A DNA stretch of 63,269 nucleotides, filler included, from Candidatus Eiseniibacteriota bacterium (GCA_043809585.1; 5 parts of 5 records of this genome joined end to end with filler, not necessarily neighbours in it), one strand, 5' to 3'; positions 1-63,269 are shown, counted from the whole stretch's first letter. Made by a program: numbers and translations. The notes: generated by a model from the sequence alone, not told the origin.

Positions 1-507
1 GTTCACGACAAGGGACGGTTCGCCCGCGCCGTTCCAGTAGAACTTCGCCTGAACGCCTTGGACCTCGACCTTCAGGTGAACCCATTCGTCCCGGGGGATC
101 ACGCCGTTCGTCGAGTCGCCTTCGCCGCTGTAGAGCTGCCATCCGGAAATGCCGTGGAAGACCGGCGTGTACTGCAGCGCGTCACCGTAATCGAGCGGGC
201 CCCGGTGGGGACGGACGTAGAAGTTCTCGTAGTCGCTCATCGATTGCACGCGGAAGACGACACCGGGGTACGACCGCTGCCCGTCCTCGGCGATGTCCAC
301 CTCGATCACCCCGTCCTGAAAGTCGACGTCCGGGAGCATCGCCAGTCCGGCCACGGCGCTCCGCCCGAGGTGGTCGACCACCCGCGCCCGCTCCAGATTC
401 CAGCGTTCCGAATCGAAGGGAACGGTCTCCATGGCCATGACCGTGGTCGAGAGGATCACCGTCAAGGCCAGCGCGGCCCCGGCGGCGCGGGGGGATGATG
501 GGCCCAT
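1..507 (-). CDS. Secreted hypothetical protein, probable ConA-like/DUF1080-type beta-sandwich; runs off the window edge
   Basis: Manual translation from ATG 507 (RBS CAGGAG): MGPSSPRAAGAALALTVILSTTVMA..VPFDSERWNL..DFQDGVIEVDI..YPGVVFRV..YENFYVRPH..DALQYTPVFHGISGWQLY..EWVHLKVEV; open to base 1; not in the ORF track. Confidence 0.7.
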   Translation of the reverse strand, partial: MGPSSPRAAGAALALTVILSTTVMAMETVPFDSERWNLERARVVDHLGRSAVAGLAMLPDVDFQDGVIEVDIAEDGQRSYPGVVFRVQSMSDYENFYVRPHRGPLDYGDALQYTPVFHGISGWQLYSGEGDSTNGVIPRDEWVHLKVEVQGVQAKFYWNGAGEPSLVVN

Positions 508-800
508 GGTTCTTCTCCTGCTTCGCCGCCGAACCAGCGGCCGTGGATGATCGAGGTTCCTCGTACCCTGCAGGAGATAAGACGAGCGGGAAGGGCGGGG
601 GGGTCAAGGAAAGGGAGGGGAAGGCCCCCTCCTGTTCAATTCCTGGTTCCCGTCCCCGGACAACCGGTACACCAGGAACTCATTCGGGTGACGGGAACTC
701 CGGCCGGTCGACCTTCCGGCCCCGTCCTGAACTCATGTCAAGAACCCCTGTCCCCCGCTCACTCCAAACTTGCCATGCTCAAATTGACCAAGACCCGAGA

Positions 801-856
801 ACATCCCGCATCCCCCATCCCAAGACTCACATTCCACATCCCAATACTCACATCCT
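801..856. repeat. Degenerate 7-bp tandem repeat, 8 units, consensus ACATCCC
   Basis: ACATCCC GCATCCC CCATCCC AAGACTC ACATTCC ACATCCC AATACTC ACATCCT, just downstream of the M16 peptidase stop. Confidence 0.75.
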
Positions 857-864
857 CAATCTAC

Positions 865-3576
865 CTACATCCCCTCGCCGTTCACGTCCATCACTTCGGC
901 GGCGGGAAGATCCAGGTCCCGGATCTGCTCGAGGATGACGTCCTTGTCTCCCACGAGGACGAGAAGACCGCGGTCGAGGGGGACGGTCTTCGCCGCGAGG
1001 GCGTTCAGATCCCCTTCGGTGATGCGGGCCATGGCGCCCAGGTCGTCGCCGATGGCGGCGAAGGGACGGCCGAGGAACTCGAACTGCATCGCCGTGCCGA
1101 CGAGACCGCCGAGCCCCTGGAACGACTGGACCGTGTCCATGCGGTTCGTCTCCCGGGTCTTCCGCGCCTCTTCCGGCGTGATGTCGCCCCCCCGGATGTT
1201 GTCGAACTCCTTGAAGAACTCGCCGAGGGCCGCGCCGGTCACCTCGGCCTGCACGTCGGAGAAGGCGATCTGGTATCCGGCGGAAGGATTCATCATGTAA
1301 CGGGACCCCGCGCCGTAGGTGTACCCGTTCTTCTCCCTGAGGTTCGCGTTCAACCGGCTCGTGAAGGAGCCGCCGAGAACGGTGTTCACCAGCTCGTAGC
1401 CGACCCGGTCCGGGTCGTTCCCGAGAGGCCCCGGCATGAAGAAGCGGATCACCGTCTGCACCGCGTCTTCCCTGTCGACCACGACGACGCGGAGATGACT
1501 GGTCGCGGGGTCTTTTGCGGGGACCGGCGCGGCGGGCGTGAAGCCGGCCGGGTCGTTCCATCCGCCGAACGCCCTCTCGAGGGCCGCCTTCGCCTCCGCC
1601 CCGGTGAGGTCGCCGGCGATGAAGATCGTCGCGTTCCCCGGCGCGAAGTTCCGAGCCCACGCGTTCTTCAGATCATCGAGGGCGAGGGCTTCCACGGACT
1701 CGGTCGTCCCCTCCCCCGGGGAGCCGTACGGGTGATCGTCGCCGAAGTAGGCGCGCATGCCGACGCGCATGGCCACGGAGCGGGGGCGGTCCTCCATCTG
1801 CCGAAGGCCCTCGAGGTGGAGCGCTTTCACCCGGTCCCACTCCTTGGGGTCGAACCGGGGGCGGAGGAGGGCGTCGGCGGAGAGGCCGAGTGACTCGTCG
1901 AAGTTCCGGCCGAGCGAGGAGAGACGAACCATGGTGTATTCGGGAGTCGTGTTGACCGAAAAGGAGGCGCCGAGCATGTCGAGGGCGTCGGAGAACTCGA
2001 ACGCGCTCCGATCCCCCGCCCCCTCGTCGAGCATGTCGGCGGTCAGGTTGGCGCACCCCGCGCCGGCGCCTTCTCCGTCCATGTGCGCCGCACCGGCCCG
2101 GAGACCGATCGACACCTCCACGAGAGGAAGTTCGGTCCGTTCCCAGTGTCGCACCGGGATGCCGTTGGAAAGAGTGAAGGTCTCGGGCGGCGAGGGAAGG
2201 AAGGCGCCCGCCACCCCCGAGCCCGGGGTCTCGTCCCGGCCGGCGAGAACCGCCCCCTCCTCCTCGGGGAGGACGCGCATGACGAGCCGCGCCTCCGGCC
2301 GGAGCATCATCCCGGCGAAGCGCTTCACGTCCTTGGCCGTGGCGTTCCGGAACCGGTCGAGGTCGGCGCGAAACGAGTTGGGTTCGCCGAAGTAGTACTC
2401 GTACTGGTTCAACCGGTCCGCCTTCCGGTAGAGATTCTGAAGCCCCGAGAGCATGTTCCTCTCCCACGATGCCTTGTACCGTTCGAGCTCCTCCTCCGTC
2501 GGGCCCTCGGCGGCGAACTTCTCGATCACCTCGTCGGTGACCTTCTCGATGCCGTCCAGGGAGACGCCCTGCCGGGCCGTCACGACCACCCGGAAGAGGG
2601 AGCCGAGCTCTCCCGAGAGCTGGTACGCGGAAACGTCGGTCGCGAGTTCGTCCTCGTAGACGAGACGCTTGTAGAGGCGGCTCGACTTGCCGTCGCTCAG
2701 GATCTGCCCCGCGAGGTCCATCTCCGCGTCTCCCGGCCCGTAGAACGCCGGGCTGTGATAGACGAGGTAGAGCCGGCCGAACTGGACGTCGTCGGTGTAG
2801 GTGACGCGCTTCGTCTCGGTGAGGCCGACGGGGACCTTCTTCGCGCGGATCGGATCGGGGCTGCGGGGGATGGTGCCGAAGAGCTTCTCGATGAGCGGCT
2901 TGATCTCCGCCGGATCGAAGTCGCCGGCCACGACGAGGGATGTGTTGTTCGGCACGTAGTAGGCGGCGAAAAAGTCCTTCACGTCCCGTACCGTCGCCGC
3001 CTCGAGGTCCTCGTGGGTGCCGATCACGTCCCAATGATACGGGTGGTCCGGCGGGTACATGAGGCGGTTGATCTCGAACTCCGCCTTGCCGTACGGCTCG
3101 TTCTCGAGTCCCTCGCGCCGCTCGTTCCGCACCACGTCCCGCTGTTTGTCGAGTTTCTCCTGATCCATCATGCGGCCGAGGTCTTCCATCCGGTCCGCGT
3201 CGAGCCAGAGCAGCATCGGCAGCAGTTCCCGGGGCCCGACGGAGAAGTAGTTCGTCCGGTCGTGCCCGGTGGAGGCGTTGTTCCAGCCCCCCCCCGCGTC
3301 CATCAGGTTGTCGAAGTCGCTCCCCGGCACCCGCTCGGTCCCCATGAACATGAGGTGCTCGAAAAGGTGGGCGAAGCCGGATCGCCCCTCCTTCTCGTCC
3401 TTCGCCCCGACCCGGTACCAGAAGTTGATCGTGGCGAGGGGAAGGCTGTGGTCCTCGTGGAGGATCACGGTCATCCCGTTGCTCAGCTCGTACTTCTCGT
3501 ACTCCACGTCCTGCGCCGCCGCGAACGGGGCGAGGAGGAAGAGGAGGGCGAGGGCGGCGATGGTCGTTGCTCTCAT
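865..3576 (-). CDS. M16 family zinc peptidase (pitrilysin/PqqL-like, fused two-half form), secreted
   Basis: HLFEH (HxxEH) motif, GGWNNAST, second half LGGSFTSRLNANLREKNGYTY; signal peptide MRATTIAALALLFLLAPFAAA; RBS AAGGAG. Confidence 0.93.
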   Translation of the reverse strand: MRATTIAALALLFLLAPFAAAQDVEYEKYELSNGMTVILHEDHSLPLATINFWYRVGAKDEKEGRSGFAHLFEHLMFMGTERVPGSDFDNLMDAGGGWNNASTGHDRTNYFSVGPRELLPMLLWLDADRMEDLGRMMDQEKLDKQRDVVRNERREGLENEPYGKAEFEINRLMYPPDHPYHWDVIGTHEDLEAATVRDVKDFFAAYYVPNNTSLVVAGDFDPAEIKPLIEKLFGTIPRSPDPIRAKKVPVGLTETKRVTYTDDVQFGRLYLVYHSPAFYGPGDAEMDLAGQILSDGKSSRLYKRLVYEDELATDVSAYQLSGELGSLFRVVVTARQGVSLDGIEKVTDEVIEKFAAEGPTEEELERYKASWERNMLSGLQNLYRKADRLNQYEYYFGEPNSFRADLDRFRNATAKDVKRFAGMMLRPEARLVMRVLPEEEGAVLAGRDETPGSGVAGAFLPSPPETFTLSNGIPVRHWERTELPLVEVSIGLRAGAAHMDGEGAGAGCANLTADMLDEGAGDRSAFEFSDALDMLGASFSVNTTPEYTMVRLSSLGRNFDESLGLSADALLRPRFDPKEWDRVKALHLEGLRQMEDRPRSVAMRVGMRAYFGDDHPYGSPGEGTTESVEALALDDLKNAWARNFAPGNATIFIAGDLTGAEAKAALERAFGGWNDPAGFTPAAPVPAKDPATSHLRVVVVDREDAVQTVIRFFMPGPLGNDPDRVGYELVNTVLGGSFTSRLNANLREKNGYTYGAGSRYMMNPSAGYQIAFSDVQAEVTGAALGEFFKEFDNIRGGDITPEEARKTRETNRMDTVQSFQGLGGLVGTAMQFEFLGRPFAAIGDDLGAMARITEGDLNALAAKTVPLDRGLLVLVGDKDVILEQIRDLDLPAAEVMDVNGEGM

Positions 3577-3707
3577 TCCTATCTCCTTGCGAAACATGTC
3601 CATAGCCTTCGCATCCGTAATCGGTCCAGGGATTCTAACACGAGAGCGGGCCTCGTAGAACGCGACCATCATGGCGTCGCACTTGATTGCCTCCCGGTCT
3701 ACGATAG

Positions 3708-3882
3708 CCCGCGGGGCTCGGGTGGTTTCGTCGTGAGGGTTCGGTATGCGCGGCGAGGCCCGTTTCGGACGAAGGCGCTCCCGGAAGCGTAGCCGTAGCT
3801 ACGGTGAGGAAGCGCCTGAAAGAGAAACGAGGCCGCAGCCCGCAGTCCGAACCCGCAACGGAAAGCACACGAGTTCCGCGGG
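3708..3882. mobile_element. Miniature inverted-repeat/palindromic element with RPE1-like core
   Basis: Imperfect TIRs CCCGCGGGGCTCGGGTGGTTTC..GGTTCGG and CCGAACC..GAAAGCACACGAGTTCCGCGGG; core CCGGAAG-CGTAGC-CGTA-GCTACG-GTGAGGA at 3781-3810; abuts the stop codon at 3883. Confidence 0.65.
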
Positions 3883-5100
3883 TCAGAAGCGAATGGCTGC
3901 TTGGAGGCCGACCTGGTCGTCGTCCACGTCCGTCTCCCGCTCCCCCTCCACGAAGAAGGTCGCCTCCGCCTTGAAGACCACCCGGGGGGTCGGGTAGATC
4001 GCGAAGGTCACGCCGAGCTCCTTCCGGTCCGTGTCGGCCGGTTCCCGTCCGAGGGCGGCCCCCGTGTCGAGGTAGTCGATCTCGCCGTAGCGGATCGTCG
4101 GCCGGCAGCGGGACGCGATGAGCCGGGAGGCCTGAATGAAGAATCCCGACATCTCGCCGTCCGGCGTGCCCGCCGGGTTTTCGGACCTGCCGTCCGCGTA
4201 CTCCCCGTAGATCTCGACGAAGGGCGTCCGGAGAAGCAGATGGCCGCCGAAGAGGTCGAGGTCGAGCTCGCCTTCGTCGTCCCACGCGCCGTGATACGCC
4301 GATCCCCCCACTTCCAGGAGATCGCGGAACATGACGTTCACCCGCCCGCCGAAGGCCTTGTCTTCGTTGTTGTCCCGGTACTGCCGGCTCCCTCGGAGGT
4401 TCCCGCCGGCGCCGAGGCCGTTCACCGTGTAGAGATCGAAGCCGATCGAAGCGTCGGGTCCTGCGTTGAAATAGCCGTGAAGATCGGCGCCGGCCTCCTT
4501 CCAGGCGCTCACGCCGATGGCGGAAGCCGATTGGGGCCGGGTGATCGTGTAGTTGGCGAGGGGATCGTGGAATTCGTCGAACCGGTTGAAGGGCGTGAGA
4601 ATCGCGCCGATCTTTAGCGCGGCGTTCGGAAGGAACCAGTAGTCGAGGTACGCCTGCTCCACGAAGACATCGTCCCCCCGCCCGCCGTGCTCGAGCTCGA
4701 ACTCGCCGACGTAGGCGATGTTCTCCGCCGCCCGGCCCGAAAGGGAGACCGCCAGGTAGTGAAGGTCGTAGTTCTCCGATTTCTCCTCGGTTTCGAAGTA
4801 CTCGGTGTAGAGATAGCCGCCGACCTTCGGGCCGGATGTGCCGGGCCGCTCCCCCCCGCCCTCTTCGCCGAGCCAGTCGAGCAGCGTCTGCTGCTCCTCC
4901 GGAGTGAGGGCCGCCTTGGCCCTCATCGAGAGCAGGATGCCGGGCCATTCGTCGGCGGCGAAGTCCCCCGGGTCGTAGGCGACGTGACACCGCCCGCACT
5001 TCCTCTCGTACAGAGCACGGTCGGCGGCGGCGGCGCCGGCGGTGAGCGGAATCAAGATGAAGGCGAGCGTGGTGATGCCTCGAAGGTGCCGAATCTGCAT
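3883..5100 (-). CDS. Monoheme cytochrome c fused to an outer-membrane beta-barrel (porin-like)
   Basis: Signal peptide, CGRCH heme motif followed by EWPGILLSM (candidate Met ligand), G/P linker, then amphipathic beta-strands (FELEHG, VEQAYLDY, DNNEDKAFGGR) and C-terminal Phe. Confidence 0.8.
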   Translation of the reverse strand: MQIRHLRGITTLAFILIPLTAGAAAADRALYERKCGRCHVAYDPGDFAADEWPGILLSMRAKAALTPEEQQTLLDWLGEEGGGERPGTSGPKVGGYLYTEYFETEEKSENYDLHYLAVSLSGRAAENIAYVGEFELEHGGRGDDVFVEQAYLDYWFLPNAALKIGAILTPFNRFDEFHDPLANYTITRPQSASAIGVSAWKEAGADLHGYFNAGPDASIGFDLYTVNGLGAGGNLRGSRQYRDNNEDKAFGGRVNVMFRDLLEVGGSAYHGAWDDEGELDLDLFGGHLLLRTPFVEIYGEYADGRSENPAGTPDGEMSGFFIQASRLIASRCRPTIRYGEIDYLDTGAALGREPADTDRKELGVTFAIYPTPRVVFKAEATFFVEGERETDVDDDQVGLQAAIRF

Positions 5101-5670
5101 GGTTCTCCCTTTCTTCTTGCTGACGGCAACCGGGATGGGAGGAGCGCCCGGCCGAACCCCTGTTTCCGCCCCCCGATCGACCGGGGACCGGAACGTGATT
5201 GGCATATAATACAGAAAGGGGCCTACTAAATCAGCACAAGATTCGGTTCTGCCCGAAATTACATAAACACTTACTATGGTGCAAGATACTCCGGGATTTG
5301 GATGTGCGGGGGGAGAGCCCCGGCGCTGCAGCGCCGCCGAGCGGGGCGACGCTCTCCGCGTTCAAGGCGGAGCTGGCGACCCCGACGGCCACGCCGTGCC
5401 CCACGGTCTTCCGGTACGAAATGGGAACAAGAAGACGTACGGCCGCGAGAACGCCCGCTCCGATGACTCGAAGAGCACGATCGCCTCTCTTTGCGCCGCG
5501 GGCAAGGTCCGGAGGGCCCGAAAAGTCGCGAAAAAGCGAGGGGAGGTGCGCCCCATCCCGGACCGGAAAGCCCACCCACACACTCACTGACACAATCACA
5601 AAGCGATACAAGAAGCGCCCGCGCGAGAGGTCGACCACGCCGCTGGTCGCGTGACTGCCCTATTCGCCCC

Positions 5671-6879
5671 CTACCTGACGTCTCGAGGCTTCATTCCACC
5701 CGGGAACCAACCCTCCGTCCGGAGGCAGATCCGGACGAGCATGAGCATCACGGGGACCTCGATCAGGACGCCGACCACCGTGGCGAGGGCGGCGCCGGAG
5801 GAGAGGCCGAAGAGCATCACCGCCGTGGCGATGGCGACCTCGAAGTGGTTCGAGGCGCCGATCATGGCGGAGGGGGCGGCGTCCTCATAGGAGAGCCGGA
5901 GCACACGCGCGAGACCATAGCCGAGGGTGAAGATGAGAACCGTCTGGAGGAAGAGGGGAACGGCGATCCAGAGAATCGTGAGCGGGTTCGCGGTGATGAC
6001 CTCCCCCTTGAAGGAGAAGAGGAGGACAAGGGTGACGAGAAGGGCGCCGATCGTGATCGGCGTCAGGATGGGCAGGAATCTTTCCCGGAACCACTCCTCC
6101 CCTTTCGCGGAGACGATCCACCTCCGGGAAAGATACCCGGCGGCCAGGGGAAGGGCGACGTAGACCCCGATCGAGAGGAGAAGGGCCTGCCACGGCACGG
6201 GAAGCCGGCCGACACCGAGGAGGAAACCGCCGAGAGGGCCGTAAAGGAAGAGCATGGTGAGGGAGTTGATCGCCACCATGACGAGGGTGTGACCGTCGTT
6301 TCCCCGGGCGAGATAGCCCCAGACGAGAACCATGGCGGTGCAGGGGGCGATGCCGAGAAGGATGCATCCGGCGAGGTAGCTCCGCCACAGGGGCACCTCG
6401 AGGACCTTCCTCCCCTCCTCGAGAACCACCACGCCCGCCCCGTACGCCGCGCCGAGGGGAAGGTCGAGACCGAGGGGCATCTTCACGTGGTCCACGGCCC
6501 CCTCCCCGATGAACGTCCGGAAGAGGACGCCGAGGAAGAGCAGGCTGATCCCGTACATGGTGAACGGCTTCACCGCCCAATTGACGAAGAGGGTGAGCCC
6601 GACCGGTTTCGCGCTCCGCCCCGCCTTGATCACGTCGCGGAAATCGATCTTCACCATAATCGGGTACATCATGAAGAAGAGGCAGAGGGCGATCGGTATC
6701 GAGACCACGGGGGCGCCCCCGACGTTCCAGGTCATCCCGTCGAGGGCGCGGGCGACGCCGGGTGCGGCTTTGCCGAGGACGATTCCCGCCCCGATGCAGA
6801 GAAGCACCCAGACGGTCAGGTACCGTTCGAAGAATCCGAGCCCCCGAGGCTCTTTCGTGATGCACCCCTCCTTCGCCAC
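5671..6879 (-). CDS. acr3: Arsenite efflux transporter Acr3
   Basis: [53 protein letters not shown] motifs. Confidence 0.95.
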
Positions 6880-6892
6880 CGATCAGTCCTCC

Positions 6893-7336
6893 TCACCGGC
6901 TTTCGGGGACCGGCAACGTCTCGATGAACGCCCGGATCTCGTCGCGCACCCTCCGGTAGTGCCCGAGCGCCTCCTCACCGGTCGCCGCGCCCTTTGCGAG
7001 GAAGGGCGGATCGTCGAATGCGCGATGAACCGTCCGCACCGCGCCGGGAAAAACCGGGCAGGTCTCCCGGGCGTTGTCGCAAACGGTGACGACCAGGTCG
7101 AACGACTCTCCCCGGAATTCGTCCACATGCTTCGATCGGTGCCCTTCGAGATCGAGTCCCGCCTCGATCAGGACCGCAACCGCCATCGGATCGAGGCCGT
7201 GAGGATCGGTTCCCCCCGAGAACGGTTCGAGTTCGTCCCCCCGGAGGGCCCGGGCCCACGCCTCGGCCATCTGGCTCCGGCACGAGTTTCCCGTGCAGAG
7301 AAAGAGCACTTTCACTCTTCGATGCTTTTCTTCCAT
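6893..7336 (-). CDS. arsC: Arsenate reductase, LMW-PTPase (thioredoxin-coupled) family
   Basis: LFLCTGNSCRSQMAE P-loop, VTVCDNARETCP, FDDP; adjacent to acr3. Confidence 0.93.
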   Translation of the reverse strand: MEEKHRRVKVLFLCTGNSCRSQMAEAWARALRGDELEPFSGGTDPHGLDPMAVAVLIEAGLDLEGHRSKHVDEFRGESFDLVVTVCDNARETCPVFPGAVRTVHRAFDDPPFLAKGAATGEEALGHYRRVRDEIRAFIETLPVPESR

Positions 7337-7369
7337 TTCTCTTCCCCGTCCCGGCCCCCGCCGGACAAC

Positions 7370-8797
7370 CTACATTTCTCCGGACCGGTGGCGGGTCTGG
7401 ACGTCGAGCCACTTCCGTCCGAGAAACAGCGTCACCGGAGAGATCATGGTCGAGGCGCCGACGAGGATCCACATCAATTCGGTGTTCCGCAGCCCCTCGC
7501 CCGGACAGAGATTCGCGAGGAGGATCCCCGTGATCGGGCCGGCGGCGACCTTGGCGAAGAACATGGGCGCCTTCGAGTAGGCCATGTACGACGCCTCCCG
7601 CCCGGGCGGGGCGATCGACGCGGTGTAGTCGTACACCCGGGGGGAGTAGATGGCCTCGCCGAGGGAGAGAACGATCTGGAAGCCCACGATGAGGGCGATG
7701 CTCTCCCCGAACCCCATGAAGAAGACCGACGCGGCGGAGATGAAGGAGCCGAACAGGATCACGTTGTACGCCTTCATGCGGCCCGTGATCGCCGTCATTA
7801 CCGGAACGAGGAAGACGATGATGAACGGATTGATGCTGTAGAGCTTTCCCGTCCACTCCTTCAGCCCGATCCGCTCCATGTAGAGGGGGTAGAGGGAGTG
7901 GTTGTACTGGAAGATCATCTTCACGAGCACGAGGAGAAAGATGAATGTGATGAAGATCCAGAACCGCTTCTCCCGGATCACCTCCATCATGATCGCCCAC
8001 GCCGACTCCCGCGGTTTCTTCCCGTCCGTCGCCGCGGTCGGTCCGTTTTCTCTCTTCGTCTCCGCCTCTGCCCCCGACTCGTCTTCCCCGAACTCCTCCT
8101 TCGGGATGCGGCTCCGGATGAAGAAGATCACGAGGACCAGGGAGACGAGGGTGGCGACCACGCCGACGAGGAAGATGATCTGGCTCGGCCGCACCACGAG
8201 GTTCATGCCGAGGGCGCGAAAGGTCGTCACCTCCGTGAACCTCGCGCGGATCGGGTCGAGGGCCAGTCCCGCGGCGAGGGAGCCCACGTTCATCACCACG
8301 TAGTACCAGGAGAAGGCGAACTTCTGAGCCTTCTTGCTCGAGAAGAGTTTCACGGCCGCCGCGAGGAGCGGGATCATGTAGGCGAACCCGACGGAGAGGA
8401 AGAAGAGGCCCGGGAAAACCACCCACGGGTTCGTCGTGAACGTGATCGCCAATCGCCCGACGAGGGCGATCACGAGGCCGACGAGCAGCGCTTTCTTGAT
8501 GCCGAGCGAGTCGGCGATGAATCCGACGAAAAGCATGAAGAACGACATGGACGCGGAAAAGACCCCGAAGATGGTCCCCGCCTTCGTGTCCGAAAGCCCC
8601 ATGTCCTGGGTGAGGAAGATCATCAGCATGAGCACGGACGAAAAATAGCAGAGGCTCTCGAGCACCTTGACCAGGAAGGCGATCCAGATCTCCCGGGGAC
8701 AGGTGAAGAGGTTCTTCAGCCCGTGCCAATAGTCGAGGGCGATCGTCTTCAGGAGTCCGGCGGTCGGTTCGGCGGCGGCGGCGGCGCGTATCGTCAT
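7370..8797 (-). CDS. MFS transporter, POT/peptide-transporter-like
   Basis: About 12 hydrophobic segments, GFIADSLGIKK motif A, FSWYYVVMNVGS, SLGEAIYSPR. Confidence 0.85.
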   Translation of the reverse strand: MTIRAAAAAEPTAGLLKTIALDYWHGLKNLFTCPREIWIAFLVKVLESLCYFSSVLMLMIFLTQDMGLSDTKAGTIFGVFSASMSFFMLFVGFIADSLGIKKALLVGLVIALVGRLAITFTTNPWVVFPGLFFLSVGFAYMIPLLAAAVKLFSSKKAQKFAFSWYYVVMNVGSLAAGLALDPIRARFTEVTTFRALGMNLVVRPSQIIFLVGVVATLVSLVLVIFFIRSRIPKEEFGEDESGAEAETKRENGPTAATDGKKPRESAWAIMMEVIREKRFWIFITFIFLLVLVKMIFQYNHSLYPLYMERIGLKEWTGKLYSINPFIIVFLVPVMTAITGRMKAYNVILFGSFISAASVFFMGFGESIALIVGFQIVLSLGEAIYSPRVYDYTASIAPPGREASYMAYSKAPMFFAKVAAGPITGILLANLCPGEGLRNTELMWILVGASTMISPVTLFLGRKWLDVQTRHRSGEM

Positions 8798-8942
8798 CGT
8801 CTCCCCCGGTTCGTGGTCGGTTCACGGCCTGACTGGCGGCAGGACCATTGTACCGGGAAGAGAGGGGGCCTCCAAGCGGTTCCCACCCCCCTGGTCGGCG
8901 CGGAGGGGGGGCGTCTTCCGCCCCGGGCGGGAAGAAGCGGAC

Positions 8943-10637
8943 TCAGGGGCCGGAGCGGCGGACGGCGACCACCGTGACGTCGTCCCCCGCCGCCTCGGGT
9001 TTCACGAAGTCCATGACCGCGTCCATGAGGGCCTCGACCAACTCCTCCGGCTCCCGGCCGGCGTGGGCCTTGAGATACTCCACGACCCGTTCGTCGCCGA
9101 ACTCCTCTTCCTTGTCGTTGAATGCCTCGCACACGCCGTCGCTGTAGACGAGCAGGGTGCTTCCCCGCTCCATGACGGCTTCGGCCACACCGTACTCGAT
9201 TCCCGGAAAGGCGCCGACCATCAGTCCCCCCTCGCTGAGGGGCGTGACCGCTCCGTCCGGCCGGAGGAGGAGCGGGTAGTTGTGCCCGGCGTTCACGTAG
9301 CGGATCACGCCCGTCTCCCGGTCGATCTTCGCGAGGAAGAGGGTCGCGAAACGCTCGCCCCGGGTGCTTTGGTGGATGAACCGGTTGAGACGCAGCACGA
9401 CGTCGCCGAGGTCGAGCCGGGTCTCGAGGAAGGCGCGCACGTTCGCGTGAAGGGTCGCCATGAGGAGGGCGGCGGACATCCCCTTGCCCGAGACGTCGCC
9501 GAGGGCGAACACGATCTCCCCCTCGATGGTCTCGAGATAGTCGAAGTAATCACCTCCCACGCCGAGGCAGGGGACGTTCCGCCCGGCGATGGCGATATCC
9601 CCTACCCTGAGGACGCAGTCGGGAAGGAACTGCCCCTGGATCTCGGCGGCCCGTTTCAACTCCTCCTCGATCTGGCGCCGCCGGTTTAGCTCCTCCTGGG
9701 CGACGGTTTCCCGGATCTTGACCGCCGCGAGATGTCCGATGAGCGAGAAGAGATGGAGGTCGTCCCGGCGGAACGGTTTTCGCGCCGTCGGGTCGTCGGC
9801 GTAGAGGAGGCCGATCACGCGGTCGTCGTCCCAGAGAGGCGCGCACATGGCCGTGTGGATGTGGCGCATGATGACGCTCTGCTGGTCGCGGAAGCGCTCG
9901 TCCGTCTGGGCGTCCTCGATCAGGATCGCCTTCCGCTCCCGGATCGTCTGCTTCGCGATGCTCCGGCTGATGAGGATCTCCGGGTCCTCGGAGCCGGAGG
10001 CGCGATAGACCGCCCTGGTGTCGAGGTTCTCTTCGCCCCGCTCGCAGAGAAGAAGGGCGCACCGGTCGGGCCCGAGCACCTCGCCGACCAGGTCGACCAC
10101 GCGCTGATACAGGTCTTCGAGAGAGTGGTGGGCAAGCAGGGCCTGGCCGACGCGGTCCGCTTTCCGGATGAGATCGTTTTCCTCGCGCCTCTCCGCGGGC
10201 GCCGCCCGGTTCGCCCCGATCCTCCCGATGTCGTCCACCGCGATCGAGTCGAGGGTCATCGACCGGGCGGAGTCGATCAGTCGGGCCCCGGCCGACTCGG
10301 ATCCCGTGAGAAAACGGATCCGGAACGGGCCGATCTCGATGAGGTCCCCCGGCTCGAGCGGCTCGGACCCTTCGATGGCGGCCCCCCGGAACTTCGTTCC
10401 GTTCGTGCTCCCCAGGTCCTCGACCCGGTACCGGCCTTCTCGAAACTCGATGCGCGCGTGGTTCCGGGAGACCGGGTTCTCGCCGAGCACCACGTCGCTC
10501 TTCGAACTGCGGCCGAGCGCGCACGGCCGTTCCTCGGAGAGGGAATAGGTGCTCACCTCCCCCCGGGCGTTCGTGATCTCGAGAAAGCCCGCCGATCCGT
10601 CGATTTTCGGTCCGGTCTCCATGTCGACATCACTCAC
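8943..10637 (-). CDS. FHA + GAF + PP2C (SpoIIE/RsbU) phosphatase
   Basis: FHA LGRS..VSRNHA..DLGSTNGT; GAF AMCAPL..IGLLYAD; PP2C VGGDYFD, GDVSGKG, YVNAGH, YSDGV, DDVT; GTG start overlaps the kinase TGA. Confidence 0.92.
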   Translation of the reverse strand: MSDVDMETGPKIDGSAGFLEITNARGEVSTYSLSEERPCALGRSSKSDVVLGENPVSRNHARIEFREGRYRVEDLGSTNGTKFRGAAIEGSEPLEPGDLIEIGPFRIRFLTGSESAGARLIDSARSMTLDSIAVDDIGRIGANRAAPAERREENDLIRKADRVGQALLAHHSLEDLYQRVVDLVGEVLGPDRCALLLCERGEENLDTRAVYRASGSEDPEILISRSIAKQTIRERKAILIEDAQTDERFRDQQSVIMRHIHTAMCAPLWDDDRVIGLLYADDPTARKPFRRDDLHLFSLIGHLAAVKIRETVAQEELNRRRQIEEELKRAAEIQGQFLPDCVLRVGDIAIAGRNVPCLGVGGDYFDYLETIEGEIVFALGDVSGKGMSAALLMATLHANVRAFLETRLDLGDVVLRLNRFIHQSTRGERFATLFLAKIDRETGVIRYVNAGHNYPLLLRPDGAVTPLSEGGLMVGAFPGIEYGVAEAVMERGSTLLVYSDGVCEAFNDKEEEFGDERVVEYLKAHAGREPEELVEALMDAVMDFVKPEAAGDDVTVVAVRRSGP

Positions 10638-13318
10638 GAGCCCGAACCGCTTTTCGGGCGGAATTCGGAATACCAGTTCTGGACCACCGTGATCCCGAGG
10701 GAACCCCGGGGCCGTTCGTCGCCCCCGGCGGCTTTCAGGATGATGAACTTTTCGCCGTCCTCCGTCACGGCGAATCCGTCCGGCCATCCGAAGGCGAGCT
10801 GGATCCCGCTCGGGGCCCGCTCGAAGAGGGCTTCCGGCGATCCGAGCCGGATCGACGACGACGTGGCCTCCACGGGAACGGCCATCACGGTCTGCTTTTC
10901 CACGTAGTAGAGCTCGGTTCCGTCGGGATTCCATTGCGGCCAATGTCCGCCGTTCACCGAAACCTGCCACTTGCCGTCCCCCTCGGGGAACCGCTTGACG
11001 TAGATCTCCTCCCGGCCCGATTCGTCCGAGATATAGGCGACGTACCGCCCGTCGGGGGAGAGGGCCGGCGTATATTCAATCGCCTTCGAGTCGACGAAGT
11101 GGACCGGATCCCCCGCCGCGAGACCGTCCTCGCCCAGGGGAACGTACCAGAGGTTCCACTCGCCGCTCTCCCGGGAACTATAAAGGAGATACTTCCCGTC
11201 GGGCGAGACGGTGAAGAACCCCCCATTCGCGATGTCCACCGGGGCGCCCGTGCCGTCGGCGGTGCGCATGCGAATGGTGTATCGGTCCGACGCATCCCCC
11301 CAGCGGTAGTAGATGCGCCGGCCCGTGGGGTCCCACTGCGGCCGGGTCTCACTCTCCTCGTCGAAGGTGAGCCGGGTCTTCGTCTCCCGCACCGTGTCGA
11401 AGATCCAGATGTCCCGGTTCTCGTTCTCCCGGATCGGGATCGCCACGCGCCGGCCGTCGGGAGAGATCGACGGGAACGGGGTCTGGTCCTCCGCGGGCCC
11501 CAAGGTGCCGAGTTCGCGCCCCGTACGATCGACCCAGACGAGCTGGGTCTTCGTCCGGAGGGTGCCCCGGGAGTAGACGAGCGTGCCGTCGGCGCCGACG
11601 CTCGGCAGCGCCCCCTCGGGCACGGCGAGGAAAGGCTCGCCCGTCGGCTCGAGCTTGGAGAGGGAGAAGGGGAGGGCCCAGATTCCCGGGTTCGTCGGCT
11701 CCCGGTGATAGAGAATGTGGCCCGACGGGGAGTAGACCGGCATGCTGAGCTCCTGGCTGGGGAGCTGGACGACCCGCCTCCGAACTCCTCCCGCCAGAAG
11801 GTCGATGGTGTCGTAACCTTCCTTTCGGTGAACGACGAAGAGGAGCCCTCGGTCGCCCGGCAGGTCGCAGACGTTGTGGAAGTCGTCCTCCACTTCCTTG
11901 TCGGGCTCCAGGACCACCGTCGGGTCGCCCCCCTGGGCGCCCACCTCCAGAAGTCCGCCGTTGCCGGTGCAGAAGACGATGCGTCCGTCCGATCGCCACG
12001 CCCCGCCCGCGGCGGGGCTGAACGGCTCCGGCAGTTCGCAGAGCATGATCGCGTTGCCCCCGGAGACGGGCGCCTTCCACAACTTCCCCGACGCCCCGAA
12101 ACCGACCCACCGCCCGTCGGGGGACCAGAACGGCTTCTGGGCCCCTTCCGATCCATCTACCTTTCGAGGCTCGAGTTCGCTCAGGTTCCGGATCCAGAGA
12201 GAGCGATCGCCGAGATAGGCGAGCAGCCCCCCGTCCGGCGAGAGGGCGAGGGTGGTTCCCGTCGAGAGATTCGTATCCATGTCGCCGAGGGGGATCTCGT
12301 ATTTTCGAAGAGGGCGCTCGGTCTCCCCGGATTTCAGCGTCCACCCCACCACCCCCGCCCCGGCGGCGAGAAAGAGGAGCGCGCCGGCGAGGGCCAGGCG
12401 GGTCCGCCTCCCGATGCCCGTCGCCGCGGGCGGCGCGGCTGCGGGAGCATCGTCGGGGACCCCCGCCGCCATCTCCTCGAGGACGATACGCGCCTCGCCG
12501 ATGTCCCGAAGCCGGCGGCGCGGGTCGCGCTCCAGGCAGCGGCGGATCAGCCGCCGGAGGCGGAAGGGCACGCTGTCGGGAAGGGCATTCCAGTCCGCCT
12601 CCTTCATGAGCACCGACGCGAGCGTGTCGGAAACGGTCTCCCCCGAGAAGAGGCGCCGGCCCGCCAACATCTCGTAGAGGATCACGCCGAAGGCCCAGAT
12701 GTCGGCCCGCCGGTCCACGACCGATCCCCGGGCCTGCTCGGGACTCATGTAGGCGGCCGTGCCGAGTATCACGTTCGCGCCGGTCATCCCGCCGGTGATG
12801 GTGGGCGACTGGGAGAGCATCGCCGAGCCGCTCCCCTCCCGGTCGTCCTCGAGCGCCTTGGCGAGCCCGAAGTCGAGCACCTTCACCTGTCCCTCCGGCG
12901 TCAGCTTGATGTTCGCCGGCTTCAGATCCCTGTGGATGATTCCCCGCTCGTGGGCGTTCTCCAGGGCTTCGGAGATCTGGAGGGCGATGGGGATCGTCTG
13001 CTCGGGCGTGAAAGGGGAGGCCTCGATCCGGTCGGCGAGGGTCGGTCCCTCGATCAACTCGAGCACGAGGGCGTGGGCCCCCTTGTCCTCCTCGAGCCCG
13101 TAGATGGCGCCAATGTTCGGGTGGTTGAGGGACGCGAGAAGCTGGGCCTCCCGCTGGAATCGGGCCATCCGCTCTCCGTCCCGGGCGTACGCCTCGGGAA
13201 GGACCTTGATCGCCACTTGACGGCCGAGCTTGGGGTCGCTCGCGCGATACACCTCGCCCATGCCGCCGGCGCCGATCTTCTCGAGCACTTCGTAGTGGGA
13301 GATGTTCTTCTGAACCAC
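10634..13318 (-). CDS. Membrane Ser/Thr protein kinase with C-terminal TolB-like (PD40) beta-propeller
   Basis: GAGGMGEVY, VAIK, HRDLKPAN, DFGLAK, YMSPEQ; TM helix; repeated SPDG motifs; GTG start with RBS AAGGAG. Confidence 0.94.
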   Translation of the reverse strand: MVQKNISHYEVLEKIGAGGMGEVYRASDPKLGRQVAIKVLPEAYARDGERMARFQREAQLLASLNHPNIGAIYGLEEDKGAHALVLELIEGPTLADRIEASPFTPEQTIPIALQISEALENAHERGIIHRDLKPANIKLTPEGQVKVLDFGLAKALEDDREGSGSAMLSQSPTITGGMTGANVILGTAAYMSPEQARGSVVDRRADIWAFGVILYEMLAGRRLFSGETVSDTLASVLMKEADWNALPDSVPFRLRRLIRRCLERDPRRRLRDIGEARIVLEEMAAGVPDDAPAAAPPAATGIGRRTRLALAGALLFLAAGAGVVGWTLKSGETERPLRKYEIPLGDMDTNLSTGTTLALSPDGGLLAYLGDRSLWIRNLSELEPRKVDGSEGAQKPFWSPDGRWVGFGASGKLWKAPVSGGNAIMLCELPEPFSPAAGGAWRSDGRIVFCTGNGGLLEVGAQGGDPTVVLEPDKEVEDDFHNVCDLPGDRGLLFVVHRKEGYDTIDLLAGGVRRRVVQLPSQELSMPVYSPSGHILYHREPTNPGIWALPFSLSKLEPTGEPFLAVPEGALPSVGADGTLVYSRGTLRTKTQLVWVDRTGRELGTLGPAEDQTPFPSISPDGRRVAIPIRENENRDIWIFDTVRETKTRLTFDEESETRPQWDPTGRRIYYRWGDASDRYTIRMRTADGTGAPVDIANGGFFTVSPDGKYLLYSSRESGEWNLWYVPLGEDGLAAGDPVHFVDSKAIEYTPALSPDGRYVAYISDESGREEIYVKRFPEGDGKWQVSVNGGHWPQWNPDGTELYYVEKQTVMAVPVEATSSSIRLGSPEALFERAPSGIQLAFGWPDGFAVTEDGEKFIILKAAGGDERPRGSLGITVVQNWYSEFRPKSGSGS

Positions 13319-13752
13319 CCGTCGAACTCCTTGGGCGCTGGAGGGGGCACACCGAATGGGGTTTCGGCCGCGGATTGCCGGGAACGGGATCAACGCGGCC
13401 GGAATCAATGGTATTCGGATTCCTAATAATTATTAGTACATTTCCTGCCGCCGCGCCACCGTCCCGAGGACGGCGGGGTGGGGGGCGGCTCCGGGAGGGA
13501 TGGGGGCATAACCGGGGAGTTGTTGCCGAGAGAGGTCAGATTCTCCCACCGGTCCCGGTTCGATCCTTCGATACACCGCCCGGCTTCGCCGGGCGGCACT
13601 CAGGACGAACGGGGGATGGTGAGCGCAGCACAGGTGACTGTCGGCGATGTGGGGCACAAGTGGGCGGACGAAACGACCTTCTCTCCCCTTCCGGGCGGCC
13701 CTTCGATGCGGATCCTCACTCCGTTCGGATCCTACTCAGGACGAACGGTGCA

Positions 13753-13974
13753 TTAGCCTTGATTTTTCAGAAACTGTGGCCCTGAATTCGGTGAGCGGGA
13801 GCCGGGGGGGCAAGGGCTGGCTTGCTCAAACAGTCCTCGCGCGCCGGCCCAAGCATCGAGGCGTCCCGCCACACAGGGTGAGGCCGGCGCGCTGCGGAAC
13901 TCGCCGCTTAAGCCTAACCCCCTGGCCCCCTACTCGGCTCGAGACGTATGAGTGTTTTGAAAGATCAAGGTTAG
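13753..13974. mobile_element. Complete MITE (~214 bp) with TTAG target-site duplication
   Basis: TTAG|CCTTGATTTTTCA ... TGAAAGATCAAGG|TTAG; internal core on minus strand CCGCAG-CGCGCCGGCC..GGCCGGCGCG-CGAGGA (13834-13897). Confidence 0.8.
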
Positions 13975-14189
13975 GTCCTTATTCGGCAGTCCTTGCTGAT
14001 CATTCGTAGCCACGGGCGGGTGGCCGGGGTGTTGGGTGGGGGGATGAAGCGGCGAGTTGCCGGGAGCGCCGGTGAGCTTCATGCTGGCCACTGGAAGATC
14101 GAGTAGGCGCGGACGGCTTGTCTGAGCCGCCATCCCCCCACCCGCGCCCCGGACAGGCCCTGCCCGTACTGACATGGACCGTCGGCCGC

Positions 14190-15473
14190 CTATTCTTCCT
14201 GCTCTTTGAACTCCCCCGCGATGCGCCCGAAGACGACCATCGCCACGATCCCCAGGATCGTGTGGGCGGCGAGCGTGTACCAGACCCGCTCCGCGTGGCC
14301 CTGGGCGATGAACACTCCCGAAAGCCAGGTGTACAGGCCGCTCGTGAAGCCCCCGATCCCGACGGCGAGGAAGTTCGCGCCCATGTAGAGCCCCGCTTTC
14401 TCCTTCGGCGCGATCCAGGTGATGTACTCCTGGATCCGGGGGGACGAGATCATCTCCCCCACGGCGAAGAGGAAGATCCCGAGGAACACCAACGGCGCCG
14501 CGCCCGTGGCCGCCCGGCCGAGCACCACGAACCCGACCGCCGCGATGAAGACTCCGACCAGGAACGACGGCATGGCCCGGAACTTCTCGAAGAACCGGGA
14601 GACGAAAACCTGGAGGATCATGATGATGTAACCGGTATGGGAGATCGTCTCGCCGAGGATCTTCCGCGTTCCCCCCTCCTCGTGGGAGAAGAAGTTCGCG
14701 AACCCCGCGCCGAAGACGCTCCGCACGGCGTTGTACAGGCTCGCCGTGTCGATGTTCCGGTCGACGTAGACCGCGCACAGGTTGAAGAACGCCCAGAAGG
14801 GGAGCCAGAAGAAGAGGCCGAGGAGCGCCAGGAAGATCGCGAACTTCACGTCCGAGAGGGCCGTCCCGATGTCCCGGAACTTCTGGCCGAGAGTCGCGCC
14901 CTCGAGCTCCCTCTTCGGCTCTTTGTAGAAGAAGAGGGTCACGAGGAACATGACGCCGATGGTGATCGCCGCGACGATGAACGCGTAGTTCCAGGAGATC
15001 GCCCGGAGCTTGCCCGCCACGACGGGACCGAAGGAGCCGCCCACGTTCACCATGGCGTAGAAGATCCCGAAGCCCATGGTCTTGTTCGACCCGTCCGTCA
15101 CGGCCCGCACGGTCCCCGAGATGAGGGGCTTGAAGACGCCCGCGGCGAACCCGATGCTGAGCATGGTGAGGGCGATCCCCGAGAAGGACCGGGTGAAGAT
15201 CAGCAGCAGGATCGACGGCAGGTAGGCGGCGTACGAGACGAGGAGCACCTTCTTGAAGCCGAACCGGTCGGCGAAGGTCCCCGAGATCACCGGGACGAAA
15301 TAGGAGATCGCCAGGAAGAGGCTCTGGATGATCCCGAGTTCCCCCCGGGAATACCCGAGTTGCTCCATGTAGATGCCGAAGCCGAAGTAAATGCCGTAGT
15401 AGGCGAACCGCTCGAGGACCTCGATCAGGTTCGCGACCCAGAAGACCGGCGGAAAGGGTGTTCTCTTCTCCAT
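14190..15473 (-). CDS. MFS transporter, POT/PTR family
   Basis: EVLERFAYYG (ExxERFxYY), GTFADRFGFKK, GFGIFYAMVNVG, GEMISSP. Confidence 0.9.
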   Translation of the reverse strand: MEKRTPFPPVFWVANLIEVLERFAYYGIYFGFGIYMEQLGYSRGELGIIQSLFLAISYFVPVISGTFADRFGFKKVLLVSYAAYLPSILLLIFTRSFSGIALTMLSIGFAAGVFKPLISGTVRAVTDGSNKTMGFGIFYAMVNVGGSFGPVVAGKLRAISWNYAFIVAAITIGVMFLVTLFFYKEPKRELEGATLGQKFRDIGTALSDVKFAIFLALLGLFFWLPFWAFFNLCAVYVDRNIDTASLYNAVRSVFGAGFANFFSHEEGGTRKILGETISHTGYIIMILQVFVSRFFEKFRAMPSFLVGVFIAAVGFVVLGRAATGAAPLVFLGIFLFAVGEMISSPRIQEYITWIAPKEKAGLYMGANFLAVGIGGFTSGLYTWLSGVFIAQGHAERVWYTLAAHTILGIVAMVVFGRIAGEFKEQEE

Positions 15474-15589
15474 GGGCTTCTCCCGGATTGAGTGGCAGGC
15501 CGTCGACGAACGGCCGGATTGTATCAAACCGGGGCGCCGGTCACCACGAAACCGTGTCGAGATCGAGAACGCACGCCGGCACAGGACCG

Positions 15590-15631
15590 AAAAAGGACGA
15601 CGGGCCGGGAGCCTTTGCCCACCGGCCCGTC
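15590..15631 (-). terminator. Probable intrinsic terminator
   Basis: GACGGGCCGG/CCGGCCCGTC stem followed on the minus strand by a T-run, downstream of the 15681-16574 gene. Confidence 0.5.
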
Positions 15632-15680
15632 ACCGGAACCGTCACCCGCGGGGAGCGAAACGCGCGGGTCGGCCGTGAAT

Positions 15681-16574
15681 CTACCTCTTCTCGCCCCCGC
15701 CGCACGGGACGATTTCGAAATCGCCCTCGCTCTGGTCCTCGACCCCCGAAAGCAGGTCCCGTATCCGGATCCGGTAGGGGCCGGCGGCTTCGTCGCATGA
15801 CGCGGCGATCCACTCGTACTCACCCGTGTTCGGGGCGCTCTCGGCGACGGTGCCGCACGGGACTCCGTCCCGAAGAAGTTCGATGGCGACCGAATCGCCG
15901 CAATCACTGGCGGTCCAGGTGATCATGGCCGGAAAGTCGGCGCACAAGGTCTCCCCGCCGTCCGGTGCGGAGAGAAGCAGACCGCAATCCCCGGTCTCCT
16001 CGCATCGGTCGAGCGGATAGAGGAAGTACATGGCCCACCCGCCGCCGGGGAAGCGGAGCCCCTCAGCCCAGGCGCCTTCCTCCGCGATCGGGGCGCCCTG
16101 CCCTCCGCGGAAGGCCAGATCGGCGTGGACCGCCATATAGGCGTCGCCCGGACCGAGCCGGAACTGGGCGGCGTCGAACAGATACGTGTAGGTCGTCACG
16201 GGCGGATCGTGCTCCGCCTTCAGGGGGAATTTCCCGATCTTGGGCCGCCCCGTACGCGTCTGGGGAATCGCCCGGAGATTCGGACCGACGGCGACCTGGG
16301 TCCCGTGGAGCACCCATTCCCCGGACGTCGCGATCTCGACGCGCATCTCGTTGGCTTCGAGCGCGACGGTCACTGACCCGGCGTCGATCTGCCTTCCGGC
16401 GATGAGCGGAACGGTGATCGGATCTCCGCACAAGGAGCCGGCGCCGAGAGGAAGAACCACGGGCCGGGGCGGAGCGAGGGCTCTTTCGGGACCGGTCGGA
16501 TTTTCCTCCCCCACGCACCCTGCGAGGAGACCGACCAACCCCAAGACCAAGAGGAAGAGGTTCGGGTTTCTCAT
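15681..16574 (-). CDS. Lipoprotein, hypothetical, with C-terminal Ig-like (Kre9/Ser-Thr-rich-type) module
   Basis: Lipobox LLAGC; N-domain PLIAGRQIDAGSV..EEGAWAEG; C-domain PDGGETL..ITW..PNTGEYEW..DQSEGDFEI; RBS AAAGGAGG. Confidence 0.75.
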   Translation of the reverse strand: MRNPNLFLLVLGLVGLLAGCVGEENPTGPERALAPPRPVVLPLGAGSLCGDPITVPLIAGRQIDAGSVTVALEANEMRVEIATSGEWVLHGTQVAVGPNLRAIPQTRTGRPKIGKFPLKAEHDPPVTTYTYLFDAAQFRLGPGDAYMAVHADLAFRGGQGAPIAEEGAWAEGLRFPGGGWAMYFLYPLDRCEETGDCGLLLSAPDGGETLCADFPAMITWTASDCGDSVAIELLRDGVPCGTVAESAPNTGEYEWIAASCDEAAGPYRIRIRDLLSGVEDQSEGDFEIVPCGGGEKR

Positions 16575-16647
16575 GGCGACCCGCCTCCTTTCACGGTTTC
16601 CCGGGACAGTCCGGCCCCGGACCATTCGCAACCGCGATACACCTCTC

Positions 16648-16662
16648 GCACGACCCGTGCCG
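16648..16662 (-). promoter_or_regulatory. Candidate sigma-54 (-24/-12) promoter
   Basis: Minus strand CGGCACGGGTCGTGC = GG-N10-GC, about 75 bp upstream of ATG 16574. Confidence 0.55.
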
Positions 16663-16707
16663 GGAGCGGCAGAAACCGGCGCAAAACACGCGGCGTAACT
16701 ACATGAA

Positions 16708-16720
16708 TATCAAGTTATTG
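16708..16720 (+). promoter_or_regulatory. Candidate IHF binding site
   Basis: TATCAAGTTATTG matches WATCAANNNNTTR exactly, in an AT-rich patch upstream of the sigma-54 site. Confidence 0.5.
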
Positions 16721-17148
16721 AAAGACCGGTCTCCACCGCGACCCGGGAACGGATGTCCGGGATGGTGATTCCCTGCTCACCTGGTCAGGCTTCCACCAGG
16801 GCCGGCGGGTACCGGATCCGGGCCGGATGGTCCCGGAGAGGAGATCCGCGGCACCGATGGAGGCCGGGCGGGCAGGAGAATACCGAGGCACCCGGTCGGA
16901 GAGCCAAGAACCGCGATCTCTCCGAAAAGGGCGTTTTCGATGATCCGACAGAGCCGCCTCGGGAGGAAGTAGTCGATGGGGGCCGCCGCGAGGAAGGGAA
17001 GCCCCTGCGGGCCGGGGTCCCCTGCCTCCTTGCGCACCGCCGGGCATCCCTGCATGATGGGGGCGCACGCGGTCGCCCCTCCCCCGAGGACGGCCGGCGC
17101 CAACGACTCGAATACGGAGCGCGCGCTCCATCACCGGGAGATCAAGTC

Positions 17149-18027
17149 ATGAACGAATTCTGGAATTCGATCGACCTCAGGCTGGCGATTCCCGTGCTCG
17201 TCGCCTTCCTGCCCCGCCTCATCGTCGCCCTGTTCGTTCTCTTCGCCTTCTGGGTCGGCTACCGCGTCATCCGTCGCCCCCTGCGCGCGATCCTCGGGCG
17301 GAGCGGCATGGCGGCCCCGCTCGTGCACCTTCTCGTGGACAACGTGGTCCGCTTTTCCCTCCTCGCCTTCGCTCTCGTCATGGCGGCAAGCCAGGTCGGG
17401 ATCAACGTGGGAGCGGCGCTGGCGGGCATCGGAGTGGCGGGCATCGCGATCGGATTCGCGGCCCAGGATTCGCTCTCGAACACCATCGCCGGCTTCATGA
17501 TCTTCTGGGACAAGCCCTTCGCGGTACACGACTGGGTGGAGGTGGGGGGTGAATTCGGACAGGTGACCGAGATCACCCTCCGTTCCACCCGGATTCGCAC
17601 GATGAAGAACACGTACGTGGTGATCCCGAACAAGAACATCATCGACCAGGTGCTCACGAACCACACGAAGCACGGCGAAACCCGTATCGACGTCCCCATC
17701 GGCATCGCCTACAAGGAGTTCATTCCGGAGGCACGGCGGGTCTTGCTCGAGGCAGTGAAGGGTGTGGAGGGTCCGCTCGCGAACCCCGCCCCCGACGTCG
17801 TGGTGATCGCCCTCGGTGGATCGAGCGTCGACCTCCTCGTCCGGGTGTGGACCGACGATTCTCGGGACGAAGCACGCCTCTTCTCGGCGACTCTCGAAGC
17901 ATGCAAGCTCGCCCTCGACGAGGCGGGCATCCAGATTCCCTACCCCCATCTCCAGCTCTTCGTGGACAACGTGGAGGAGAGGGTATGGGAGAAGGCGGCC
18001 CGGCTCGGGAGGGGGCCATCGGTGTAA
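17149..18027 (+). CDS. mscS: Small-conductance mechanosensitive channel
   Basis: GVAGIAIGFAAQDSLSNTIAG, KPFAVHDWV, GQVTEITLRSTRI, VIPN, IQIPYP. Confidence 0.93.
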   Translation: MNEFWNSIDLRLAIPVLVAFLPRLIVALFVLFAFWVGYRVIRRPLRAILGRSGMAAPLVHLLVDNVVRFSLLAFALVMAASQVGINVGAALAGIGVAGIAIGFAAQDSLSNTIAGFMIFWDKPFAVHDWVEVGGEFGQVTEITLRSTRIRTMKNTYVVIPNKNIIDQVLTNHTKHGETRIDVPIGIAYKEFIPEARRVLLEAVKGVEGPLANPAPDVVVIALGGSSVDLLVRVWTDDSRDEARLFSATLEACKLALDEAGIQIPYPHLQLFVDNVEERVWEKAARLGRGPSV

Positions 18028-18058
18028 TTCAGCAGAACCGATGGCCATCCGCGCGATC

Positions 18059-19870
18059 TCATCGGAGGAGCGTGATTTTCCGAGTCTCCACCCGGCCGTT
18101 CACCTCGAGCCGGGCGAAGTAGACGCCGCTCGGCGCTTGCCGGTCCCCATCGTCCGCCCCCGTCCAGACCGCCTCGTGAACGCCCGCTCCAAGAGGTCCC
18201 TGGAGGAGTGTCGCCACCCGGCGGCCGGCGGCGGAGTAGACCGACAAATCGACCGTCGATTCCACGGCGAGATCGAATCGAACCGTCGTCGAGGGGTTGA
18301 ACGGGTTCGGCGCGTTTTCCCGAAGGCCGAAGCGGGCCGGCGCGGGCTCGTCATCCACCCCGGTCGCGATGCTTCCGAAGGAGACCGACCCGCCGTCGAG
18401 GGCGAGATGGCTGGCGTGGGCCACGATGTCGGAGAAGGCGAAAGCGTCGAAATCGAACGAGGCAAGATCGAAGCCGAGGGCAATCGATGCGTGCCGCCAG
18501 GCGTAGGCGCCCCCTTCGCCCGGTCCCGGCGGGGCGGAGAGGGGAAGCCACGGCACGAGCATGGAGAGGCGGTCGCCGGGGAGCAGGAACTTCCAGAAGA
18601 CCGAGTCGCCGGCGGCGTTCTCGAGGCGCGCCGTCTGGAGATCCACGGCGGGGCTACCCGACAGGGGGTTCTCCGCGTCGCTCCAGGAAAAGACACCGTT
18701 GTCGTAGAAGAGGTCGAGGGGGAGGAAGAAATCGTCGATCGTCTCCGAGTAGGTCTGGCCGTGGGCGGACCGGTTCATGGCGACCAAAACGTCTTCGCCG
18801 ATGTCCGAGTCGAAGGCCACCGCCGGGAAAAAGGTCGTGCCGGCGAAGTCGTCCGCGGCGGCCGTCGTGGTCAAGGAGACCGTGCCGCCGCACGGGCCTC
18901 CGCCGCCGGGGCAGGAAACCGAGCCGAGGCCGAGGGGGGCGAGGCGGCCGTTGCCGTTCGCCCCGTCCAGGTCACCCGCGGAGATGCACCACGCCGTACC
19001 GTTCTCGGGCAGGTTCCCGACCGTGAGCCCCACGGTGTTCACCAGGTCCGGGTCGACGAAGAGGTCGGCGGAGGCGGTCGGACCGGCCACGGTGATGTCC
19101 AAGAGGTCCGTCTCCCGCCAGTCGAGGGCGGGAATCAAGTCGATGATGTCGACCGCGTTCGCCAGGTCCTGAAGGGCGACCCGCATCGAGAGGGCGACGA
19201 GGGTGTAGTCGCCGGGCTCGAGGAAGAGGGCATAGTGGTCCTTGACGATCTCCGTGAACACCTCGTACTGGGAGGGGATGAACATGTTCGACGGAACCGC
19301 GAAGGGCGTGCCCAGAATCTCGATCGTGTCGGGCGGTCCGAACAGGCTCCCCATGTCGAAGGACATCATGTCCTGCATGGAGAGCGCCGGCAGCACGACC
19401 GCCATGTCCAGATTCCCGTCGCCGATGTTGAACGAGCCGTTGTTGACGTCGATCCCGGACACGAAATCGCCCACCTCAAAGTCCACTCCGGCGGAAGAGA
19501 TCGGATCGAGGGGAAGAACGAGGTCGTCCCCCCCCACGTCGAAGATGGTGAAGTAGCCGTACCCCGGGGCCCCCGCGGTCACGGTCACCGGCCCCGTCAG
19601 TTCCGGATGGGCGAAGACGATTTCCCCGGCGCCGTCGGTGAATCCCCAGTTGCCCGGAAAGGGGAAGCCGTCGTAGAGGCCGACCATGACGAAGGCGCCC
19701 GGCAGGGGCGAGTGCGTGCTCCCGTCGACGACCCGGACGCCGAGGGACCCGTCGATCGTCCCCCCCCCCGTCCCTCCGGCGGGATCGGTCCCGAAGGAGA
19801 TCGCCGGGAGAGTGAGGACCAGGATCAAAAGAAGGGCGACAAGAGAGAGCGGGCGGCGGGCGGCGACCAT
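18059..19870 (-). CDS. Secreted acidic protein with C-terminal FlgD/T9SS-like sorting domain
   Basis: Signal peptide; carboxypeptidase-regulatory-like N domain; tail NAPNPFNPSTTVRF..VYSAAGRRVATL..WTGAD..SGVYFARL..KITLLR. Confidence 0.85.
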   Translation of the reverse strand: MVAARRPLSLVALLLILVLTLPAISFGTDPAGGTGGGTIDGSLGVRVVDGSTHSPLPGAFVMVGLYDGFPFPGNWGFTDGAGEIVFAHPELTGPVTVTAGAPGYGYFTIFDVGGDDLVLPLDPISSAGVDFEVGDFVSGIDVNNGSFNIGDGNLDMAVVLPALSMQDMMSFDMGSLFGPPDTIEILGTPFAVPSNMFIPSQYEVFTEIVKDHYALFLEPGDYTLVALSMRVALQDLANAVDIIDLIPALDWRETDLLDITVAGPTASADLFVDPDLVNTVGLTVGNLPENGTAWCISAGDLDGANGNGRLAPLGLGSVSCPGGGGPCGGTVSLTTTAAADDFAGTTFFPAVAFDSDIGEDVLVAMNRSAHGQTYSETIDDFFLPLDLFYDNGVFSWSDAENPLSGSPAVDLQTARLENAAGDSVFWKFLLPGDRLSMLVPWLPLSAPPGPGEGGAYAWRHASIALGFDLASFDFDAFAFSDIVAHASHLALDGGSVSFGSIATGVDDEPAPARFGLRENAPNPFNPSTTVRFDLAVESTVDLSVYSAAGRRVATLLQGPLGAGVHEAVWTGADDGDRQAPSGVYFARLEVNGRVETRKITLLR

Positions 19871-19960
19871 GGGGAGACCTCCTCCTCGAAAAGGGAGAGC
19901 GGCGAAGGGACGGCATTCCGCCGGTCCGATCGGCTTCGTCGTGTTCGTCCGGCCAAGCTA

Positions 19961-20121
19961 GTGACGTGTCCCAGGAGTTCCTTCCCCTCTGGATGGCCCT
20001 CGCGGCCCCCGGCAGCGTTGCTCCTCCTCGACGGTTCTCCCGGATACGCCTTCGTCGTCGCGCCTTGCCGGGAACCACGATCGCTCACCCGGATGGACAA
20101 GGTACTCCTGGGACACGACAC
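19961..20121. mobile_element. MITE-like element with decayed RPE1-like core
   Basis: TIRs GTGACGTGTCCCAGGAGT and ACTCCTGGGACACGACAC, CTAG at the left junction; core on minus strand CGAAGGCGTAT..CGTCGAGGA (20025-20054). Confidence 0.7.
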
Positions 20122-20338
20122 CCGGCAAGCGGTGAGATTCCATCGGACTCGTGATGTATACCACACTTAACCCCATGAAGTCAAGGAGGTTATGATCCGG
20201 CATTCCCGGCGCCCTCTCGTCGACCCCCCGCTCGCCCCGGTTCGCTGTGACCCTCGGGAGCGTCGCTGTGTCTTTTGGGCGGCGGACCGTCCCCCCGGGG
20301 TCCGTCATTCTGCTATCCTCCGAGGGAAGGGCGCATCC

Positions 20339-21118
20339 ATGGAAAAAGTCTGGACCATCGAGCAAGGTGAGGGGCCGCTCGTCGCCTCGGCGATCCACGA
20401 CGGCCACGCTGCGCGGCCCGAGGTGGCGCGGCTCCTCTCCATTTCCGAGGCGGACCGTCTCCGGGAAGAAGACCCTTTCACGGGGGGCTGGACGGCGATC
20501 GCTCCGACCAGGGTGATCGGCCGGCGCTCCCGGTTCGAGGTCGACCTGAACCGGCCCCGGAGCCGAGCGGTCTATGTCAACCCGGAAGACGCCTGGGGAC
20601 TCGAGGTCTGGAAGGAGACTCCGCCGGACGATCTCGTCTCCCGCTCCCTCGAGGAACATGACGCGTTCTACGACGCCATGCGCCGCCTTCTCTCCGGAAT
20701 CCGAGACCGGCACGGTCGATTCGTCGTTCTCGACCTGCACAGCTACAACCACCGGCGGGAGGGACCGGACGGCCCGAACGCGGACGAGACGGAGAACCCG
20801 GCGGTGAACCTCGGCACGGGGAACCTCGACCGGTCGGTCTGGTCGGGCGTCACGGACCGGTTCCTCGGCGAGCTGCGGGCCTTCGATTTTCCCGGCGGCC
20901 CGCTCGACGTCCGGGAGAACGTGAAGTTCCGGGGGGGAAATTTCTCCCGCTGGGTGAACGAGACGTTCCCCGGCGAGGGGTGCTCCCTCGCGATCGAATT
21001 CAAGAAGTTCTTCATGGACGAGTGGACCGGCGAAGCGGACCGGGCGCTCGTGGATGCGATCGGCGCGGCGCTCCGGCAGGCCGCCCGGGGAGTCATCGAG
21101 GAATTGGAAACGGGATGA
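20339..21118 (+). CDS. N-formylglutamate amidohydrolase family protein
   Basis: AIHDGH, REEDPFT, SRFEVDLNR, DLHSYN, ENVKFRGG, AIEFKK. Confidence 0.9.
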   Translation: MEKVWTIEQGEGPLVASAIHDGHAARPEVARLLSISEADRLREEDPFTGGWTAIAPTRVIGRRSRFEVDLNRPRSRAVYVNPEDAWGLEVWKETPPDDLVSRSLEEHDAFYDAMRRLLSGIRDRHGRFVVLDLHSYNHRREGPDGPNADETENPAVNLGTGNLDRSVWSGVTDRFLGELRAFDFPGGPLDVRENVKFRGGNFSRWVNETFPGEGCSLAIEFKKFFMDEWTGEADRALVDAIGAALRQAARGVIEELETG

Positions 21119-23031
21119 TCACGATACCGCAGACCGCGTCGGCGGTGATCACGGCGAGATTCGTGGACGAGGTGAGCGCCCGGATCGCCGCGGGGAAGCG
21201 GGTCCGGAGAAACCTACCCAAAGGGGGAAGAGTTCACATCGATCGTCCCCTCCCATTCCTCTGCGTCTACCGGCGCCCCGCGCGACATGATGATCCCGGT
21301 ACCGATCGAATCGTGACGACCGAGGCGTCCTACCTCGTCGCCTCCGGGGCGTCGAAGCAGCACGAAGGGACGGCCGCCCTCGTGCGGGGCCTGGTCCGTG
21401 GGCTGGCGCCTCAGTTCGGTGCTTTTCTTCTGCTCGAGATCTGGGCGGCCGATTCCCGCGACCCGGCCGCCGGGAACCATCGAGGGCCCTATTTCCGGAT
21501 CCACCATCCGCGGTCGGAGGAGCCGACGGGCTTCATCGACCGCTTCGAAAGCCATCTCACGCGAATCACGGTGCGCAGGGAGAAGGCGGGCGTGATCCAT
21601 CAGGAGACCTCTCATCCGCGCCCGCGGCGGTATCCGGCCCTGCTCTCCGAAGAGGAAGCGAAGCGCGAAGGCTGCGTGAGCCTCGGCCTCGAGGTCTCGC
21701 CGATCTACCGGGACGCCCGGAGCGGGGACCTTTACCCGCAGGTGCTCCGCGATCTCCGCCGCGGTCTCACCCGCGCCCTGCGCCTCGCGTTTTACGACTT
21801 CATGACCACGCGAACCACGCAGCGGCCCGCCCACTTCCACGTGCTCGGCCGGCGGGGCGTCGTCAAGGCGGTCTGGGAGGCGGACCGCCTCATCGCGGAT
21901 GTCTCCGACCGGTTCGACTTCCTCCTCCAAGTGACGCCGACCAACTCGGAGGAGGCGTGGAACGAATTTCGGAAATCCCGTTTCGAGAAGGCGCCCCTGT
22001 TCCACTACCGCCCCCTCCCCGCCGACCCGGTGGTGCTGAAACGGACCCTGTACGCGGCCCCCGTCGAGAGGATCGAGGACCCCGCCCTCTATCAGATCCT
22101 CCGGGAGAAGCAGGACGAGCTCGACCGGAAGATCACCATGCTCACCGACCTCAACAAGAAGCGTTTCCTCCTGGGGAGCATCCAGGTCTACGGCGACGTC
22201 GGCCCCTCGCTGAACGATCTCGCCCACCGGATTCTGGAGCGGATCTCCCCCCGGGCCCGGGAGGCGTCGGGGGGGGGCATGCTGGACGCCGAAGCGTTCG
22301 CGGAGAAGGCGCGCCGGGAAATCGCGTATTATCATTCACGGTGGCCGGACGTGGCGGCCCGCGTGTCGATCCGGGACGACGTGGTGAGCGGCCTCATGGT
22401 CTCCCGGGGGGGCCTTCTGATCGGAAGGAAGACCCGGATCCCCGAAGTACGCGCCGAGGCCCTGCTCCAGCACGAAGTGGGCACCCATGTGCTCACCTAC
22501 TACAACGGCCTGGCCCAGCCGTTCCGCCAGCTCTACTCGGGGCTGGCGGACTACGAGACCCTTCAGGAGGGGCTCGCGGTGCTCGCCGAGTATCTGGTGG
22601 GGGGCCTCTCCCGTCCCCGGCTCCGGCTGCTCGCCGCCCGGGTGAGCACCGTCCGGGATCTCGTCGATGGCGCGACTTTCGTCGATGCCTACAGGGCCCT
22701 CATCCGGGGTCACGGCGTCGAACAGCGAACGGCCTTCACCGTGGCCATGCGGATCTACCGGGGGGGCGGCCTGACCAAGGACGCGGTCTACCTGAAGGGG
22801 CTGCAGCAACTGCTTCGTTATCTCGGAGAGGGGGGCGACTTCGAACCCCTCTTTGTCGGCAAGGTGGCGGCCAAGCACGCGCCCGTGATCCGGGAACTTC
22901 TCTACCGGGAGGTGCTCCGGCGCCCCCCCCTCGCGCCGCGGTACCTCGAGGATCCGAAGGCCCGGGAACGACTCAAGAAACTGAGTGACGGCAGGACCGT
23001 CCTCGACTTGATCGAAAGGAGGTCGAATTGA
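21115..23031 (+). CDS. QEGLA-motif (DUF1704) metallopeptidase-like protein
   Basis: QHEVGTH (HExxxH), LQEGLAV, RGGGLTKDAVYL; ATGA overlap with the upstream gene. Confidence 0.9.
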   Translation: MITIPQTASAVITARFVDEVSARIAAGKRVRRNLPKGGRVHIDRPLPFLCVYRRPARHDDPGTDRIVTTEASYLVASGASKQHEGTAALVRGLVRGLAPQFGAFLLLEIWAADSRDPAAGNHRGPYFRIHHPRSEEPTGFIDRFESHLTRITVRREKAGVIHQETSHPRPRRYPALLSEEEAKREGCVSLGLEVSPIYRDARSGDLYPQVLRDLRRGLTRALRLAFYDFMTTRTTQRPAHFHVLGRRGVVKAVWEADRLIADVSDRFDFLLQVTPTNSEEAWNEFRKSRFEKAPLFHYRPLPADPVVLKRTLYAAPVERIEDPALYQILREKQDELDRKITMLTDLNKKRFLLGSIQVYGDVGPSLNDLAHRILERISPRAREASGGGMLDAEAFAEKARREIAYYHSRWPDVAARVSIRDDVVSGLMVSRGGLLIGRKTRIPEVRAEALLQHEVGTHVLTYYNGLAQPFRQLYSGLADYETLQEGLAVLAEYLVGGLSRPRLRLLAARVSTVRDLVDGATFVDAYRALIRGHGVEQRTAFTVAMRIYRGGGLTKDAVYLKGLQQLLRYLGEGGDFEPLFVGKVAAKHAPVIRELLYREVLRRPPLAPRYLEDPKARERLKKLSDGRTVLDLIERRSN

Positions 23032-24074
23032 AACTCGGATTGGTCGTCAACGACGTCATGACCGAACAGACCGGATACACCACCAGCCGTCTCGGCACGG
23101 CGGCGGTCAACATGGGGCACGAGGTGTGGGTGATCGGGGTGGGGGATCTCGCCTACGATCCGGACGACATCATCCGGGCCCGGGCCCGGAGCGTACCCAA
23201 GAAGAAGTACACCACGTCGGAGACGTACCTCCGGGACCTCCAGGGGAAGAACGCGATCAAGAAGAGGATCAGCGTCGACGAGATCGACGTCCTCCTCCTC
23301 CGGAACGATCCGGCCAACGACGCGATCGCCCGGCCTTGGGCGGTGAATGCCGGAATCCAGTTCGGTCGCGCGGCGATGCGGCACGGCGTCATCGTCCTGA
23401 ACGACCCGAACGGCCTCGCCCGGGCGATGAGCAAGATGTACTTCCAGCTCTTCCCGGAGGAGGTGCGCCCGAAAACGCTCATCACCCGGGACGCGGAGGA
23501 GATTCGGGATTTCGCGAAGTCGGAGGGGGGCACGATCGTCATCAAGCCGATGCAGGGGTCGGGAGGGCAGAGCGTCTTCCTCGTCCGCCCCGAAGACGTG
23601 CCGAACCTGAACCAGATGATCGACGCCGTCAGCCGGGACGGGTACGTCATCGCCCAGGAGTACCTCCCCGCCGCCGCGGAAGGGGACATGCGCCTCTTCC
23701 TCATGAACGGCGCGCCGCTCCGGCACAAGGGGAAGTACGCCGCCTTCCGCCGGGTCCGGACCGGGGGCGACATGCGGTCGAACATCCATGCCGGCGGGAA
23801 ACTGCGGGAAGCGAAGATCGACGACGCGGCACTCCGCATCGCGGAGATCGTGCGCCCGAAGATCGTCCAGGACGGCATGTTTCTGGTGGGGCTCGACATC
23901 GTCGGCGACAAGCTGATGGAGATCAACGTATTCAGCCCCGGAGGCCTCGGCAGCGCCCAGAAGTTCGAAGGCGTCAATTTCACCAACGCCGTCCTCCACG
24001 CCCTCGAGCGCAAGGTGCAGTACATGTCCTACTACCGGCGGAACTTCGACAACGTGGAGATGGCGACCCTCTAA
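23028..24074 (+). CDS. Glutathione synthetase-like ATP-grasp ligase
   Basis: LLRNDP, VLNDPNGL, IKPMQGSGGQSVF, QEYLP..GDMRL, RSNIHAGG, GLDIVG..EINVFSPGG; TTGA overlap. Confidence 0.9.
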   Translation: MKLGLVVNDVMTEQTGYTTSRLGTAAVNMGHEVWVIGVGDLAYDPDDIIRARARSVPKKKYTTSETYLRDLQGKNAIKKRISVDEIDVLLLRNDPANDAIARPWAVNAGIQFGRAAMRHGVIVLNDPNGLARAMSKMYFQLFPEEVRPKTLITRDAEEIRDFAKSEGGTIVIKPMQGSGGQSVFLVRPEDVPNLNQMIDAVSRDGYVIAQEYLPAAAEGDMRLFLMNGAPLRHKGKYAAFRRVRTGGDMRSNIHAGGKLREAKIDDAALRIAEIVRPKIVQDGMFLVGLDIVGDKLMEINVFSPGGLGSAQKFEGVNFTNAVLHALERKVQYMSYYRRNFDNVEMATL

Positions 24075-24114
24075 TTCCCGCAGGCGCCGAACCGGGCGTC
24101 CCCTGAAAAATACC

Positions 24115-24143
24115 CGGGGGCGGGTCCGAAGACCCGTCCCCTG
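24115..24143 (+). terminator. Hairpin, probable terminator after the ATP-grasp gene
   Basis: GGGGCGGGTC-CGAA-GACCCGTCCCC followed by TGTT. Confidence 0.5.
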
Positions 24144-24303
24144 TTCCAAACCCGCACCAGCCACGCAACTCGTTACGTATCCATCTGTTTCGGACCCCAT
24201 CAAGGAACTTCCTCGCCCTGTCGAAAAGTGGAGGTGACAAGAAACGGCCCCCGGTGGGGGGCCTGAAAAGGTCGCGATCGTTACGTCTCCAAGGGAGGAA
24301 ACC

Positions 24304-24978
24304 ATGACCCACCATGCGCTACGGATCGGTGTCGCCCTCGCCGCCGCGCTTCTCGTCGGGGCGGCCGGCGCTTCGGCCCAGGTCCTCATCAACGAGGTCG
24401 ACTGCGACACGCCCGGTCTCGACAACAAGGAGTTCATCGAGCTGATCGGGCCGGCCGGCCACTCTCTCGACGGCTACGTTCTCGTTCTCTACAACGGGTA
24501 TCTGAACTCGGCCTACCAGACGTGGGACCTGGACGGGTACTCGATCGGGGGGAACGGTTACTTCCTCGTCGGGAACCAGGGGGTCTCCCCGGCGGCCGAC
24601 ATCGTCTTCGCCGACAACCTTCTCCAGAATGGCGCCGACGCGGTCGCCCTCTACCTGGGCGACGGAACCGACTTCCCGTGGGGCGAACCGGTGAAAACCG
24701 AGAACCTCGTCGACGCGTTCGTGTACGACACGAACGACCCGGACGACCCGGGCATCATGATTCTCCTCGAGGCCGGGCAGGTTCAGGTGAACGAAGACGA
24801 GCTGGGCGACGCGGTCAACCACTCGAGCCAGCGCTGCCCCGACGGCGAAGGCGGGGCCCGCGTCACGACCCACTTCTACCAGGGGATTCCGACCCCCGGC
24901 GCCTCCAACAGCTCCGTCTGCGGCTTCACCTCCACCGAGACCACCTCGTGGGGCGAGATCAAGGCCCTCTTCCGGTAA
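24304..24978 (+). CDS. Secreted lamin-tail-domain (LTD)-like protein with SWGxIK C-terminal motif
   Basis: Signal peptide, VLINEVD..EFIEL..LQNGADAVALY..PTPGASN, tail TETTSWGEIKALFR; RBS GGAGG. Confidence 0.85.
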   Translation: MTHHALRIGVALAAALLVGAAGASAQVLINEVDCDTPGLDNKEFIELIGPAGHSLDGYVLVLYNGYLNSAYQTWDLDGYSIGGNGYFLVGNQGVSPAADIVFADNLLQNGADAVALYLGDGTDFPWGEPVKTENLVDAFVYDTNDPDDPGIMILLEAGQVQVNEDELGDAVNHSSQRCPDGEGGARVTTHFYQGIPTPGASNSSVCGFTSTETTSWGEIKALFR

Positions 24979-25001
24979 GACGAAGCACGATTGAGGTATT
25001 C

Positions 25002-25037
25002 GAAGCCCCCGCTGTAATGGCGGGGGCTTCTTTGTTT
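25002..25037 (+). terminator. Intrinsic terminator
   Basis: GAAGCCCCCGC..GCGGGGGCTTC followed by TTTGTTT. Confidence 0.8.
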
Positions 25038-25063
25038 CCCGGAAAGCGCACGCCACTCTCCCC

Positions 25064-25092
25064 TTGCCCCTCCCCCGGTCCTCTTCTATGAT
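25064..25092 (+). promoter_or_regulatory. Candidate sigma-70 promoter
   Basis: TTGCCC-N17-TATGAT upstream of the 25148 CDS. Confidence 0.5.
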
Positions 25093-25147
25093 TCGGGTTC
25101 ACCGTCGCCCGTGAAGCACCCCATCTACTATAGGAGAGCGGGACACC

Positions 25148-28100
25148 TTGAAACGAGCGGTCCTCGCCCTACTCTTCTTCCTCTCCGGCGCCGCGGGGCT
25201 GATCTACCAGGTTGTCTGGGGACGGTACTTGACCCTCCTCTTCGGTTCGACGACCTTGGCGGTGAGCACCGTAGTCACCTCGTTCATGGCCGGACTCGGC
25301 CTCGGGAGCTATCTCTTCGGCCGCTACGTCGACCGCACCGGCCGCCCCCTCCGGCTCTACGCCGTTCTCGAAGTGGGAATCGCCGCCGCGGCCCTTCTCT
25401 TCCCCTTCATCCTCGGGCTACTGGAGATCCCTTTTCTGCGGCTTCGCTGGGCCTTCTCCGATTCCCGCCTCCTCTTCCCCCTCGCCCGCTTCCTCCTCTG
25501 CTTCGTCGGGCTCCTTCTGCCGACGATTCTCATGGGCGGCACGCTGCCGGCGATCACCCGCTACTTCGTCCGGGACCGGCGCACCCTCGGACGAGGGGTG
25601 GGGGCCCTCTACGCGGTGAACACCTTCGGGGCGATGGCGGGGTGCGTGGCGGCGGGCTTCTTCCTGATCGCCGAGATCGGAACGGAGGGAGCGGTCCGGG
25701 TCGGCGTGGCGCTGAATCTTCTCGCCGCCGCGGGGGCGTGGGTGATCTCGCGGACCGGGGAAGGGGAACGGCCCGCGCCCGCGGGCGAGAGCGCGCCGGC
25801 GGAAAGGGCGCCGGGCCCGGTCGAGGGCGATCTGCCCGTTTCGCCGGCGTGGATCCTCTTTCTCTTCGCCGTCGCCGGTTTCACGTCTCTCGCCTACGAG
25901 GTTCTCTGGACGAGGGCCCTCCTCTTCTTTCTCGGCCACTTCGCCGCCTACGCCTTCGCGACCATTCTCACCACGTTCCTCTTCGGGATCGCCGCGGGGA
26001 GCGCCGCCTATCCCCTCCTCTTCCGGAAGGGGAGAAATCTTCTCCTCGGCTTCGCCCTCATCGAAATCGGGATCGGGATCTTCGGTGCCGCCTCGATCGC
26101 CGTCTTCGGCGGGCTCTTCGAGCTGATCGAGGTGTTCGAAAGGGCCTTTCCGAGCGGAAGCTGGTGGAAGTTCATCCTCGCCCGCGCGGGGGGGAGCTTC
26201 GCCGTCGTGCTCCTTCCCACATTCCTGATGGGCGTCTCCTTCCCCCTGGTGAGCGCGATGTACGCCCGGGCGGGGCGCGGCTACGGCTCCACCGTGGGAA
26301 ACGTCTATGCGGCGAACACCGCCGGAGCGATTCTCGGGAGTCTCCTCGCCGGCTTCCTCCTTCTTCCCCTGCTCGGCCAGTCAGAGAGCATCGCCTTCGT
26401 CGCCCTTCTGAACGTGGTCCTCGGCGGCGTCCTCCTCTCTCTCGCCGCCCCGCGCGGGCGGGGCCGCTCCTTGGCGCTCGCCTTCGCCCTCCTCCTGGCG
26501 GCGGCCGGCGCGGGCAACCTGATCGGGGCGGAGATGCGCCCCATGATCCTCCACACCCAGCACTTCGCCGACCCGAACCGGCCGGTGGAGCTTCTCTATT
26601 TCGACGAGGGGGCCACGGCGTCGATCGCCGTTCTCCACGACGTGAATCTCGACCACTTGGAGCTGAACATCAACGGGGAGTCGACGGCGTACACGACGTA
26701 CACGGACATGCAGGTTCACCTCGCCCTCGCCCACATTCCCCTCCTCCTCGTCGAGAATCCGAAGAAGGTGCTCGTCATCGGCTTCGGCCTCGGGTCCACG
26801 TCGTACGGGTCGGTGGTTCATCCTTCCGTGGAGGAGGTGCGCTGCGTCGAGCTGGTCCCGAAGGAGGTGGAGACGGCCCCCTACTTCGAGGGGGTCAACC
26901 ACGGCGTCCTCGACAATCCCAAGTTCCGTCTCGTCATCGACGACGGGCGGAACTACGTCTTCACCACCAAGGATACCTTCGACTTCATCTCCTTCAACGC
27001 CGTCCACCCGAGCCACAGCCCCGCCCTCTACACCGTCGAGTTTTACGAACAGTGCCGGGAGCGCCTCGGCGAGGAAGGCGTCATCTGCGCGTGGGTTCCG
27101 AACAATGACTTCTCGGAGGACCAGTTCCGCAGCCTCCTCCGGACGTTCACCTTCGTCTTTCCCCACTCCTCGCTCTGGTACGTCAACCCGAACCACCTCG
27201 TCCTGATCGGCACGATGAAGGAGCTCCGGATCCCCCTCGCCCGCTTCCGGGAGAAGGCGGCTTACGGCCCCGTCCGTGAGGATCTGGAGCGCTACACCAT
27301 GGACGATCCCTTCCAGCTCCTCGCCTACCACCTGATGGACGAAACCGCCCTCGATCGCTACACCACCGGCGCGCCGATCAATTCGGACGTGCATCCGACG
27401 ATCGAGTTCTCCCACGAACTCGGGACACGGCCGGAGATCCTGGACGCCATGCTCTACCACCGATCGAGCGTCTTCCCCTATCTCGTCATCGACGGCGATG
27501 AGGAAGCGGTGCGCGACACGCTGCTCCGGTACGAGCGGGCCACCTTCCACCTGGTCTCGGCCCAGGGAATCCTGTGGCGCGTCGCCCGCCATCCCGAGGG
27601 GGAAGACATCGTGGCCCTTTCGGACGTGGAGTTCCGTGAGGCGTTCCGTTTTCTGCCGGGCGACCGGAACCTCGGCGTCCTCTCCGAGACGGGGGACGCG
27701 GACATAACGAAAGCGGAGAAGAGGCTGCGCGAGAACCCCGAGGACGGGGAGGCGCTCCACAAACTTCTCCGCATCGACTCCTTCCGCGGGAAGTGGGAGA
27801 GTTCGGAGAAGGCCCTCGCCCTCTTCCGGGGGAAGAGGACCCTCGGTGTCGCCCTCGCGGAGGCCGCGGTGCGCTTCGAGCGGGGGGACCTGGAAGGGGC
27901 GGAGCGCCTTTTCGCGGAGCTCGCCGGGGCGCCATCGCCCCACATTCGACAGAGGGTGGGTCTATACGTCGAGGCGATCCGGGCGGAACGAAGGAGGGCG
28001 TCCACCGGTCTCTCGGGGGAAGAGTTCGTCGTTCTCGCCGAGCGCTACTGGTCCCTCGGGGAGCGGCAGAGGGCGGAGGACGCCTTCCTCGACGCCCTCG

Positions 28101-28603
28101 AGCTCCTCCCCCACGATCCGCACGTCCTCTACCGGTTCGGCCTCGCCCTCGAGAAGTCGGGGCGGCTCGACGAAGCGGAGGCGCTCCACCGCGGGCTTCC
28201 GGCGGGCCTCGAAGAGGGGAGGAAGGACCTCGCCTCCTTCCTCCGGGCCCTCGACCGGTGGCGCATCCTGATCGCCCTCGAAGAGCGCCCGAACGACGTC
28301 TCGAGGGTGAGGCTCTCGGACGGCACGGTCCGGGACGTCGATCCGTGGGACGCCGGCCTCCGCCTTTTCCTCGGTCTTTCCCTCTTCCAGGAGGGGATGT
28401 TCGACCACGGGTCGCTCCAGTTCCGGCTCGCCACGATTCTGGACGATCGGAACGCCGACGCGCACCTCATGCTCGGCCGCACGCTCGCCCGCCGCGGCCT
28501 CCAGGGCGTGGCGGAACAGGAATTGAAGCGCGCCCTCTCCCTCGCGCCCGAAAGGAGCGAGGAGATCCGCGCCGACCTCCGGTTCGTTCGGGAGGCGCGC
28601 TAG
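25148..28603 (+). CDS. Fused membrane (MFS-like)/spermidine synthase-like SAM-binding protein with C-terminal TPRs
   Basis: LSGAAGLIYQVVW and PTILMGGTLP duplicated TM halves; KKVLVIGFGLGST, VELVP, DDGRNY; TPR-like helices; stop TAG lies in the MITE CTAG. Confidence 0.88.
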   Translation: MKRAVLALLFFLSGAAGLIYQVVWGRYLTLLFGSTTLAVSTVVTSFMAGLGLGSYLFGRYVDRTGRPLRLYAVLEVGIAAAALLFPFILGLLEIPFLRLRWAFSDSRLLFPLARFLLCFVGLLLPTILMGGTLPAITRYFVRDRRTLGRGVGALYAVNTFGAMAGCVAAGFFLIAEIGTEGAVRVGVALNLLAAAGAWVISRTGEGERPAPAGESAPAERAPGPVEGDLPVSPAWILFLFAVAGFTSLAYEVLWTRALLFFLGHFAAYAFATILTTFLFGIAAGSAAYPLLFRKGRNLLLGFALIEIGIGIFGAASIAVFGGLFELIEVFERAFPSGSWWKFILARAGGSFAVVLLPTFLMGVSFPLVSAMYARAGRGYGSTVGNVYAANTAGAILGSLLAGFLLLPLLGQSESIAFVALLNVVLGGVLLSLAAPRGRGRSLALAFALLLAAAGAGNLIGAEMRPMILHTQHFADPNRPVELLYFDEGATASIAVLHDVNLDHLELNINGESTAYTTYTDMQVHLALAHIPLLLVENPKKVLVIGFGLGSTSYGSVVHPSVEEVRCVELVPKEVETAPYFEGVNHGVLDNPKFRLVIDDGRNYVFTTKDTFDFISFNAVHPSHSPALYTVEFYEQCRERLGEEGVICAWVPNNDFSEDQFRSLLRTFTFVFPHSSLWYVNPNHLVLIGTMKELRIPLARFREKAAYGPVREDLERYTMDDPFQLLAYHLMDETALDRYTTGAPINSDVHPTIEFSHELGTRPEILDAMLYHRSSVFPYLVIDGDEEAVRDTLLRYERATFHLVSAQGILWRVARHPEGEDIVALSDVEFREAFRFLPGDRNLGVLSETGDADITKAEKRLRENPEDGEALHKLLRIDSFRGKWESSEKALALFRGKRTLGVALAEAAVRFERGDLEGAERLFAELAGAPSPHIRQRVGLYVEAIRAERRRASTGLSGEEFVVLAERYWSLGERQRAEDAFLDALELLPHDPHVLYRFGLALEKSGRLDEAEALHRGLPAGLEEGRKDLASFLRALDRWRILIALEERPNDVSRVRLSDGTVRDVDPWDAGLRLFLGLSLFQEGMFDHGSLQFRLATILDDRNADAHLMLGRTLARRGLQGVAEQELKRALSLAPERSEEIRADLRFVREAR

Positions 28604-28740
28604 CCTGGATTATGCACAAATCTCCTACTGCGATCTCGGATCGCCGCCTGCGAAGCCTCCTTTCCGTCGCCGCCTCCTCGACGGGGCCCGTGGCGCACTT
28701 TCATCTTCTCGCGACCGCTCGGAGCGAGAAGTGTTAGTGC
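28600..28740. mobile_element. End of multicopy MITE (TIR CCTGGATTATGCA, CTAG target), truncated at contig end
   Basis: Reverse complement of 28841-28980 and 38243-38382 except for one substitution. Confidence 0.85.
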
Positions 28741-28840
28741 NNNNNNNNNNNNNNNNNNNNNNNNNNNNNNNNNNNNNNNNNNNNTTAATTAATTAANNNN
28801 NNNNNNNNNNNNNNNNNNNNNNNNNNNNNNNNNNNNNNNN
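28741..28840. other. Artificial contig spacer
   Basis: N44-TTAATTAATTAA-N44. Confidence 0.99.
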
Positions 28841-28980
28841 CACTAACACTTCTCGCTCCGAGCGGTCGCGAGAAGATGAAAGTGCGCCACGGGCCCCGTC
28901 GAGGAGGCGGCGAAGGAAAGGAGGCTTCGCAGGCGGCGATCCGAGATCGCAGTAGGAGATTTGTGCATAATCCAGGCTAG
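28841..28980. mobile_element. End of multicopy MITE, truncated at contig start
   Basis: Ends TGCATAATCCAGG-CTAG; identical to 38243-38382. Confidence 0.85.
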
Positions 28981-29077
28981 AGGGGGCTAGAGGGGGAACG
29001 GAAGACGGTGGCGTCCCTTTCCGGGGCGGCTTTCGTGGATGGGGCGCGGATCGATCGGACCGGTGGGGCGGGGAAAT

Positions 29078-30586
29078 CTACCCGAGGGAGTCGTCTTCGT
29101 ACTTCTTCTTCAACCGGTCGAGAAGAACATCCATCGGCTCCGACGGGGAAGCCGGCGTTTCTCCGGAGGAGGGGGCGGACGCCTGATCCTTCGCCCGCTT
29201 CTCTTTGTTCCGCTTCCTCTGTTCCGTGACGCGGGCCTTCTCCTCGCTGCGGTGCTGGTCCGCTTCGACCGCTTTCCGGGAGAGGGCGATTCGCCTCTTC
29301 TGCATGTCGATGTCGAGGATCCGCACTTCCACCGTATCGCCGGGCGAGAGCTCTTCCTTCGGATGCTTGATGTGCCGCAGGGAGATTTCGGAGACGTGAA
29401 GAAGGCCGTCGACGCCGGGCGCGATCTCCACGAACGCGCCGAAATCGGTCAGTCGGGCCACCTTGCCCTCCACCAGGCTCCCCGGCTTGAAGGAGGATGC
29501 GGCCGAGGTCCACGGGTCCGGCTCGAGGGCCTTCCGGGAGAGGGAAACGCGGCGGCCCTTTTCCCCTTCGTCGATGGCGATCACGCTGACCTTGATTTCG
29601 TCTCCCGGCGAGAGGACTTTCGAAGGGTCGGCGACGTGGGAGTGGGAGAGCTCGGAAACGTGGAGGAGCCCCTCGACACCGCCGATGTCGACGAACGCGC
29701 CGAAGGGGAGGACCCGGCACACGATTCCGTCGAAAACCTCGCCCTTCGCCAGGCGGGCCTCCGTCTCCTCCGCCTTCAGCTTCCTCTCTTCTTCGAGGAT
29801 GGCCCGGCGGGAGACGACGATGTTCCTGCCTCCGCCGTCGAATCGGGTGATCAGGAAGGGGAGCTTCCGGCCCACGAATTTGTCCGGATTGTCGCAATAG
29901 GCGATGTCGATCTGGGAAAAGGGGCAGAAGGCGCGCCGCCCCGCGACGTACACCTCGAACCCTCCCTTGTTGGTGGCCCGCACCGTCCCCTCCACGGGGA
30001 TCTTCGACTCGTATTTCTTGCGGAGCTGCTCCTTGTCGACGGGGCCCGGCCGCCGGCCGAGGGTGAGCACCACCTGGCCTTCGACGGACTCCACCGTGGC
30101 ATGGATCGTGTCGCCCACGGCGTGGCGCAGCTGGCCCTTCTCGTCCTTGAACTCCCGGGTGGCGATCACACCCTCGCTCCGGCCGCCGTAATCGACGAAG
30201 CTCTCCGGGTCGCCGATCTGCACCAGCTTCCCGGTGACGCGGGCCCCCACGGCGAGGTCTTCGCCGCTCATGGTTTCGGAAAGGCTCTCTTCGAGGCGGG
30301 CTCGGAACTCGGCGCCGCCGGTCTCGGCCGGGGGTTTCGCGGCCCCCTCCTCGCCGGAGGCGGGCTCGGGGGAGTCGTCTTCCGCGTGGGCTTCGCCCTT
30401 CGGGGCCTCCTCTCCGGAAGGCTCGGGAGTGGGGGATGCGCCGGAGGGGGCGGGTTCGTCCGCCGCGGTCTCCCCGGCCGATTCCGGCTCTCCGGGCTCC
30501 ACCGGAAGCTTCTCGGCCTCGGGCTTCCCTTCCTCACGTTCCACGGGATGCGGCGTCTCTTCGGGTGTTTTTTCGTGCGAGTCCAT
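29078..30586 (-). CDS. Ribosomal protein S1-like paralog (about 4 S1 domains, acidic N-terminal extension)
   Basis: S1 repeats (NKGGFEV..AFCPFSQID; FGAFVDIGGVEGLLHVSELS; FGAFVEIAPGVDGLLHVSEIS); ~90 aa E/P/A-rich N-terminus. Confidence 0.88.
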   Translation of the reverse strand: MDSHEKTPEETPHPVEREEGKPEAEKLPVEPGEPESAGETAADEPAPSGASPTPEPSGEEAPKGEAHAEDDSPEPASGEEGAAKPPAETGGAEFRARLEESLSETMSGEDLAVGARVTGKLVQIGDPESFVDYGGRSEGVIATREFKDEKGQLRHAVGDTIHATVESVEGQVVLTLGRRPGPVDKEQLRKKYESKIPVEGTVRATNKGGFEVYVAGRRAFCPFSQIDIAYCDNPDKFVGRKLPFLITRFDGGGRNIVVSRRAILEEERKLKAEETEARLAKGEVFDGIVCRVLPFGAFVDIGGVEGLLHVSELSHSHVADPSKVLSPGDEIKVSVIAIDEGEKGRRVSLSRKALEPDPWTSAASSFKPGSLVEGKVARLTDFGAFVEIAPGVDGLLHVSEISLRHIKHPKEELSPGDTVEVRILDIDMQKRRIALSRKAVEADQHRSEEKARVTEQRKRNKEKRAKDQASAPSSGETPASPSEPMDVLLDRLKKKYEDDSLG

Positions 30587-30689
30587 GGTGTTCCCTTCCG
30601 GCCCTGAATCGTACCAGAAATGAGCGCGGAAGTGTCAACCCGTGTTGATGAAATCTCCGCCGGGGGGGGGCGGTTCGAGTTCCCGGGGA

Positions 30690-32960
30690 TCACCGGATGT
30701 TGGTCACCCTCCGGACTTCCCTCGCCCCCCCGCACTCGACGATCAGGAAATAGACGCCCGACCCGAGTGTTCCCTTTCCGAGGCGGACCGTTCGACTCCC
30801 TTCTTGGATATCGAACGTAGCCGGCCCGAGAACGATTCGCCCCCGGAGGTCGGCCAGTCGAACGCGGACGCGGGCCGGCCGGGCGAGGGCGAGGCGAAGA
30901 TCGAACGCCCCGGTGGAGGGGTGGGGGGCCACGGAAAGGGCGAGAAGGGGGGCTCCACCCCCCGCCGCCGGTTCTTCCAGACCGGTCGCGCCGAAGGTGT
31001 GGGTGTGGGTCGAATCGGTCCAGGGTTCGAAGAGGGCGCGGCCGGGGTCGGCGGCGATGAACGCGGCCACTTCCTCGGCGGTCACGGTCCCCCAGTAATT
31101 GAAGGATCCGTCGACCGGGGAACAGGGCCCGCACGAATCGGCTTCGACCCGGAGGCCTTCGCCCTGAGGAGTCCAGACGAAGTCGTTCGCCCGGTCGAGC
31201 CCGCCCCCGATGGCGACCGTCCGCCCCGGTGTCAATTCGATTTCGACCCCCCGCACCTGGGGACCGAAGCGGTTCGATTCGACCCGTACCGACCCCGAGC
31301 CCGCCGGAATCCGGACCGCCCGCGCGAGGGCGAACGGAAGAAACGTGTTCCCCCGGACCACACACTCCCCCTCCTCCGGCAACGCGAGGAACTCGATCGG
31401 ATAGAGGGAGGAAGGTTCGCGATCGAACGTGAATCCCGCCCCGTCATCCCCGACGCGCGAGCCCGCCCCCCCGGGCCGCACCCGGAGGGCCCGTCCGAGC
31501 GGAGGGGCGAGCCAGAAAGTCTCCTCCGCGCCCGACTCGCTCCGCAAAGTGATTCCGCCGGGGAGGAGAATCGAGGCCTCGTAGGTCCCGGGGGCGACGA
31601 GAATCGTGTCCCCCGGCAGGGCCGCGGCGGCCGCCGCCGCGAGGGTGGGATAAGAAGCGGGGACCCGAAGGGAGAGCGGTCCGACCCCGGGGATCGGCCC
31701 GGTGTAGGCGCCCTCCACGGTCCCCCCCGAGAATAGGCCCCACGAGTCGTGATGGGCGGGGCCCGGGGGGGCCCGGTTGCCGCATTCGCCGATCAGCCAT
31801 CCGGTGACGGGGAAGTCGCCGAGGAACTCGCATCCGTCGTCGCAATAGGTCGGCACGTAGGGTGTCCCGAAGGGGAGAAAGGCCCGGTGCCAAGAAAGTC
31901 CCGGCTCGGAGGAGTAGTCGACTGATTCCGGCTCGGGGAGAAGGATCACCTCCAGCTCCTGCCAGTCGACCCGCCGGCCCCGGGGGGGGACCTCTTCTCC
32001 CGCCCGGCCGCAGCCGGGGACCTCCGCGCCGACCCCATTCCAGAGCCCCGGCGCCGGGTAGACCGCGTGAGAGCCGGGATGGTCCGTTTCGTCTTCCCCG
32101 CAGTCGCTCTCGTCGCAGAAACCGCAGCGCCACGGGCTCGACCCCCCCATCCAGACCACCGGGTGCCGGCCGTCGGCAATCAGGAGGGAGGGGGGATCGC
32201 ACTCGAGGTGGTAGCCGTGAAAGTAGAAGCACGCCCTCCGGAGTTCCGCCTCGCCCGGGTCCGCCGAAGTGACCTGGACGTGGAGATGCTCCCAATCCCC
32301 CTCGTGATTGTTCACCCAGTCGTTGTAGGGGAGGAAGAACCAGTACTGGATCACCGGAAACCCATCTTCCAAGAAGAGATGGACGTAGGCGGCGGCCGGA
32401 AGATCCCCCGCCGCCGGATGATCGGCGCTCCCCCTTTCGAAAAGATCGGCCCACCCTTCCGGGCAGTCGATGCCCGGTCCTCCGTAGTCCGGGTGGAGCC
32501 GGACATAATAGATAGAGTAGGCGGCGCCGGGCGGGGCTCCCACATAGGGGATGGCGTCGTGGTCCCACCCGAATCCGGAGTAGTTGAACTCGGCGTGGCC
32601 GAAGGAGGGGGGTGGGCTCCAGCCTCCGTCGGTGGTCCGGAAGACACCGACAAACCGGCCCGCGCCGTTGTAGACCCTCGCCCAGAGCCGGTCGGCCGTC
32701 AGCCCGTTCTCGCCGCCGAGGATCCTCACGGGGACGGGCTTCATCGAGGACGACTCCCCTTCCGGAAAGACAAGAGTAGGTCGAAACCGTTTCGCGAGAA
32801 GGAGTTCCGCCTGATCATCGATCCCGTTGCCGTCATCGTCGGCCCCCGAAACCAGGGCGGGGACCGCGCAGAGGGCAAGGAGGACAAGGGCGGCCGGAGG
32901 GGAACGGAGTGGCGGGCGCTCGCTCCGGACCGGGTTTCCCAACCGTCCCATTCCTCCCAT
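30690..32960 (-). CDS. Secreted multidomain protein: Vps62-like domain, beta-helix-like region, FlgD/T9SS-like tail (start uncertain)
   Basis: Hydrophobic signal, LAKRFRP, IQYWFFLPYND..HEGDWEH, RVPASYPTL..GDTILVAPGTY, NYWG, tail PHPS..DLRGRIV..SGVYFL. Confidence 0.75.
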   Translation of the reverse strand: MGGMGRLGNPVRSERPPLRSPPAALVLLALCAVPALVSGADDDGNGIDDQAELLLAKRFRPTLVFPEGESSSMKPVPVRILGGENGLTADRLWARVYNGAGRFVGVFRTTDGGWSPPPSFGHAEFNYSGFGWDHDAIPYVGAPPGAAYSIYYVRLHPDYGGPGIDCPEGWADLFERGSADHPAAGDLPAAAYVHLFLEDGFPVIQYWFFLPYNDWVNNHEGDWEHLHVQVTSADPGEAELRRACFYFHGYHLECDPPSLLIADGRHPVVWMGGSSPWRCGFCDESDCGEDETDHPGSHAVYPAPGLWNGVGAEVPGCGRAGEEVPPRGRRVDWQELEVILLPEPESVDYSSEPGLSWHRAFLPFGTPYVPTYCDDGCEFLGDFPVTGWLIGECGNRAPPGPAHHDSWGLFSGGTVEGAYTGPIPGVGPLSLRVPASYPTLAAAAAAALPGDTILVAPGTYEASILLPGGITLRSESGAEETFWLAPPLGRALRVRPGGAGSRVGDDGAGFTFDREPSSLYPIEFLALPEEGECVVRGNTFLPFALARAVRIPAGSGSVRVESNRFGPQVRGVEIELTPGRTVAIGGGLDRANDFVWTPQGEGLRVEADSCGPCSPVDGSFNYWGTVTAEEVAAFIAADPGRALFEPWTDSTHTHTFGATGLEEPAAGGGAPLLALSVAPHPSTGAFDLRLALARPARVRVRLADLRGRIVLGPATFDIQEGSRTVRLGKGTLGSGVYFLIVECGGAREVRRVTNIR

Positions 32961-33321
32961 CCCTCCCGGGCCCCGGTGCTCCTCTCGGCTCCGCCCGTCC
33001 GGAGTCGGCATTCTCGCAGGAATCATGCCCCCGCCGGCCCGGAGGTAGGAGAAAAGACGAGGAGGGTCACCAGTAGCTAACGCATTGTAATGTAGTTGGA
33101 TACGTGCATTTCCCCCGCGGATCCTCCGGCGGCGTTCCTCGCCGGAGAGAGGGCCGCGAAACCGGGTGGAAAACCGGTGGACGCCGAGGGATATCTCGTG
33201 GTCGAGAAGGGGGGGGCTCCGGCAGCCCTCCCCGGGGATCTCGGGGAAGATACGGCGGGCTCGGTGATAGGTGGCCGCCGCCGGCATGATTTATCGAATC
33301 GTCCTTTCGAGGTTTTTTTTA

Positions 33322-33350
33322 TTGACAGGAGTGTCCGGGATCGCCATATT
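33322..33350 (+). promoter_or_regulatory. Sigma-70 promoter
   Basis: TTGACA-N17-CATATT preceded by a T-tract. Confidence 0.65.
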
Positions 33351-33418
33351 GGCGCCCGGCAGGCATGTTGGCAGGTAGAACACGAATCTTCCATATCCTG
33401 GAAGGGGGGTTATTGCAC

Positions 33419-33931
33419 ATGCGTAAGCTCGTTTTCTTGACGGCGATGGTCGCCATGATTACCTCCACGGCCTTTGCGGCCCATCCGGCCGGCTCCTTGG
33501 CCTTGGGTTGGGTGGACTGGAAAGCCCCGATCGGAGTCCGCTATCAGATCGCGGAGAAGATCGCCGGTGACATCGGTTTCGGGTTCGCCAGCTACGATGG
33601 CGGCAACACCGAGATCCGTGTCCACGTCGGTCTTCCGATCGAGCTGATCGGCCACGACCGGTGCTCGCTCGACTTCCGGCCCGGCGTCTCGGTCGACTAC
33701 ACCTCGCCCGAGAACGAGAACGTCGACTCCTGGATGGACTTAGTGCTCCACGGCTGGCTCGCGTTCAACCTGATGATCACCGACAACCTCGGTCTGAACG
33801 CCGCCCACGGCGTCGACATCGAGATCAACGGCGAACAGAAGGCCGGTGATGTGGTTCTGGCCGAGAGCACGACCGATTTCATGACGACCTCCTCGGACGT
33901 CACCAATCTCGGTCTCTTCTTCTGGTTCTAG
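33419..33931 (+). CDS. Small outer-membrane beta-barrel protein
   Basis: Signal peptide MRKLVFLTAMVAMITSTAFA, alternating beta-strands, C-terminus GLFFWF. Confidence 0.8.
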   Translation: MRKLVFLTAMVAMITSTAFAAHPAGSLALGWVDWKAPIGVRYQIAEKIAGDIGFGFASYDGGNTEIRVHVGLPIELIGHDRCSLDFRPGVSVDYTSPENENVDSWMDLVLHGWLAFNLMITDNLGLNAAHGVDIEINGEQKAGDVVLAESTTDFMTTSSDVTNLGLFFWF

Positions 33932-33955
33932 GAAGCGTCTCCGAATCGAGTTCTC

Positions 33956-33987
33956 GATCCCCCGCCCACCCGGGCGGGGGATTTCTT
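33956..33987 (+). terminator. Intrinsic terminator
   Basis: ATCCCCCGCCC-ACCC-GGGCGGGGGAT followed by TTCTT. Confidence 0.7.
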
Positions 33988-34051
33988 GTCCCCCCCCCCC
34001 CCGCCCCGCCGGGCGGTCCGCTTCGAACCGGCGGGTAATCCAAGCACGCAC

Positions 34052-34088
34052 AAAGCGCCCCTCCTCCGGAATGGAGAAGGGGCGCTTT
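34052..34088 (-). terminator. Intrinsic (possibly bidirectional) terminator of the cytochrome operon
   Basis: AAAGCGCCCCT..AGGGGCGCTTT hairpin 14 bp after the stop at 34103. Confidence 0.7.
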
Positions 34089-34102
34089 TCGACAGGCGGT
34101 CG

Positions 34103-35263
34103 TTACCGGCCGATGTACTCGCCCGGGGCCTGGTCTCTCGGGTTCATCTCCTCTTCGTGGCACTCGATGCAGGAGGGCTTCCGGTCGAACCGGCTCTCGA
34201 GATGGCAGTTCTCGCACTCGAACTCGCCGTGCATCTCGTTCAGCCGGAGCCCGGTGACGGCGTGATCGAAATTGTCCCGGTTCCAGCCGCCGTGGCACGC
34301 CTGGCACTGCCGGCTGAGCTTGGAGATCGGCTTCCCCGTGGGGTGGCATGCGCGGCAGCCGAGTTTCTCATGGAACCGGCTGAGCGGCCATCCCGTCAAG
34401 GCGTGGGTGAAGCCCGGCTTCTCCTTCGTGTCGTGGCACTTCATGCAGTCGTCGTCGCCGTGGCAGCTGTTGCACACGGCGTGGACGATCTTCATGCGCT
34501 CCGGATCGTCGGTGGCCGTCGTCTCGAGCGTCGGCTTGTTCAGGTCGTGGCAGCGTCCGCAGTTCTCGTCCTTGTGGCAGGTGGCGCAGGAGAGTCCGTA
34601 CAGCTGGACATGGTCCTCGTGATGGAAGGTGACCACCGGCCCGTTCTTGTAGGGCGTGTCGTAGATCCTCTTGTCCGGGACCTGGATCTTCGGGTGGGCC
34701 ACGCCGAGGATGTCGGTGGTGTCCATGGCCGCGGCGATCATCTTCCCCTCCGCGGGCAGATGGCAAATGACGCACTTGGTCTCGTGGCTCCACTCGCGGT
34801 GGCACGAGAGACACTGCCGGTGGTAGGCGCCCTTGAGACCGGGCTGCCGGAGGTTGTTCGGGTTCGCTTCGCCGCCGTGGCACTCCCGGCAGGGGGGAAT
34901 GTCATTCACCGGGCTGTAGTGATGGCAGGTGCCGCACTTCAGCCCCATCTCCGCCATGCCGGCATGGGCCTTGTGGTCGAAGCGGACCGGCTCGTAAAGG
35001 TCGGCCAGATCGTCGAGCATGATCGAACCGGGCGCCTCGGAGAGCTCGTGCTTCCCCTGGACATCGGACGCGGTCATGGTGGGGCACGGCTTCAGGCAAC
35101 GTTCGTCCCCGGTGGGGCGCTCGCAATAATGGCACTGAGCGCAGTCGATCCTGCTCATGATGTCGTGGGCGCCCCCTTGGGCACGGGCCGGGGAAGGGCC
35201 CCCGAGGATGAGCAAGGCGGACATGATCATCGCCGTCCCGGCGGCCGACTTCTTGAGCGTCAT
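34103..35263 (-). CDS. Periplasmic multiheme cytochrome c (class III/HmcA-like), 13 CxxCH motifs
   Basis: Signal peptide from MTLKKS; CAQCH, CGTCH, CRECH, CLSCH, CVICH, CATCH, CGRCH, CNSCH, CMKCH, CRACH, CQACH, CENCH, CIECH; c3-type VRFDHKAH and GLKGAYHRQC. Confidence 0.92.
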   Translation of the reverse strand: MTLKKSAAGTAMIMSALLILGGPSPARAQGGAHDIMSRIDCAQCHYCERPTGDERCLKPCPTMTASDVQGKHELSEAPGSIMLDDLADLYEPVRFDHKAHAGMAEMGLKCGTCHHYSPVNDIPPCRECHGGEANPNNLRQPGLKGAYHRQCLSCHREWSHETKCVICHLPAEGKMIAAAMDTTDILGVAHPKIQVPDKRIYDTPYKNGPVVTFHHEDHVQLYGLSCATCHKDENCGRCHDLNKPTLETTATDDPERMKIVHAVCNSCHGDDDCMKCHDTKEKPGFTHALTGWPLSRFHEKLGCRACHPTGKPISKLSRQCQACHGGWNRDNFDHAVTGLRLNEMHGEFECENCHLESRFDRKPSCIECHEEEMNPRDQAPGEYIGR

Positions 35264-35274
35264 CCTCTCTCTCC

Positions 35275-36534
35275 TTACCCGCCGATGTACTTGCGGGTGT
35301 GGGTGTCGTAAGCGACGTAGTCGCTCTCTTCTCTTCTCTCTCCCGCGATGACGGGGAAGATCATCACCATCGCCCGGTAGACGAGAACCAGGGTGGCGAT
35401 GAGGCCGACCGTCACGGCGATCTCGAAGAACGAGGGGAAGTAAGGCTTGTCCGCGTAGAGCGGCTTGTAGGCGGTCAGGAACACGTTGATCCGGTTGAAC
35501 GCCACTCCGAAAATCACCAGGCTCGCCCCGATGAAGAGGCCCGGAATGGTCTTCCGGAAGCGGGGGATCGAGAGGATCAAGAGGGGGGCCACCACGCCGA
35601 GGAGCATCTCGGCGATCCATGCCCACGATTGGGGGGTGAAGGCCGTGACGTAAGGCCACGCCTCGCGGAGGGTGATATCGCCGAGTTTCAGGGCGAGATA
35701 GACGGCGAGAAGGGCCGGCGTGTAGCGGGCCACCGACGAGAGCACTTTCGTTTCCGGCTTCAGCCGGAACGATCGGGAGGCCAGAATCGACTCGAAGATC
35801 ACCATCGGAAAACCGACGGCGATCGCGGAGAGAAGGAAGAGGAGCGGCGAGATCGACGTGTACCAGAGAGGGTGCATCTTCGTCGGCGCGATGATCATGA
35901 GCGTTCCGAGGGAAGACTGGTGGAGACAGGAGAGGACCACGCCGGCGATGATGAAGAGCCAGGTCACGCGGCCGAGGGTCTTGTCGGCAATGTCGAGGAA
36001 CCCCTCGAAGAAGCCGTTCAGCCCCGAGAGCCCGCCCGGCAGTTTCACCCGGCCCTTGAAGCGCTCCACAACGATGGGCAGGAACTCGATGTAGAGGACC
36101 GTGAGGTAGATCATGACGCACATGCCCACCTCGAAGAGGACCGAATTCCCCTGCCACATGCTCGGAAGCAACGGGTGCCAGACGTTGTAGTAGCGGCCGA
36201 GGTCGGCGAGAAGGCCGATCACGACGAAAGTGTATCCCAGCATCGCCGTGAGGAGGGCGGGCCGCACGATGACGTGGTATTTGTCCCGGTGGAAGACTTC
36301 GGCGAGCGCCGCGGTGGTGAAACCGCCCGCCGCGAGGGCGACGCCGGACGCCACGTCGATGGCGATCCAGATCCCCCACGGGTACTGGTCGGTCAGGTTG
36401 GTCACCGCGCCGAGGCCCGCGATCATCCGGTAGAGATACGATCCGATACCGACCAGGGCGATCACGACGAGAACCATGGTGCCTCGAGAGAAGTACGGTG
36501 TCTGGATTGGTGCGGGGCGTTCGTGGCTACTCAT
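35275..36534 (-). CDS. NrfD/HybB/HmcC family integral membrane subunit
   Basis: YPWGIWIAIDV..GVALAAGGF, DLGRY, SVLFEVGMC, LSCLHQSSLG, KMHPLW. Confidence 0.92.
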   Translation of the reverse strand: MSSHERPAPIQTPYFSRGTMVLVVIALVGIGSYLYRMIAGLGAVTNLTDQYPWGIWIAIDVASGVALAAGGFTTAALAEVFHRDKYHVIVRPALLTAMLGYTFVVIGLLADLGRYYNVWHPLLPSMWQGNSVLFEVGMCVMIYLTVLYIEFLPIVVERFKGRVKLPGGLSGLNGFFEGFLDIADKTLGRVTWLFIIAGVVLSCLHQSSLGTLMIIAPTKMHPLWYTSISPLLFLLSAIAVGFPMVIFESILASRSFRLKPETKVLSSVARYTPALLAVYLALKLGDITLREAWPYVTAFTPQSWAWIAEMLLGVVAPLLILSIPRFRKTIPGLFIGASLVIFGVAFNRINVFLTAYKPLYADKPYFPSFFEIAVTVGLIATLVLVYRAMVMIFPVIAGERREESDYVAYDTHTRKYIGG

Positions 36535-37429
36535 GATCCTTCCCCTCGTCTTCGCGCTTGCTCTGGCGCGCGGAGTGCATGATGAGACCGAGAAGTCCGT
36601 AGAGCATCACCGGGGGGAGGAAGGACTTGAAGATTCCGTGCTGGATTTGCTCGGTCCGCTCCGGGAATGCGTCGTAGGGCATGTGGACCAATCCCGTCAC
36701 GGCGATGTCGACGGAGGTGAGGTACATCCAACTCGTCCCCCCCGCCTCGTACTCACCGTAAACGTGATCCACGTACCGGTCCCGGTTCCGGATGATCTTC
36801 GAATGGGCGAGTTCGACGAGATCCTTCCGCTTGCCGAAGGTGAGGGTTTCGACCGGGCACATGCCGACGCACGCCGGCTTCTCCCCCTGGAGGAGCCGCT
36901 CGTGACAGAAGGTGCACTTCATGACGCGCGGCTTCAGGGCCTCCTCGTATTCGTAGGCGGGGACCTGGAAGGGGCAGGCGACCATGCAATACCGGCAGCC
37001 GATGCACTTCCATGCGTCGTAGATGACCGCGCCGATATCGGTCTTCTCGAGGGCGCCGACGATGCACGCCGAAACGCACGCCGGATGGTTGCAGTGCATG
37101 CACTGGTTCTTGATGAACGCCCGGCCTTCCGGGGCGTTCGGGGCCGGGAACTGGTTCACTACCGTGAACTGCTCGTGGTTCATTCTCCGGTACTCGGAGA
37201 AAGAAAGGCCTTCGAACCACCGGAGGTCGTTTCCGGTCAGCTCGTTCTGCCGGTCGCACGCGAACTCGCATTTCCGGCACCCCGTGCAGACCGTCGTGTC
37301 CACGAGCACGCCGTACATCTCGCCGAAATCGGCCCCCCCGTCCTTGGACGCGAGCGCATCCGCACCCGGGATCAACGCCGCGGAAGCCGCTCCGGCGAAC
37401 TTGAGGAACTCCCTGCGTTTCATGTCCAT
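36527..37429 (-). CDS. Tat-exported 4Fe-4S protein, HybA/HmcB family
   Basis: KRREFLK Tat motif; CTGCRKCEFAC, CMHCNHPACVSAC, CIGCRYCMVACP, KCTFC..PACVGMCP; C-terminal TM. Confidence 0.93.
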   Translation of the reverse strand: MDMKRREFLKFAGAASAALIPGADALASKDGGADFGEMYGVLVDTTVCTGCRKCEFACDRQNELTGNDLRWFEGLSFSEYRRMNHEQFTVVNQFPAPNAPEGRAFIKNQCMHCNHPACVSACIVGALEKTDIGAVIYDAWKCIGCRYCMVACPFQVPAYEYEEALKPRVMKCTFCHERLLQGEKPACVGMCPVETLTFGKRKDLVELAHSKIIRNRDRYVDHVYGEYEAGGTSWMYLTSVDIAVTGLVHMPYDAFPERTEQIQHGIFKSFLPPVMLYGLLGLIMHSARQSKREDEGKDHE

Positions 37430-37549
37430 GATTCACCGCCTTCGCTGAGACCCCCCGGCGGAGGTCGTTTCCACACGCACGAGAGATGGTCGATTCCCCG
37501 TCTTCCCACAGGCGAATGTCCGCATGTCTCGGGAGAAGCGGGCATCCGG

Positions 37550-37903
37550 CTACGCATCCACGACCAGATCCTCGACTTCCAAGTCGTTCGCCACGAGGCC
37601 CCTCTGCTTGAGGTCCTCCAGGAGAACGGATCGGATCAGTGTGCAACCTTCCATGATCCGGGGATCGGCCAGCCGGTAGTAGACCATCTGGCCATTTTTT
37701 CTGGCCAAGACCACGTTCTTGTCCCTGAGCACCCGGAGGTGCTGGCTGATGTTCGATCCCGGCGTCTCCAGGGCCTCCGCGATCTCCCCGACGTTCATCT
37801 CCCGCCGGGCTAAGAGAGCTAAAATCATAAGACGCTTTGTATTAGCCATGGTCTTGCAGAACTCGGCGTGGAGATGAAAGACGTGTTCGTTAATAATCTT
37901 CAT
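37550..37903 (-). CDS. ArsR/SmtB family transcriptional regulator
   Basis: KRLMILALL, VGEIAEAL, SNISQHLRVLR, VYYRL. Confidence 0.92.
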   Translation of the reverse strand: MKIINEHVFHLHAEFCKTMANTKRLMILALLARREMNVGEIAEALETPGSNISQHLRVLRDKNVVLARKNGQMVYYRLADPRIMEGCTLIRSVLLEDLKQRGLVANDLEVEDLVVDA

Positions 37904-37907
37904 AAGA

Positions 37908-37976
37908 CTTCGTTACTGCGAAGATTCGTATTTACATATCCATACTCAGAGTAACCTTAAGCGTGACTAATGTCAA
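37908..37976 (-). promoter_or_regulatory. Sigma-70 promoter with candidate ArsR operator
   Basis: Minus strand TTGACA(37976-37971)-N17-TACTCT; inverted repeat CTTCG-N6-CGAAG at 37908-37923 just before the ATG. Confidence 0.55.
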
Positions 37977-38003
37977 GGGAGGTTCGGTCGATTATTTCGA
38001 GTC

Positions 38004-38142
38004 CTAGCCTGGATTATGCATGAATCTCCGTCACGAGGGCTCGGATCGCCTGACGAGAAGCCGACTTGGACGAGCCGCCACCGGAGGCGTAGTCATGCAC
38101 TACGTCGAGGAGGCGGCGACGGAAAGGAGGCTTCGCAGGCGG
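38004..38142. mobile_element. Other end of the multicopy MITE (short-core subtype), truncated at contig end
   Basis: CTAG-CCTGGATTATGCATGAATCTCC..CCGGAGGCGTAGTCATGCACTACGTCGAGGAGGCGGC; reverse complement of 55256-55394. Confidence 0.85.
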
Positions 38143-38242
38143 NNNNNNNNNNNNNNNNNNNNNNNNNNNNNNNNNNNNNNNNNNNNTTAATTAATTAANN
38201 NNNNNNNNNNNNNNNNNNNNNNNNNNNNNNNNNNNNNNNNNN
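38143..38242. other. Artificial contig spacer
   Basis: N44-TTAATTAATTAA-N44. Confidence 0.99.
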
Positions 38243-38382
38243 CACTAACACTTCTCGCTCCGAGCGGTCGCGAGAAGATGAAAGTGCGCCACGGGCCCCG
38301 TCGAGGAGGCGGCGAAGGAAAGGAGGCTTCGCAGGCGGCGATCCGAGATCGCAGTAGGAGATTTGTGCATAATCCAGGCTAG
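38243..38382. mobile_element. End of multicopy MITE, truncated at contig start
   Basis: Identical to 28841-28980. Confidence 0.85.
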
Positions 38383-38557
38383 AACCGGTGGCACAACCTC
38401 CATTCTACTGCGATCGGCTGCAAGGCCCGGCGGCTGCGTACTCGGGCAAAAACGTCCTCAATGGCCTTCTTAGGCCACCTCCGGGCGTTTTCCCCCTTGA
38501 ACCTTGCCGCCGGACCTTTCGCTCAATCTCGCGACGAAGGAGGTTGTGAAACCGATT

Positions 38558-38560
<3 letters not shown>
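38380..38560. mobile_element. Complete MITE of a separate TIR family, in tandem with the previous element
   Basis: TAGAACCGGTGGCACAACCTCC ... GGAGGTTGTGAAACCGATTCTA; core on minus strand CCGGAG-GTGGCCT-AAGA-AGGCCAT-TGAGGA (38455-38484). Confidence 0.8.
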
Positions 38561-39598
<1,038 letters not shown>

Positions 39599-39972
39599 CG
39601 AGTTCTCCTCATGGGGGCTTTCCGCTCCCGATGACCGGCCCCGCCCCCCGCGGGAACCGGTGACGATCCATTCTACCCGGCCCCGACGCACCTCCACGGG
39701 GAAAAAGGGGGAAACGACACTAGATCCGTCTTTCACGGAGGCGCCGGCCGGCGTCCCCCCGGGTGGGGCCGCCGGGAACTCGCCCCCGAGCCCGTCCCCG
39801 TCCCCCCGCCCATTCATGACTCATGTATTTGCAATCAGTGATGTTTCCCGCTTTCTTCCTCACCCGAACCACCCGACCGGCCGATCCTCTGGATGGAGAA
39901 GAACGGGTCGTTCCGTCACCGTGCCGGACGCTTCCGAACGCATCCGCGTCGGCATCGGGGAGGTCCGCGGTC

Positions 39973-42900
39973 ATGCATCGCGACGAGACGAAGAAGGACG
40001 AATCACCCCGCCGGCCGGAGATCTCGGTCGATCCTGTCCGCGAAGAGGAGGGGGGACGGCCCACCGCCCTCGAGGGGATCGTCCGGAACATCGCGGAACG
40101 GAAACTCGCGAGGGAGTCGATTCTCGCCGAACGGGACCGCGCGGAGAGCTATCTCGAAGTGGCCGGCGTCCTGATGGTCGCCCTCGACCGGGAGGGGACC
40201 GTCACAATGATCAACAGACGGGGCTGCGAGATCCTCGGGTACCCGAGAGAGGAGATCCTCGGCAAGGATTGGTTCGCCCATTTCCTTCCCCAGCTTTTCG
40301 GGGCGATGGTCCGGGGCGAGTTCCGCCGGCTCATCGAGGGAGCCGACCGGGAGATTCAGTTTTTCGAGAATCCTGTGCTGACCTCCGGCGGCGCCGAGAG
40401 GATGATCTCCTGGCAGAACCGCCTCCTGTTCGACGCCGAAGGCCGGGTCGTGGGGACCCTGAGTTCCGGTGAGGACATCACCGAGCGGCGCCGGGCCGAA
40501 GCGGCCGTCGAGGAGGAGCGCCTCCGGTTCTTCGAAGTGCTCGAGAAGATGCCCGCCTTCGTCTACCTCAAGGCGGCGGACCACACGATCCCCTTCGCCA
40601 ACCGGGGATTCCGCGACGTCTTCGGCGACCCGGAAGGGAAGAAGTGCTTCGAGATCATGCACGGGCGGGAGAAGCGCTGCGGCGAGTGCCGGACGGTCCG
40701 GATACTGGAAAGCGGAGAGTCGGAAGTCCAGGAGTGGACCGACGGGAAGGGCCGTGTCTTCCTGGTTCACGATCACCTCTTCTCCGGTCGGGGGGGGGAG
40801 AAGCTCGTCCTCGAGGTGGGCACGGAGATCACGGAGCGCAAACAGGTCGAGAATGCCCTCTTCGAGAGCGAGTGGAAGCACCGGAGGATCTTCGAGAACG
40901 CCTCCGAGGGGATCGTGGTCGCCCAGGACGGCTTCGTCAAGCTGGCGAACCCCAAGTTCGAGGGTTTCTTCGAAGGGAAAGGTAAAATCTACGCGCGGCC
41001 CTTCGTCGAATTGGTCCATCCGGACGATCGGGAGATGTTTCTTCGCGCGGACGAGGCGAGAAGGCGGGGGGAACCGGTCACCGAGAACTACGCCTATCGC
41101 GTCGTCACGGGCGGAGGGGGGATCCGGTGGCACGAAACGACGGGGATCGGCATCGAGTGGGAAGGCCGCCCCGCGACTCTTTCCTTCCACTCGGACGTTA
41201 CCGCGCGGCGCGCCACGGAAGAAGAACTCCGCAAACTGAAACTCATCTCCGATCATGCCGGATACGGCGTGGCGATCGCCGACCTGGACGGGAATCTGGC
41301 CTACGTCAACGAATCGTGGGCACGGGCCCACGGATACGGACCGAAAGAACTGATCGGGAGAAACCTCGTCATCTTCCACAGGCTGGAAGATCTGCCCCGG
41401 GTCGAGGAGCTGAACCGCCAACTCGTCGAAACGGGAAGCTACATTGCTGAGGAGGTCCTCCACGTCGACCGGGAGGGGCGGGTCTTCCCGATGCTCATGA
41501 ATGGGGTGCTCGTCAGGGACGAGGGAGGGAACCCCCTCTACTTCGGGGTGACGGCCACCGACATCTCCGCCTTGAAAGAGGCGAAGGAGGAGCGGATCCG
41601 TCTCGCGACGGCCATCGAGCAGTTGGCGGACATCGTGTTCATCCTCGATCTGGAGGGGAATGTCCGGTACGTGAACTCCGCGCTCACGACGGTCACCGGG
41701 TTCCCCCGGGAGGAGGCGGTCGGCCGCGACTTCGCCGAGTACTTCGAAACGGAGACGACCGGGGAAGAAGAGGGCGGATTCCGAGATGCGCTGAAATCGA
41801 GCGGGGTTTGGAAGAGACCGCTGATCGGAAAGAAGCGGGGGGGACGGTACGACGGTCAGGCGACCTTCTCGCCGATCCGGGACGAAGAGGGGCGGGTGGA
41901 GCAGTATGTCGTGTCGGTCCGGGACGTCTCGGCGATCATCGAACTCGAGAGGCGCCTCCGCCAGTCCCAGAAGATGGAGGCCATCGGCACCCTCGCCGGC
42001 GGGATCGCCCACGACTTCAACAACATTCTCTACGCGATTCTCGGGTTCTCCGAGCTCGCCCTGGAAGACGCCCCGCCCGGTTCGAAGTGCCACGAGTGCA
42101 TCGAGCAGGTGCACGACGCCGGGAAGCGGGCGAACAAACTCGTGAACCGGATTCTCTCGTTCAGCCGCCAGAAGGAGGAGGAACGGGCCCCCCTCCAGAT
42201 CCAGCACGTGGCCGACGAGACCCTGGGCCTGCTCCGCGGGACTCTCCCCGCGACGATCGAGATCCGGCGCCGGATCGACACCCGGTGCCCGCCGGTACTC
42301 GCCAATCCGACGGAGATCCAGCAGGTGGTGATCAACCTCTGCACGAACGCCTCCCACGCGATGAAGAAGAATGGGGGTGTCCTCGGTCTCCGGGTTCGCG
42401 CGCGGGCGATCCAGGAGGGCACGGAGGCCGCGAGCCTCGGCCTCCCCTCCGGTTCGTATGTGGAACTCGACGTGACCGACTCGGGGTGCGGCATGGACGA
42501 GGCGACCCGGGAGAGGATCTTCGATCCCTATTTCACCACGAAGCCGGTCGGGGAGGGGACGGGCATGGGGCTCTCCACGGTGCACGGGATCGTTGCGGGG
42601 CTCGGCGGCGGGATCCGGGTGAGGAGCCGCCCCGGTCGAGGAAGCGTCTTCCGCGTCTTCTTCCCCGCCCTCGAAGAGCCGGCGGAAACGCCCCCGGTCC
42701 CCGAGGAGGCCCCGGAGCCCGCGGGGGGAGTGACGGTGCTCTTCGTGGACGACGAACCGGTCCTCGGGATTCTGGCGCGCTCCTTCCTCGAGGGATACGG
42801 GTGCGCGGTGGAGACCTTCACGGATCCGAGAGAGGCGCTGAGGCGATTCCGCGAGGATCCGGGCCGGTTCGACGTCATCGTCACCGATCAGACCATGCCC

Positions 42901-43110
42901 GACATGACCGGGGCCGATCTCGCACGGGAGTGCCGGCGGATCCGTCCGGGCGTGCCGGTGGTGCTTTGCAGCGGCAGTGCGCCCGGCGCGGCGGCGGAGG
43001 AAGCGAGAAGCGCGGGAGTCCTCGCCTTTCTGAGGAAGCCTCTCGGCCGGGAAGATCTAGCACGGGCGGTGCGCCGGGCCCTTCGGCCGGCGGCGGTCCG
43101 GGAAGGGTAG
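39973..43110 (+). CDS. Cytoplasmic multi-PAS hybrid sensor histidine kinase
   Basis: About 5 PAS/PAC repeats, QKMEAIGTLAGGIAHDFNN H-box, NLCTNA, DSGCGM, PYFTTK, GTGMGL, receiver FVDDE..TDQTMP..KP. Confidence 0.95.
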   Translation: MHRDETKKDESPRRPEISVDPVREEEGGRPTALEGIVRNIAERKLARESILAERDRAESYLEVAGVLMVALDREGTVTMINRRGCEILGYPREEILGKDWFAHFLPQLFGAMVRGEFRRLIEGADREIQFFENPVLTSGGAERMISWQNRLLFDAEGRVVGTLSSGEDITERRRAEAAVEEERLRFFEVLEKMPAFVYLKAADHTIPFANRGFRDVFGDPEGKKCFEIMHGREKRCGECRTVRILESGESEVQEWTDGKGRVFLVHDHLFSGRGGEKLVLEVGTEITERKQVENALFESEWKHRRIFENASEGIVVAQDGFVKLANPKFEGFFEGKGKIYARPFVELVHPDDREMFLRADEARRRGEPVTENYAYRVVTGGGGIRWHETTGIGIEWEGRPATLSFHSDVTARRATEEELRKLKLISDHAGYGVAIADLDGNLAYVNESWARAHGYGPKELIGRNLVIFHRLEDLPRVEELNRQLVETGSYIAEEVLHVDREGRVFPMLMNGVLVRDEGGNPLYFGVTATDISALKEAKEERIRLATAIEQLADIVFILDLEGNVRYVNSALTTVTGFPREEAVGRDFAEYFETETTGEEEGGFRDALKSSGVWKRPLIGKKRGGRYDGQATFSPIRDEEGRVEQYVVSVRDVSAIIELERRLRQSQKMEAIGTLAGGIAHDFNNILYAILGFSELALEDAPPGSKCHECIEQVHDAGKRANKLVNRILSFSRQKEEERAPLQIQHVADETLGLLRGTLPATIEIRRRIDTRCPPVLANPTEIQQVVINLCTNASHAMKKNGGVLGLRVRARAIQEGTEAASLGLPSGSYVELDVTDSGCGMDEATRERIFDPYFTTKPVGEGTGMGLSTVHGIVAGLGGGIRVRSRPGRGSVFRVFFPALEEPAETPPVPEEAPEPAGGVTVLFVDDEPVLGILARSFLEGYGCAVETFTDPREALRRFREDPGRFDVIVTDQTMPDMTGADLARECRRIRPGVPVVLCSGSAPGAAAEEARSAGVLAFLRKPLGREDLARAVRRALRPAAVREG

Positions 43111-43114
43111 TGAA

Positions 43115-43492
43115 ATGGCCCGAGTGCTCGTGGTCGAAGACGATCCGCAGGTGCGAATGATGCTCCGGATGACGCTGGAACGGGCGGGGTGCGTGGTCGA
43201 CGAAGCGGAAGACGGCCGGGTGGCGCTCCGGAAGCACCGGCAGGATCCGGCGGACCTGGTCATCACCGACATCGTGATGCCCGAAGTGGAGGGGATCGAG
43301 ACGATCATGGAACTCCGGCGATCCTCGCCCGCCCTTCCGATCATCGCGATTTCCGGGGGGGGACACGAGTCGCCGGAGAGCTACCTCACAATCGCCGAAA
43401 AGCTCGGCGCGAACAGGACGTTCGCCAAGCCCGTGGACCGGGAAGAGATGCTCGAAGCGGTCAACGATCTCCTTGCCGGGGCCGTCAAATGA
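43115..43492 (+). CDS. Stand-alone response regulator receiver
   Basis: VLVVEDD, ITDIVMP, AISGG, AKP. Confidence 0.93.
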   Translation: MARVLVVEDDPQVRMMLRMTLERAGCVVDEAEDGRVALRKHRQDPADLVITDIVMPEVEGIETIMELRRSSPALPIIAISGGGHESPESYLTIAEKLGANRTFAKPVDREEMLEAVNDLLAGAVK

Positions 43493-43719
43493 GAACGGTT
43501 CGTTCCCGCCGGGATCAGGCCTTCTCGGTTTTGACCGGCTTGGTTTGCACTTACACGTTCGAGGGGGCGGGCGGCGACTCGACCCGGCTCCGGGTCGCCG
43601 TGCGCGCCTCGGGGGAGATCGCGGAAGGGTGGGCGGATGCCGTCGACCGGACCTGGCGCCACTTTATCTTCGACCGTTTCTTTCCTCATGTCGCCTCGGG
43701 GGCCCATCTCGGGAAGTGA
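43489..43719 (+). pseudogene. Short ORF resembling the C-terminal half of an SRPBCC/START-fold protein; probable remnant
   Basis: CTYTFE..STRLRVAVRASG..WADAVDRTWRHFI pattern (two strands plus long helix); ATGA overlap with the receiver gene. Confidence 0.4.
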
Positions 43720-43740
43720 CGGAGGGGCCGCCGAAGCTCC

Positions 43741-43770
43741 TTGACGCGCCCCTCCGCCGCCCCCTAATAT
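43741..43770 (+). promoter_or_regulatory. Candidate sigma-70 promoter
   Basis: TTGACG-N18-TAATAT upstream of 43819. Confidence 0.45.
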
Positions 43771-43818
43771 CGAATGGGATTCGATCGACCGACCCCCTTC
43801 GCCCGCAGGAGGTGACCC

Positions 43819-44424
43819 TTGCCCACCGTCCCCTCGGTCCGAACGGTTCTCGTCGCGATCGGCCTTTCCCTCTTCCTCTTCTCCTGCGCGTCGGCGCCCC
43901 CTCCGGGTGAATCGAACGGGTCCCCGGAAGGGGAAACGCCCGGCCGGGAGGCCAGGAAAGAACCAGGAACGCCGGCGGGAGACCCCCGGGGCTCGGAGAC
44001 CGGCGAGGAGGATCCGTTCCAGGAAACCCTCATGGTCAACAAGCACGGGACGGTCTACACGGACATCGACCGGTACGACGTGCGGAACATCCGGTTCAAC
44101 ACGGGACACGGATTCGGCGGCGGGGACGCCCTCGTCGGATACTACAAGAACACTCGATTCGAGATCAAAAAGCGCTTCATCGACAAGCTGACGGTGATCG
44201 GCAAGGTGAGCCGGTCCGAGATCCTCTCGGAATCCCACAGGTACGACATGATCGAGGACAAGGACGTCGACTACATCTTCCGTACCGACCTCAAGAAGAC
44301 GGACGGAGAGCGGATCGAATTCATCGTGCGCATCAATCAGATCAGCGGCGAGCTGCAGGAGGGGGGGGCGTTCGACCTGAGGGGGGACGAGCTCAAGGCG
44401 CTCCGGAAGATCGTATTCTTCTAA
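43819..44424 (+). CDS. Hypothetical lipoprotein
   Basis: TTG start with RBS AGGAGG, lipobox FLFSC, disordered linker, globular C-domain. Confidence 0.8.
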   Translation: MPTVPSVRTVLVAIGLSLFLFSCASAPPPGESNGSPEGETPGREARKEPGTPAGDPRGSETGEEDPFQETLMVNKHGTVYTDIDRYDVRNIRFNTGHGFGGGDALVGYYKNTRFEIKKRFIDKLTVIGKVSRSEILSESHRYDMIEDKDVDYIFRTDLKKTDGERIEFIVRINQISGELQEGGAFDLRGDELKALRKIVFF

Positions 44425-44467
44425 TTCCGGCCGGTTGCCCGCCGGCCGAACCGCCGAGGAGGTGGCC

Positions 44468-44701
44468 ATGTCGAGGGCTTATCTGAGGATCAACACGGAG
44501 ATCGGGCGGGAGGTGGAGGTTCGGGATCAGCTGCGTCAGGTGGAAGAGGTGCTTTCCGCGGACATCACCGCGGGCGAACAGGACATCATCTGTCTCGTCG
44601 AGAGCAGTTCCGTCGACTCGATCCTCGATCTCGTGGTGGGCAAAGTTCGGGGCATCGGGGGGATCCAGGGGACGACCACGAACCTGATCTTGGACTGGTA
44701 G
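44468..44701 (+). CDS. Stand-alone Lrp/AsnC ligand-binding (RAM) domain protein
   Basis: AYLRIN..G.E.EV...L..V..V..A....GEQDII..VE..KVRGIGGI..TTTNL; RBS GAGGAGG. Confidence 0.85.
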   Translation: MSRAYLRINTEIGREVEVRDQLRQVEEVLSADITAGEQDIICLVESSSVDSILDLVVGKVRGIGGIQGTTTNLILDW

Positions 44702-44844
44702 CCCCGCCGCGAGCCCGGGAGGGGGCCTCCGCCGGCGGCGGGAAAGGTCCTGTTGATTCCCTTGGAATATAACGGGTTACCTGTGTTGTCCCCGGCCCGC
44801 CCGGACCCCCGCGAAAATCGTTTCCATAATATTTCGCTTTCGCA

Positions 44845-44873
44845 TTGCCAACCCCTCCTTTTTCGACTAGCGT
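44845..44873 (+). promoter_or_regulatory. Candidate sigma-70 promoter of the polyamine operon
   Basis: TTGCCA-N17-TAGCGT, leaving a ~170-nt leader before 45047. Confidence 0.45.
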
Positions 44874-45046
44874 TACCCTGCTGGACAACGGCGGGCTTTT
44901 GCCCGTCGCGGGTCCTGGGAGCCCCCTCGAGGGGCGGGTGGGGTCGTTCGCGCGCGACCCGGTGTTTTCGGAGAGTCCCGTCCGCCAGGCAAGCACGTCC
45001 GGCGAGGCGGGCCACCCCCTCTAAGAGGATAGGGAGGTAGAAGTCG

Positions 45047-45442
45047 TTGTCGAAAAGCGCTTCTCCGGGCTTCCATGTGATGCTCGACCTCGCCGGGGTT
45101 CCCCGGTCGGCCTGCACCGATGATGGGAGCCTCGTGAAGACCCTCGCGTCCGCCTCGGAGCGGGCCGGCTGCACGGTCATCAACTCCGTTCGCTATCGGT
45201 TCGGGCAGAACTCGCCCGACGGTTGCACCGCCTTCGTCATGCTCGACGAGAGCCATGTCGCGGTGCATACCTACGCGGACGACGGGCTCATGGCGGTGGA
45301 CGTTTTCGTCTGCGGCGAGCGGGCCCGGGAGAAGGCGGCCGGGATCGTGGAGGAGCTGCGCCGCGCCGTTCCCCACGCCCAGTGTCGTCAGACGTCGCTC
45401 GATCGTTTCGTCGGGGAGAAGGAGAGTGTGGCGGCGGGTTGA
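45047..45442 (+). CDS. speD: Pyruvoyl-dependent decarboxylase proenzyme, AdoMetDC/SpeD family
   Basis: GFHVMLDL, GCT, MLDESHVAVHTY (E|S self-cleavage site), VDVFVCG; TTG start with RBS GGGAGG. Confidence 0.88.
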   Translation: MSKSASPGFHVMLDLAGVPRSACTDDGSLVKTLASASERAGCTVINSVRYRFGQNSPDGCTAFVMLDESHVAVHTYADDGLMAVDVFVCGERAREKAAGIVEELRRAVPHAQCRQTSLDRFVGEKESVAAG

Positions 45443-45565
45443 CTCCGCCGGGCCCTCGGCGGGGGCCTCTGCCGCGGATCCCGTTCGGGATCTCTTCTCG
45501 ATGTCGATTTCTCGCGAACCGCCCGCCCTCCGCGGGCGGTTCCGGTTTGAAGGGAAGAGGGGGGA

Positions 45566-46645
45566 GTGACCATGGACCGGGAGTTTCACGACGGCCGGGA
45601 GGACGGTCTCGAGCCCCTCGAGTCCCTGAACGTCCGGCGTGAGGGGGGCCTGCCCGGCCTCCTCGAGGGGATGTCCAAGACCGCCTTCGGCGGGCGGGCG
45701 CTGGGCGAGGCGTTCGGCGTTCTCCGCGCGAGGGCGTCCGACCCGGACTGTACGATCGTGGTCACCCTCTCGGGGGCGATGACCGTCGCCAAGATGGGTC
45801 TCGTCCTCTGCGACATGATCGAGCACGGCCTCGCCCACATCGTCGTCAGCACCGGGGCGATCATGGCCCACGGCCTCTCCGAGGCCTCGGGGGGCGTCCA
45901 CTACAAGCACGACCCGAAGGTCCCCGACGAGACCCTTTACCGCTGGGGCTACAACCGGGTCTACGACACCCTCGAGATGGAGGCGAATCTGAACGAGGCG
46001 GAACGGTTCGCCCGCTCCGTCCTCGCGGAGTTCGACTGGAGCCGCCCCACCTGCTCCCGGGAGGTGACCGAGGCCCTCGGCCGGCGCCTCCACGAGGAAG
46101 GTCAGATGCCGAGCGTTCTCGGCTGGGCGTACAAGAAAGGGGTTCCGGTCTACGTCCCCGCCTTCACCGATTCGGAACTCGGACTCGACGTGGCGACCTT
46201 TTCCCTCCACCGGGCGGGAGCCGAGGCGAAGCAGGACGACCCGGACCGCTTCTTCGAGACGCCGCCCCCGTTCAACCCTTTCCTCGATCTTCACGATTTC
46301 GCGCGGCGCCTGGTAAAGGCGAAGACCATCGGCATCTTCACGATCGGCGGCGGCGTCCCCCGGAACTGGGCGCAGCAGGTGGGGCCCTTCGCGGAGATCA
46401 TCAACCACCGGCTCGGAACGGAGATCCCGGTCCCCCGGTACCGCTACGGCGTCCGCATCTGTCCGGAGCCCGTCCACTGGGGCGGGCTCTCCGGATGCAC
46501 CTATTCGGAAGGGGTTTCGTGGGGTAAGTTCGTGCCCCCCGAGGAGGGGGGACGATGGGCGGAGGTAAGGAGCGACGCCACCATAGCATGGCCGATCTTG
46601 ATCCGCGCCTATCTCGAGTCGATCGGAAAGGTGCAGACTCCATGA
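45566..46645 (+). CDS. Deoxyhypusine synthase-like protein (SpeY-type candidate)
   Basis: TLSGAMT, VSTGA, NRVYDT, PAFTDSELG, IGGGVPRNW, WGGLSGCTYSEGVSWGK, DATIAWP. Confidence 0.92.
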   Translation: MTMDREFHDGREDGLEPLESLNVRREGGLPGLLEGMSKTAFGGRALGEAFGVLRARASDPDCTIVVTLSGAMTVAKMGLVLCDMIEHGLAHIVVSTGAIMAHGLSEASGGVHYKHDPKVPDETLYRWGYNRVYDTLEMEANLNEAERFARSVLAEFDWSRPTCSREVTEALGRRLHEEGQMPSVLGWAYKKGVPVYVPAFTDSELGLDVATFSLHRAGAEAKQDDPDRFFETPPPFNPFLDLHDFARRLVKAKTIGIFTIGGGVPRNWAQQVGPFAEIINHRLGTEIPVPRYRYGVRICPEPVHWGGLSGCTYSEGVSWGKFVPPEEGGRWAEVRSDATIAWPILIRAYLESIGKVQTP

Positions 46646-47517
46646 GCGAGCCGCCGTTCCGTTCATTCCTCGACCTTCCCCGCCGGCCCGAGCGGGACGC
46701 GGACGTCGTGATCCTTCCTCTCCCCTTCGAGAGGACCGTCTCCTACGGGCGCGGCACGGCGGGGGGTCCCGGCGCGATTCTCGGAGCGAGCGCCCAGATC
46801 GAGCTCTTCGACGAAGAGGTCGGACACGACTTCGAGGCCGCCCCCCGAATCCACACGGCCCCTTTCCTCCACCCCGAGAGCGGGGAGGAAGTCCCCGCCT
46901 ATCTCGATAGGGTGGCGGCCCGGGCCCGCGGGGCGGGTGACAGGTTCGTGCTCGGCCTCGGCGGGGAGCACACGGTCACCTACGGGATGGTGGCCGGACT
47001 CCCGGTTGATCCGGCGAACCTCACGGTCGTCCAGATCGACGCCCACGCTGATCTGATCGACCGCCTGGACGGCGAGGAGTGGTCCCACGGGACGGTGATG
47101 CGGCGGCTGTGGGAACTTGGCGTTCGTCTCGTCCAGATCGGCGTCCGGAGTGTTTCCCGAGAGGAGCACGACTTCATTACGAAGGGGGACCGGATCCGGA
47201 CTTTCTTCGCCCACGAACACCGGGACCGGCGCCTGGAAATTCTCGATTCTCTCCGGGCCCTCACGGGGCCGGTCTATCTCTCCCTGGACGTGGACGGGCT
47301 CGATCCCTCCGTGATTTCGACCACGGGGACGCCTCAGCCCGGCGGGCTCGACTGGTACGAGGGGGTGGAGATTATCCGGGCCGTCGCCGAGGCTCCCGCC
47401 GCGCGCCTCGTCGGCGCCGATCTGGTCGAGTACGTCCCCTCTCCTCATCCCCCGGGCTCGGACCTCGCCGCGGCGAAGCTCGCCGTCAAGATCCTCGCCT
47501 ATCGGTTCGGAGGGTAG
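46642..47517 (+). CDS. speB: Agmatinase/ureohydrolase
   Basis: TVSYGRGT..GP, GGEHTV, IDAHADL, SHGT, SLDVDGLDPS..TGTPQPGG; ATGA overlap. Confidence 0.92.
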   Translation: MSEPPFRSFLDLPRRPERDADVVILPLPFERTVSYGRGTAGGPGAILGASAQIELFDEEVGHDFEAAPRIHTAPFLHPESGEEVPAYLDRVAARARGAGDRFVLGLGGEHTVTYGMVAGLPVDPANLTVVQIDAHADLIDRLDGEEWSHGTVMRRLWELGVRLVQIGVRSVSREEHDFITKGDRIRTFFAHEHRDRRLEILDSLRALTGPVYLSLDVDGLDPSVISTTGTPQPGGLDWYEGVEIIRAVAEAPAARLVGADLVEYVPSPHPPGSDLAAAKLAVKILAYRFGG

Positions 47518-47621
47518 GGGCGCGCGTCGTAGACTTATTTCCTCCGTGAAGACCCAGCGATGGTGGGAGTACCGGCGGGTCCTGACCGCTCCTGTCCGCT
47601 GCAGTGCTCGTCAGGGGGGGG

Positions 47622-47723
47622 TTGGGGACACAATACGGAACTCCGGGGATTGGGGACACAATACGGAACTCCCAATTGAGTATTGTGTCCCCCGAATAGC
47701 GGATTAGGTATTGTGTCCCCCGA
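47622..47723. repeat. REP-like cluster: two direct copies followed by two inverted copies
   Basis: TTGGGGACACAATACGGAACTCC at 47622 and 47650; GTATTGTGTCCCCCGA at 47680 and 47708; lies between convergent genes. Confidence 0.85.
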
Positions 47724-47726
47724 CTT

Positions 47727-48788
47727 TCACAGGTCGAACCCGAGCCCGGGGCGGTCGGTGGGATAGAGGACGCCGTCCTTCAGGATGACGGCGCCCGCGG
47801 TCGGGTCGTCCAGGAGATCGAGGTGGCCGTCGAGGTCGCAGTAGGCGACGTTCGGCCGGGCGAGGGCGAAGTGGAGGCCCGCGGCGATGGCGAGCGCCGC
47901 CTCGTCCATGCATCCCACCATCACTTCGAGGCCCGCCGCCCGGGCGACGCCGTTGATGAGGAGCGCCTCGGCGATCCCGCCCACCTTCATCAGTTTCACG
48001 TTCACCATGTCGACCAGGTCCCCGCGGGCGAGGCGGAAGGCGTCGAGGAGGGTCATGAGGCTCTCGTCGGCCATGATCGGGAGGGCCACCCCCTGGGTGA
48101 CCCGGCCGAGGAGGGCGGGCTCCCCCTTCGGCGTCGGCTGCTCGATCAGCTCGAGCTTTCCCGCCCTAGCCCCCTCGACGAAGCGGAGCGTCTGCTCCAG
48201 CGTGTATCCCTGGTTCGCGTCGAAACGGAGCTCCACTTTCGGTCCCACCGCCTCCCGCACTTTGAGGATCCGCTCCGCGTCGAGGTCCGGGTCCTTGCCC
48301 CCCTTGATCTTCAGGGACCGGAAGCCGCGCCCCGTGAGGTCCCGGGCCCGCTCCACCGTCTCCTTCACCGGGAGGATGCCGACGGTGACGCTGGTGACGA
48401 AGGAGCGACGGTAACCGCCGAGCAGTTTCCAGAGCGGGAGTCCCGCGGTCTTCCCGAGGATGTCGTGGAGGGCCATGTCGAGGGCGGCCATCGTCGATGA
48501 CCGGCCCGTCAGGGGCCGCCGGAGGCGTTCGATCACCCGGCTCGTCCGGAGCGGGTCGGCCCCGACGAGGTGGTCCCCTTTCACGGCGTCGATCGCGGCG
48601 AGTACATCTTCTGGTGTCTCGCCCGTCACGGGCGGATCGGGGGCGGCGCAGCCGAATCCGGTGATCCCGCCGCTCGTTTCGAACCGGACGAAGATGTTCA
48701 CCGCCGTGTCGACCTTCTCGTAGGCGATCTCGTACGGCTCGGCGAGCCTCATCTCGACGCGCCACGCCTCGACCCGGGTGATCTTCAT
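47727..48788 (-). CDS. Enolase-superfamily dipeptide epimerase / N-acyl-amino-acid racemase (AEE/DgcA-like)
   Basis: LKIKG (KxK), DANQG, IEQP, ADES, NVKLMKVGG, GCMDE, DLDG (DxD). Confidence 0.92.
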   Translation of the reverse strand: MKITRVEAWRVEMRLAEPYEIAYEKVDTAVNIFVRFETSGGITGFGCAAPDPPVTGETPEDVLAAIDAVKGDHLVGADPLRTSRVIERLRRPLTGRSSTMAALDMALHDILGKTAGLPLWKLLGGYRRSFVTSVTVGILPVKETVERARDLTGRGFRSLKIKGGKDPDLDAERILKVREAVGPKVELRFDANQGYTLEQTLRFVEGARAGKLELIEQPTPKGEPALLGRVTQGVALPIMADESLMTLLDAFRLARGDLVDMVNVKLMKVGGIAEALLINGVARAAGLEVMVGCMDEAALAIAAGLHFALARPNVAYCDLDGHLDLLDDPTAGAVILKDGVLYPTDRPGLGFDL

Positions 48789-48789
48789 C

Positions 48790-51156
48790 TCAGTACTTCT
48801 TTTCGTACATCTCGTCGAGGGTCATCGCCTTCAGGTCCTCCACGAGCGCGACGAGATGCTCGATCATCACGTCCCACATCTTCCGGCCCTTCTCGGCGCT
48901 CGCCTTCGTCGCGTCCCCCATCACGCCGCTCTCCGAGATCCGCTTGGTGAAGGCGTACCACGACACGCCCCTCCGCGAGGTGAAGTTCAGGTAGCGGCTC
49001 GAAAAGCGGGGGATCTCCCTCTCCGCCTTGTCCATCTGCACCATGTCGGGTCGCACGGCGAGGGAAGTGCTCGTCTCGACCTCCCCCGCGTGGACGTCGT
49101 TCGGCGTCTCCGTCATCGCCTCGATGTCCACGTCGCTCGTCTCCCCCGTGTCGACACCGACGAAGATGCGCGCGTCCCGGTTGATCATCTGGGCGGCGAA
49201 GTTGAGGGACGGCCCGTTCCCCCCGTGGCCGTTGATGATGAGCAGCTTGGTGACGCCGTTGGCGGCGGCGCTCATGCCGATCTCGTAGATGAGCCGCGAC
49301 AACGTCTCGTTTCCGACGCTGATCGTCCCGGGAAACTCGTTGTGGTGGTACGACACGCCGTAGGGGACGAGGGGGAGGACCACCGGCTTCGGGTCGCTGC
49401 ACTGGCGCGCCACTTCCCGGGCGAGGTAGTCCGCGTCGAAGGCGTCCGTGTCGAGGGGGAGATGGCGGCCGTGCTGCTCGATGGCGCCGACGGGGAGGAG
49501 CGCCACGTCGACCATGCCGAGCCTTTCCCGCGCCTCGGGCCAGGTCAGGTCTCCGAGGAGGATGCTCCGGCACGCCCGGTTCTCCGGCCCGTAGTCCCCG
49601 GAGCGGCCCCGCTCGAAGGAGTAGGGGCGGTCGATGGCGGCTTCCTTCTCGGGGTCGAAGTCGACCCACGCGCGCCCCTGCCTTCGCACCGCGCCGTTCG
49701 CGTGTTCGCCGAGGATGCGGAACAGGGGGCGCCTCATCTCCACCGGGATCCCGTCGATCGGCGACCGGACCGGGTCGAACCGCAGTTTCAGGATCTCCGG
49801 GTGCTCCCGGAGGCGGGCTTTCCGCTCCGGGGTGAGGTCGATCGCCCCGCTCTGCGAGAGCATCCAGCGGAGCTGGCGCTCGCCCCCTTCCTCCTGATGG
49901 ACTCCCTTCACCGCGAGCTCCGCCCGGCAGTGCTCGACCTGCTCCGCCGTGTATCCCGCGAGGCCCGGCTCGCCGCCGACGGCGAGGAGCATACCGACGA
50001 TGCGCCGGCACTTCTCGCATTTGCCGCAAGGCTTCACGCGATCCCCTTCCTTGTGGGTCGCGTGGCAGGAGACCTGGTGCTCGAAAAGGGCGGGGTACCG
50101 CTCCACTAGGGTCTTCTGGATGAGCAGCTCCGACGCGGGGCGGAGAATGGAGAACTGGGAGAGGGGCCAGCTCTTCCGCGCGTAGTAGCGGGAGAGAACG
50201 TTGTCGAAATAGCGGCTCTGGTCGAAGAGGCCGTCGTAGTGGGTGATCCCCTTGTGGGTGGTCCGGCATGTCGTGTCGTATTCGTCGCCGATCAGGATGC
50301 GCCCCGCGCCCCTCCGCCGGGCCACGGGGAGGATCCCGAACAGGAAGACCGCCACCGTCCAGAGGCGGATCGGGTACTCGTCGGAGCGGACGCTCGCGAA
50401 GTCCTTTCGGATGAAGGGGAGGTGGCGGAGCATCTCGGCGAAGACCCGGTCCGAATTCATCCAGACCCGCGCCGCGTGAGGAACGTTCTCCTTGAAGTGA
50501 CGGTGCGCGTTCAGCGCCGTGAGCCAGTGCCGCCCCGACTCGTTGCCGAAGACCGGGTGGACTTCGTACCCCATCTCGGAGAGGAGCCCGAAGGTGAGCA
50601 GGCTGTCCTTGCCTCCGCTCGAGAGGACGACGCACCGGCGCCGGTCGGGCGCCCCGCTCTTCCACGAGATCTTCCCGTTCCCCTTTTCCGCATCCGGGAA
50701 GCGGAGGGCGGCGCGGAGGTACTGCTCCCGCCGGACGTGGGGCACCTCCCGCCCTTCCCCCACGAGGAAGGGGTTCGGCTCGAGGAACTTCTTCACGTAG
50801 ATCTCCCGGGCCGTGTTCTCCGCCATCTCGGCGAGGAACCTCCGGTCCGCGAGGTCGAAGGGCCCCCGGAAGACGATCTCCTTCGCGAAGAGACCGTAGT
50901 TCAGGGCCACCTGGGCTCCGGCGACGGCGGCGAGATTCCGGTCCTCCGGAGCGCCGGGATCGAAGACCGGCTCCTCGAAACGGTAGACGAAGTCGACGGT
51001 GTGCCTCTCCCGCCCCTTCCGGACGGTGTAGGGGGTCGTTACCCGGTCCGCCTCCACCCGGTCCGGTCCCACCTCGAGGGAGTCCCACACGACAAGCAGA
51101 TCGAGGGGGTCCTTCCCTCGGCGGCTTCCGCTCCCCTGCTTCTTCTTGTCCGTCAA
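48790..51156 (-). CDS. Fusion of a PP-loop ATP pyrophosphatase (QueC/MurL-like) domain and a creatininase-family amidohydrolase
   Basis: LSSGGKDS PP-loop, SCH..PCGKCEKC; C-domain LTWPE, PVGAIEQHGRHLPLDTD, YGVSYHH..FPGT, NGHGGN, HAGEVETS, SGVMGD; TTG start overlaps the upstream TGA, RBS GGAGGAGG. Confidence 0.88.
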   Translation of the reverse strand: MTDKKKQGSGSRRGKDPLDLLVVWDSLEVGPDRVEADRVTTPYTVRKGRERHTVDFVYRFEEPVFDPGAPEDRNLAAVAGAQVALNYGLFAKEIVFRGPFDLADRRFLAEMAENTAREIYVKKFLEPNPFLVGEGREVPHVRREQYLRAALRFPDAEKGNGKISWKSGAPDRRRCVVLSSGGKDSLLTFGLLSEMGYEVHPVFGNESGRHWLTALNAHRHFKENVPHAARVWMNSDRVFAEMLRHLPFIRKDFASVRSDEYPIRLWTVAVFLFGILPVARRRGAGRILIGDEYDTTCRTTHKGITHYDGLFDQSRYFDNVLSRYYARKSWPLSQFSILRPASELLIQKTLVERYPALFEHQVSCHATHKEGDRVKPCGKCEKCRRIVGMLLAVGGEPGLAGYTAEQVEHCRAELAVKGVHQEEGGERQLRWMLSQSGAIDLTPERKARLREHPEILKLRFDPVRSPIDGIPVEMRRPLFRILGEHANGAVRRQGRAWVDFDPEKEAAIDRPYSFERGRSGDYGPENRACRSILLGDLTWPEARERLGMVDVALLPVGAIEQHGRHLPLDTDAFDADYLAREVARQCSDPKPVVLPLVPYGVSYHHNEFPGTISVGNETLSRLIYEIGMSAAANGVTKLLIINGHGGNGPSLNFAAQMINRDARIFVGVDTGETSDVDIEAMTETPNDVHAGEVETSTSLAVRPDMVQMDKAEREIPRFSSRYLNFTSRRGVSWYAFTKRISESGVMGDATKASAEKGRKMWDVMIEHLVALVEDLKAMTLDEMYEKKY

Positions 51157-52244
51157 CGGCCCTCCTCCTTCTTCGCCTTCGCCCGGGCGAGAACGAGATC
51201 GGCCAGCTCCGCGGCGCCGTCCAGGAGAACGTCGAAGGCGGGGATCCCGACGGTCCTCGCGATCGCGGCGCGGACGAAGGGGATCTCCTCCCTCGCGAGC
51301 CCCTCGTGGTTGAGCGTGACCGCGAGCACCCGTTTCCCGGAGACGAGCTCCGCCGCTTCGATCTGGCGGGAGAGGGGATGAATCGGGTAGCCGGGGAAGC
51401 CGTCGTACTCCTTCCGGGCGGGGGCGTCCTGCATGACGATCCCGTCGGGGCGGGCGGCGGCGAGAATCTCGAAGCCGCCGGGGTAGGCGGGGTTCATCAG
51501 GCTCCCCTGCCCCTCCACGACGATCACCTCGGGGGACTCGTTCTTCCAGGCGCTCCAGACGGCGTGCTCGATCTCGCCCGTCACGAAGTCGTTGACGAGG
51601 GAGTCCATGACGATCGAGTGGCGGGCCCCCTGGAGCCACGCGGTCTGCCCCGTCCCGACCATCTCGGCCTTCCGCCCCTTCCCCTCGATTGCCTCGACGA
51701 GCTTCCACGCCGTCGTCCTCTTCCCGACGGCCGAGTCGGTGCCGAGGAGGGCGACGACGTAGCAGTCGACCTCTTCGATCTTGCCGCAGAAGAAGCGCTG
51801 CTCCGACCGGGCCGGGGGTTTCCGGGTGTCCCGGATGCGGACGTCCCTCGACTTCGCGAGCGCGGCGAGCTCCGGGTCCTCGGAGAAGAAGTCGTGGAGC
51901 CCCGAGTCGACGTGGAGCCCCGCCTCGATCGCCTTCCGGACGTCGGCCCGGCCGGCGGGGGAGAGGCGGCCGCCGTCGGGGGCGAGGCCGACGACGAAGT
52001 GCGTCGCCGGGGCGCCCGAGGCGCGGGCCCGGTCGAGCCCCTCGGCGAGGGAGGCCACGATCGGAACGCCGTTCGGTTTTCCGTCGAGCACTTCCCCCGC
52101 GTCCTCACCGGCGTACCGGGAGTCGACCACCGCCGCCACGTCGTAGCGTCGGGTGAAGCGGACCAGCCCGTGGGCGGTCTTCCCGTTCGTCGTGTTGAAA
52201 GCGCCCTCCGAGTAGACGAGGGCGATGCCGTCCTTCTTCATCAT
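51153..52244 (-). CDS. DUF1611 family protein (DgcN-like)
   Basis: GKTAHGLVR, GLAPDGG, SGLH, GTDSAVGKRTT, GTGQT, EGQGSL..P. Confidence 0.92.
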   Translation of the reverse strand: MMKKDGIALVYSEGAFNTTNGKTAHGLVRFTRRYDVAAVVDSRYAGEDAGEVLDGKPNGVPIVASLAEGLDRARASGAPATHFVVGLAPDGGRLSPAGRADVRKAIEAGLHVDSGLHDFFSEDPELAALAKSRDVRIRDTRKPPARSEQRFFCGKIEEVDCYVVALLGTDSAVGKRTTAWKLVEAIEGKGRKAEMVGTGQTAWLQGARHSIVMDSLVNDFVTGEIEHAVWSAWKNESPEVIVVEGQGSLMNPAYPGGFEILAAARPDGIVMQDAPARKEYDGFPGYPIHPLSRQIEAAELVSGKRVLAVTLNHEGLAREEIPFVRAAIARTVGIPAFDVLLDGAAELADLVLARAKAKKEEGR

Positions 52245-53377
52245 CTCTTCCCCGTCAGCACGATGACGTACCGGTCGTTCCCGAGGGCCTCCTTCTGGTG
52301 CCGGTCGAGGAGGGCGATCAGGCCGGCGGTGGAGGCGGGAAGGGTGTTCAGGCCCTCCCTCTCGCGGATGAACTTCGAGTAGGAGAGCATGCTCTTATCG
52401 GAAGCGTTTGCCGCCCAACCTCCGGTGGTCCGAATGGCGTCGAGGGCCGGGTCGCCGTCGATGGAGTGCCAGTTGACGAGGGGTTCGTTCACGCTCGTCT
52501 CCTTGACGCGCTCGGGCACGAGGTCCTCGCAGGTGTCGAGCCCCTTGGCGAAGGCCCGGGTGATCGGGTTCTTGCCGAAGGTGGACCCGGCGACGATCTT
52601 CGGGATCCGGGAGGTCTTCCCCCGCCTGTTCAGGCTGAGGAAGCCCTTGTAGATTCCCGCGAGGGTGGTGCCGTTCGAGACGGGGGCGGCCACGACCGCC
52701 GGGGCGTCCCGGAGTTCGTCGTAGATCTCGTAGGCGATCTCGCCGTAGGAGCGGAGCTGGAGGGCCGTGTTCGCGCCGCCGGGGTTCGCGTCGTACACCT
52801 CGTCCCGCTCCGCCCGCTCCCGGGAGGCGACCACGGCGGCCTCGTAGTCCCCCGGCACGCGGACGATGGTCCCGCCGAGCTTCACCATCTCTTCGACACG
52901 CTTGGTGTGATACGTCTCGGGGATGTAGATGAGGCACTCGAGGCCGGCGAGGGAGGCGGCGAGGGCGACGGCGGCGCCGTAGTTGCCGCAGGTGGCGACG
53001 GTGACGGCGTCGTAGCCGCGGCGGAGGGCGTCCATGGCCTGGGCGAAGGCGATGCGGTCCTTCTGGGTGCCCGTCGGATTCCCCCCCTCGAACTTGAGGT
53101 AGAGCTGGCGGAGGCCGACCTCGCGCTCGATGTTCCGGGCCCGGGTGAGGGAGGTGTCCCCCACCTCGGAGTCGAAGAGGTCCTCGTACGCCTCGAGCCG
53201 CTCCTCCACGTCCCGGGTTCGATCCCGGGCGATTTCGACGGCGTCCTTCAGGTCCGGGGAGTAAGTCCGCTCCTGGGGGGTCGCGCCGTCCAGGATCGGA
53301 TCGGAGAGTTGACTACCCGGCGGAACGGCCTCCGGCGGGGCTTCCACCTCCGGGGGATCCGGAATCTTGTCGTTCAT
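52241..53377 (-). CDS. PLP-dependent fold-type II enzyme, threonine synthase-like
   Basis: LYLKFEGGNPTGTQKDR (PLP lysine), ATCGNYG, PVSNGTTLAG, PAST; RBS AGGGAG; ATGA overlap with DUF1611. Confidence 0.92.
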   Translation of the reverse strand: MNDKIPDPPEVEAPPEAVPPGSQLSDPILDGATPQERTYSPDLKDAVEIARDRTRDVEERLEAYEDLFDSEVGDTSLTRARNIEREVGLRQLYLKFEGGNPTGTQKDRIAFAQAMDALRRGYDAVTVATCGNYGAAVALAASLAGLECLIYIPETYHTKRVEEMVKLGGTIVRVPGDYEAAVVASRERAERDEVYDANPGGANTALQLRSYGEIAYEIYDELRDAPAVVAAPVSNGTTLAGIYKGFLSLNRRGKTSRIPKIVAGSTFGKNPITRAFAKGLDTCEDLVPERVKETSVNEPLVNWHSIDGDPALDAIRTTGGWAANASDKSMLSYSKFIREREGLNTLPASTAGLIALLDRHQKEALGNDRYVIVLTGKR

Positions 53378-54027
53378 TGTTTTTGTCGGTCTCCCTACCG
53401 GCCTCAGGGGCCGGCCGGGGCGTCTTCCGCCCCATTCGGTCGGATGCGGTTGAAGTATAGAACGGGGGGGCGCGACGCAAGGGAAAAAAGGGGGGGCCGT
53501 GGCCGGGGCGCCGTTTCGGCGGGGCGGGGGCCGGGAGAGGGAGGGTTGCGGGTCGGACGTGAACGCTCGTCGTGCTGCGGGAGGAAACCCTCCCTTTCTC
53601 CGGGCTCGTAGAGGAAGCGTTGTTGATAACGCCAACAACTCCCCGGTGATGACCCGATCCCTCCCGAAACCGGTCCCCGCCCCGACGGTTTCTCGCGCAG
53701 AGCAGAGAGAGTCACCCGTTGCCCCGGCCACCCGTCCGTGGCAAGGCATGCTCAGCGAGGAGTGCAGAGCTGAATGGGTGACCGTCCCTGTTTTCCGCCA
53801 GGGAACGGGGCTTCGGAGTGAGCAATCGCCCCACCCTACCTCCCACGGAGCTTCGCGCCTCGAGGCGATGACGATTGATCGATTCTGGTGATTTCTGGTA
53901 GGATATTCTGGCACCAGCGGGAAGAGTCGAATTCCCGCCACCATCAAGAACGGAAATCGAGGAGTGCCCCCGGCCATGAACCACTCCCCGCACTTCCAAG
54001 TCGTATCCATTTCCTCCGGACGAATCA

Positions 54028-54327
54028 ATGCCCGCCGGCCGGCACTCGGTGGGCCTCACTCCGGACCGCCTCTCGAGCGGCGTCTACTTCTACATTCCGA
54101 CGGCGTACGGGACTGTATCGGCATTCGGGTCTGGCGGGGAAGCGGAGAACGAGTTCGACGATCCCTCGAGATCGACGATTCTCTCCGCCGCCGACATCGC
54201 CGCCGAGCGGGAAGAATCGATCCGCTCCAACCAGGACCGGATGGCGCGGGAGATCGCCGCCCTGCGTTCCGAAGTGGAAGCGCTCCGGCGGGAGATGGGG
54301 GGGAGGGAGGAGGGAGGGGGGGACTGA
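54028..54327 (+). pseudogene. Probable gene remnant containing a FlgD/T9SS-tail fragment and a coiled coil
   Basis: MPAGRHSV..LSSGVYFY matches the tails of the 18059 and 30690 proteins; no N-terminal part is present. Confidence 0.4.
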
Positions 54328-54445
54328 CGGCCAGAGAGGAGGTAAAGACGGGAACAGTCGCCGGACTCCAAGAAGTGAGTGATTGACACCGTTTTCGGCC
54401 CCATCTCTATCGGCTCTTTGCCTCCAGCCAAGTTCGGAGGGTCCC

Positions 54446-54625
54446 ATGAAGAAGTTCTTTGAGTCCGGCGCGGCCTTCATGGTGGTCGCCTTGATCATGG
54501 TCTTCGTCGGTTTCCTCCCGGGCAATAGCGGCGTTCTGGTCGGCGCGGGCGGGTTCTGGCTCATCATGGCGATTGTCACTCACAGCAAGTACAAGAAGAA
54601 CCAGGTGAAGAATCGATCGGAATGA
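54446..54625 (+). CDS. Small two-TM membrane protein
   Basis: RBS GGAGG, two hydrophobic helices, basic tail. Confidence 0.65.
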   Translation: MKKFFESGAAFMVVALIMVFVGFLPGNSGVLVGAGGFWLIMAIVTHSKYKKNQVKNRSE

Positions 54626-54681
54626 CCGGTCCTTGTTCCAGGCGAATGGGCGGCTGATACCGGTTTTTAGAGGAGAGATTC

Positions 54682-55017
54682 ATGGCCGATCCGAAGTTCT
54701 CACTTCCGGCGCGTTATCGGGACGCCGGGCTGCTGCTGGTTTTCGGTCTCCTGGGCATCGCGAACGGCCGTGGAAGGCTGGGCGACATCGTCGGCGGCGC
54801 GCTGATCGGGATGGCGCTCTGGCCTTTCCGGCGGTTCGGGTGGATCGCCGCGGGAGCCGTCGCCCTGGTTCTGTCGGCGATGCTCTGGTGGGAGCTGCTG
54901 ACCGATGCCCCGGGTGCCGCAGGTGTCGGCCGTCCTGTCATGATGACCCTGATCGCCCTGCTCCTCTTCGGGCTGGGCCTCCGCCATGAGGGGGGCGGAG
55001 AGGAGCGCCCGAACTAG
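54682..55017 (+). CDS. Small four-TM membrane protein
   Basis: RBS AGAGGAG, four hydrophobic segments; stop TAG lies in the MITE CTAG. Confidence 0.7.
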   Translation: MADPKFSLPARYRDAGLLLVFGLLGIANGRGRLGDIVGGALIGMALWPFRRFGWIAAGAVALVLSAMLWWELLTDAPGAAGVGRPVMMTLIALLLFGLGLRHEGGGEERPN

Positions 55018-55155
55018 CCTTGATTTTTCATAAAATCTCGGCTCAAAACGCTGACGCTCGCATGATAGCACGCCATCTGCGACAGTGCTCGCATTCACCA
55101 ATGCTCACATATCGTTGGATATGCTCTGCTTGGTGAATGCTGCGCGCTGCCGCAT
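55014..55155. mobile_element. MITE end (TIR CCTTGATTTTTCA, same as the 13753 element), truncated at contig end
   Basis: CTAG-CCTTGATTTTTCA; nested hairpins GCATTCACCAA..TTGGTGAATGC and CATATC-GTTG-GATATG. Confidence 0.8.
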
Positions 55156-55255
55156 NNNNNNNNNNNNNNNNNNNNNNNNNNNNNNNNNNNNNNNNNNNNT
55201 TAATTAATTAANNNNNNNNNNNNNNNNNNNNNNNNNNNNNNNNNNNNNNNNNNNN
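55156..55255. other. Artificial contig spacer
   Basis: N44-TTAATTAATTAA-N44. Confidence 0.99.
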
Positions 55256-55394
55256 CCGCCTGCGAAGCCTCCTTTCCGTCGCCGCCTCCTCGACGTAGTG
55301 CATGACTACGCCTCCGGTGGCGGCTCGTCCAAGTCGGCTTCTCGTCAGGCGATCCGAGCCCTCGTGACGGAGATTCATGCATAATCCAGGCTAG
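55256..55394. mobile_element. End of multicopy MITE, truncated at contig start
   Basis: Reverse complement of 38004-38142; its CTAG contains the pilD stop codon. Confidence 0.85.
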
Positions 55395-56161
55395 CCTGTG
55401 GCGAAGGCGAGGTACCGGGCGACCCACGCCTCTCCGTAGAGCAGGGCGAGGAAGCCGATGGGGGCGAGGAAGACGCCGAAGGGGATCGGCGCCGACCCCT
55501 TCCCTCCCCGGAAGAGAATGAGCCCCGTTCCGAAGAGCCCGCCCGCGAGGGACGAGAGGAAGAGTACGCCGAGCACCGGCTGCCATCCGAGATAAGCGCC
55601 CATCATGGCGGCGAGCTTCACGTCGCCCCCCCCCATCCCCTCCCGCTTCCGGATCCGGAAATAGAGCTCGGCGATCAGCCAGAGACTCCCCCCGCCGACG
55701 GCCATTCCGATCAGCGCGTCGGGCCAGTCTCCGCCGATCCACCCGCGCCAGAGGAGACCGAGGGGGATGCCGGGGAGGCTGAGCGCGTCCGGGATGATCT
55801 GCAGGTCGTAGTCGGTCAGGGTGATCGCGAGGAGCGCCGCCCCGTAGTAGAGGGGGAAGACGATGGTCCAGTCGTGGGGGAACCGGCTCCAGAGGAAGAG
55901 GAAGAGGAGTCCCGTGAGCAGCTCGACGGCCGGGTACCGGATCGAGATCCGGGCGCCGCAGTCGCGGCACTTGCCGCGCAGGAAAACCCAGGAGAGGACC
56001 GGGATGTTGTCCCGCCATCGGATGGCGTGCTTGCAGGCCGGGCAGGCGGACTCGGGGGAGACCACCGACCGGTTTCGCGGGAGCCGCCAGACACAGACGT
56101 TCAGAAAACTGCCCGCCGCGAGGCCGACGAGAAAGATGTAGGGGGTCCAGAACGAATCCAT
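55391..56161 (-). CDS. pilD: Type IV prepilin peptidase
   Basis: GSFLNVC..RLP, SACPAC, DNIPVLSW..LRGKCRDC..ISIRYP, TD, GMGGGDVKL, IPFG. Confidence 0.95.
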   Translation of the reverse strand: MDSFWTPYIFLVGLAAGSFLNVCVWRLPRNRSVVSPESACPACKHAIRWRDNIPVLSWVFLRGKCRDCGARISIRYPAVELLTGLLFLFLWSRFPHDWTIVFPLYYGAALLAITLTDYDLQIIPDALSLPGIPLGLLWRGWIGGDWPDALIGMAVGGGSLWLIAELYFRIRKREGMGGGDVKLAAMMGAYLGWQPVLGVLFLSSLAGGLFGTGLILFRGGKGSAPIPFGVFLAPIGFLALLYGEAWVARYLAFATG

Positions 56162-56162
56162 G

Positions 56163-56753
56163 TCAAGAGAGAGGGGGCGGGCCTTTCCCCCCCGCGATCT
56201 TCCCGCTCCGGCGGGCGTAGCCGGCGATGCCGCGGAAGTCCTCGACAAGCTCCGGTTCGAGCCTGCGATTGTAGAGGATCGCCGCGGGGTGATAGATGGG
56301 GATCACGAATCGCCCCCGATAGGCGAACCGCCGACCGTGGGCCGCGCCGATGGTCGTCTTCTCCGGCGCGAACAGGCTGAGCGCGAAATTCCCCATGGGG
56401 ACGAGGACCGCCGGGTCGATGATCTCGATCTGCCCGTCCAGCCAGGACCGGCAGTGCTCGATCTCCTCCGGGCGGGGGTTCCGGTTCCCCGGCGGGCGGC
56501 ATTTCAGCACATTGGCGATGTAGATCTCCTCCCGCGCGAGACCGGCGGCGGCGAGAGTCTTGTCGAGGAGCTTTCCCGCCTGCCCGACGAAGGGGACGCC
56601 CGTCTCGTCCTCCCGTTTGCCCGGCGCCTCGCCGATCAGCATGACGCCGGCGCTCCCGTCTCCCGACCCGAAGACCACCGAGCGGCGGCTCCCGGCGAGA
56701 GCGCACTTTCCGCACGCCTTGACGGTCCTTTCCAGTCCGGCGAGCCGCGTCAA
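56163..56753 (-). CDS. Family 4 uracil-DNA glycosylase (start uncertain)
   Basis: CGKC.L, VFGSG, IGEAPG..E..G.PFVG, NVLKCRPP.NR.P, YHPAA; TTG 56753 has RBS GGAGGGAG. Confidence 0.92.
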   Translation of the reverse strand: MTRLAGLERTVKACGKCALAGSRRSVVFGSGDGSAGVMLIGEAPGKREDETGVPFVGQAGKLLDKTLAAAGLAREEIYIANVLKCRPPGNRNPRPEEIEHCRSWLDGQIEIIDPAVLVPMGNFALSLFAPEKTTIGAAHGRRFAYRGRFVIPIYHPAAILYNRRLEPELVEDFRGIAGYARRSGKIAGGKGPPPLS

Positions 56754-56892
56754 CTCGTTCTCCCTCCGGGGGCGGCTTCCGCGGTGAGCATAGGGAGGGC
56801 CCCCTCCGCCGTCCAGGGAAAATCCCGGTAAGAAAAAACGGCGACGGAATCGAAACTCCGTCACCGCGGGCGGGGTGATCGGGACGGACGGA

Positions 56893-57225
56893 TCAACCGA
56901 TCACTTTGTCCAGTCTCTCCACGATGTCCCGTTTCGGAACGGCGCCGATCAGGGTGTCCGCCACCTCGCCGTCCTTGAAGAAGAGCAGCGTCGGAATGCT
57001 CCGGATCCCGAACCGACCGGCCACTTCCGCGTTGCTGTCCACGTTCACCTTGGCGATCTTCACCTTGCCCGCGTACTCCTCCGCCACTTCCTCCAAGACA
57101 GGACCGATCTTCTTGCACGGGCCGCACCACTCGGCCCAGAAATCGACGATCACCGGAGTCGAGGCGGAGACCACTTTCTCCTGAAACTCGCTGTCCGACA
57201 CTTCCATGACGTGTTCCGAAGCCAT
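56893..57225 (-). CDS. trxA: Thioredoxin
   Basis: DFWAEWCGPC, IRSIPTL. Confidence 0.96.
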   Translation of the reverse strand: MASEHVMEVSDSEFQEKVVSASTPVIVDFWAEWCGPCKKIGPVLEEVAEEYAGKVKIAKVNVDSNAEVAGRFGIRSIPTLLFFKDGEVADTLIGAVPKRDIVERLDKVIG

Positions 57226-57293
57226 CCTGCCCTTGCTCCTTTCGTCGCGTGGATCGGTAATCCATGGGAAATCGTCTTCTCGCTCTAAGGAAT

Positions 57294-58271
57294 CTATGCC
57301 TTCCGGCCCTCCCTGTCAACGGGCCCGGCACCCGCCCGGAACCGGGTCCAGCGGGCGTCGAGGCGGGGGGTCGCCCAGATCACCCACGGGAGCAGGGCGG
57401 CCCCGGCGATCAGATCGACCACGTAATGGTGGCGCAGGTAAACGGTGGACGCGAGAAGACCGGCCACGAAAAAGAGAAGGACCGGAAAGAACCGGCGGCA
57501 ATGGCGCCAGGCGTAATGGAGACTGACCACGCTGACCCCCGTGTGGAGACTGGGGAAGGCCGCCCTCGACGCGTTTTGGGGCATCATCTCGATCAGCGAG
57601 TTTTGGAAGTTCGTGATGACCCCCCCCTTGAGGTCGACCGTGAACATCCCGAGGGATTCGAGGTAGAGCCGGGGGGGAGCGGCGGGGAAAATCACGTAAA
57701 GGACGTAGCCCGTGTAGAAACAGACGATGACGCCGAGGAGCGTCTCCCGTGCCGCGGCGCGGCGTCCCGTGAACCAGAGGAGGATCGCCACCGAGGGGGC
57801 GACGAGAAAGAAGTTCGCGTAGAAGAAGCTGAAGAAGTCGGTGCGGGCAGGCGTGATGAACCGCTCCGCCCAGACCACCGGCTGGAGACCGAACATCCAT
57901 CCCTCGACCTTGACGAGCGCTCCGTGGATGTCATGGGGATTGATGAAGCGGACCGTGTCGTGGAGGTTCGTGTAGACCGCCGAGCAGAGAACGAAGGGGA
58001 GAATGGCCCGGAAGAACTCGACGGCCCCGGCCAGGATCCGATGACGCGGGCCCCGGCGTCGGTACCGCTCGAGGAGGACGAGCCCTCCGGCGACCAGGAC
58101 GACCGCGAGGAGTCGAAGGAGGCCCCCTTCGATCTTCCGGGAGGAGACGCCATGGCGGGCCAGGGACCAGTTCGCGTAGATCGTCACGGCCGTGGAGGGG
58201 ATGAAGAAGAGGAGGAAGAGAAATTCCTCGAGCCGGAACCTCCGGAGCCGGCGGACCGCCCATCTTCTCAT
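57294..58271 (-). CDS. PAP2-family membrane protein, Aur1/IPC-synthase-like
   Basis: FPAAPPR, AAFPSLH, STVYLRHHYVVD. Confidence 0.88.
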   Translation of the reverse strand: MRRWAVRRLRRFRLEEFLFLLFFIPSTAVTIYANWSLARHGVSSRKIEGGLLRLLAVVLVAGGLVLLERYRRRGPRHRILAGAVEFFRAILPFVLCSAVYTNLHDTVRFINPHDIHGALVKVEGWMFGLQPVVWAERFITPARTDFFSFFYANFFLVAPSVAILLWFTGRRAAARETLLGVIVCFYTGYVLYVIFPAAPPRLYLESLGMFTVDLKGGVITNFQNSLIEMMPQNASRAAFPSLHTGVSVVSLHYAWRHCRRFFPVLLFFVAGLLASTVYLRHHYVVDLIAGAALLPWVIWATPRLDARWTRFRAGAGPVDREGRKA

Positions 58272-59917
58272 CGCCCATCATCCTCCGGCGCCTTCTCTCC
58301 TCCTTCCGGCGCCCCGCCCCGCCCCGGTACGGCCCCCGGACGGGGGCGGACCAGGAAGATCCGGTACCGTCCCATCCGCCCGATCGAGTCGGCCCGGGCG
58401 GCGGTCCCGGCGGGGAGGCGGTCCAGGCGGTCCTCCCTTACGAGGAGAGGGACTCCGCCGGCGCATGCCCCGTCGATCCCGTTTCCGTTCCCCTTCAGGT
58501 CCGTCACCCGGCCCCGGAAGTAGAACTCCGCCGACGGGGGGACGCCCTCGAAGAACACCGCGCCCTCTCTCCCCGAAACGGCCGTCGCCGCCCGGGCGAG
58601 GGCCCGGGTCGAGTTCCTCTCGGCGAGAGGACGGGGCGTGTCGACCGCCACGGCGAGCACCGCGACGGGGAAGACGAGGACCGCCGCCACGAATCGGAAC
58701 GTCCTCCCCCCCCGGGCCGCGGCGACGGCGGCCAGGGCGAGGAGCAGGGCCGGCAGGGCGACGAGGCGCGCCGTCTCCTCCGTCCCGAGTCCGAATTCCC
58801 GGCGGGCGATGAAGACCCCGGCGACGAGAAGGGCCGCCGCGAAAGGGGGGGACCACCGGGGAGTCCTCTCCCCTCCCTCCGGTCCGGCGTACTCCCGGGC
58901 GAGCAGAACCGTGAGCGGGGGAAGGGCCGGATACACGTAGGGCAACGAGAGAGAGCGGGAGAAGGTGAAGAAGAGGAGCGGCGAAAGGGCCCAGAGCCAG
59001 AGGAACCGGCCCCCCTCCCCCCCTTCCGGATCGACCCGGCGCCGCCACGAACGGCGGGCGAGCCCGAGAAGCGCGGGCGTCCACGGGAGGAAGGCGGCGA
59101 ACCCGAGAAGCCAGACCATGCCGTAGGGGGAGACGTGGCCGTGGCCGTACAGGTCGCCGTACTCCTTTCGCAGAAAACGAAGCAGGTGCTCGTGAAAGAA
59201 GAAGTAGTCCAGGAAGCCGGGCGTCTTCCGTTCGGCCAGGACGAACCAGGGGGCGGCGACGGCGACGAAGACGAGCGCCCCCGGAAACCAGGGAAGGCCC
59301 CGGACCCGGCGGACGCTCTTGGTGAGCGCCCCTTCGAGAACCACCGGCGCGCCGATCAGAACGAGCGCCACGGGACCTTTCGCGAGAAGTCCGAGGGCGG
59401 CGAAGAGGAAGAACCCGTACCCCCACCACGCCGAGGGTCGCCGGCCGCCGGGCGCGACGTAGAGCGAGACGAGGGCGCCGGTGACGGCGAAGGTGAACGT
59501 GGCGTCCAGAAGGACCGCCCCCGCGAGGAGAACGAAGAGGGCGGACGATCCGAGGAGGGCGGCGGCGAGAAGGGCGGCATCCCTCCCCCCCGCGGCGCCG
59601 CCCGCCCGCGCGGTGAGGAGAAGAAGGCCCAGGGAGGCGAGATAGCCGGGCAGCCGGGCGGCCCACTCGTTCGCTCCGAAGAGACGGATCGACGCGGCGG
59701 TCATCCAGAAATGAAGGGGGGGCTTTCCCCAGAACGGCTCGCCGCCGTGAAGGGTCGGCGTGATCCAATCGCCGCCCGCCGCCATCTCCCGGCCGATCTC
59801 GCCGTACCGGCCTTCGGTCTGGTCGAAGAGAGGGGCCGCGCCGAGCGTGACGAGCCGGAGGAGGAGCAGCCCGAGGACGAGGCCGAGAAGAGCGCCCGAC
59901 CGGAACCCGCCGCTCAC
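58268..59917 (-). CDS. ArnT/GT83-family (GT-C) glycosyltransferase
   Basis: DQTEGRYGEIGREM..GDWITP, KPPL, NEWAARLP, LAKGPVA, PWF, EHLLRF; GTGA overlap with recD2. Confidence 0.9.
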   Translation of the reverse strand: MSGGFRSGALLGLVLGLLLLRLVTLGAAPLFDQTEGRYGEIGREMAAGGDWITPTLHGGEPFWGKPPLHFWMTAASIRLFGANEWAARLPGYLASLGLLLLTARAGGAAGGRDAALLAAALLGSSALFVLLAGAVLLDATFTFAVTGALVSLYVAPGGRRPSAWWGYGFFLFAALGLLAKGPVALVLIGAPVVLEGALTKSVRRVRGLPWFPGALVFVAVAAPWFVLAERKTPGFLDYFFFHEHLLRFLRKEYGDLYGHGHVSPYGMVWLLGFAAFLPWTPALLGLARRSWRRRVDPEGGEGGRFLWLWALSPLLFFTFSRSLSLPYVYPALPPLTVLLAREYAGPEGGERTPRWSPPFAAALLVAGVFIARREFGLGTEETARLVALPALLLALAAVAAARGGRTFRFVAAVLVFPVAVLAVAVDTPRPLAERNSTRALARAATAVSGREGAVFFEGVPPSAEFYFRGRVTDLKGNGNGIDGACAGGVPLLVREDRLDRLPAGTAARADSIGRMGRYRIFLVRPRPGAVPGRGGAPEGGEKAPEDDGR

Positions 59918-60817
59918 GGAGCCTCCGGAACGAAGCGCCGGAGACGCTCGGCGAGGAAAGAGTAGCGCTGGCGGATCCGGTTGTTCCGGACCGCCGCGCC
60001 GACGGTCCGATTGGATCCGAGGAGCACGACCAGTTCCCGACCCCGGGTGATCGCCGTGTAGAGGAGGTTGCGCTGGAGCATCGGGTAGTGTTCGCCGAGG
60101 AGGGGTACGATGACGCCCCGGTACTCGCTCCCCTGGGACTTGTGCACCGACACGGCGTAGGCGAGGGTCACCTCGTCGAGTTGGCTGAAACCGTAGAGGA
60201 CGCGGCGGGGCCCGTAGATCACCTCGACCCGGTCCTCCTCCGGGTCGAGGTCGGTGATTCGCCCGACGTCCCCGTTGAAGACGTCGAGTTCGTAGTTGTT
60301 CCGGAGCTGGATCACCTTGTCCCCCCGGCGGAGCACCTTCCCCTCCCGCCGCACTTCGGTCCCCCGGGGGTTGAGGAGCGCCTGCAGCTCCCGGTTCAGG
60401 TTCGCGACGCCGGCGAGCCCCTTGTGCATGGGCGCCATCACCTGCACGTCCCGGAGAGGATCCATGCCGTACCGCTCCCGGACCTCGCCGGTGAGGAAGC
60501 CCTTGATCCAGTCGAGGGCCTGCTCCCCCCCCTCGACCTCGATGAACCGGAAGTCGGCCGCGTCCTCCCCCTCGAGGGGCATCTGCCCTCGGTTGACCCG
60601 GTGGGCGTTCACGACGATGCGGCTCTCTCTCGCCTGCCGGTAGATCTGGGTGAGACGGACCGTGCGCACCCGCTCCGATTCGATCAGGTCCCGGAGGACG
60701 TTGCCCGGCCCCACCGAGGGGAGCTGGTCCACGTCGCCGACGAGCACGAGGCGGCATCCCGGCGGGAGCGCCTCGAGGAGGCTCGCCATGAGGAGGATGT
60801 CCACCATGGAGACCTCG
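59914..60817 (-). CDS. recD2: RecD2-like SF1B helicase, 3' part (5' truncated by gap)
   Basis: SMVD, LVGDVDQLPSVGPG, LTQIYRQ, GDKVIQLRNNY, FNGDVG, AYAVSVHKSQGSEY, RNLLYTAITRG. Confidence 0.94.
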
Positions 60818-60917
60818 NNNNNNNNNNNNNNNNNNNNNNNNNNNNNNNNNNNNNNNNNNNNTTAATTAATTAANNNNNNNNNNNNNNNNNNNNNNNNNNN
60901 NNNNNNNNNNNNNNNNN
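60818..60917. other. Artificial contig spacer
   Basis: N44-TTAATTAATTAA-N44. Confidence 0.99.
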
Positions 60918-60918
60918 G

Positions 60919-63183
60919 TGCCTCGCCCAGACATGGTCCGAACACTGCAAGCACAAGATCTTCAACGCCCGGATCACCTATAACGACGGCGAGGGAGCTA
61001 TCCGGGAGATCGACTCCCTTTTCGACACCTGCATCAAGCAATCGACCCGCGAGATCCGGAAAAAGATGGGGGCGGACGACTGGTGTCTCTCCGTCTTTTC
61101 CGACAACGCGGGGATCATCCGCTTCAACGACGATTGGAACCTCGTTTTCAAGGTGGAGACCCACAACTCCCCCTCGGCGCTCGACCCTTACGGCGGTGCG
61201 CTGACCGGCATCGTCGGCGTGAACCGCGACCCGTTCGGCTGCGGCCGGGGGGCGAAACTCATCTTCAACACGGACGTCTTCTGTTTCGCGCCGCCCGACT
61301 ACGCAAAGCCGCTGCCGAAACGAATCCTCCACCCGCGGCGGATCTACGAAGGGGTGAGGGAGGGGGTGGAACACGGCGGCAACAAAAGCGGCATCCCGAC
61401 CGTGAACGGCTGCCTCGTATTTGACGAGCGCTTTCTCGGGAAACCCCTTGTCTACTGCGGGACGGGAGGGATCATGCCCGCCCGGATCAAAGGCGCTCCG
61501 ACCCATACGAAGGAGATCCTTTTCGGCGACCTGATCGTGATGACCGGAGGACGGATCGGGAAGGACGGGATTCACGGGGCTACCTTCTCCTCCGAGGAGC
61601 TCCACGAAGGCTCCCCCGTCACGGCGGTCCAGATCGGCGACCCGATAACGCAGAAAAAGATGACCGATTTCCTGCTCACCGCCCGGGATCTCGGCCTCTA
61701 CCGGGCGATCACGGACAACGGGGCGGGCGGCCTCTCATCCTCCGTGGGCGAAACGGCGACACTCTCCGGCGGGTGCGAACTCGACCTGAAGGCGGCCCCG
61801 CTGAAGTACCCGGGGCTGAACCCCTGGGAGATTCTCATCTCCGAGTCCCAGGAGAGGATGACCCTCGCCGTGGCGCCGGAAACCATCGACGCGTTCCTCG
61901 CCCTTGCCCGGAAGATGGACGTTGAGGCAACGGTGTTAGGCCGCTATACGGATTCGGGCTGGTTCCACATCCGCTACGGAGAGGAGACGGTCGCCTATCT
62001 GGAGATGGCCTTCCTCCATGACGGCCTCCCGCAGATGAACCTGAGGGCCGCCTGGACGCCTCCGCGCCACACCGAACCCGATTTCCCCGAACCTGCCGAT
62101 CTGGGAGGCGCCCTGAAGGAGATGCTCTCCCGGCTCAACATCTGCAGCAAGGAGTCGGTCGTCCGCCAGTACGACCACGAGGTGCAGGGGGGAAGCGTCG
62201 TCAAGCCGATGACCGGCGTCGTCAATGACGGCCCGAGCGACGCCGCGGTGATTCGTCCGCTCCTCGACTCCTTCGAGGGGATCGTCGTCGCGAACGGGAT
62301 CTGCCCCCGCTACAGCGACATCGACGCCTACCACATGGCAGCGGCAGCGATCGACGAGGCGGTCCGGAACGCGGTTGCCGTCGGGGCCTCCCTCGACCAC
62401 ATGGCCGGACTCGACAACTTCTGCTGGTGCGATCCGGTCCGCTCGGAAAAGACCCCCGACGGGGAGTACAAGCTCGCCCAGCTCGTCCGGGCAAACGAAG
62501 CGCTCTATGCCGTCACGACCGCCTACGGCGTCCCCTGCATCTCGGGGAAGGACAGCATGAAGAACGACTACCAGATCGGGGAGACCCGGATCTCGATCCC
62601 CCCGACGCTGCTCTTCTCGACGCTGGCGAAGATGGAGGATGTCCGGAAGGCCGTCACGATGGACGTGAAGAAGCCTCGGGACCTCGTCTACGTCCTGGGG
62701 AGGACATATCGGGAACTCGGCGGCTCGGAGTGGTACGCGCTTCACGGCGCGATCGGAAACGGCGTACCGCAGGTGCACGCGGAAACGGCGAAGATGTTGT
62801 ACCAGGCTCTCAACAGAGCGATCCAGACGGGCCTTGTCGCCTCCTGCCACGACTGCTCCGACGGGGGGCTGGGGGTGGCGCTTGCGGAAACGGCCTTCGC
62901 CGGGGGCCTCGGCCTCGCGGTAGATCTCAGGGCCGTCCCGGCGGAAGGGGTTGGGAGAGACGACGATCTCCTGTTCTCGGAGTCGCAGAGCCGCTTCGTC
63001 GTGACCGTTCGCCCGGACGCACGTGAGGCCTTCGAAGCCACTCTCGCGGGCTCTGCCTTTGCCCGGATCGGGCAGGTTATCGCGGATGAGGTTTTACGAA
63101 TCGAAGGTCTCGGCGGGAAACGGATCATCACGGAGGAGCTCTCCGCGCTGAAGGAGGCCTGGCAAAAAACCCTCATGTTCTAA
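60919..63183 (+). CDS. purL: Phosphoribosylformylglycinamidine synthase subunit PurL (5' truncated)
   Basis: Frame open from the gap: AQTWSEHCKHK, DNAG, KVETHNSPS, DNGAGG, SESQERM, QYDHEV, ISGKDS, HDCSDGG, LFSESQSR. Confidence 0.96.
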   Translation, partial: CLAQTWSEHCKHKIFNARITYNDGEGAIREIDSLFDTCIKQSTREIRKKMGADDWCLSVFSDNAGIIRFNDDWNLVFKVETHNSPSALDPYGGALTGIVGVNRDPFGCGRGAKLIFNTDVFCFAPPDYAKPLPKRILHPRRIYEGVREGVEHGGNKSGIPTVNGCLVFDERFLGKPLVYCGTGGIMPARIKGAPTHTKEILFGDLIVMTGGRIGKDGIHGATFSSEELHEGSPVTAVQIGDPITQKKMTDFLLTARDLGLYRAITDNGAGGLSSSVGETATLSGGCELDLKAAPLKYPGLNPWEILISESQERMTLAVAPETIDAFLALARKMDVEATVLGRYTDSGWFHIRYGEETVAYLEMAFLHDGLPQMNLRAAWTPPRHTEPDFPEPADLGGALKEMLSRLNICSKESVVRQYDHEVQGGSVVKPMTGVVNDGPSDAAVIRPLLDSFEGIVVANGICPRYSDIDAYHMAAAAIDEAVRNAVAVGASLDHMAGLDNFCWCDPVRSEKTPDGEYKLAQLVRANEALYAVTTAYGVPCISGKDSMKNDYQIGETRISIPPTLLFSTLAKMEDVRKAVTMDVKKPRDLVYVLGRTYRELGGSEWYALHGAIGNGVPQVHAETAKMLYQALNRAIQTGLVASCHDCSDGGLGVALAETAFAGGLGLAVDLRAVPAEGVGRDDDLLFSESQSRFVVTVRPDAREAFEATLAGSAFARIGQVIADEVLRIEGLGGKRIITEELSALKEAWQKTLMF

Positions 63184-63192
63184 GTTCTCTCC

Positions 63193-63258
63193 CGTCATTC
63201 CGTGCTTGACACGGAATCCAGTTTCCTTTCCTGGATTCCCGCTTTCGCGGGAATGACG
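63193..63258. repeat. Palindromic repeat of the GTCATTCC..GGAATGAC / dRS3-like type
   Basis: CGTCATTCCGTG-CTTGA-CACGGAATCCAG..CTGGATTCCC-GCTTTCGC-GGGAATGACG; contains ATTCCC-N8-GGGAAT. Confidence 0.8.
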
Positions 63259-63269
63259 TGAGCGAGGCA

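Follow-up and report, generated by a model that had tools for sequence, protein, structure and literature searches.

What do four tightly packed genes, which together encode five enzyme activities, accomplish for the bacterium that carries them, and do they serve a single pathway? The genes lie on the minus strand at positions 47727-53377 of the window, by which we mean the whole stretch of DNA that was analyzed (63,269 nucleotides, filler included) from the genome of a Candidatus Eiseniibacteriota bacterium (GCA_043809585.1). The window is composed of five contigs joined by runs of 100 Ns, and the operon resides on contig C90 (window 38243-55155); because this contig ends at 55155, genes past that point are not neighbors of the operon. 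An initial annotation had described four same-strand genes connected by ATGA and TTGA overlaps and a 1-bp gap, and the coordinates and junctions that we recovered match that description (Table 1). Specifically, the PLP gene meets the DUF1611 gene in an ATGA overlap (AGATGATGAAG), the DUF1611 gene meets the fusion gene in a TTGA overlap (GGCCGTTGACGG), and 1 bp separates the fusion gene from the epimerase gene (TACTGAGATGAAG). Profile searches with Pfam and NCBIfam also upheld the domain calls of that annotation, namely PALP, DUF1611, PP-loop, creatininase, and MR_MLE. The GC3 of the four genes (0.92-0.95), in a genome with a GC content of 66%, agrees with their being real genes. Polyamine genes are convergent to the operon in the window. 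The current annotation of the cluster is limited to "threonine synthase," "creatininase family protein," and "hypothetical protein."

Table 1. Features of the operon, with positions counted along the window
Feature	Position	Strand	Length and start	Remarks
ThrC-like PLP enzyme (ThrC family, fold type II)	52241-53377	-	378 aa, ATG	PALP 184.6 bits; distinct subfamily
DUF1611 protein	51153-52244	-	363 aa, ATG	Rossmann-like N domain plus P-loop domain; PF17396 87.6 bits, PF07755 201.1 bits
PP-loop/creatininase fusion	48790-51156	-	788 aa, TTG	
PP-loop half of fusion, residues 1-525	49582-51156	-		ATP pyrophosphatase of the PP-loop type, QueC fold; carries an N-terminal domain of its own
PP-loop motif SSGGKDS, residues 179-185 of fusion	50602-50622	-		Invariant in 12/12 fused orthologs
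Four-cysteine cluster C364, C377, C380, C383 (SCHA...PCGKCEKC)	50008-50067	-		Invariant in 12 fused orthologs
Creatininase-family half, residues ~530-788 of fusion	48790-49569	-		Putative metal amidohydrolase, closest to MftE
Enolase-superfamily dipeptide epimerase, MLE subgroup	47727-48788	-	353 aa, ATG	MR_MLE_N 73.9 bits, MR_MLE_C 166.8 bits

The four genes are linked in other genomes far beyond chance. Among 56 related loci with enough sequence on either side, drawn as fully covered loci from the best 80 of at least 510 confirmed relatives, 52 had all four, and their order and strand were the same in 52 of 52. This conservation supports the view, advanced in the initial annotation, that the five catalytic domains make up one unit, and it is the outcome that a gene-neighborhood search had been proposed to look for. 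Protein identity among related loci was 55-81%, and the PLP gene was 63-81% identical across 71 bacterial loci. The cluster occurs in at least 510 loci from genomes and in no fewer than 542 from metagenomes, with 14 different phylum labels among 59 labeled tree rows (i.e., at least 14 phylum labels), and the PP-loop/creatininase fusion was found in 6 of 10 genomes of the host phylum. Judging from record titles, the carriers are mostly uncultured bins from sediment and groundwater, with soil bins among them, although the matches listed include the cultured Desulfosarcina variabilis and D. widdelii, which opens the question to bench testing. The steps also appear to be tied together by gene fusion, since the PP-loop half is joined to the creatininase domain here and to DUF1611 in an 855-aa relative, P0128. 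Recurrent neighbors at other loci were membrane proteins with a DUF2179 domain (clusters found in 13 and 9 of the 81 sources), CorA or MgtE (8 and 7), HSP20 (6), and agmatinase (6, window included).

The first gene has been labeled in a manner that is probably misleading. The PLP enzyme scores 421.3 bits on NF004996, the "PRK06381 threonine synthase" equivalog (cut-off, 266), and the PLP gene of a related locus, L093, scores 436.1 bits; in 14 control genomes, no protein passed the cut-off of this model, which thus appears to describe the enzyme of this operon, and the name "threonine synthase" on NF004996 is a putative systematic misannotation. As a candidate thrC product, the enzyme reached 103.8 bits on TIGR00260 (104.6 in the genome search), below the cut-off of 167.1. 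The true ThrC is another gene, on contig C5 (225.1 bits in the genome search with TIGR00260), and threonine synthesis was rejected as the role of the operon; the possibility that the PLP enzyme was the only ThrC of the genome, which had been named as a way in which the proposed pathway could fail, thus did not materialize. The genome also encodes MurI, and with its own ThrC and MurI present, the operon is not a housekeeping one. The PLP lysine lies within NPTGTQKDR. In a phmmer alignment with 1uim, the positions of T88, S155, and R160, which we take to be the phosphate-binding residues of ThrC (Thermus thermophilus numbering), are occupied by Y, P, and Q; an Arg two positions further on means that this alignment may be shifted.

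The second protein matched only the DUF1611 and DUF1611_N families in Pfam and is encoded by a single-copy gene. It matched PDB 2g0t (6e-38) and 7xrj (4e-28), and a Walker-A-like GTDSxxGKRT was invariant among 21 sequences. The protein is a distant relative of DgcN, and by analogy we presume that it acts as an amino-acid N-acyltransferase, although a protein with a P-loop could instead be an ATP-dependent ligase. DgcN and DgcA act as a pair in D-glutamate catabolism (Yu et al., ISME J 2023, as mentioned in PMC10845958 and referenced in PMC13759103). Like the operon, this pair places a DUF1611-family protein beside an MLE-type enolase racemase and follows a logic of acylation, inversion, and deacylation. 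The correspondence that the initial annotation had drawn to DgcN/DgcA stands at the level of family and goes no further: the DUF1611 protein scores 134.7 bits on the DgcN equivalog NF041892 (cut-off, 480), and the epimerase scores 160.3 bits on the DgcA model NF042940 (cut-off, 400). Moreover, the operon adds a PLP enzyme, a QueC-fold ATPase, and a fused hydrolase, its carriers belong to different phyla, and its epimerase has Glu at the position of Arg24 in the dipeptide epimerase YkfB. Because the equivalog cut-offs were missed and the Arg24 position is an invariant Glu, the operon is probably not the DgcN/DgcA route.

That substitution also offers a hint about the substrate. In the AEE group of enolase-superfamily dipeptide epimerases, two catalytic lysines (KxK and K) are accompanied by three metal-binding acids and, after the last strand, a DxD motif; the operon enzyme has both catalytic lysines, all three metal ligands, and the DxD. 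It lies closer to dipeptide epimerases than to DgcA and matched 3rit (4e-71), 1jpm/1tkk YkfB (2.4e-64), and 3jva (1.6e-61) from end to end; LKIKGG, KLMKVGG, RFDANQG, EQP, MADES, and DLDG align with motifs of 3rit, 1jpm, and 3jva, and E24, D51, K160, K162, D190, E216, D241, K265, K268, D318, and D320 were invariant in 17 sequences that include both of the cluster types described below. Glu24 occupies the position of YkfB Arg24, which we take to bind the Glu side chain, and Asp51 the position of YkfB Thr51, which is Glu51 in 3rit, an enzyme that presumably binds a cationic dipeptide. Since Glu replaces Arg24, D-Glu and L-Ala-D/L-Glu are unlikely substrates. The substrate is probably a basic amino acid or dipeptide and not glutamate, a suggestion that rests on these two acidic residues and on the roles given above for 3rit and YkfB Arg24. 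The DxD of dipeptide epimerases suggests that a free N-terminal ammonium is required, and this preference fits poorly with a simple N-acetyl handle. As a candidate L-Ala-D/L-Glu epimerase, the enzyme was rejected on its scores (NF041118, 207.5 versus 500; NF011708, 99 versus 343) and on the change of Arg24 to Glu.

The PP-loop half of the fusion carries the PP-loop that the initial annotation had attributed to it, but it is not a generic PP-loop enzyme and instead represents a separate QueC-fold family that appears distantly related to MurL. In the AlphaFold 2 model (pLDDT 91.0, pTM 0.91), SSGGKDS sits between strand 171-179 and helix 183-194, in agreement with the PP-loop ATP pyrophosphatase superfamily, in which SGGxDS closes the first strand of a Rossmann-like fold. 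The same stretch is the region weakly matched by the PDB PP-loop proteins MnmA, TtuA, and Cap9, and S180, G181, G182, and S185 were conserved in at least 90% of 22 distant relatives. Across these relatives, C364, C377, and C380 of the cysteine cluster were invariant and C383 was at least 90% conserved; we assume that this cluster resembles the zinc site of QueC. With Foldseek, the best match was QatC (9y02_B, 4.2e-6, 404 columns, 14% identity), QueC (2pg3, 9.6e-5) and Cap9 (9nto_B, 1.6e-4) were also recovered, and so were MnmA and TtuA. No Pfam or NCBIfam model is dedicated to this half, which matched only 419 representative clusters (E ≤ 0.001) among 1.84 billion proteins. Membership in Pfam QueC was rejected (PF06508, 18.9 bits over 30 residues; cut-off, 22), and PF06508 matched 4 of the 22 relatives at E ≤ 1, leaving only the fold in common. 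QueC, Cap9 (type IV CBASS), and QatC (QatABCD) share with the PP-loop half the fold, the PP-loop, and a C-terminal cysteine cluster, and their chemistry, in which a carboxylate is adenylated and then attacked by an amine, may resemble its own; by this analogy, the PP-loop half presumably adenylates a carboxylate. It differs from them in being only 14-19% identical, in having ~170 additional residues as an N-terminal domain and ~120 more as a C-terminal extension, and in belonging to an operon that lacks 7-deazaguanine genes and defense partners.

MurL, a peptide epimerase whose characteristic reaction is the one-way, ATP-dependent inversion of a C-terminal residue from L to D, was reportedly described in 2021 as having no known conserved domains. 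The PP-loop half was rejected as a member of the MurL family proper (NF041275, 24.4 bits versus a cut-off of 700). Nevertheless, the weak match of the window protein to this model had an E value of 9.2e-6, 5 of 17 relatives also matched weakly (best E, 7.2e-10), and the best-scoring relative, P0257, reached 37.9 bits over model positions 130-354. Furthermore, 27 of the 30 nearest Atlas clusters carry MurL_N and MurL_epimerase_C. These subthreshold HMM matches, together with language-model features, support the placement of the PP-loop half as a putative distant relative of MurL. According to PMC8788868, MurL is ATP dependent and proposed to adenylate the α-carboxylate of a C-terminal Glu, and MurD2-MurL is an alternative D-Glu route of peptidoglycan synthesis in Xanthomonas and some actinobacteria. 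In both systems, an amide-forming enzyme would precede an ATP-consuming one that is proposed to adenylate a C-terminal α-carboxylate for inversion (for MurD2-MurL, PMC8788868). They differ in that the operon is without a Mur ligase and its host has MurI, the MurL model is missed by a wide gap, operon variants lie beside archaeal-type genes, and the operon substrate is presumably not a UDP-MurNAc peptide.

The other half of the fusion belongs to the creatininase family (PF02633, 237.5 bits versus a gathering threshold of 31.3; fusion residues 536-772, model positions 2-238), with PDB matches to 3lub (1e-17) and 1j2t (1.4e-16). E560, H562, D569, D571, H644, H689, and E692 were invariant across 12 orthologs. 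It was rejected as creatininase proper (TIGR04448, 106.6 bits versus 235). The best-scoring named relative was MftE (TIGR03964, 162.1 bits, 10 bits short of the cut-off of 172), a peptide-cleaving enzyme that cuts an amide bond and frees the C-terminal moiety. The operon domain differs from MftE of mycofactocin maturation in its subthreshold score and its fusion to a PP-loop enzyme, and neither the Pfam-scanned ORFs on contig C90, which include a radical-SAM ORF (38558-39817) assigned to its superfamily only, nor the recurrent neighbor clusters of the related loci showed another mycofactocin gene.

A second, largely archaeal-looking type of cluster shows which parts of the system are separable. 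It keeps only a PP-loop enzyme that stands alone and, upstream of it, DUF1611 (43 of the 44 loci with room) and the PLP gene (40 of the 44); a creatininase domain was matched, weakly, in 1 of 80 loci. In 17 loci, the epimerase is directly beside a 449-aa protein (gap of at most 22 bases), on the same strand in all except locus L085 (16/17), and 29 of the 30 nearest Atlas clusters of the 449-aa protein are Peptidase_M14. In this second type, a pair of M14-like peptidase and epimerase replaces the pair of creatininase and epimerase. The conserved core is the PLP enzyme, DUF1611, and the PP-loop enzyme, and the hydrolase and epimerase are an exchangeable module. The single five-domain route of the initial annotation holds as a conserved unit in 52 of 56 loci, but its creatininase and epimerase are exchangeable elsewhere. 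Since the epimerase adjoins creatininase in one type and the M14-like protein in the other, a hydrolase that frees a C-terminal residue would travel with it in both. A convergent GNAT gene in 41 of 62 loci of the second type with room makes an acyltransferase role of DUF1611 less certain. Cluster variants adjoin archaeal-type genes, including a proteasome alpha subunit in 7 loci. Our analysis establishes the structure of the operon, its domain families and fold, its conservation and linkage, and this modular exchange.

How might these enzymes work together? We give a probability of roughly 0.45 to the reading that the four genes form one operon for a single small-molecule pathway that handles an amino acid, probably basic, in N-acylated or aminoacylated form; the substrate, the order of the steps, and each catalytic step are what we infer. 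The ThrC-like enzyme would make or supply an amino acid by β/γ-replacement or elimination, and DUF1611 would add an acyl "handle" to the α-amino group, much as its relative DgcN does with acetyl-CoA. The QueC-fold, MurL-like half would then adenylate the free α-carboxylate, converting ATP to AMP and PPi, and the activated acyl-amino acid might undergo inversion at Cα (the proposal made for MurL) or be coupled with ammonia or an amine in the manner of amide formation by QueC, Cap9, and QatC. The fused creatininase domain would cut an amide bond of the product, removing the handle or freeing a C-terminal residue (cf. MftE), and the enolase-type epimerase would switch the C-terminal residue of the resulting dipeptide-like molecule between L and D. 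The net outcome would be that ATP drives the formation of a D-configured amino acid or dipeptide, or its interconversion. Making, acylating, epimerizing, and deacylating is still the most economical logic for the set. Yet, an argument can be made against this route: a reversible enolase epimerase would duplicate the work of the ATP-dependent, MurL-like enzyme if both inverted the same center, and the epimerase-peptidase pair could be a breakdown module that opposes a synthetic core.

Alternatively, the operon could salvage or catabolize D-amino acids, or dipeptides with D residues, from cell-wall debris in sediment, which we consider unlikely. As with DgcN, acylation of the D-amino acid would fall to DUF1611, the enolase would racemize the N-acyl or dipeptide form (as do DgcA, YkfB, and YcjG), the creatininase or M14 hydrolase would free the L-amino acid, and the PLP enzyme would degrade it. 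Relatives of each of the four families take part in the recycling of D-Glu or of murein peptides (NCBIfam names; PDB 1jpm); in the latter, an L-Ala-D/L-Glu epimerase (YkfB, YcjG) operates with an M14 or other peptidase (MpaA, PepD). Like that pair, the operon couples an epimerase with the full catalytic set and DxD to a hydrolase that would free a C-terminal residue, and its epimerase always adjoins a hydrolase; hosts known mostly from sediment and groundwater bins (record titles) and a patchy distribution within the phylum (6 of 10 genomes), as is usual for accessory catabolism, point the same way. Unlike that pair, however, the operon has Glu for Arg24 and Asp for Thr51 in an epimerase that misses NF041118 and NF011708 (the DgcN and DgcA cut-offs are missed as well), and its hydrolase is of the creatininase family and fused to an ATPase. 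Furthermore, the core includes an ATP-consuming activating enzyme for which catabolism has no need, and what can be dispensed with is the epimerase and the hydrolase; the recurrent neighbor clusters of related loci include no conserved gene for a transporter or for peptide uptake; and 55-81% protein identity across phyla is unusually high for a scavenging operon.

It is quite improbable, in our estimation, that the product is a compatible solute or counter-ion, neutral or cationic, for example an amino-acid amide with or without an N-acyl group. DUF1611 would acylate, the QueC-like half would amidate the carboxylate with ammonia (the first half-reaction of QueC), and the hydrolase and epimerase would adjust or recycle the product. 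The QueC fold is consistent with this proposal, given that QueC relatives form amides from adenylated carboxylates, and so are the DUF2179, CorA/MgtE, HSP20, and agmatinase neighbors elsewhere and the convergent polyamine genes. But these associations are weak, with several common to close relatives only, the carriers include groundwater and soil bins with no sign of halophily, and an enolase epimerase needs a free carboxylate and so could not act on the amide product. Finally, although QatC of QatABCD is the best Foldseek match, we place very little credence in a modification or defense system in which the PP-loop half acts on protein or nucleic acid like Cap9 or QatC, for the identity is 14%, the partners are small-molecule enzymes (PLP enzyme, dipeptide epimerase), other QatABCD and CBASS components are absent from the operon, the contig C90 ORFs, and the recurrent neighbor clusters, and a 2026 survey of the QueC family (PMC13329287) proved, in a term search, to lack the words creatininase, MurL, DUF1611, threonine synthase, epimerase, and "unknown function."

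We return, then, to a single pathway on an acylated or aminoacylated amino acid. The initial annotation knew of no described pathway with this combination of enzymes, and our search of the literature likewise found no published description of the operon or its pathway. In a more specific form, which we regard as speculative and somewhat unlikely, anaerobic bacteria and archaea of sediments would use an ATP-driven route to build a basic amino acid, dipeptide, or amino-acid amide of D configuration, and the PP-loop enzyme and MurL would constitute a second large branch of the QueC fold that acts on the α-carboxylate of acyl-amino acids and not on 7-deazaguanine. If this is true, MurL would be a PP-loop adenylating enzyme. 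More generally, identification of the product would assign DUF1611 a function outside D-Glu catabolism, provide MurL-type enzymes with a mechanism and a superfamily, and correct the "threonine synthase" misannotation of NF004996. It would also reveal a metabolite that is common to many uncultured sediment lineages, possibly a D-amino-acid compound.

The four genes of the operon on contig C90 are one conserved functional unit. The initial annotation had described a tightly coupled operon, and its account of the structure holds in every detail: four minus-strand ORFs lie where it placed them, joined by an ATGA overlap (AGATGATGAAG), a TTGA overlap with a TTG start (GGCCGTTGACGG), and a 1-bp gap (TACTGAGATGAAG). 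Of 8000 scored candidates, 2925 are relatives (E<=0.001) of the fusion of a PP-loop domain with a creatininase domain. For the 120 relatives listed, identity is 61-100% across 97-100% of the length of the fusion, and those with a name are annotated as no more than "creatininase family protein" or similar. When one genome per species was scanned, at least 594 pattern matches were returned, at least 510 of them confirmed, from which the best 80 were taken as loci. Among these best 80 of at least 510, the DUF1611 gene was found in 68 of the 71 loci with at least 2.4 kb upstream, as was the PLP gene, and the epimerase in 61 of the 64 with downstream room. All four genes were present in 52 of the 56 loci with room on both sides, and in 52 of 52 their order and strand were identical, which bears out the view of the operon as a single unit. 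Median identity to the window proteins, again for the best 80 of at least 510, was 69% for the PLP enzyme, 63% for DUF1611, 61% for the fusion, and 64% for the epimerase. The exceptions were loci L007, L038, L041, L046, and L077; the genome of L038 carries an orthologous DUF1611 gene at another place (65% identity), and the only DUF1611 homologue in the genome of L041 is 35% identical.

The distribution of the fusion speaks to how the operon is inherited. In a FastTree phylogeny of 73 fusion proteins, 59 of which carried one of 14 phylum labels, the labels required 22 changes, where 13 is the fewest possible and shuffled labels averaged 37.5. Inheritance has therefore been vertical in part; several proteins are placed across phylum boundaries, though bin labels can be in error. 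Within the phylum of the window, the fusion occurs in 6 of 10 genomes (5 of the 8 of high quality), and the operon is accessory rather than essential. Each of its five parts is present in the genome as a single copy. A recent foreign insertion was rejected on base composition (GC 0.687 for the operon versus 0.664 for the genome); GC3 of the operon genes is 0.92-0.95. In another genome of the same class (G036:C73:70951-73377), the fusion was matched as residues 11-520 and 525-788 inside an 893-aa frame; because the two pieces share one frame, this orthologue carries about 27 inserted residues where the two domains meet.

A second type of cluster reveals which genes form the core. A metagenome scan with stand-alone PP-loop proteins, which are about 460-520 aa long and 22-50% identical, gave at least 600 pattern matches, at least 542 of them confirmed, and 80 loci were kept. 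In these 80 of at least 542, 44 loci had room upstream; 43 of them carried DUF1611 there and 40 the PLP gene, in the same order as in the window. The PLP protein was up to 74% identical to that of the window, and the PP-loop protein only 28-42%. In one representative, P0128, DUF1611 is itself fused to the PP-loop enzyme. A creatininase domain was detected in just 1 of the 80 loci (of at least 542), as a weak match 5 kb away. In its stead, the epimerase (44-47% identical) abuts a 449-aa protein in 17 loci (80 of at least 542), separated by no more than 22 bases and, in 16 of them (all except L085), on a shared strand. This protein matched no Pfam, NCBIfam, or PDB sequence, has an invariant H-x-x-E, and was placed by the ESM Atlas with Peptidase_M14 for 29 of its 30 nearest clusters. 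Also seen in the second type are a convergent GNAT acetyltransferase, which follows in 41 of 62 loci with room, and a neighboring proteasome alpha subunit in 7 loci (both for 80 of at least 542). Its named members belong to Thermoplasmatota and NC10. Since the second type keeps the triad and swaps the hydrolase, the invariant core is the PLP enzyme, DUF1611, and the PP-loop enzyme, to which is added an exchangeable module, consisting of the epimerase and a hydrolase, creatininase or M14-like, predicted to free a C-terminal residue.

The PP-loop half defines a small, separate family. It reached the cut-off of no Pfam or NCBIfam model, and only 419 sequences were recovered at E<=0.001 when 1.84 billion representatives were searched exhaustively with HMMER. 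Its sequence contains an invariant SSGGKDS motif along with a C-x12-C-x2-C-x2-C cluster. An AlphaFold2 model built from 22 sequences (pLDDT 91.0, pTM 0.91) gave six PDB matches in Foldseek at E<=0.001, namely two QatC entries, QueC 2pg3, Cap9, and two chains of QueC 3bl5, with MnmA and TtuA as the next matches. In addition, the MurL model NF041275 matched the window protein weakly (9.2e-6), as it did 5 of 17 relatives, most strongly P0257 (7.2e-10, model positions 130-354 of 447). In the ESM Atlas, MurL_N and MurL_epimerase_C were assigned to 27 of the 30 nearest clusters, with scores up to 0.96, and the two nearest clusters (0.98) carried no name. The link to MurL is drawn from the HMM and Atlas evidence. 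No MurL was found in any of the 31 genomes in the class of the genome that carries L028. The possibility that the route replaces MurI was rejected, as the genome has its own MurI.

The PLP enzyme (PALP, 184.6 bits) has threonine synthases as its closest PDB relatives, at only 1e-21 to 5e-23, and scores 103.8 bits against the thrC model, under the cut-off of 167.1. It retains the PLP lysine, in NPTGTQKDR. In the alignment, T88, S155, and R160 of the Thermus thermophilus ThrC, which bind the substrate phosphate, are replaced by Y, P, and Q. The idea that this gene is the ThrC of the genome, which would have undercut the pathway suggested in the initial annotation, was rejected, given a separate, true ThrC on contig C5 (225.1 bits). 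Against NF004996 ("PRK06381"), the PLP enzyme scored 421.3 bits, over the cut-off of 266. None of 14 control genomes contained a protein above that cut-off, and the PLP gene of a second-type metagenome locus exceeded it again (436.1 bits), so NF004996 seems to describe the PLP enzyme of this operon. In the DUF1611 protein, both Pfam domains were found, and its PDB relatives are 2g0t, 2obn, and 7xrj; against the DgcN model it scored 134.7 bits, under the cut-off of 480. Complex prediction for DUF1611 with the PP-loop half returned "no answer" (score 0.00), which counts neither way on binding.

Both enzymes of the exchangeable module can be placed within their superfamilies. The creatininase half covers the whole Creatininase model (237.5 bits), with His, Asp, and Glu residues invariant. 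Its nearest named relative is MftE (162.1 bits versus a cut-off of 172), and it is farther from creatininase proper (106.6 versus 235). The epimerase aligns end to end with 3rit (4e-71), YkfB 1jpm/1tkk (2.4e-64), and 3jva (1.6e-61), and it possesses the KxK motif, K, three metal-binding acids, and DLDG. Two of its residues, E24 and D51, were invariant in 17 sequences spanning both cluster types and at least 90% conserved in 61 bacterial plus 17 second-type sequences. The same positions are Arg24 and Thr51 in YkfB, where Arg24 binds the Glu side chain, and Arg24 and Glu51 in 3rit, a structure reportedly solved with a cationic dipeptide. On this basis, two acidic residues in the capping loops would make Glu less likely and favor a C-terminal residue that is basic or polar, which we offer as a lead, not a result. 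Three corrections apply to the general interpretation of the initial annotation, which otherwise stands: a triad forms the core, the PP-loop enzyme resembles MurL and QueC, and D-Glu, the substrate of the DgcN/DgcA pair with which the annotation compared the operon, is unlikely to be the substrate here.

Features of contig C90 and of the contig joints, in window coordinates
Feature	Position	Strand	Remarks
Contig joints (100 N each)	28741-28840, 38143-38242, 55156-55255, 60818-60917		C86/C89/C90/C98/C116
Contig C90	38243-55155		Carries the operon
Radical-SAM protein	38558-39817	-	Contig C90
Hybrid histidine kinase, 1095 aa	39823-43110	+	Contig C90; three PAS domains and a receiver domain
AdoMet decarboxylase	45047-45442	+	Pfam scan; convergent to operon
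Deoxyhypusine-synthase-like protein	45566-46645	+	Convergent to operon
Arginase/agmatinase-family protein	46555-47517	+	Convergent to operon
Epimerase, 353 aa	47727-48788	-	Operon
PP-loop/creatininase fusion, 788 aa	48790-51156	-	Operon; PP-loop half 49582-51156
DUF1611 protein, 363 aa	51153-52244	-	Operon
PLP enzyme, 378 aa	52241-53377	-	Operon
Dispersed repeat, ~170 bp	about 53516-53687		140-310 nt 5' of PLP gene start
Repeat, ~142 bp	about 55014-55155		End of C90
Prepilin peptidase	55391-56248		Other contig

The window contains 352 N in all and consists of five contigs of one assembly, so genes across an N joint are not true neighbors; the prepilin peptidase gene and the UDG gene, which lie past 55155, were rejected as operon neighbors on this ground. 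On C90 itself, the radical-SAM and histidine kinase genes are not conserved beside the operon in other loci. The polyamine gene set (45047-47517) converges on the operon and bounds it downstream. An agmatinase-family gene lies near the cluster in 5 further loci, so that a link to the operon is conceivable. Neighbor counts cover 81 sources, that is, the best 80 of at least 510 loci plus the window, and in these no transporter was conserved beside the cluster. Membrane proteins containing DUF2179, which may transport the substrate or product of the pathway, are absent from the window but lie near the cluster as a DUF5698 type in 13 loci and a YitT type in 9 of the 81 sources. The YitT type follows the epimerase by 3-97 bases, co-directionally, in 8 of its 9 loci (L031, L033, L037, L043, L057, L071, L072, and L078), and the DUF5698 type follows it on the same strand in L003, L014, L020, and L068. 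Genes of a CorA cluster (8 loci) and an MgtE cluster (7 loci), both coding for Mg2+ transporters, occur beside the cluster in several phyla, with CorA directly behind the epimerase in L004 and L073 and MgtE ahead of the PLP gene in L039, L061, and L063. Further minority neighbors are sigma-54 activators (20 of 81 sources), HSP20 (6), and agmatinase (6, including the window).

Upstream of the operon, no ORF in 53378-55155 matches a Pfam family, and the stretch is filled by two dispersed repeats. The ~170-bp repeat, which sits between the operon and any upstream promoter, is matched 85 times by blastn within the genome (71-85% identity), contains internal hairpins (GTTGTTG..CAACAAC and GGGAGG..CCTCCC), and has no Rfam match; it may be a mobile element, a REP-like element, or an RNA gene. 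The ~142-bp repeat has 62 blastn matches in the genome (E<1e-10), many of them at 87-100% identity and several at the ends of contigs. Its reverse self-match of about 71% makes it palindromic and MITE-like, it occurs as single copies in two related genomes, and it probably causes assembly breaks. A riboswitch or leader was rejected: Rfam gave no match at gathering score in the whole window, and for the region upstream of the operon a limit of E=1 brought up a sole chance match to a miRNA model; the upstream DNA can be aligned among close relatives only, not across phyla. No promoter-like site was found, and the terminator count is under the shuffled mean.

Reading the catalytic steps in gene order, we infer a route in which the PLP enzyme would supply an amino acid whose amine would be acylated by DUF1611. 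The MurL/QueC-like half would then adenylate the free alpha-carboxylate, leading to inversion, as proposed for MurL (PMC8788868), or to amide formation, as described for QueC-family enzymes (PMC13279940; bioRxiv 10.1101/2025.04.06.647259). The product amide would be hydrolyzed by the fused creatininase domain, and the enolase-type enzyme would epimerize the dipeptide-like compound so formed at its C-terminal residue. That these steps are consecutive is supported by the fusions (PP-loop with creatininase in the window, DUF1611 with PP-loop in P0128) and by translational coupling. Yet, this scheme has weak points. The operon possibly encodes two inverting enzymes, an additional GNAT acetyltransferase occurs in the second cluster type, and the epimerase-hydrolase module may be degradative. 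Furthermore, the DxD motif would demand a free N-terminal ammonium.

The closest described systems are DgcN/DgcA, MurD2/MurL, QueC/Cap9/QatC, the YkfB-type murein-peptide epimerase with its peptidase, and MftE. The operon proteins miss the curated cut-off of the named equivalogs in each, and what they share with these systems is superfamily membership only (PALP, DUF1611, PP-loop, creatininase, and MR_MLE). We found no description of the cluster in the largely open-access literature searched, and a survey of QueC-family enzymes from 2026 (PMC13329287) contains none of the terms creatininase, MurL, DUF1611, threonine synthase, epimerase, and "unknown function". On sequence grounds, the operon is best viewed as a candidate orphan pathway, combining known enzyme families in a new way and adding what seems to be a new branch to them. 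Our findings also bear on MurL, which was described in 2021 as having no known conserved domains (PMC8788868). Judging by the distant matches of four relatives of the PP-loop half (P0257, P0134, P0136, and P0156), MurL appears to be a QueC-fold PP-loop enzyme, and our literature search found no paper that contained both MurL and PP-loop. Such an identity would fit the adenylation mechanism that has been proposed for MurL.
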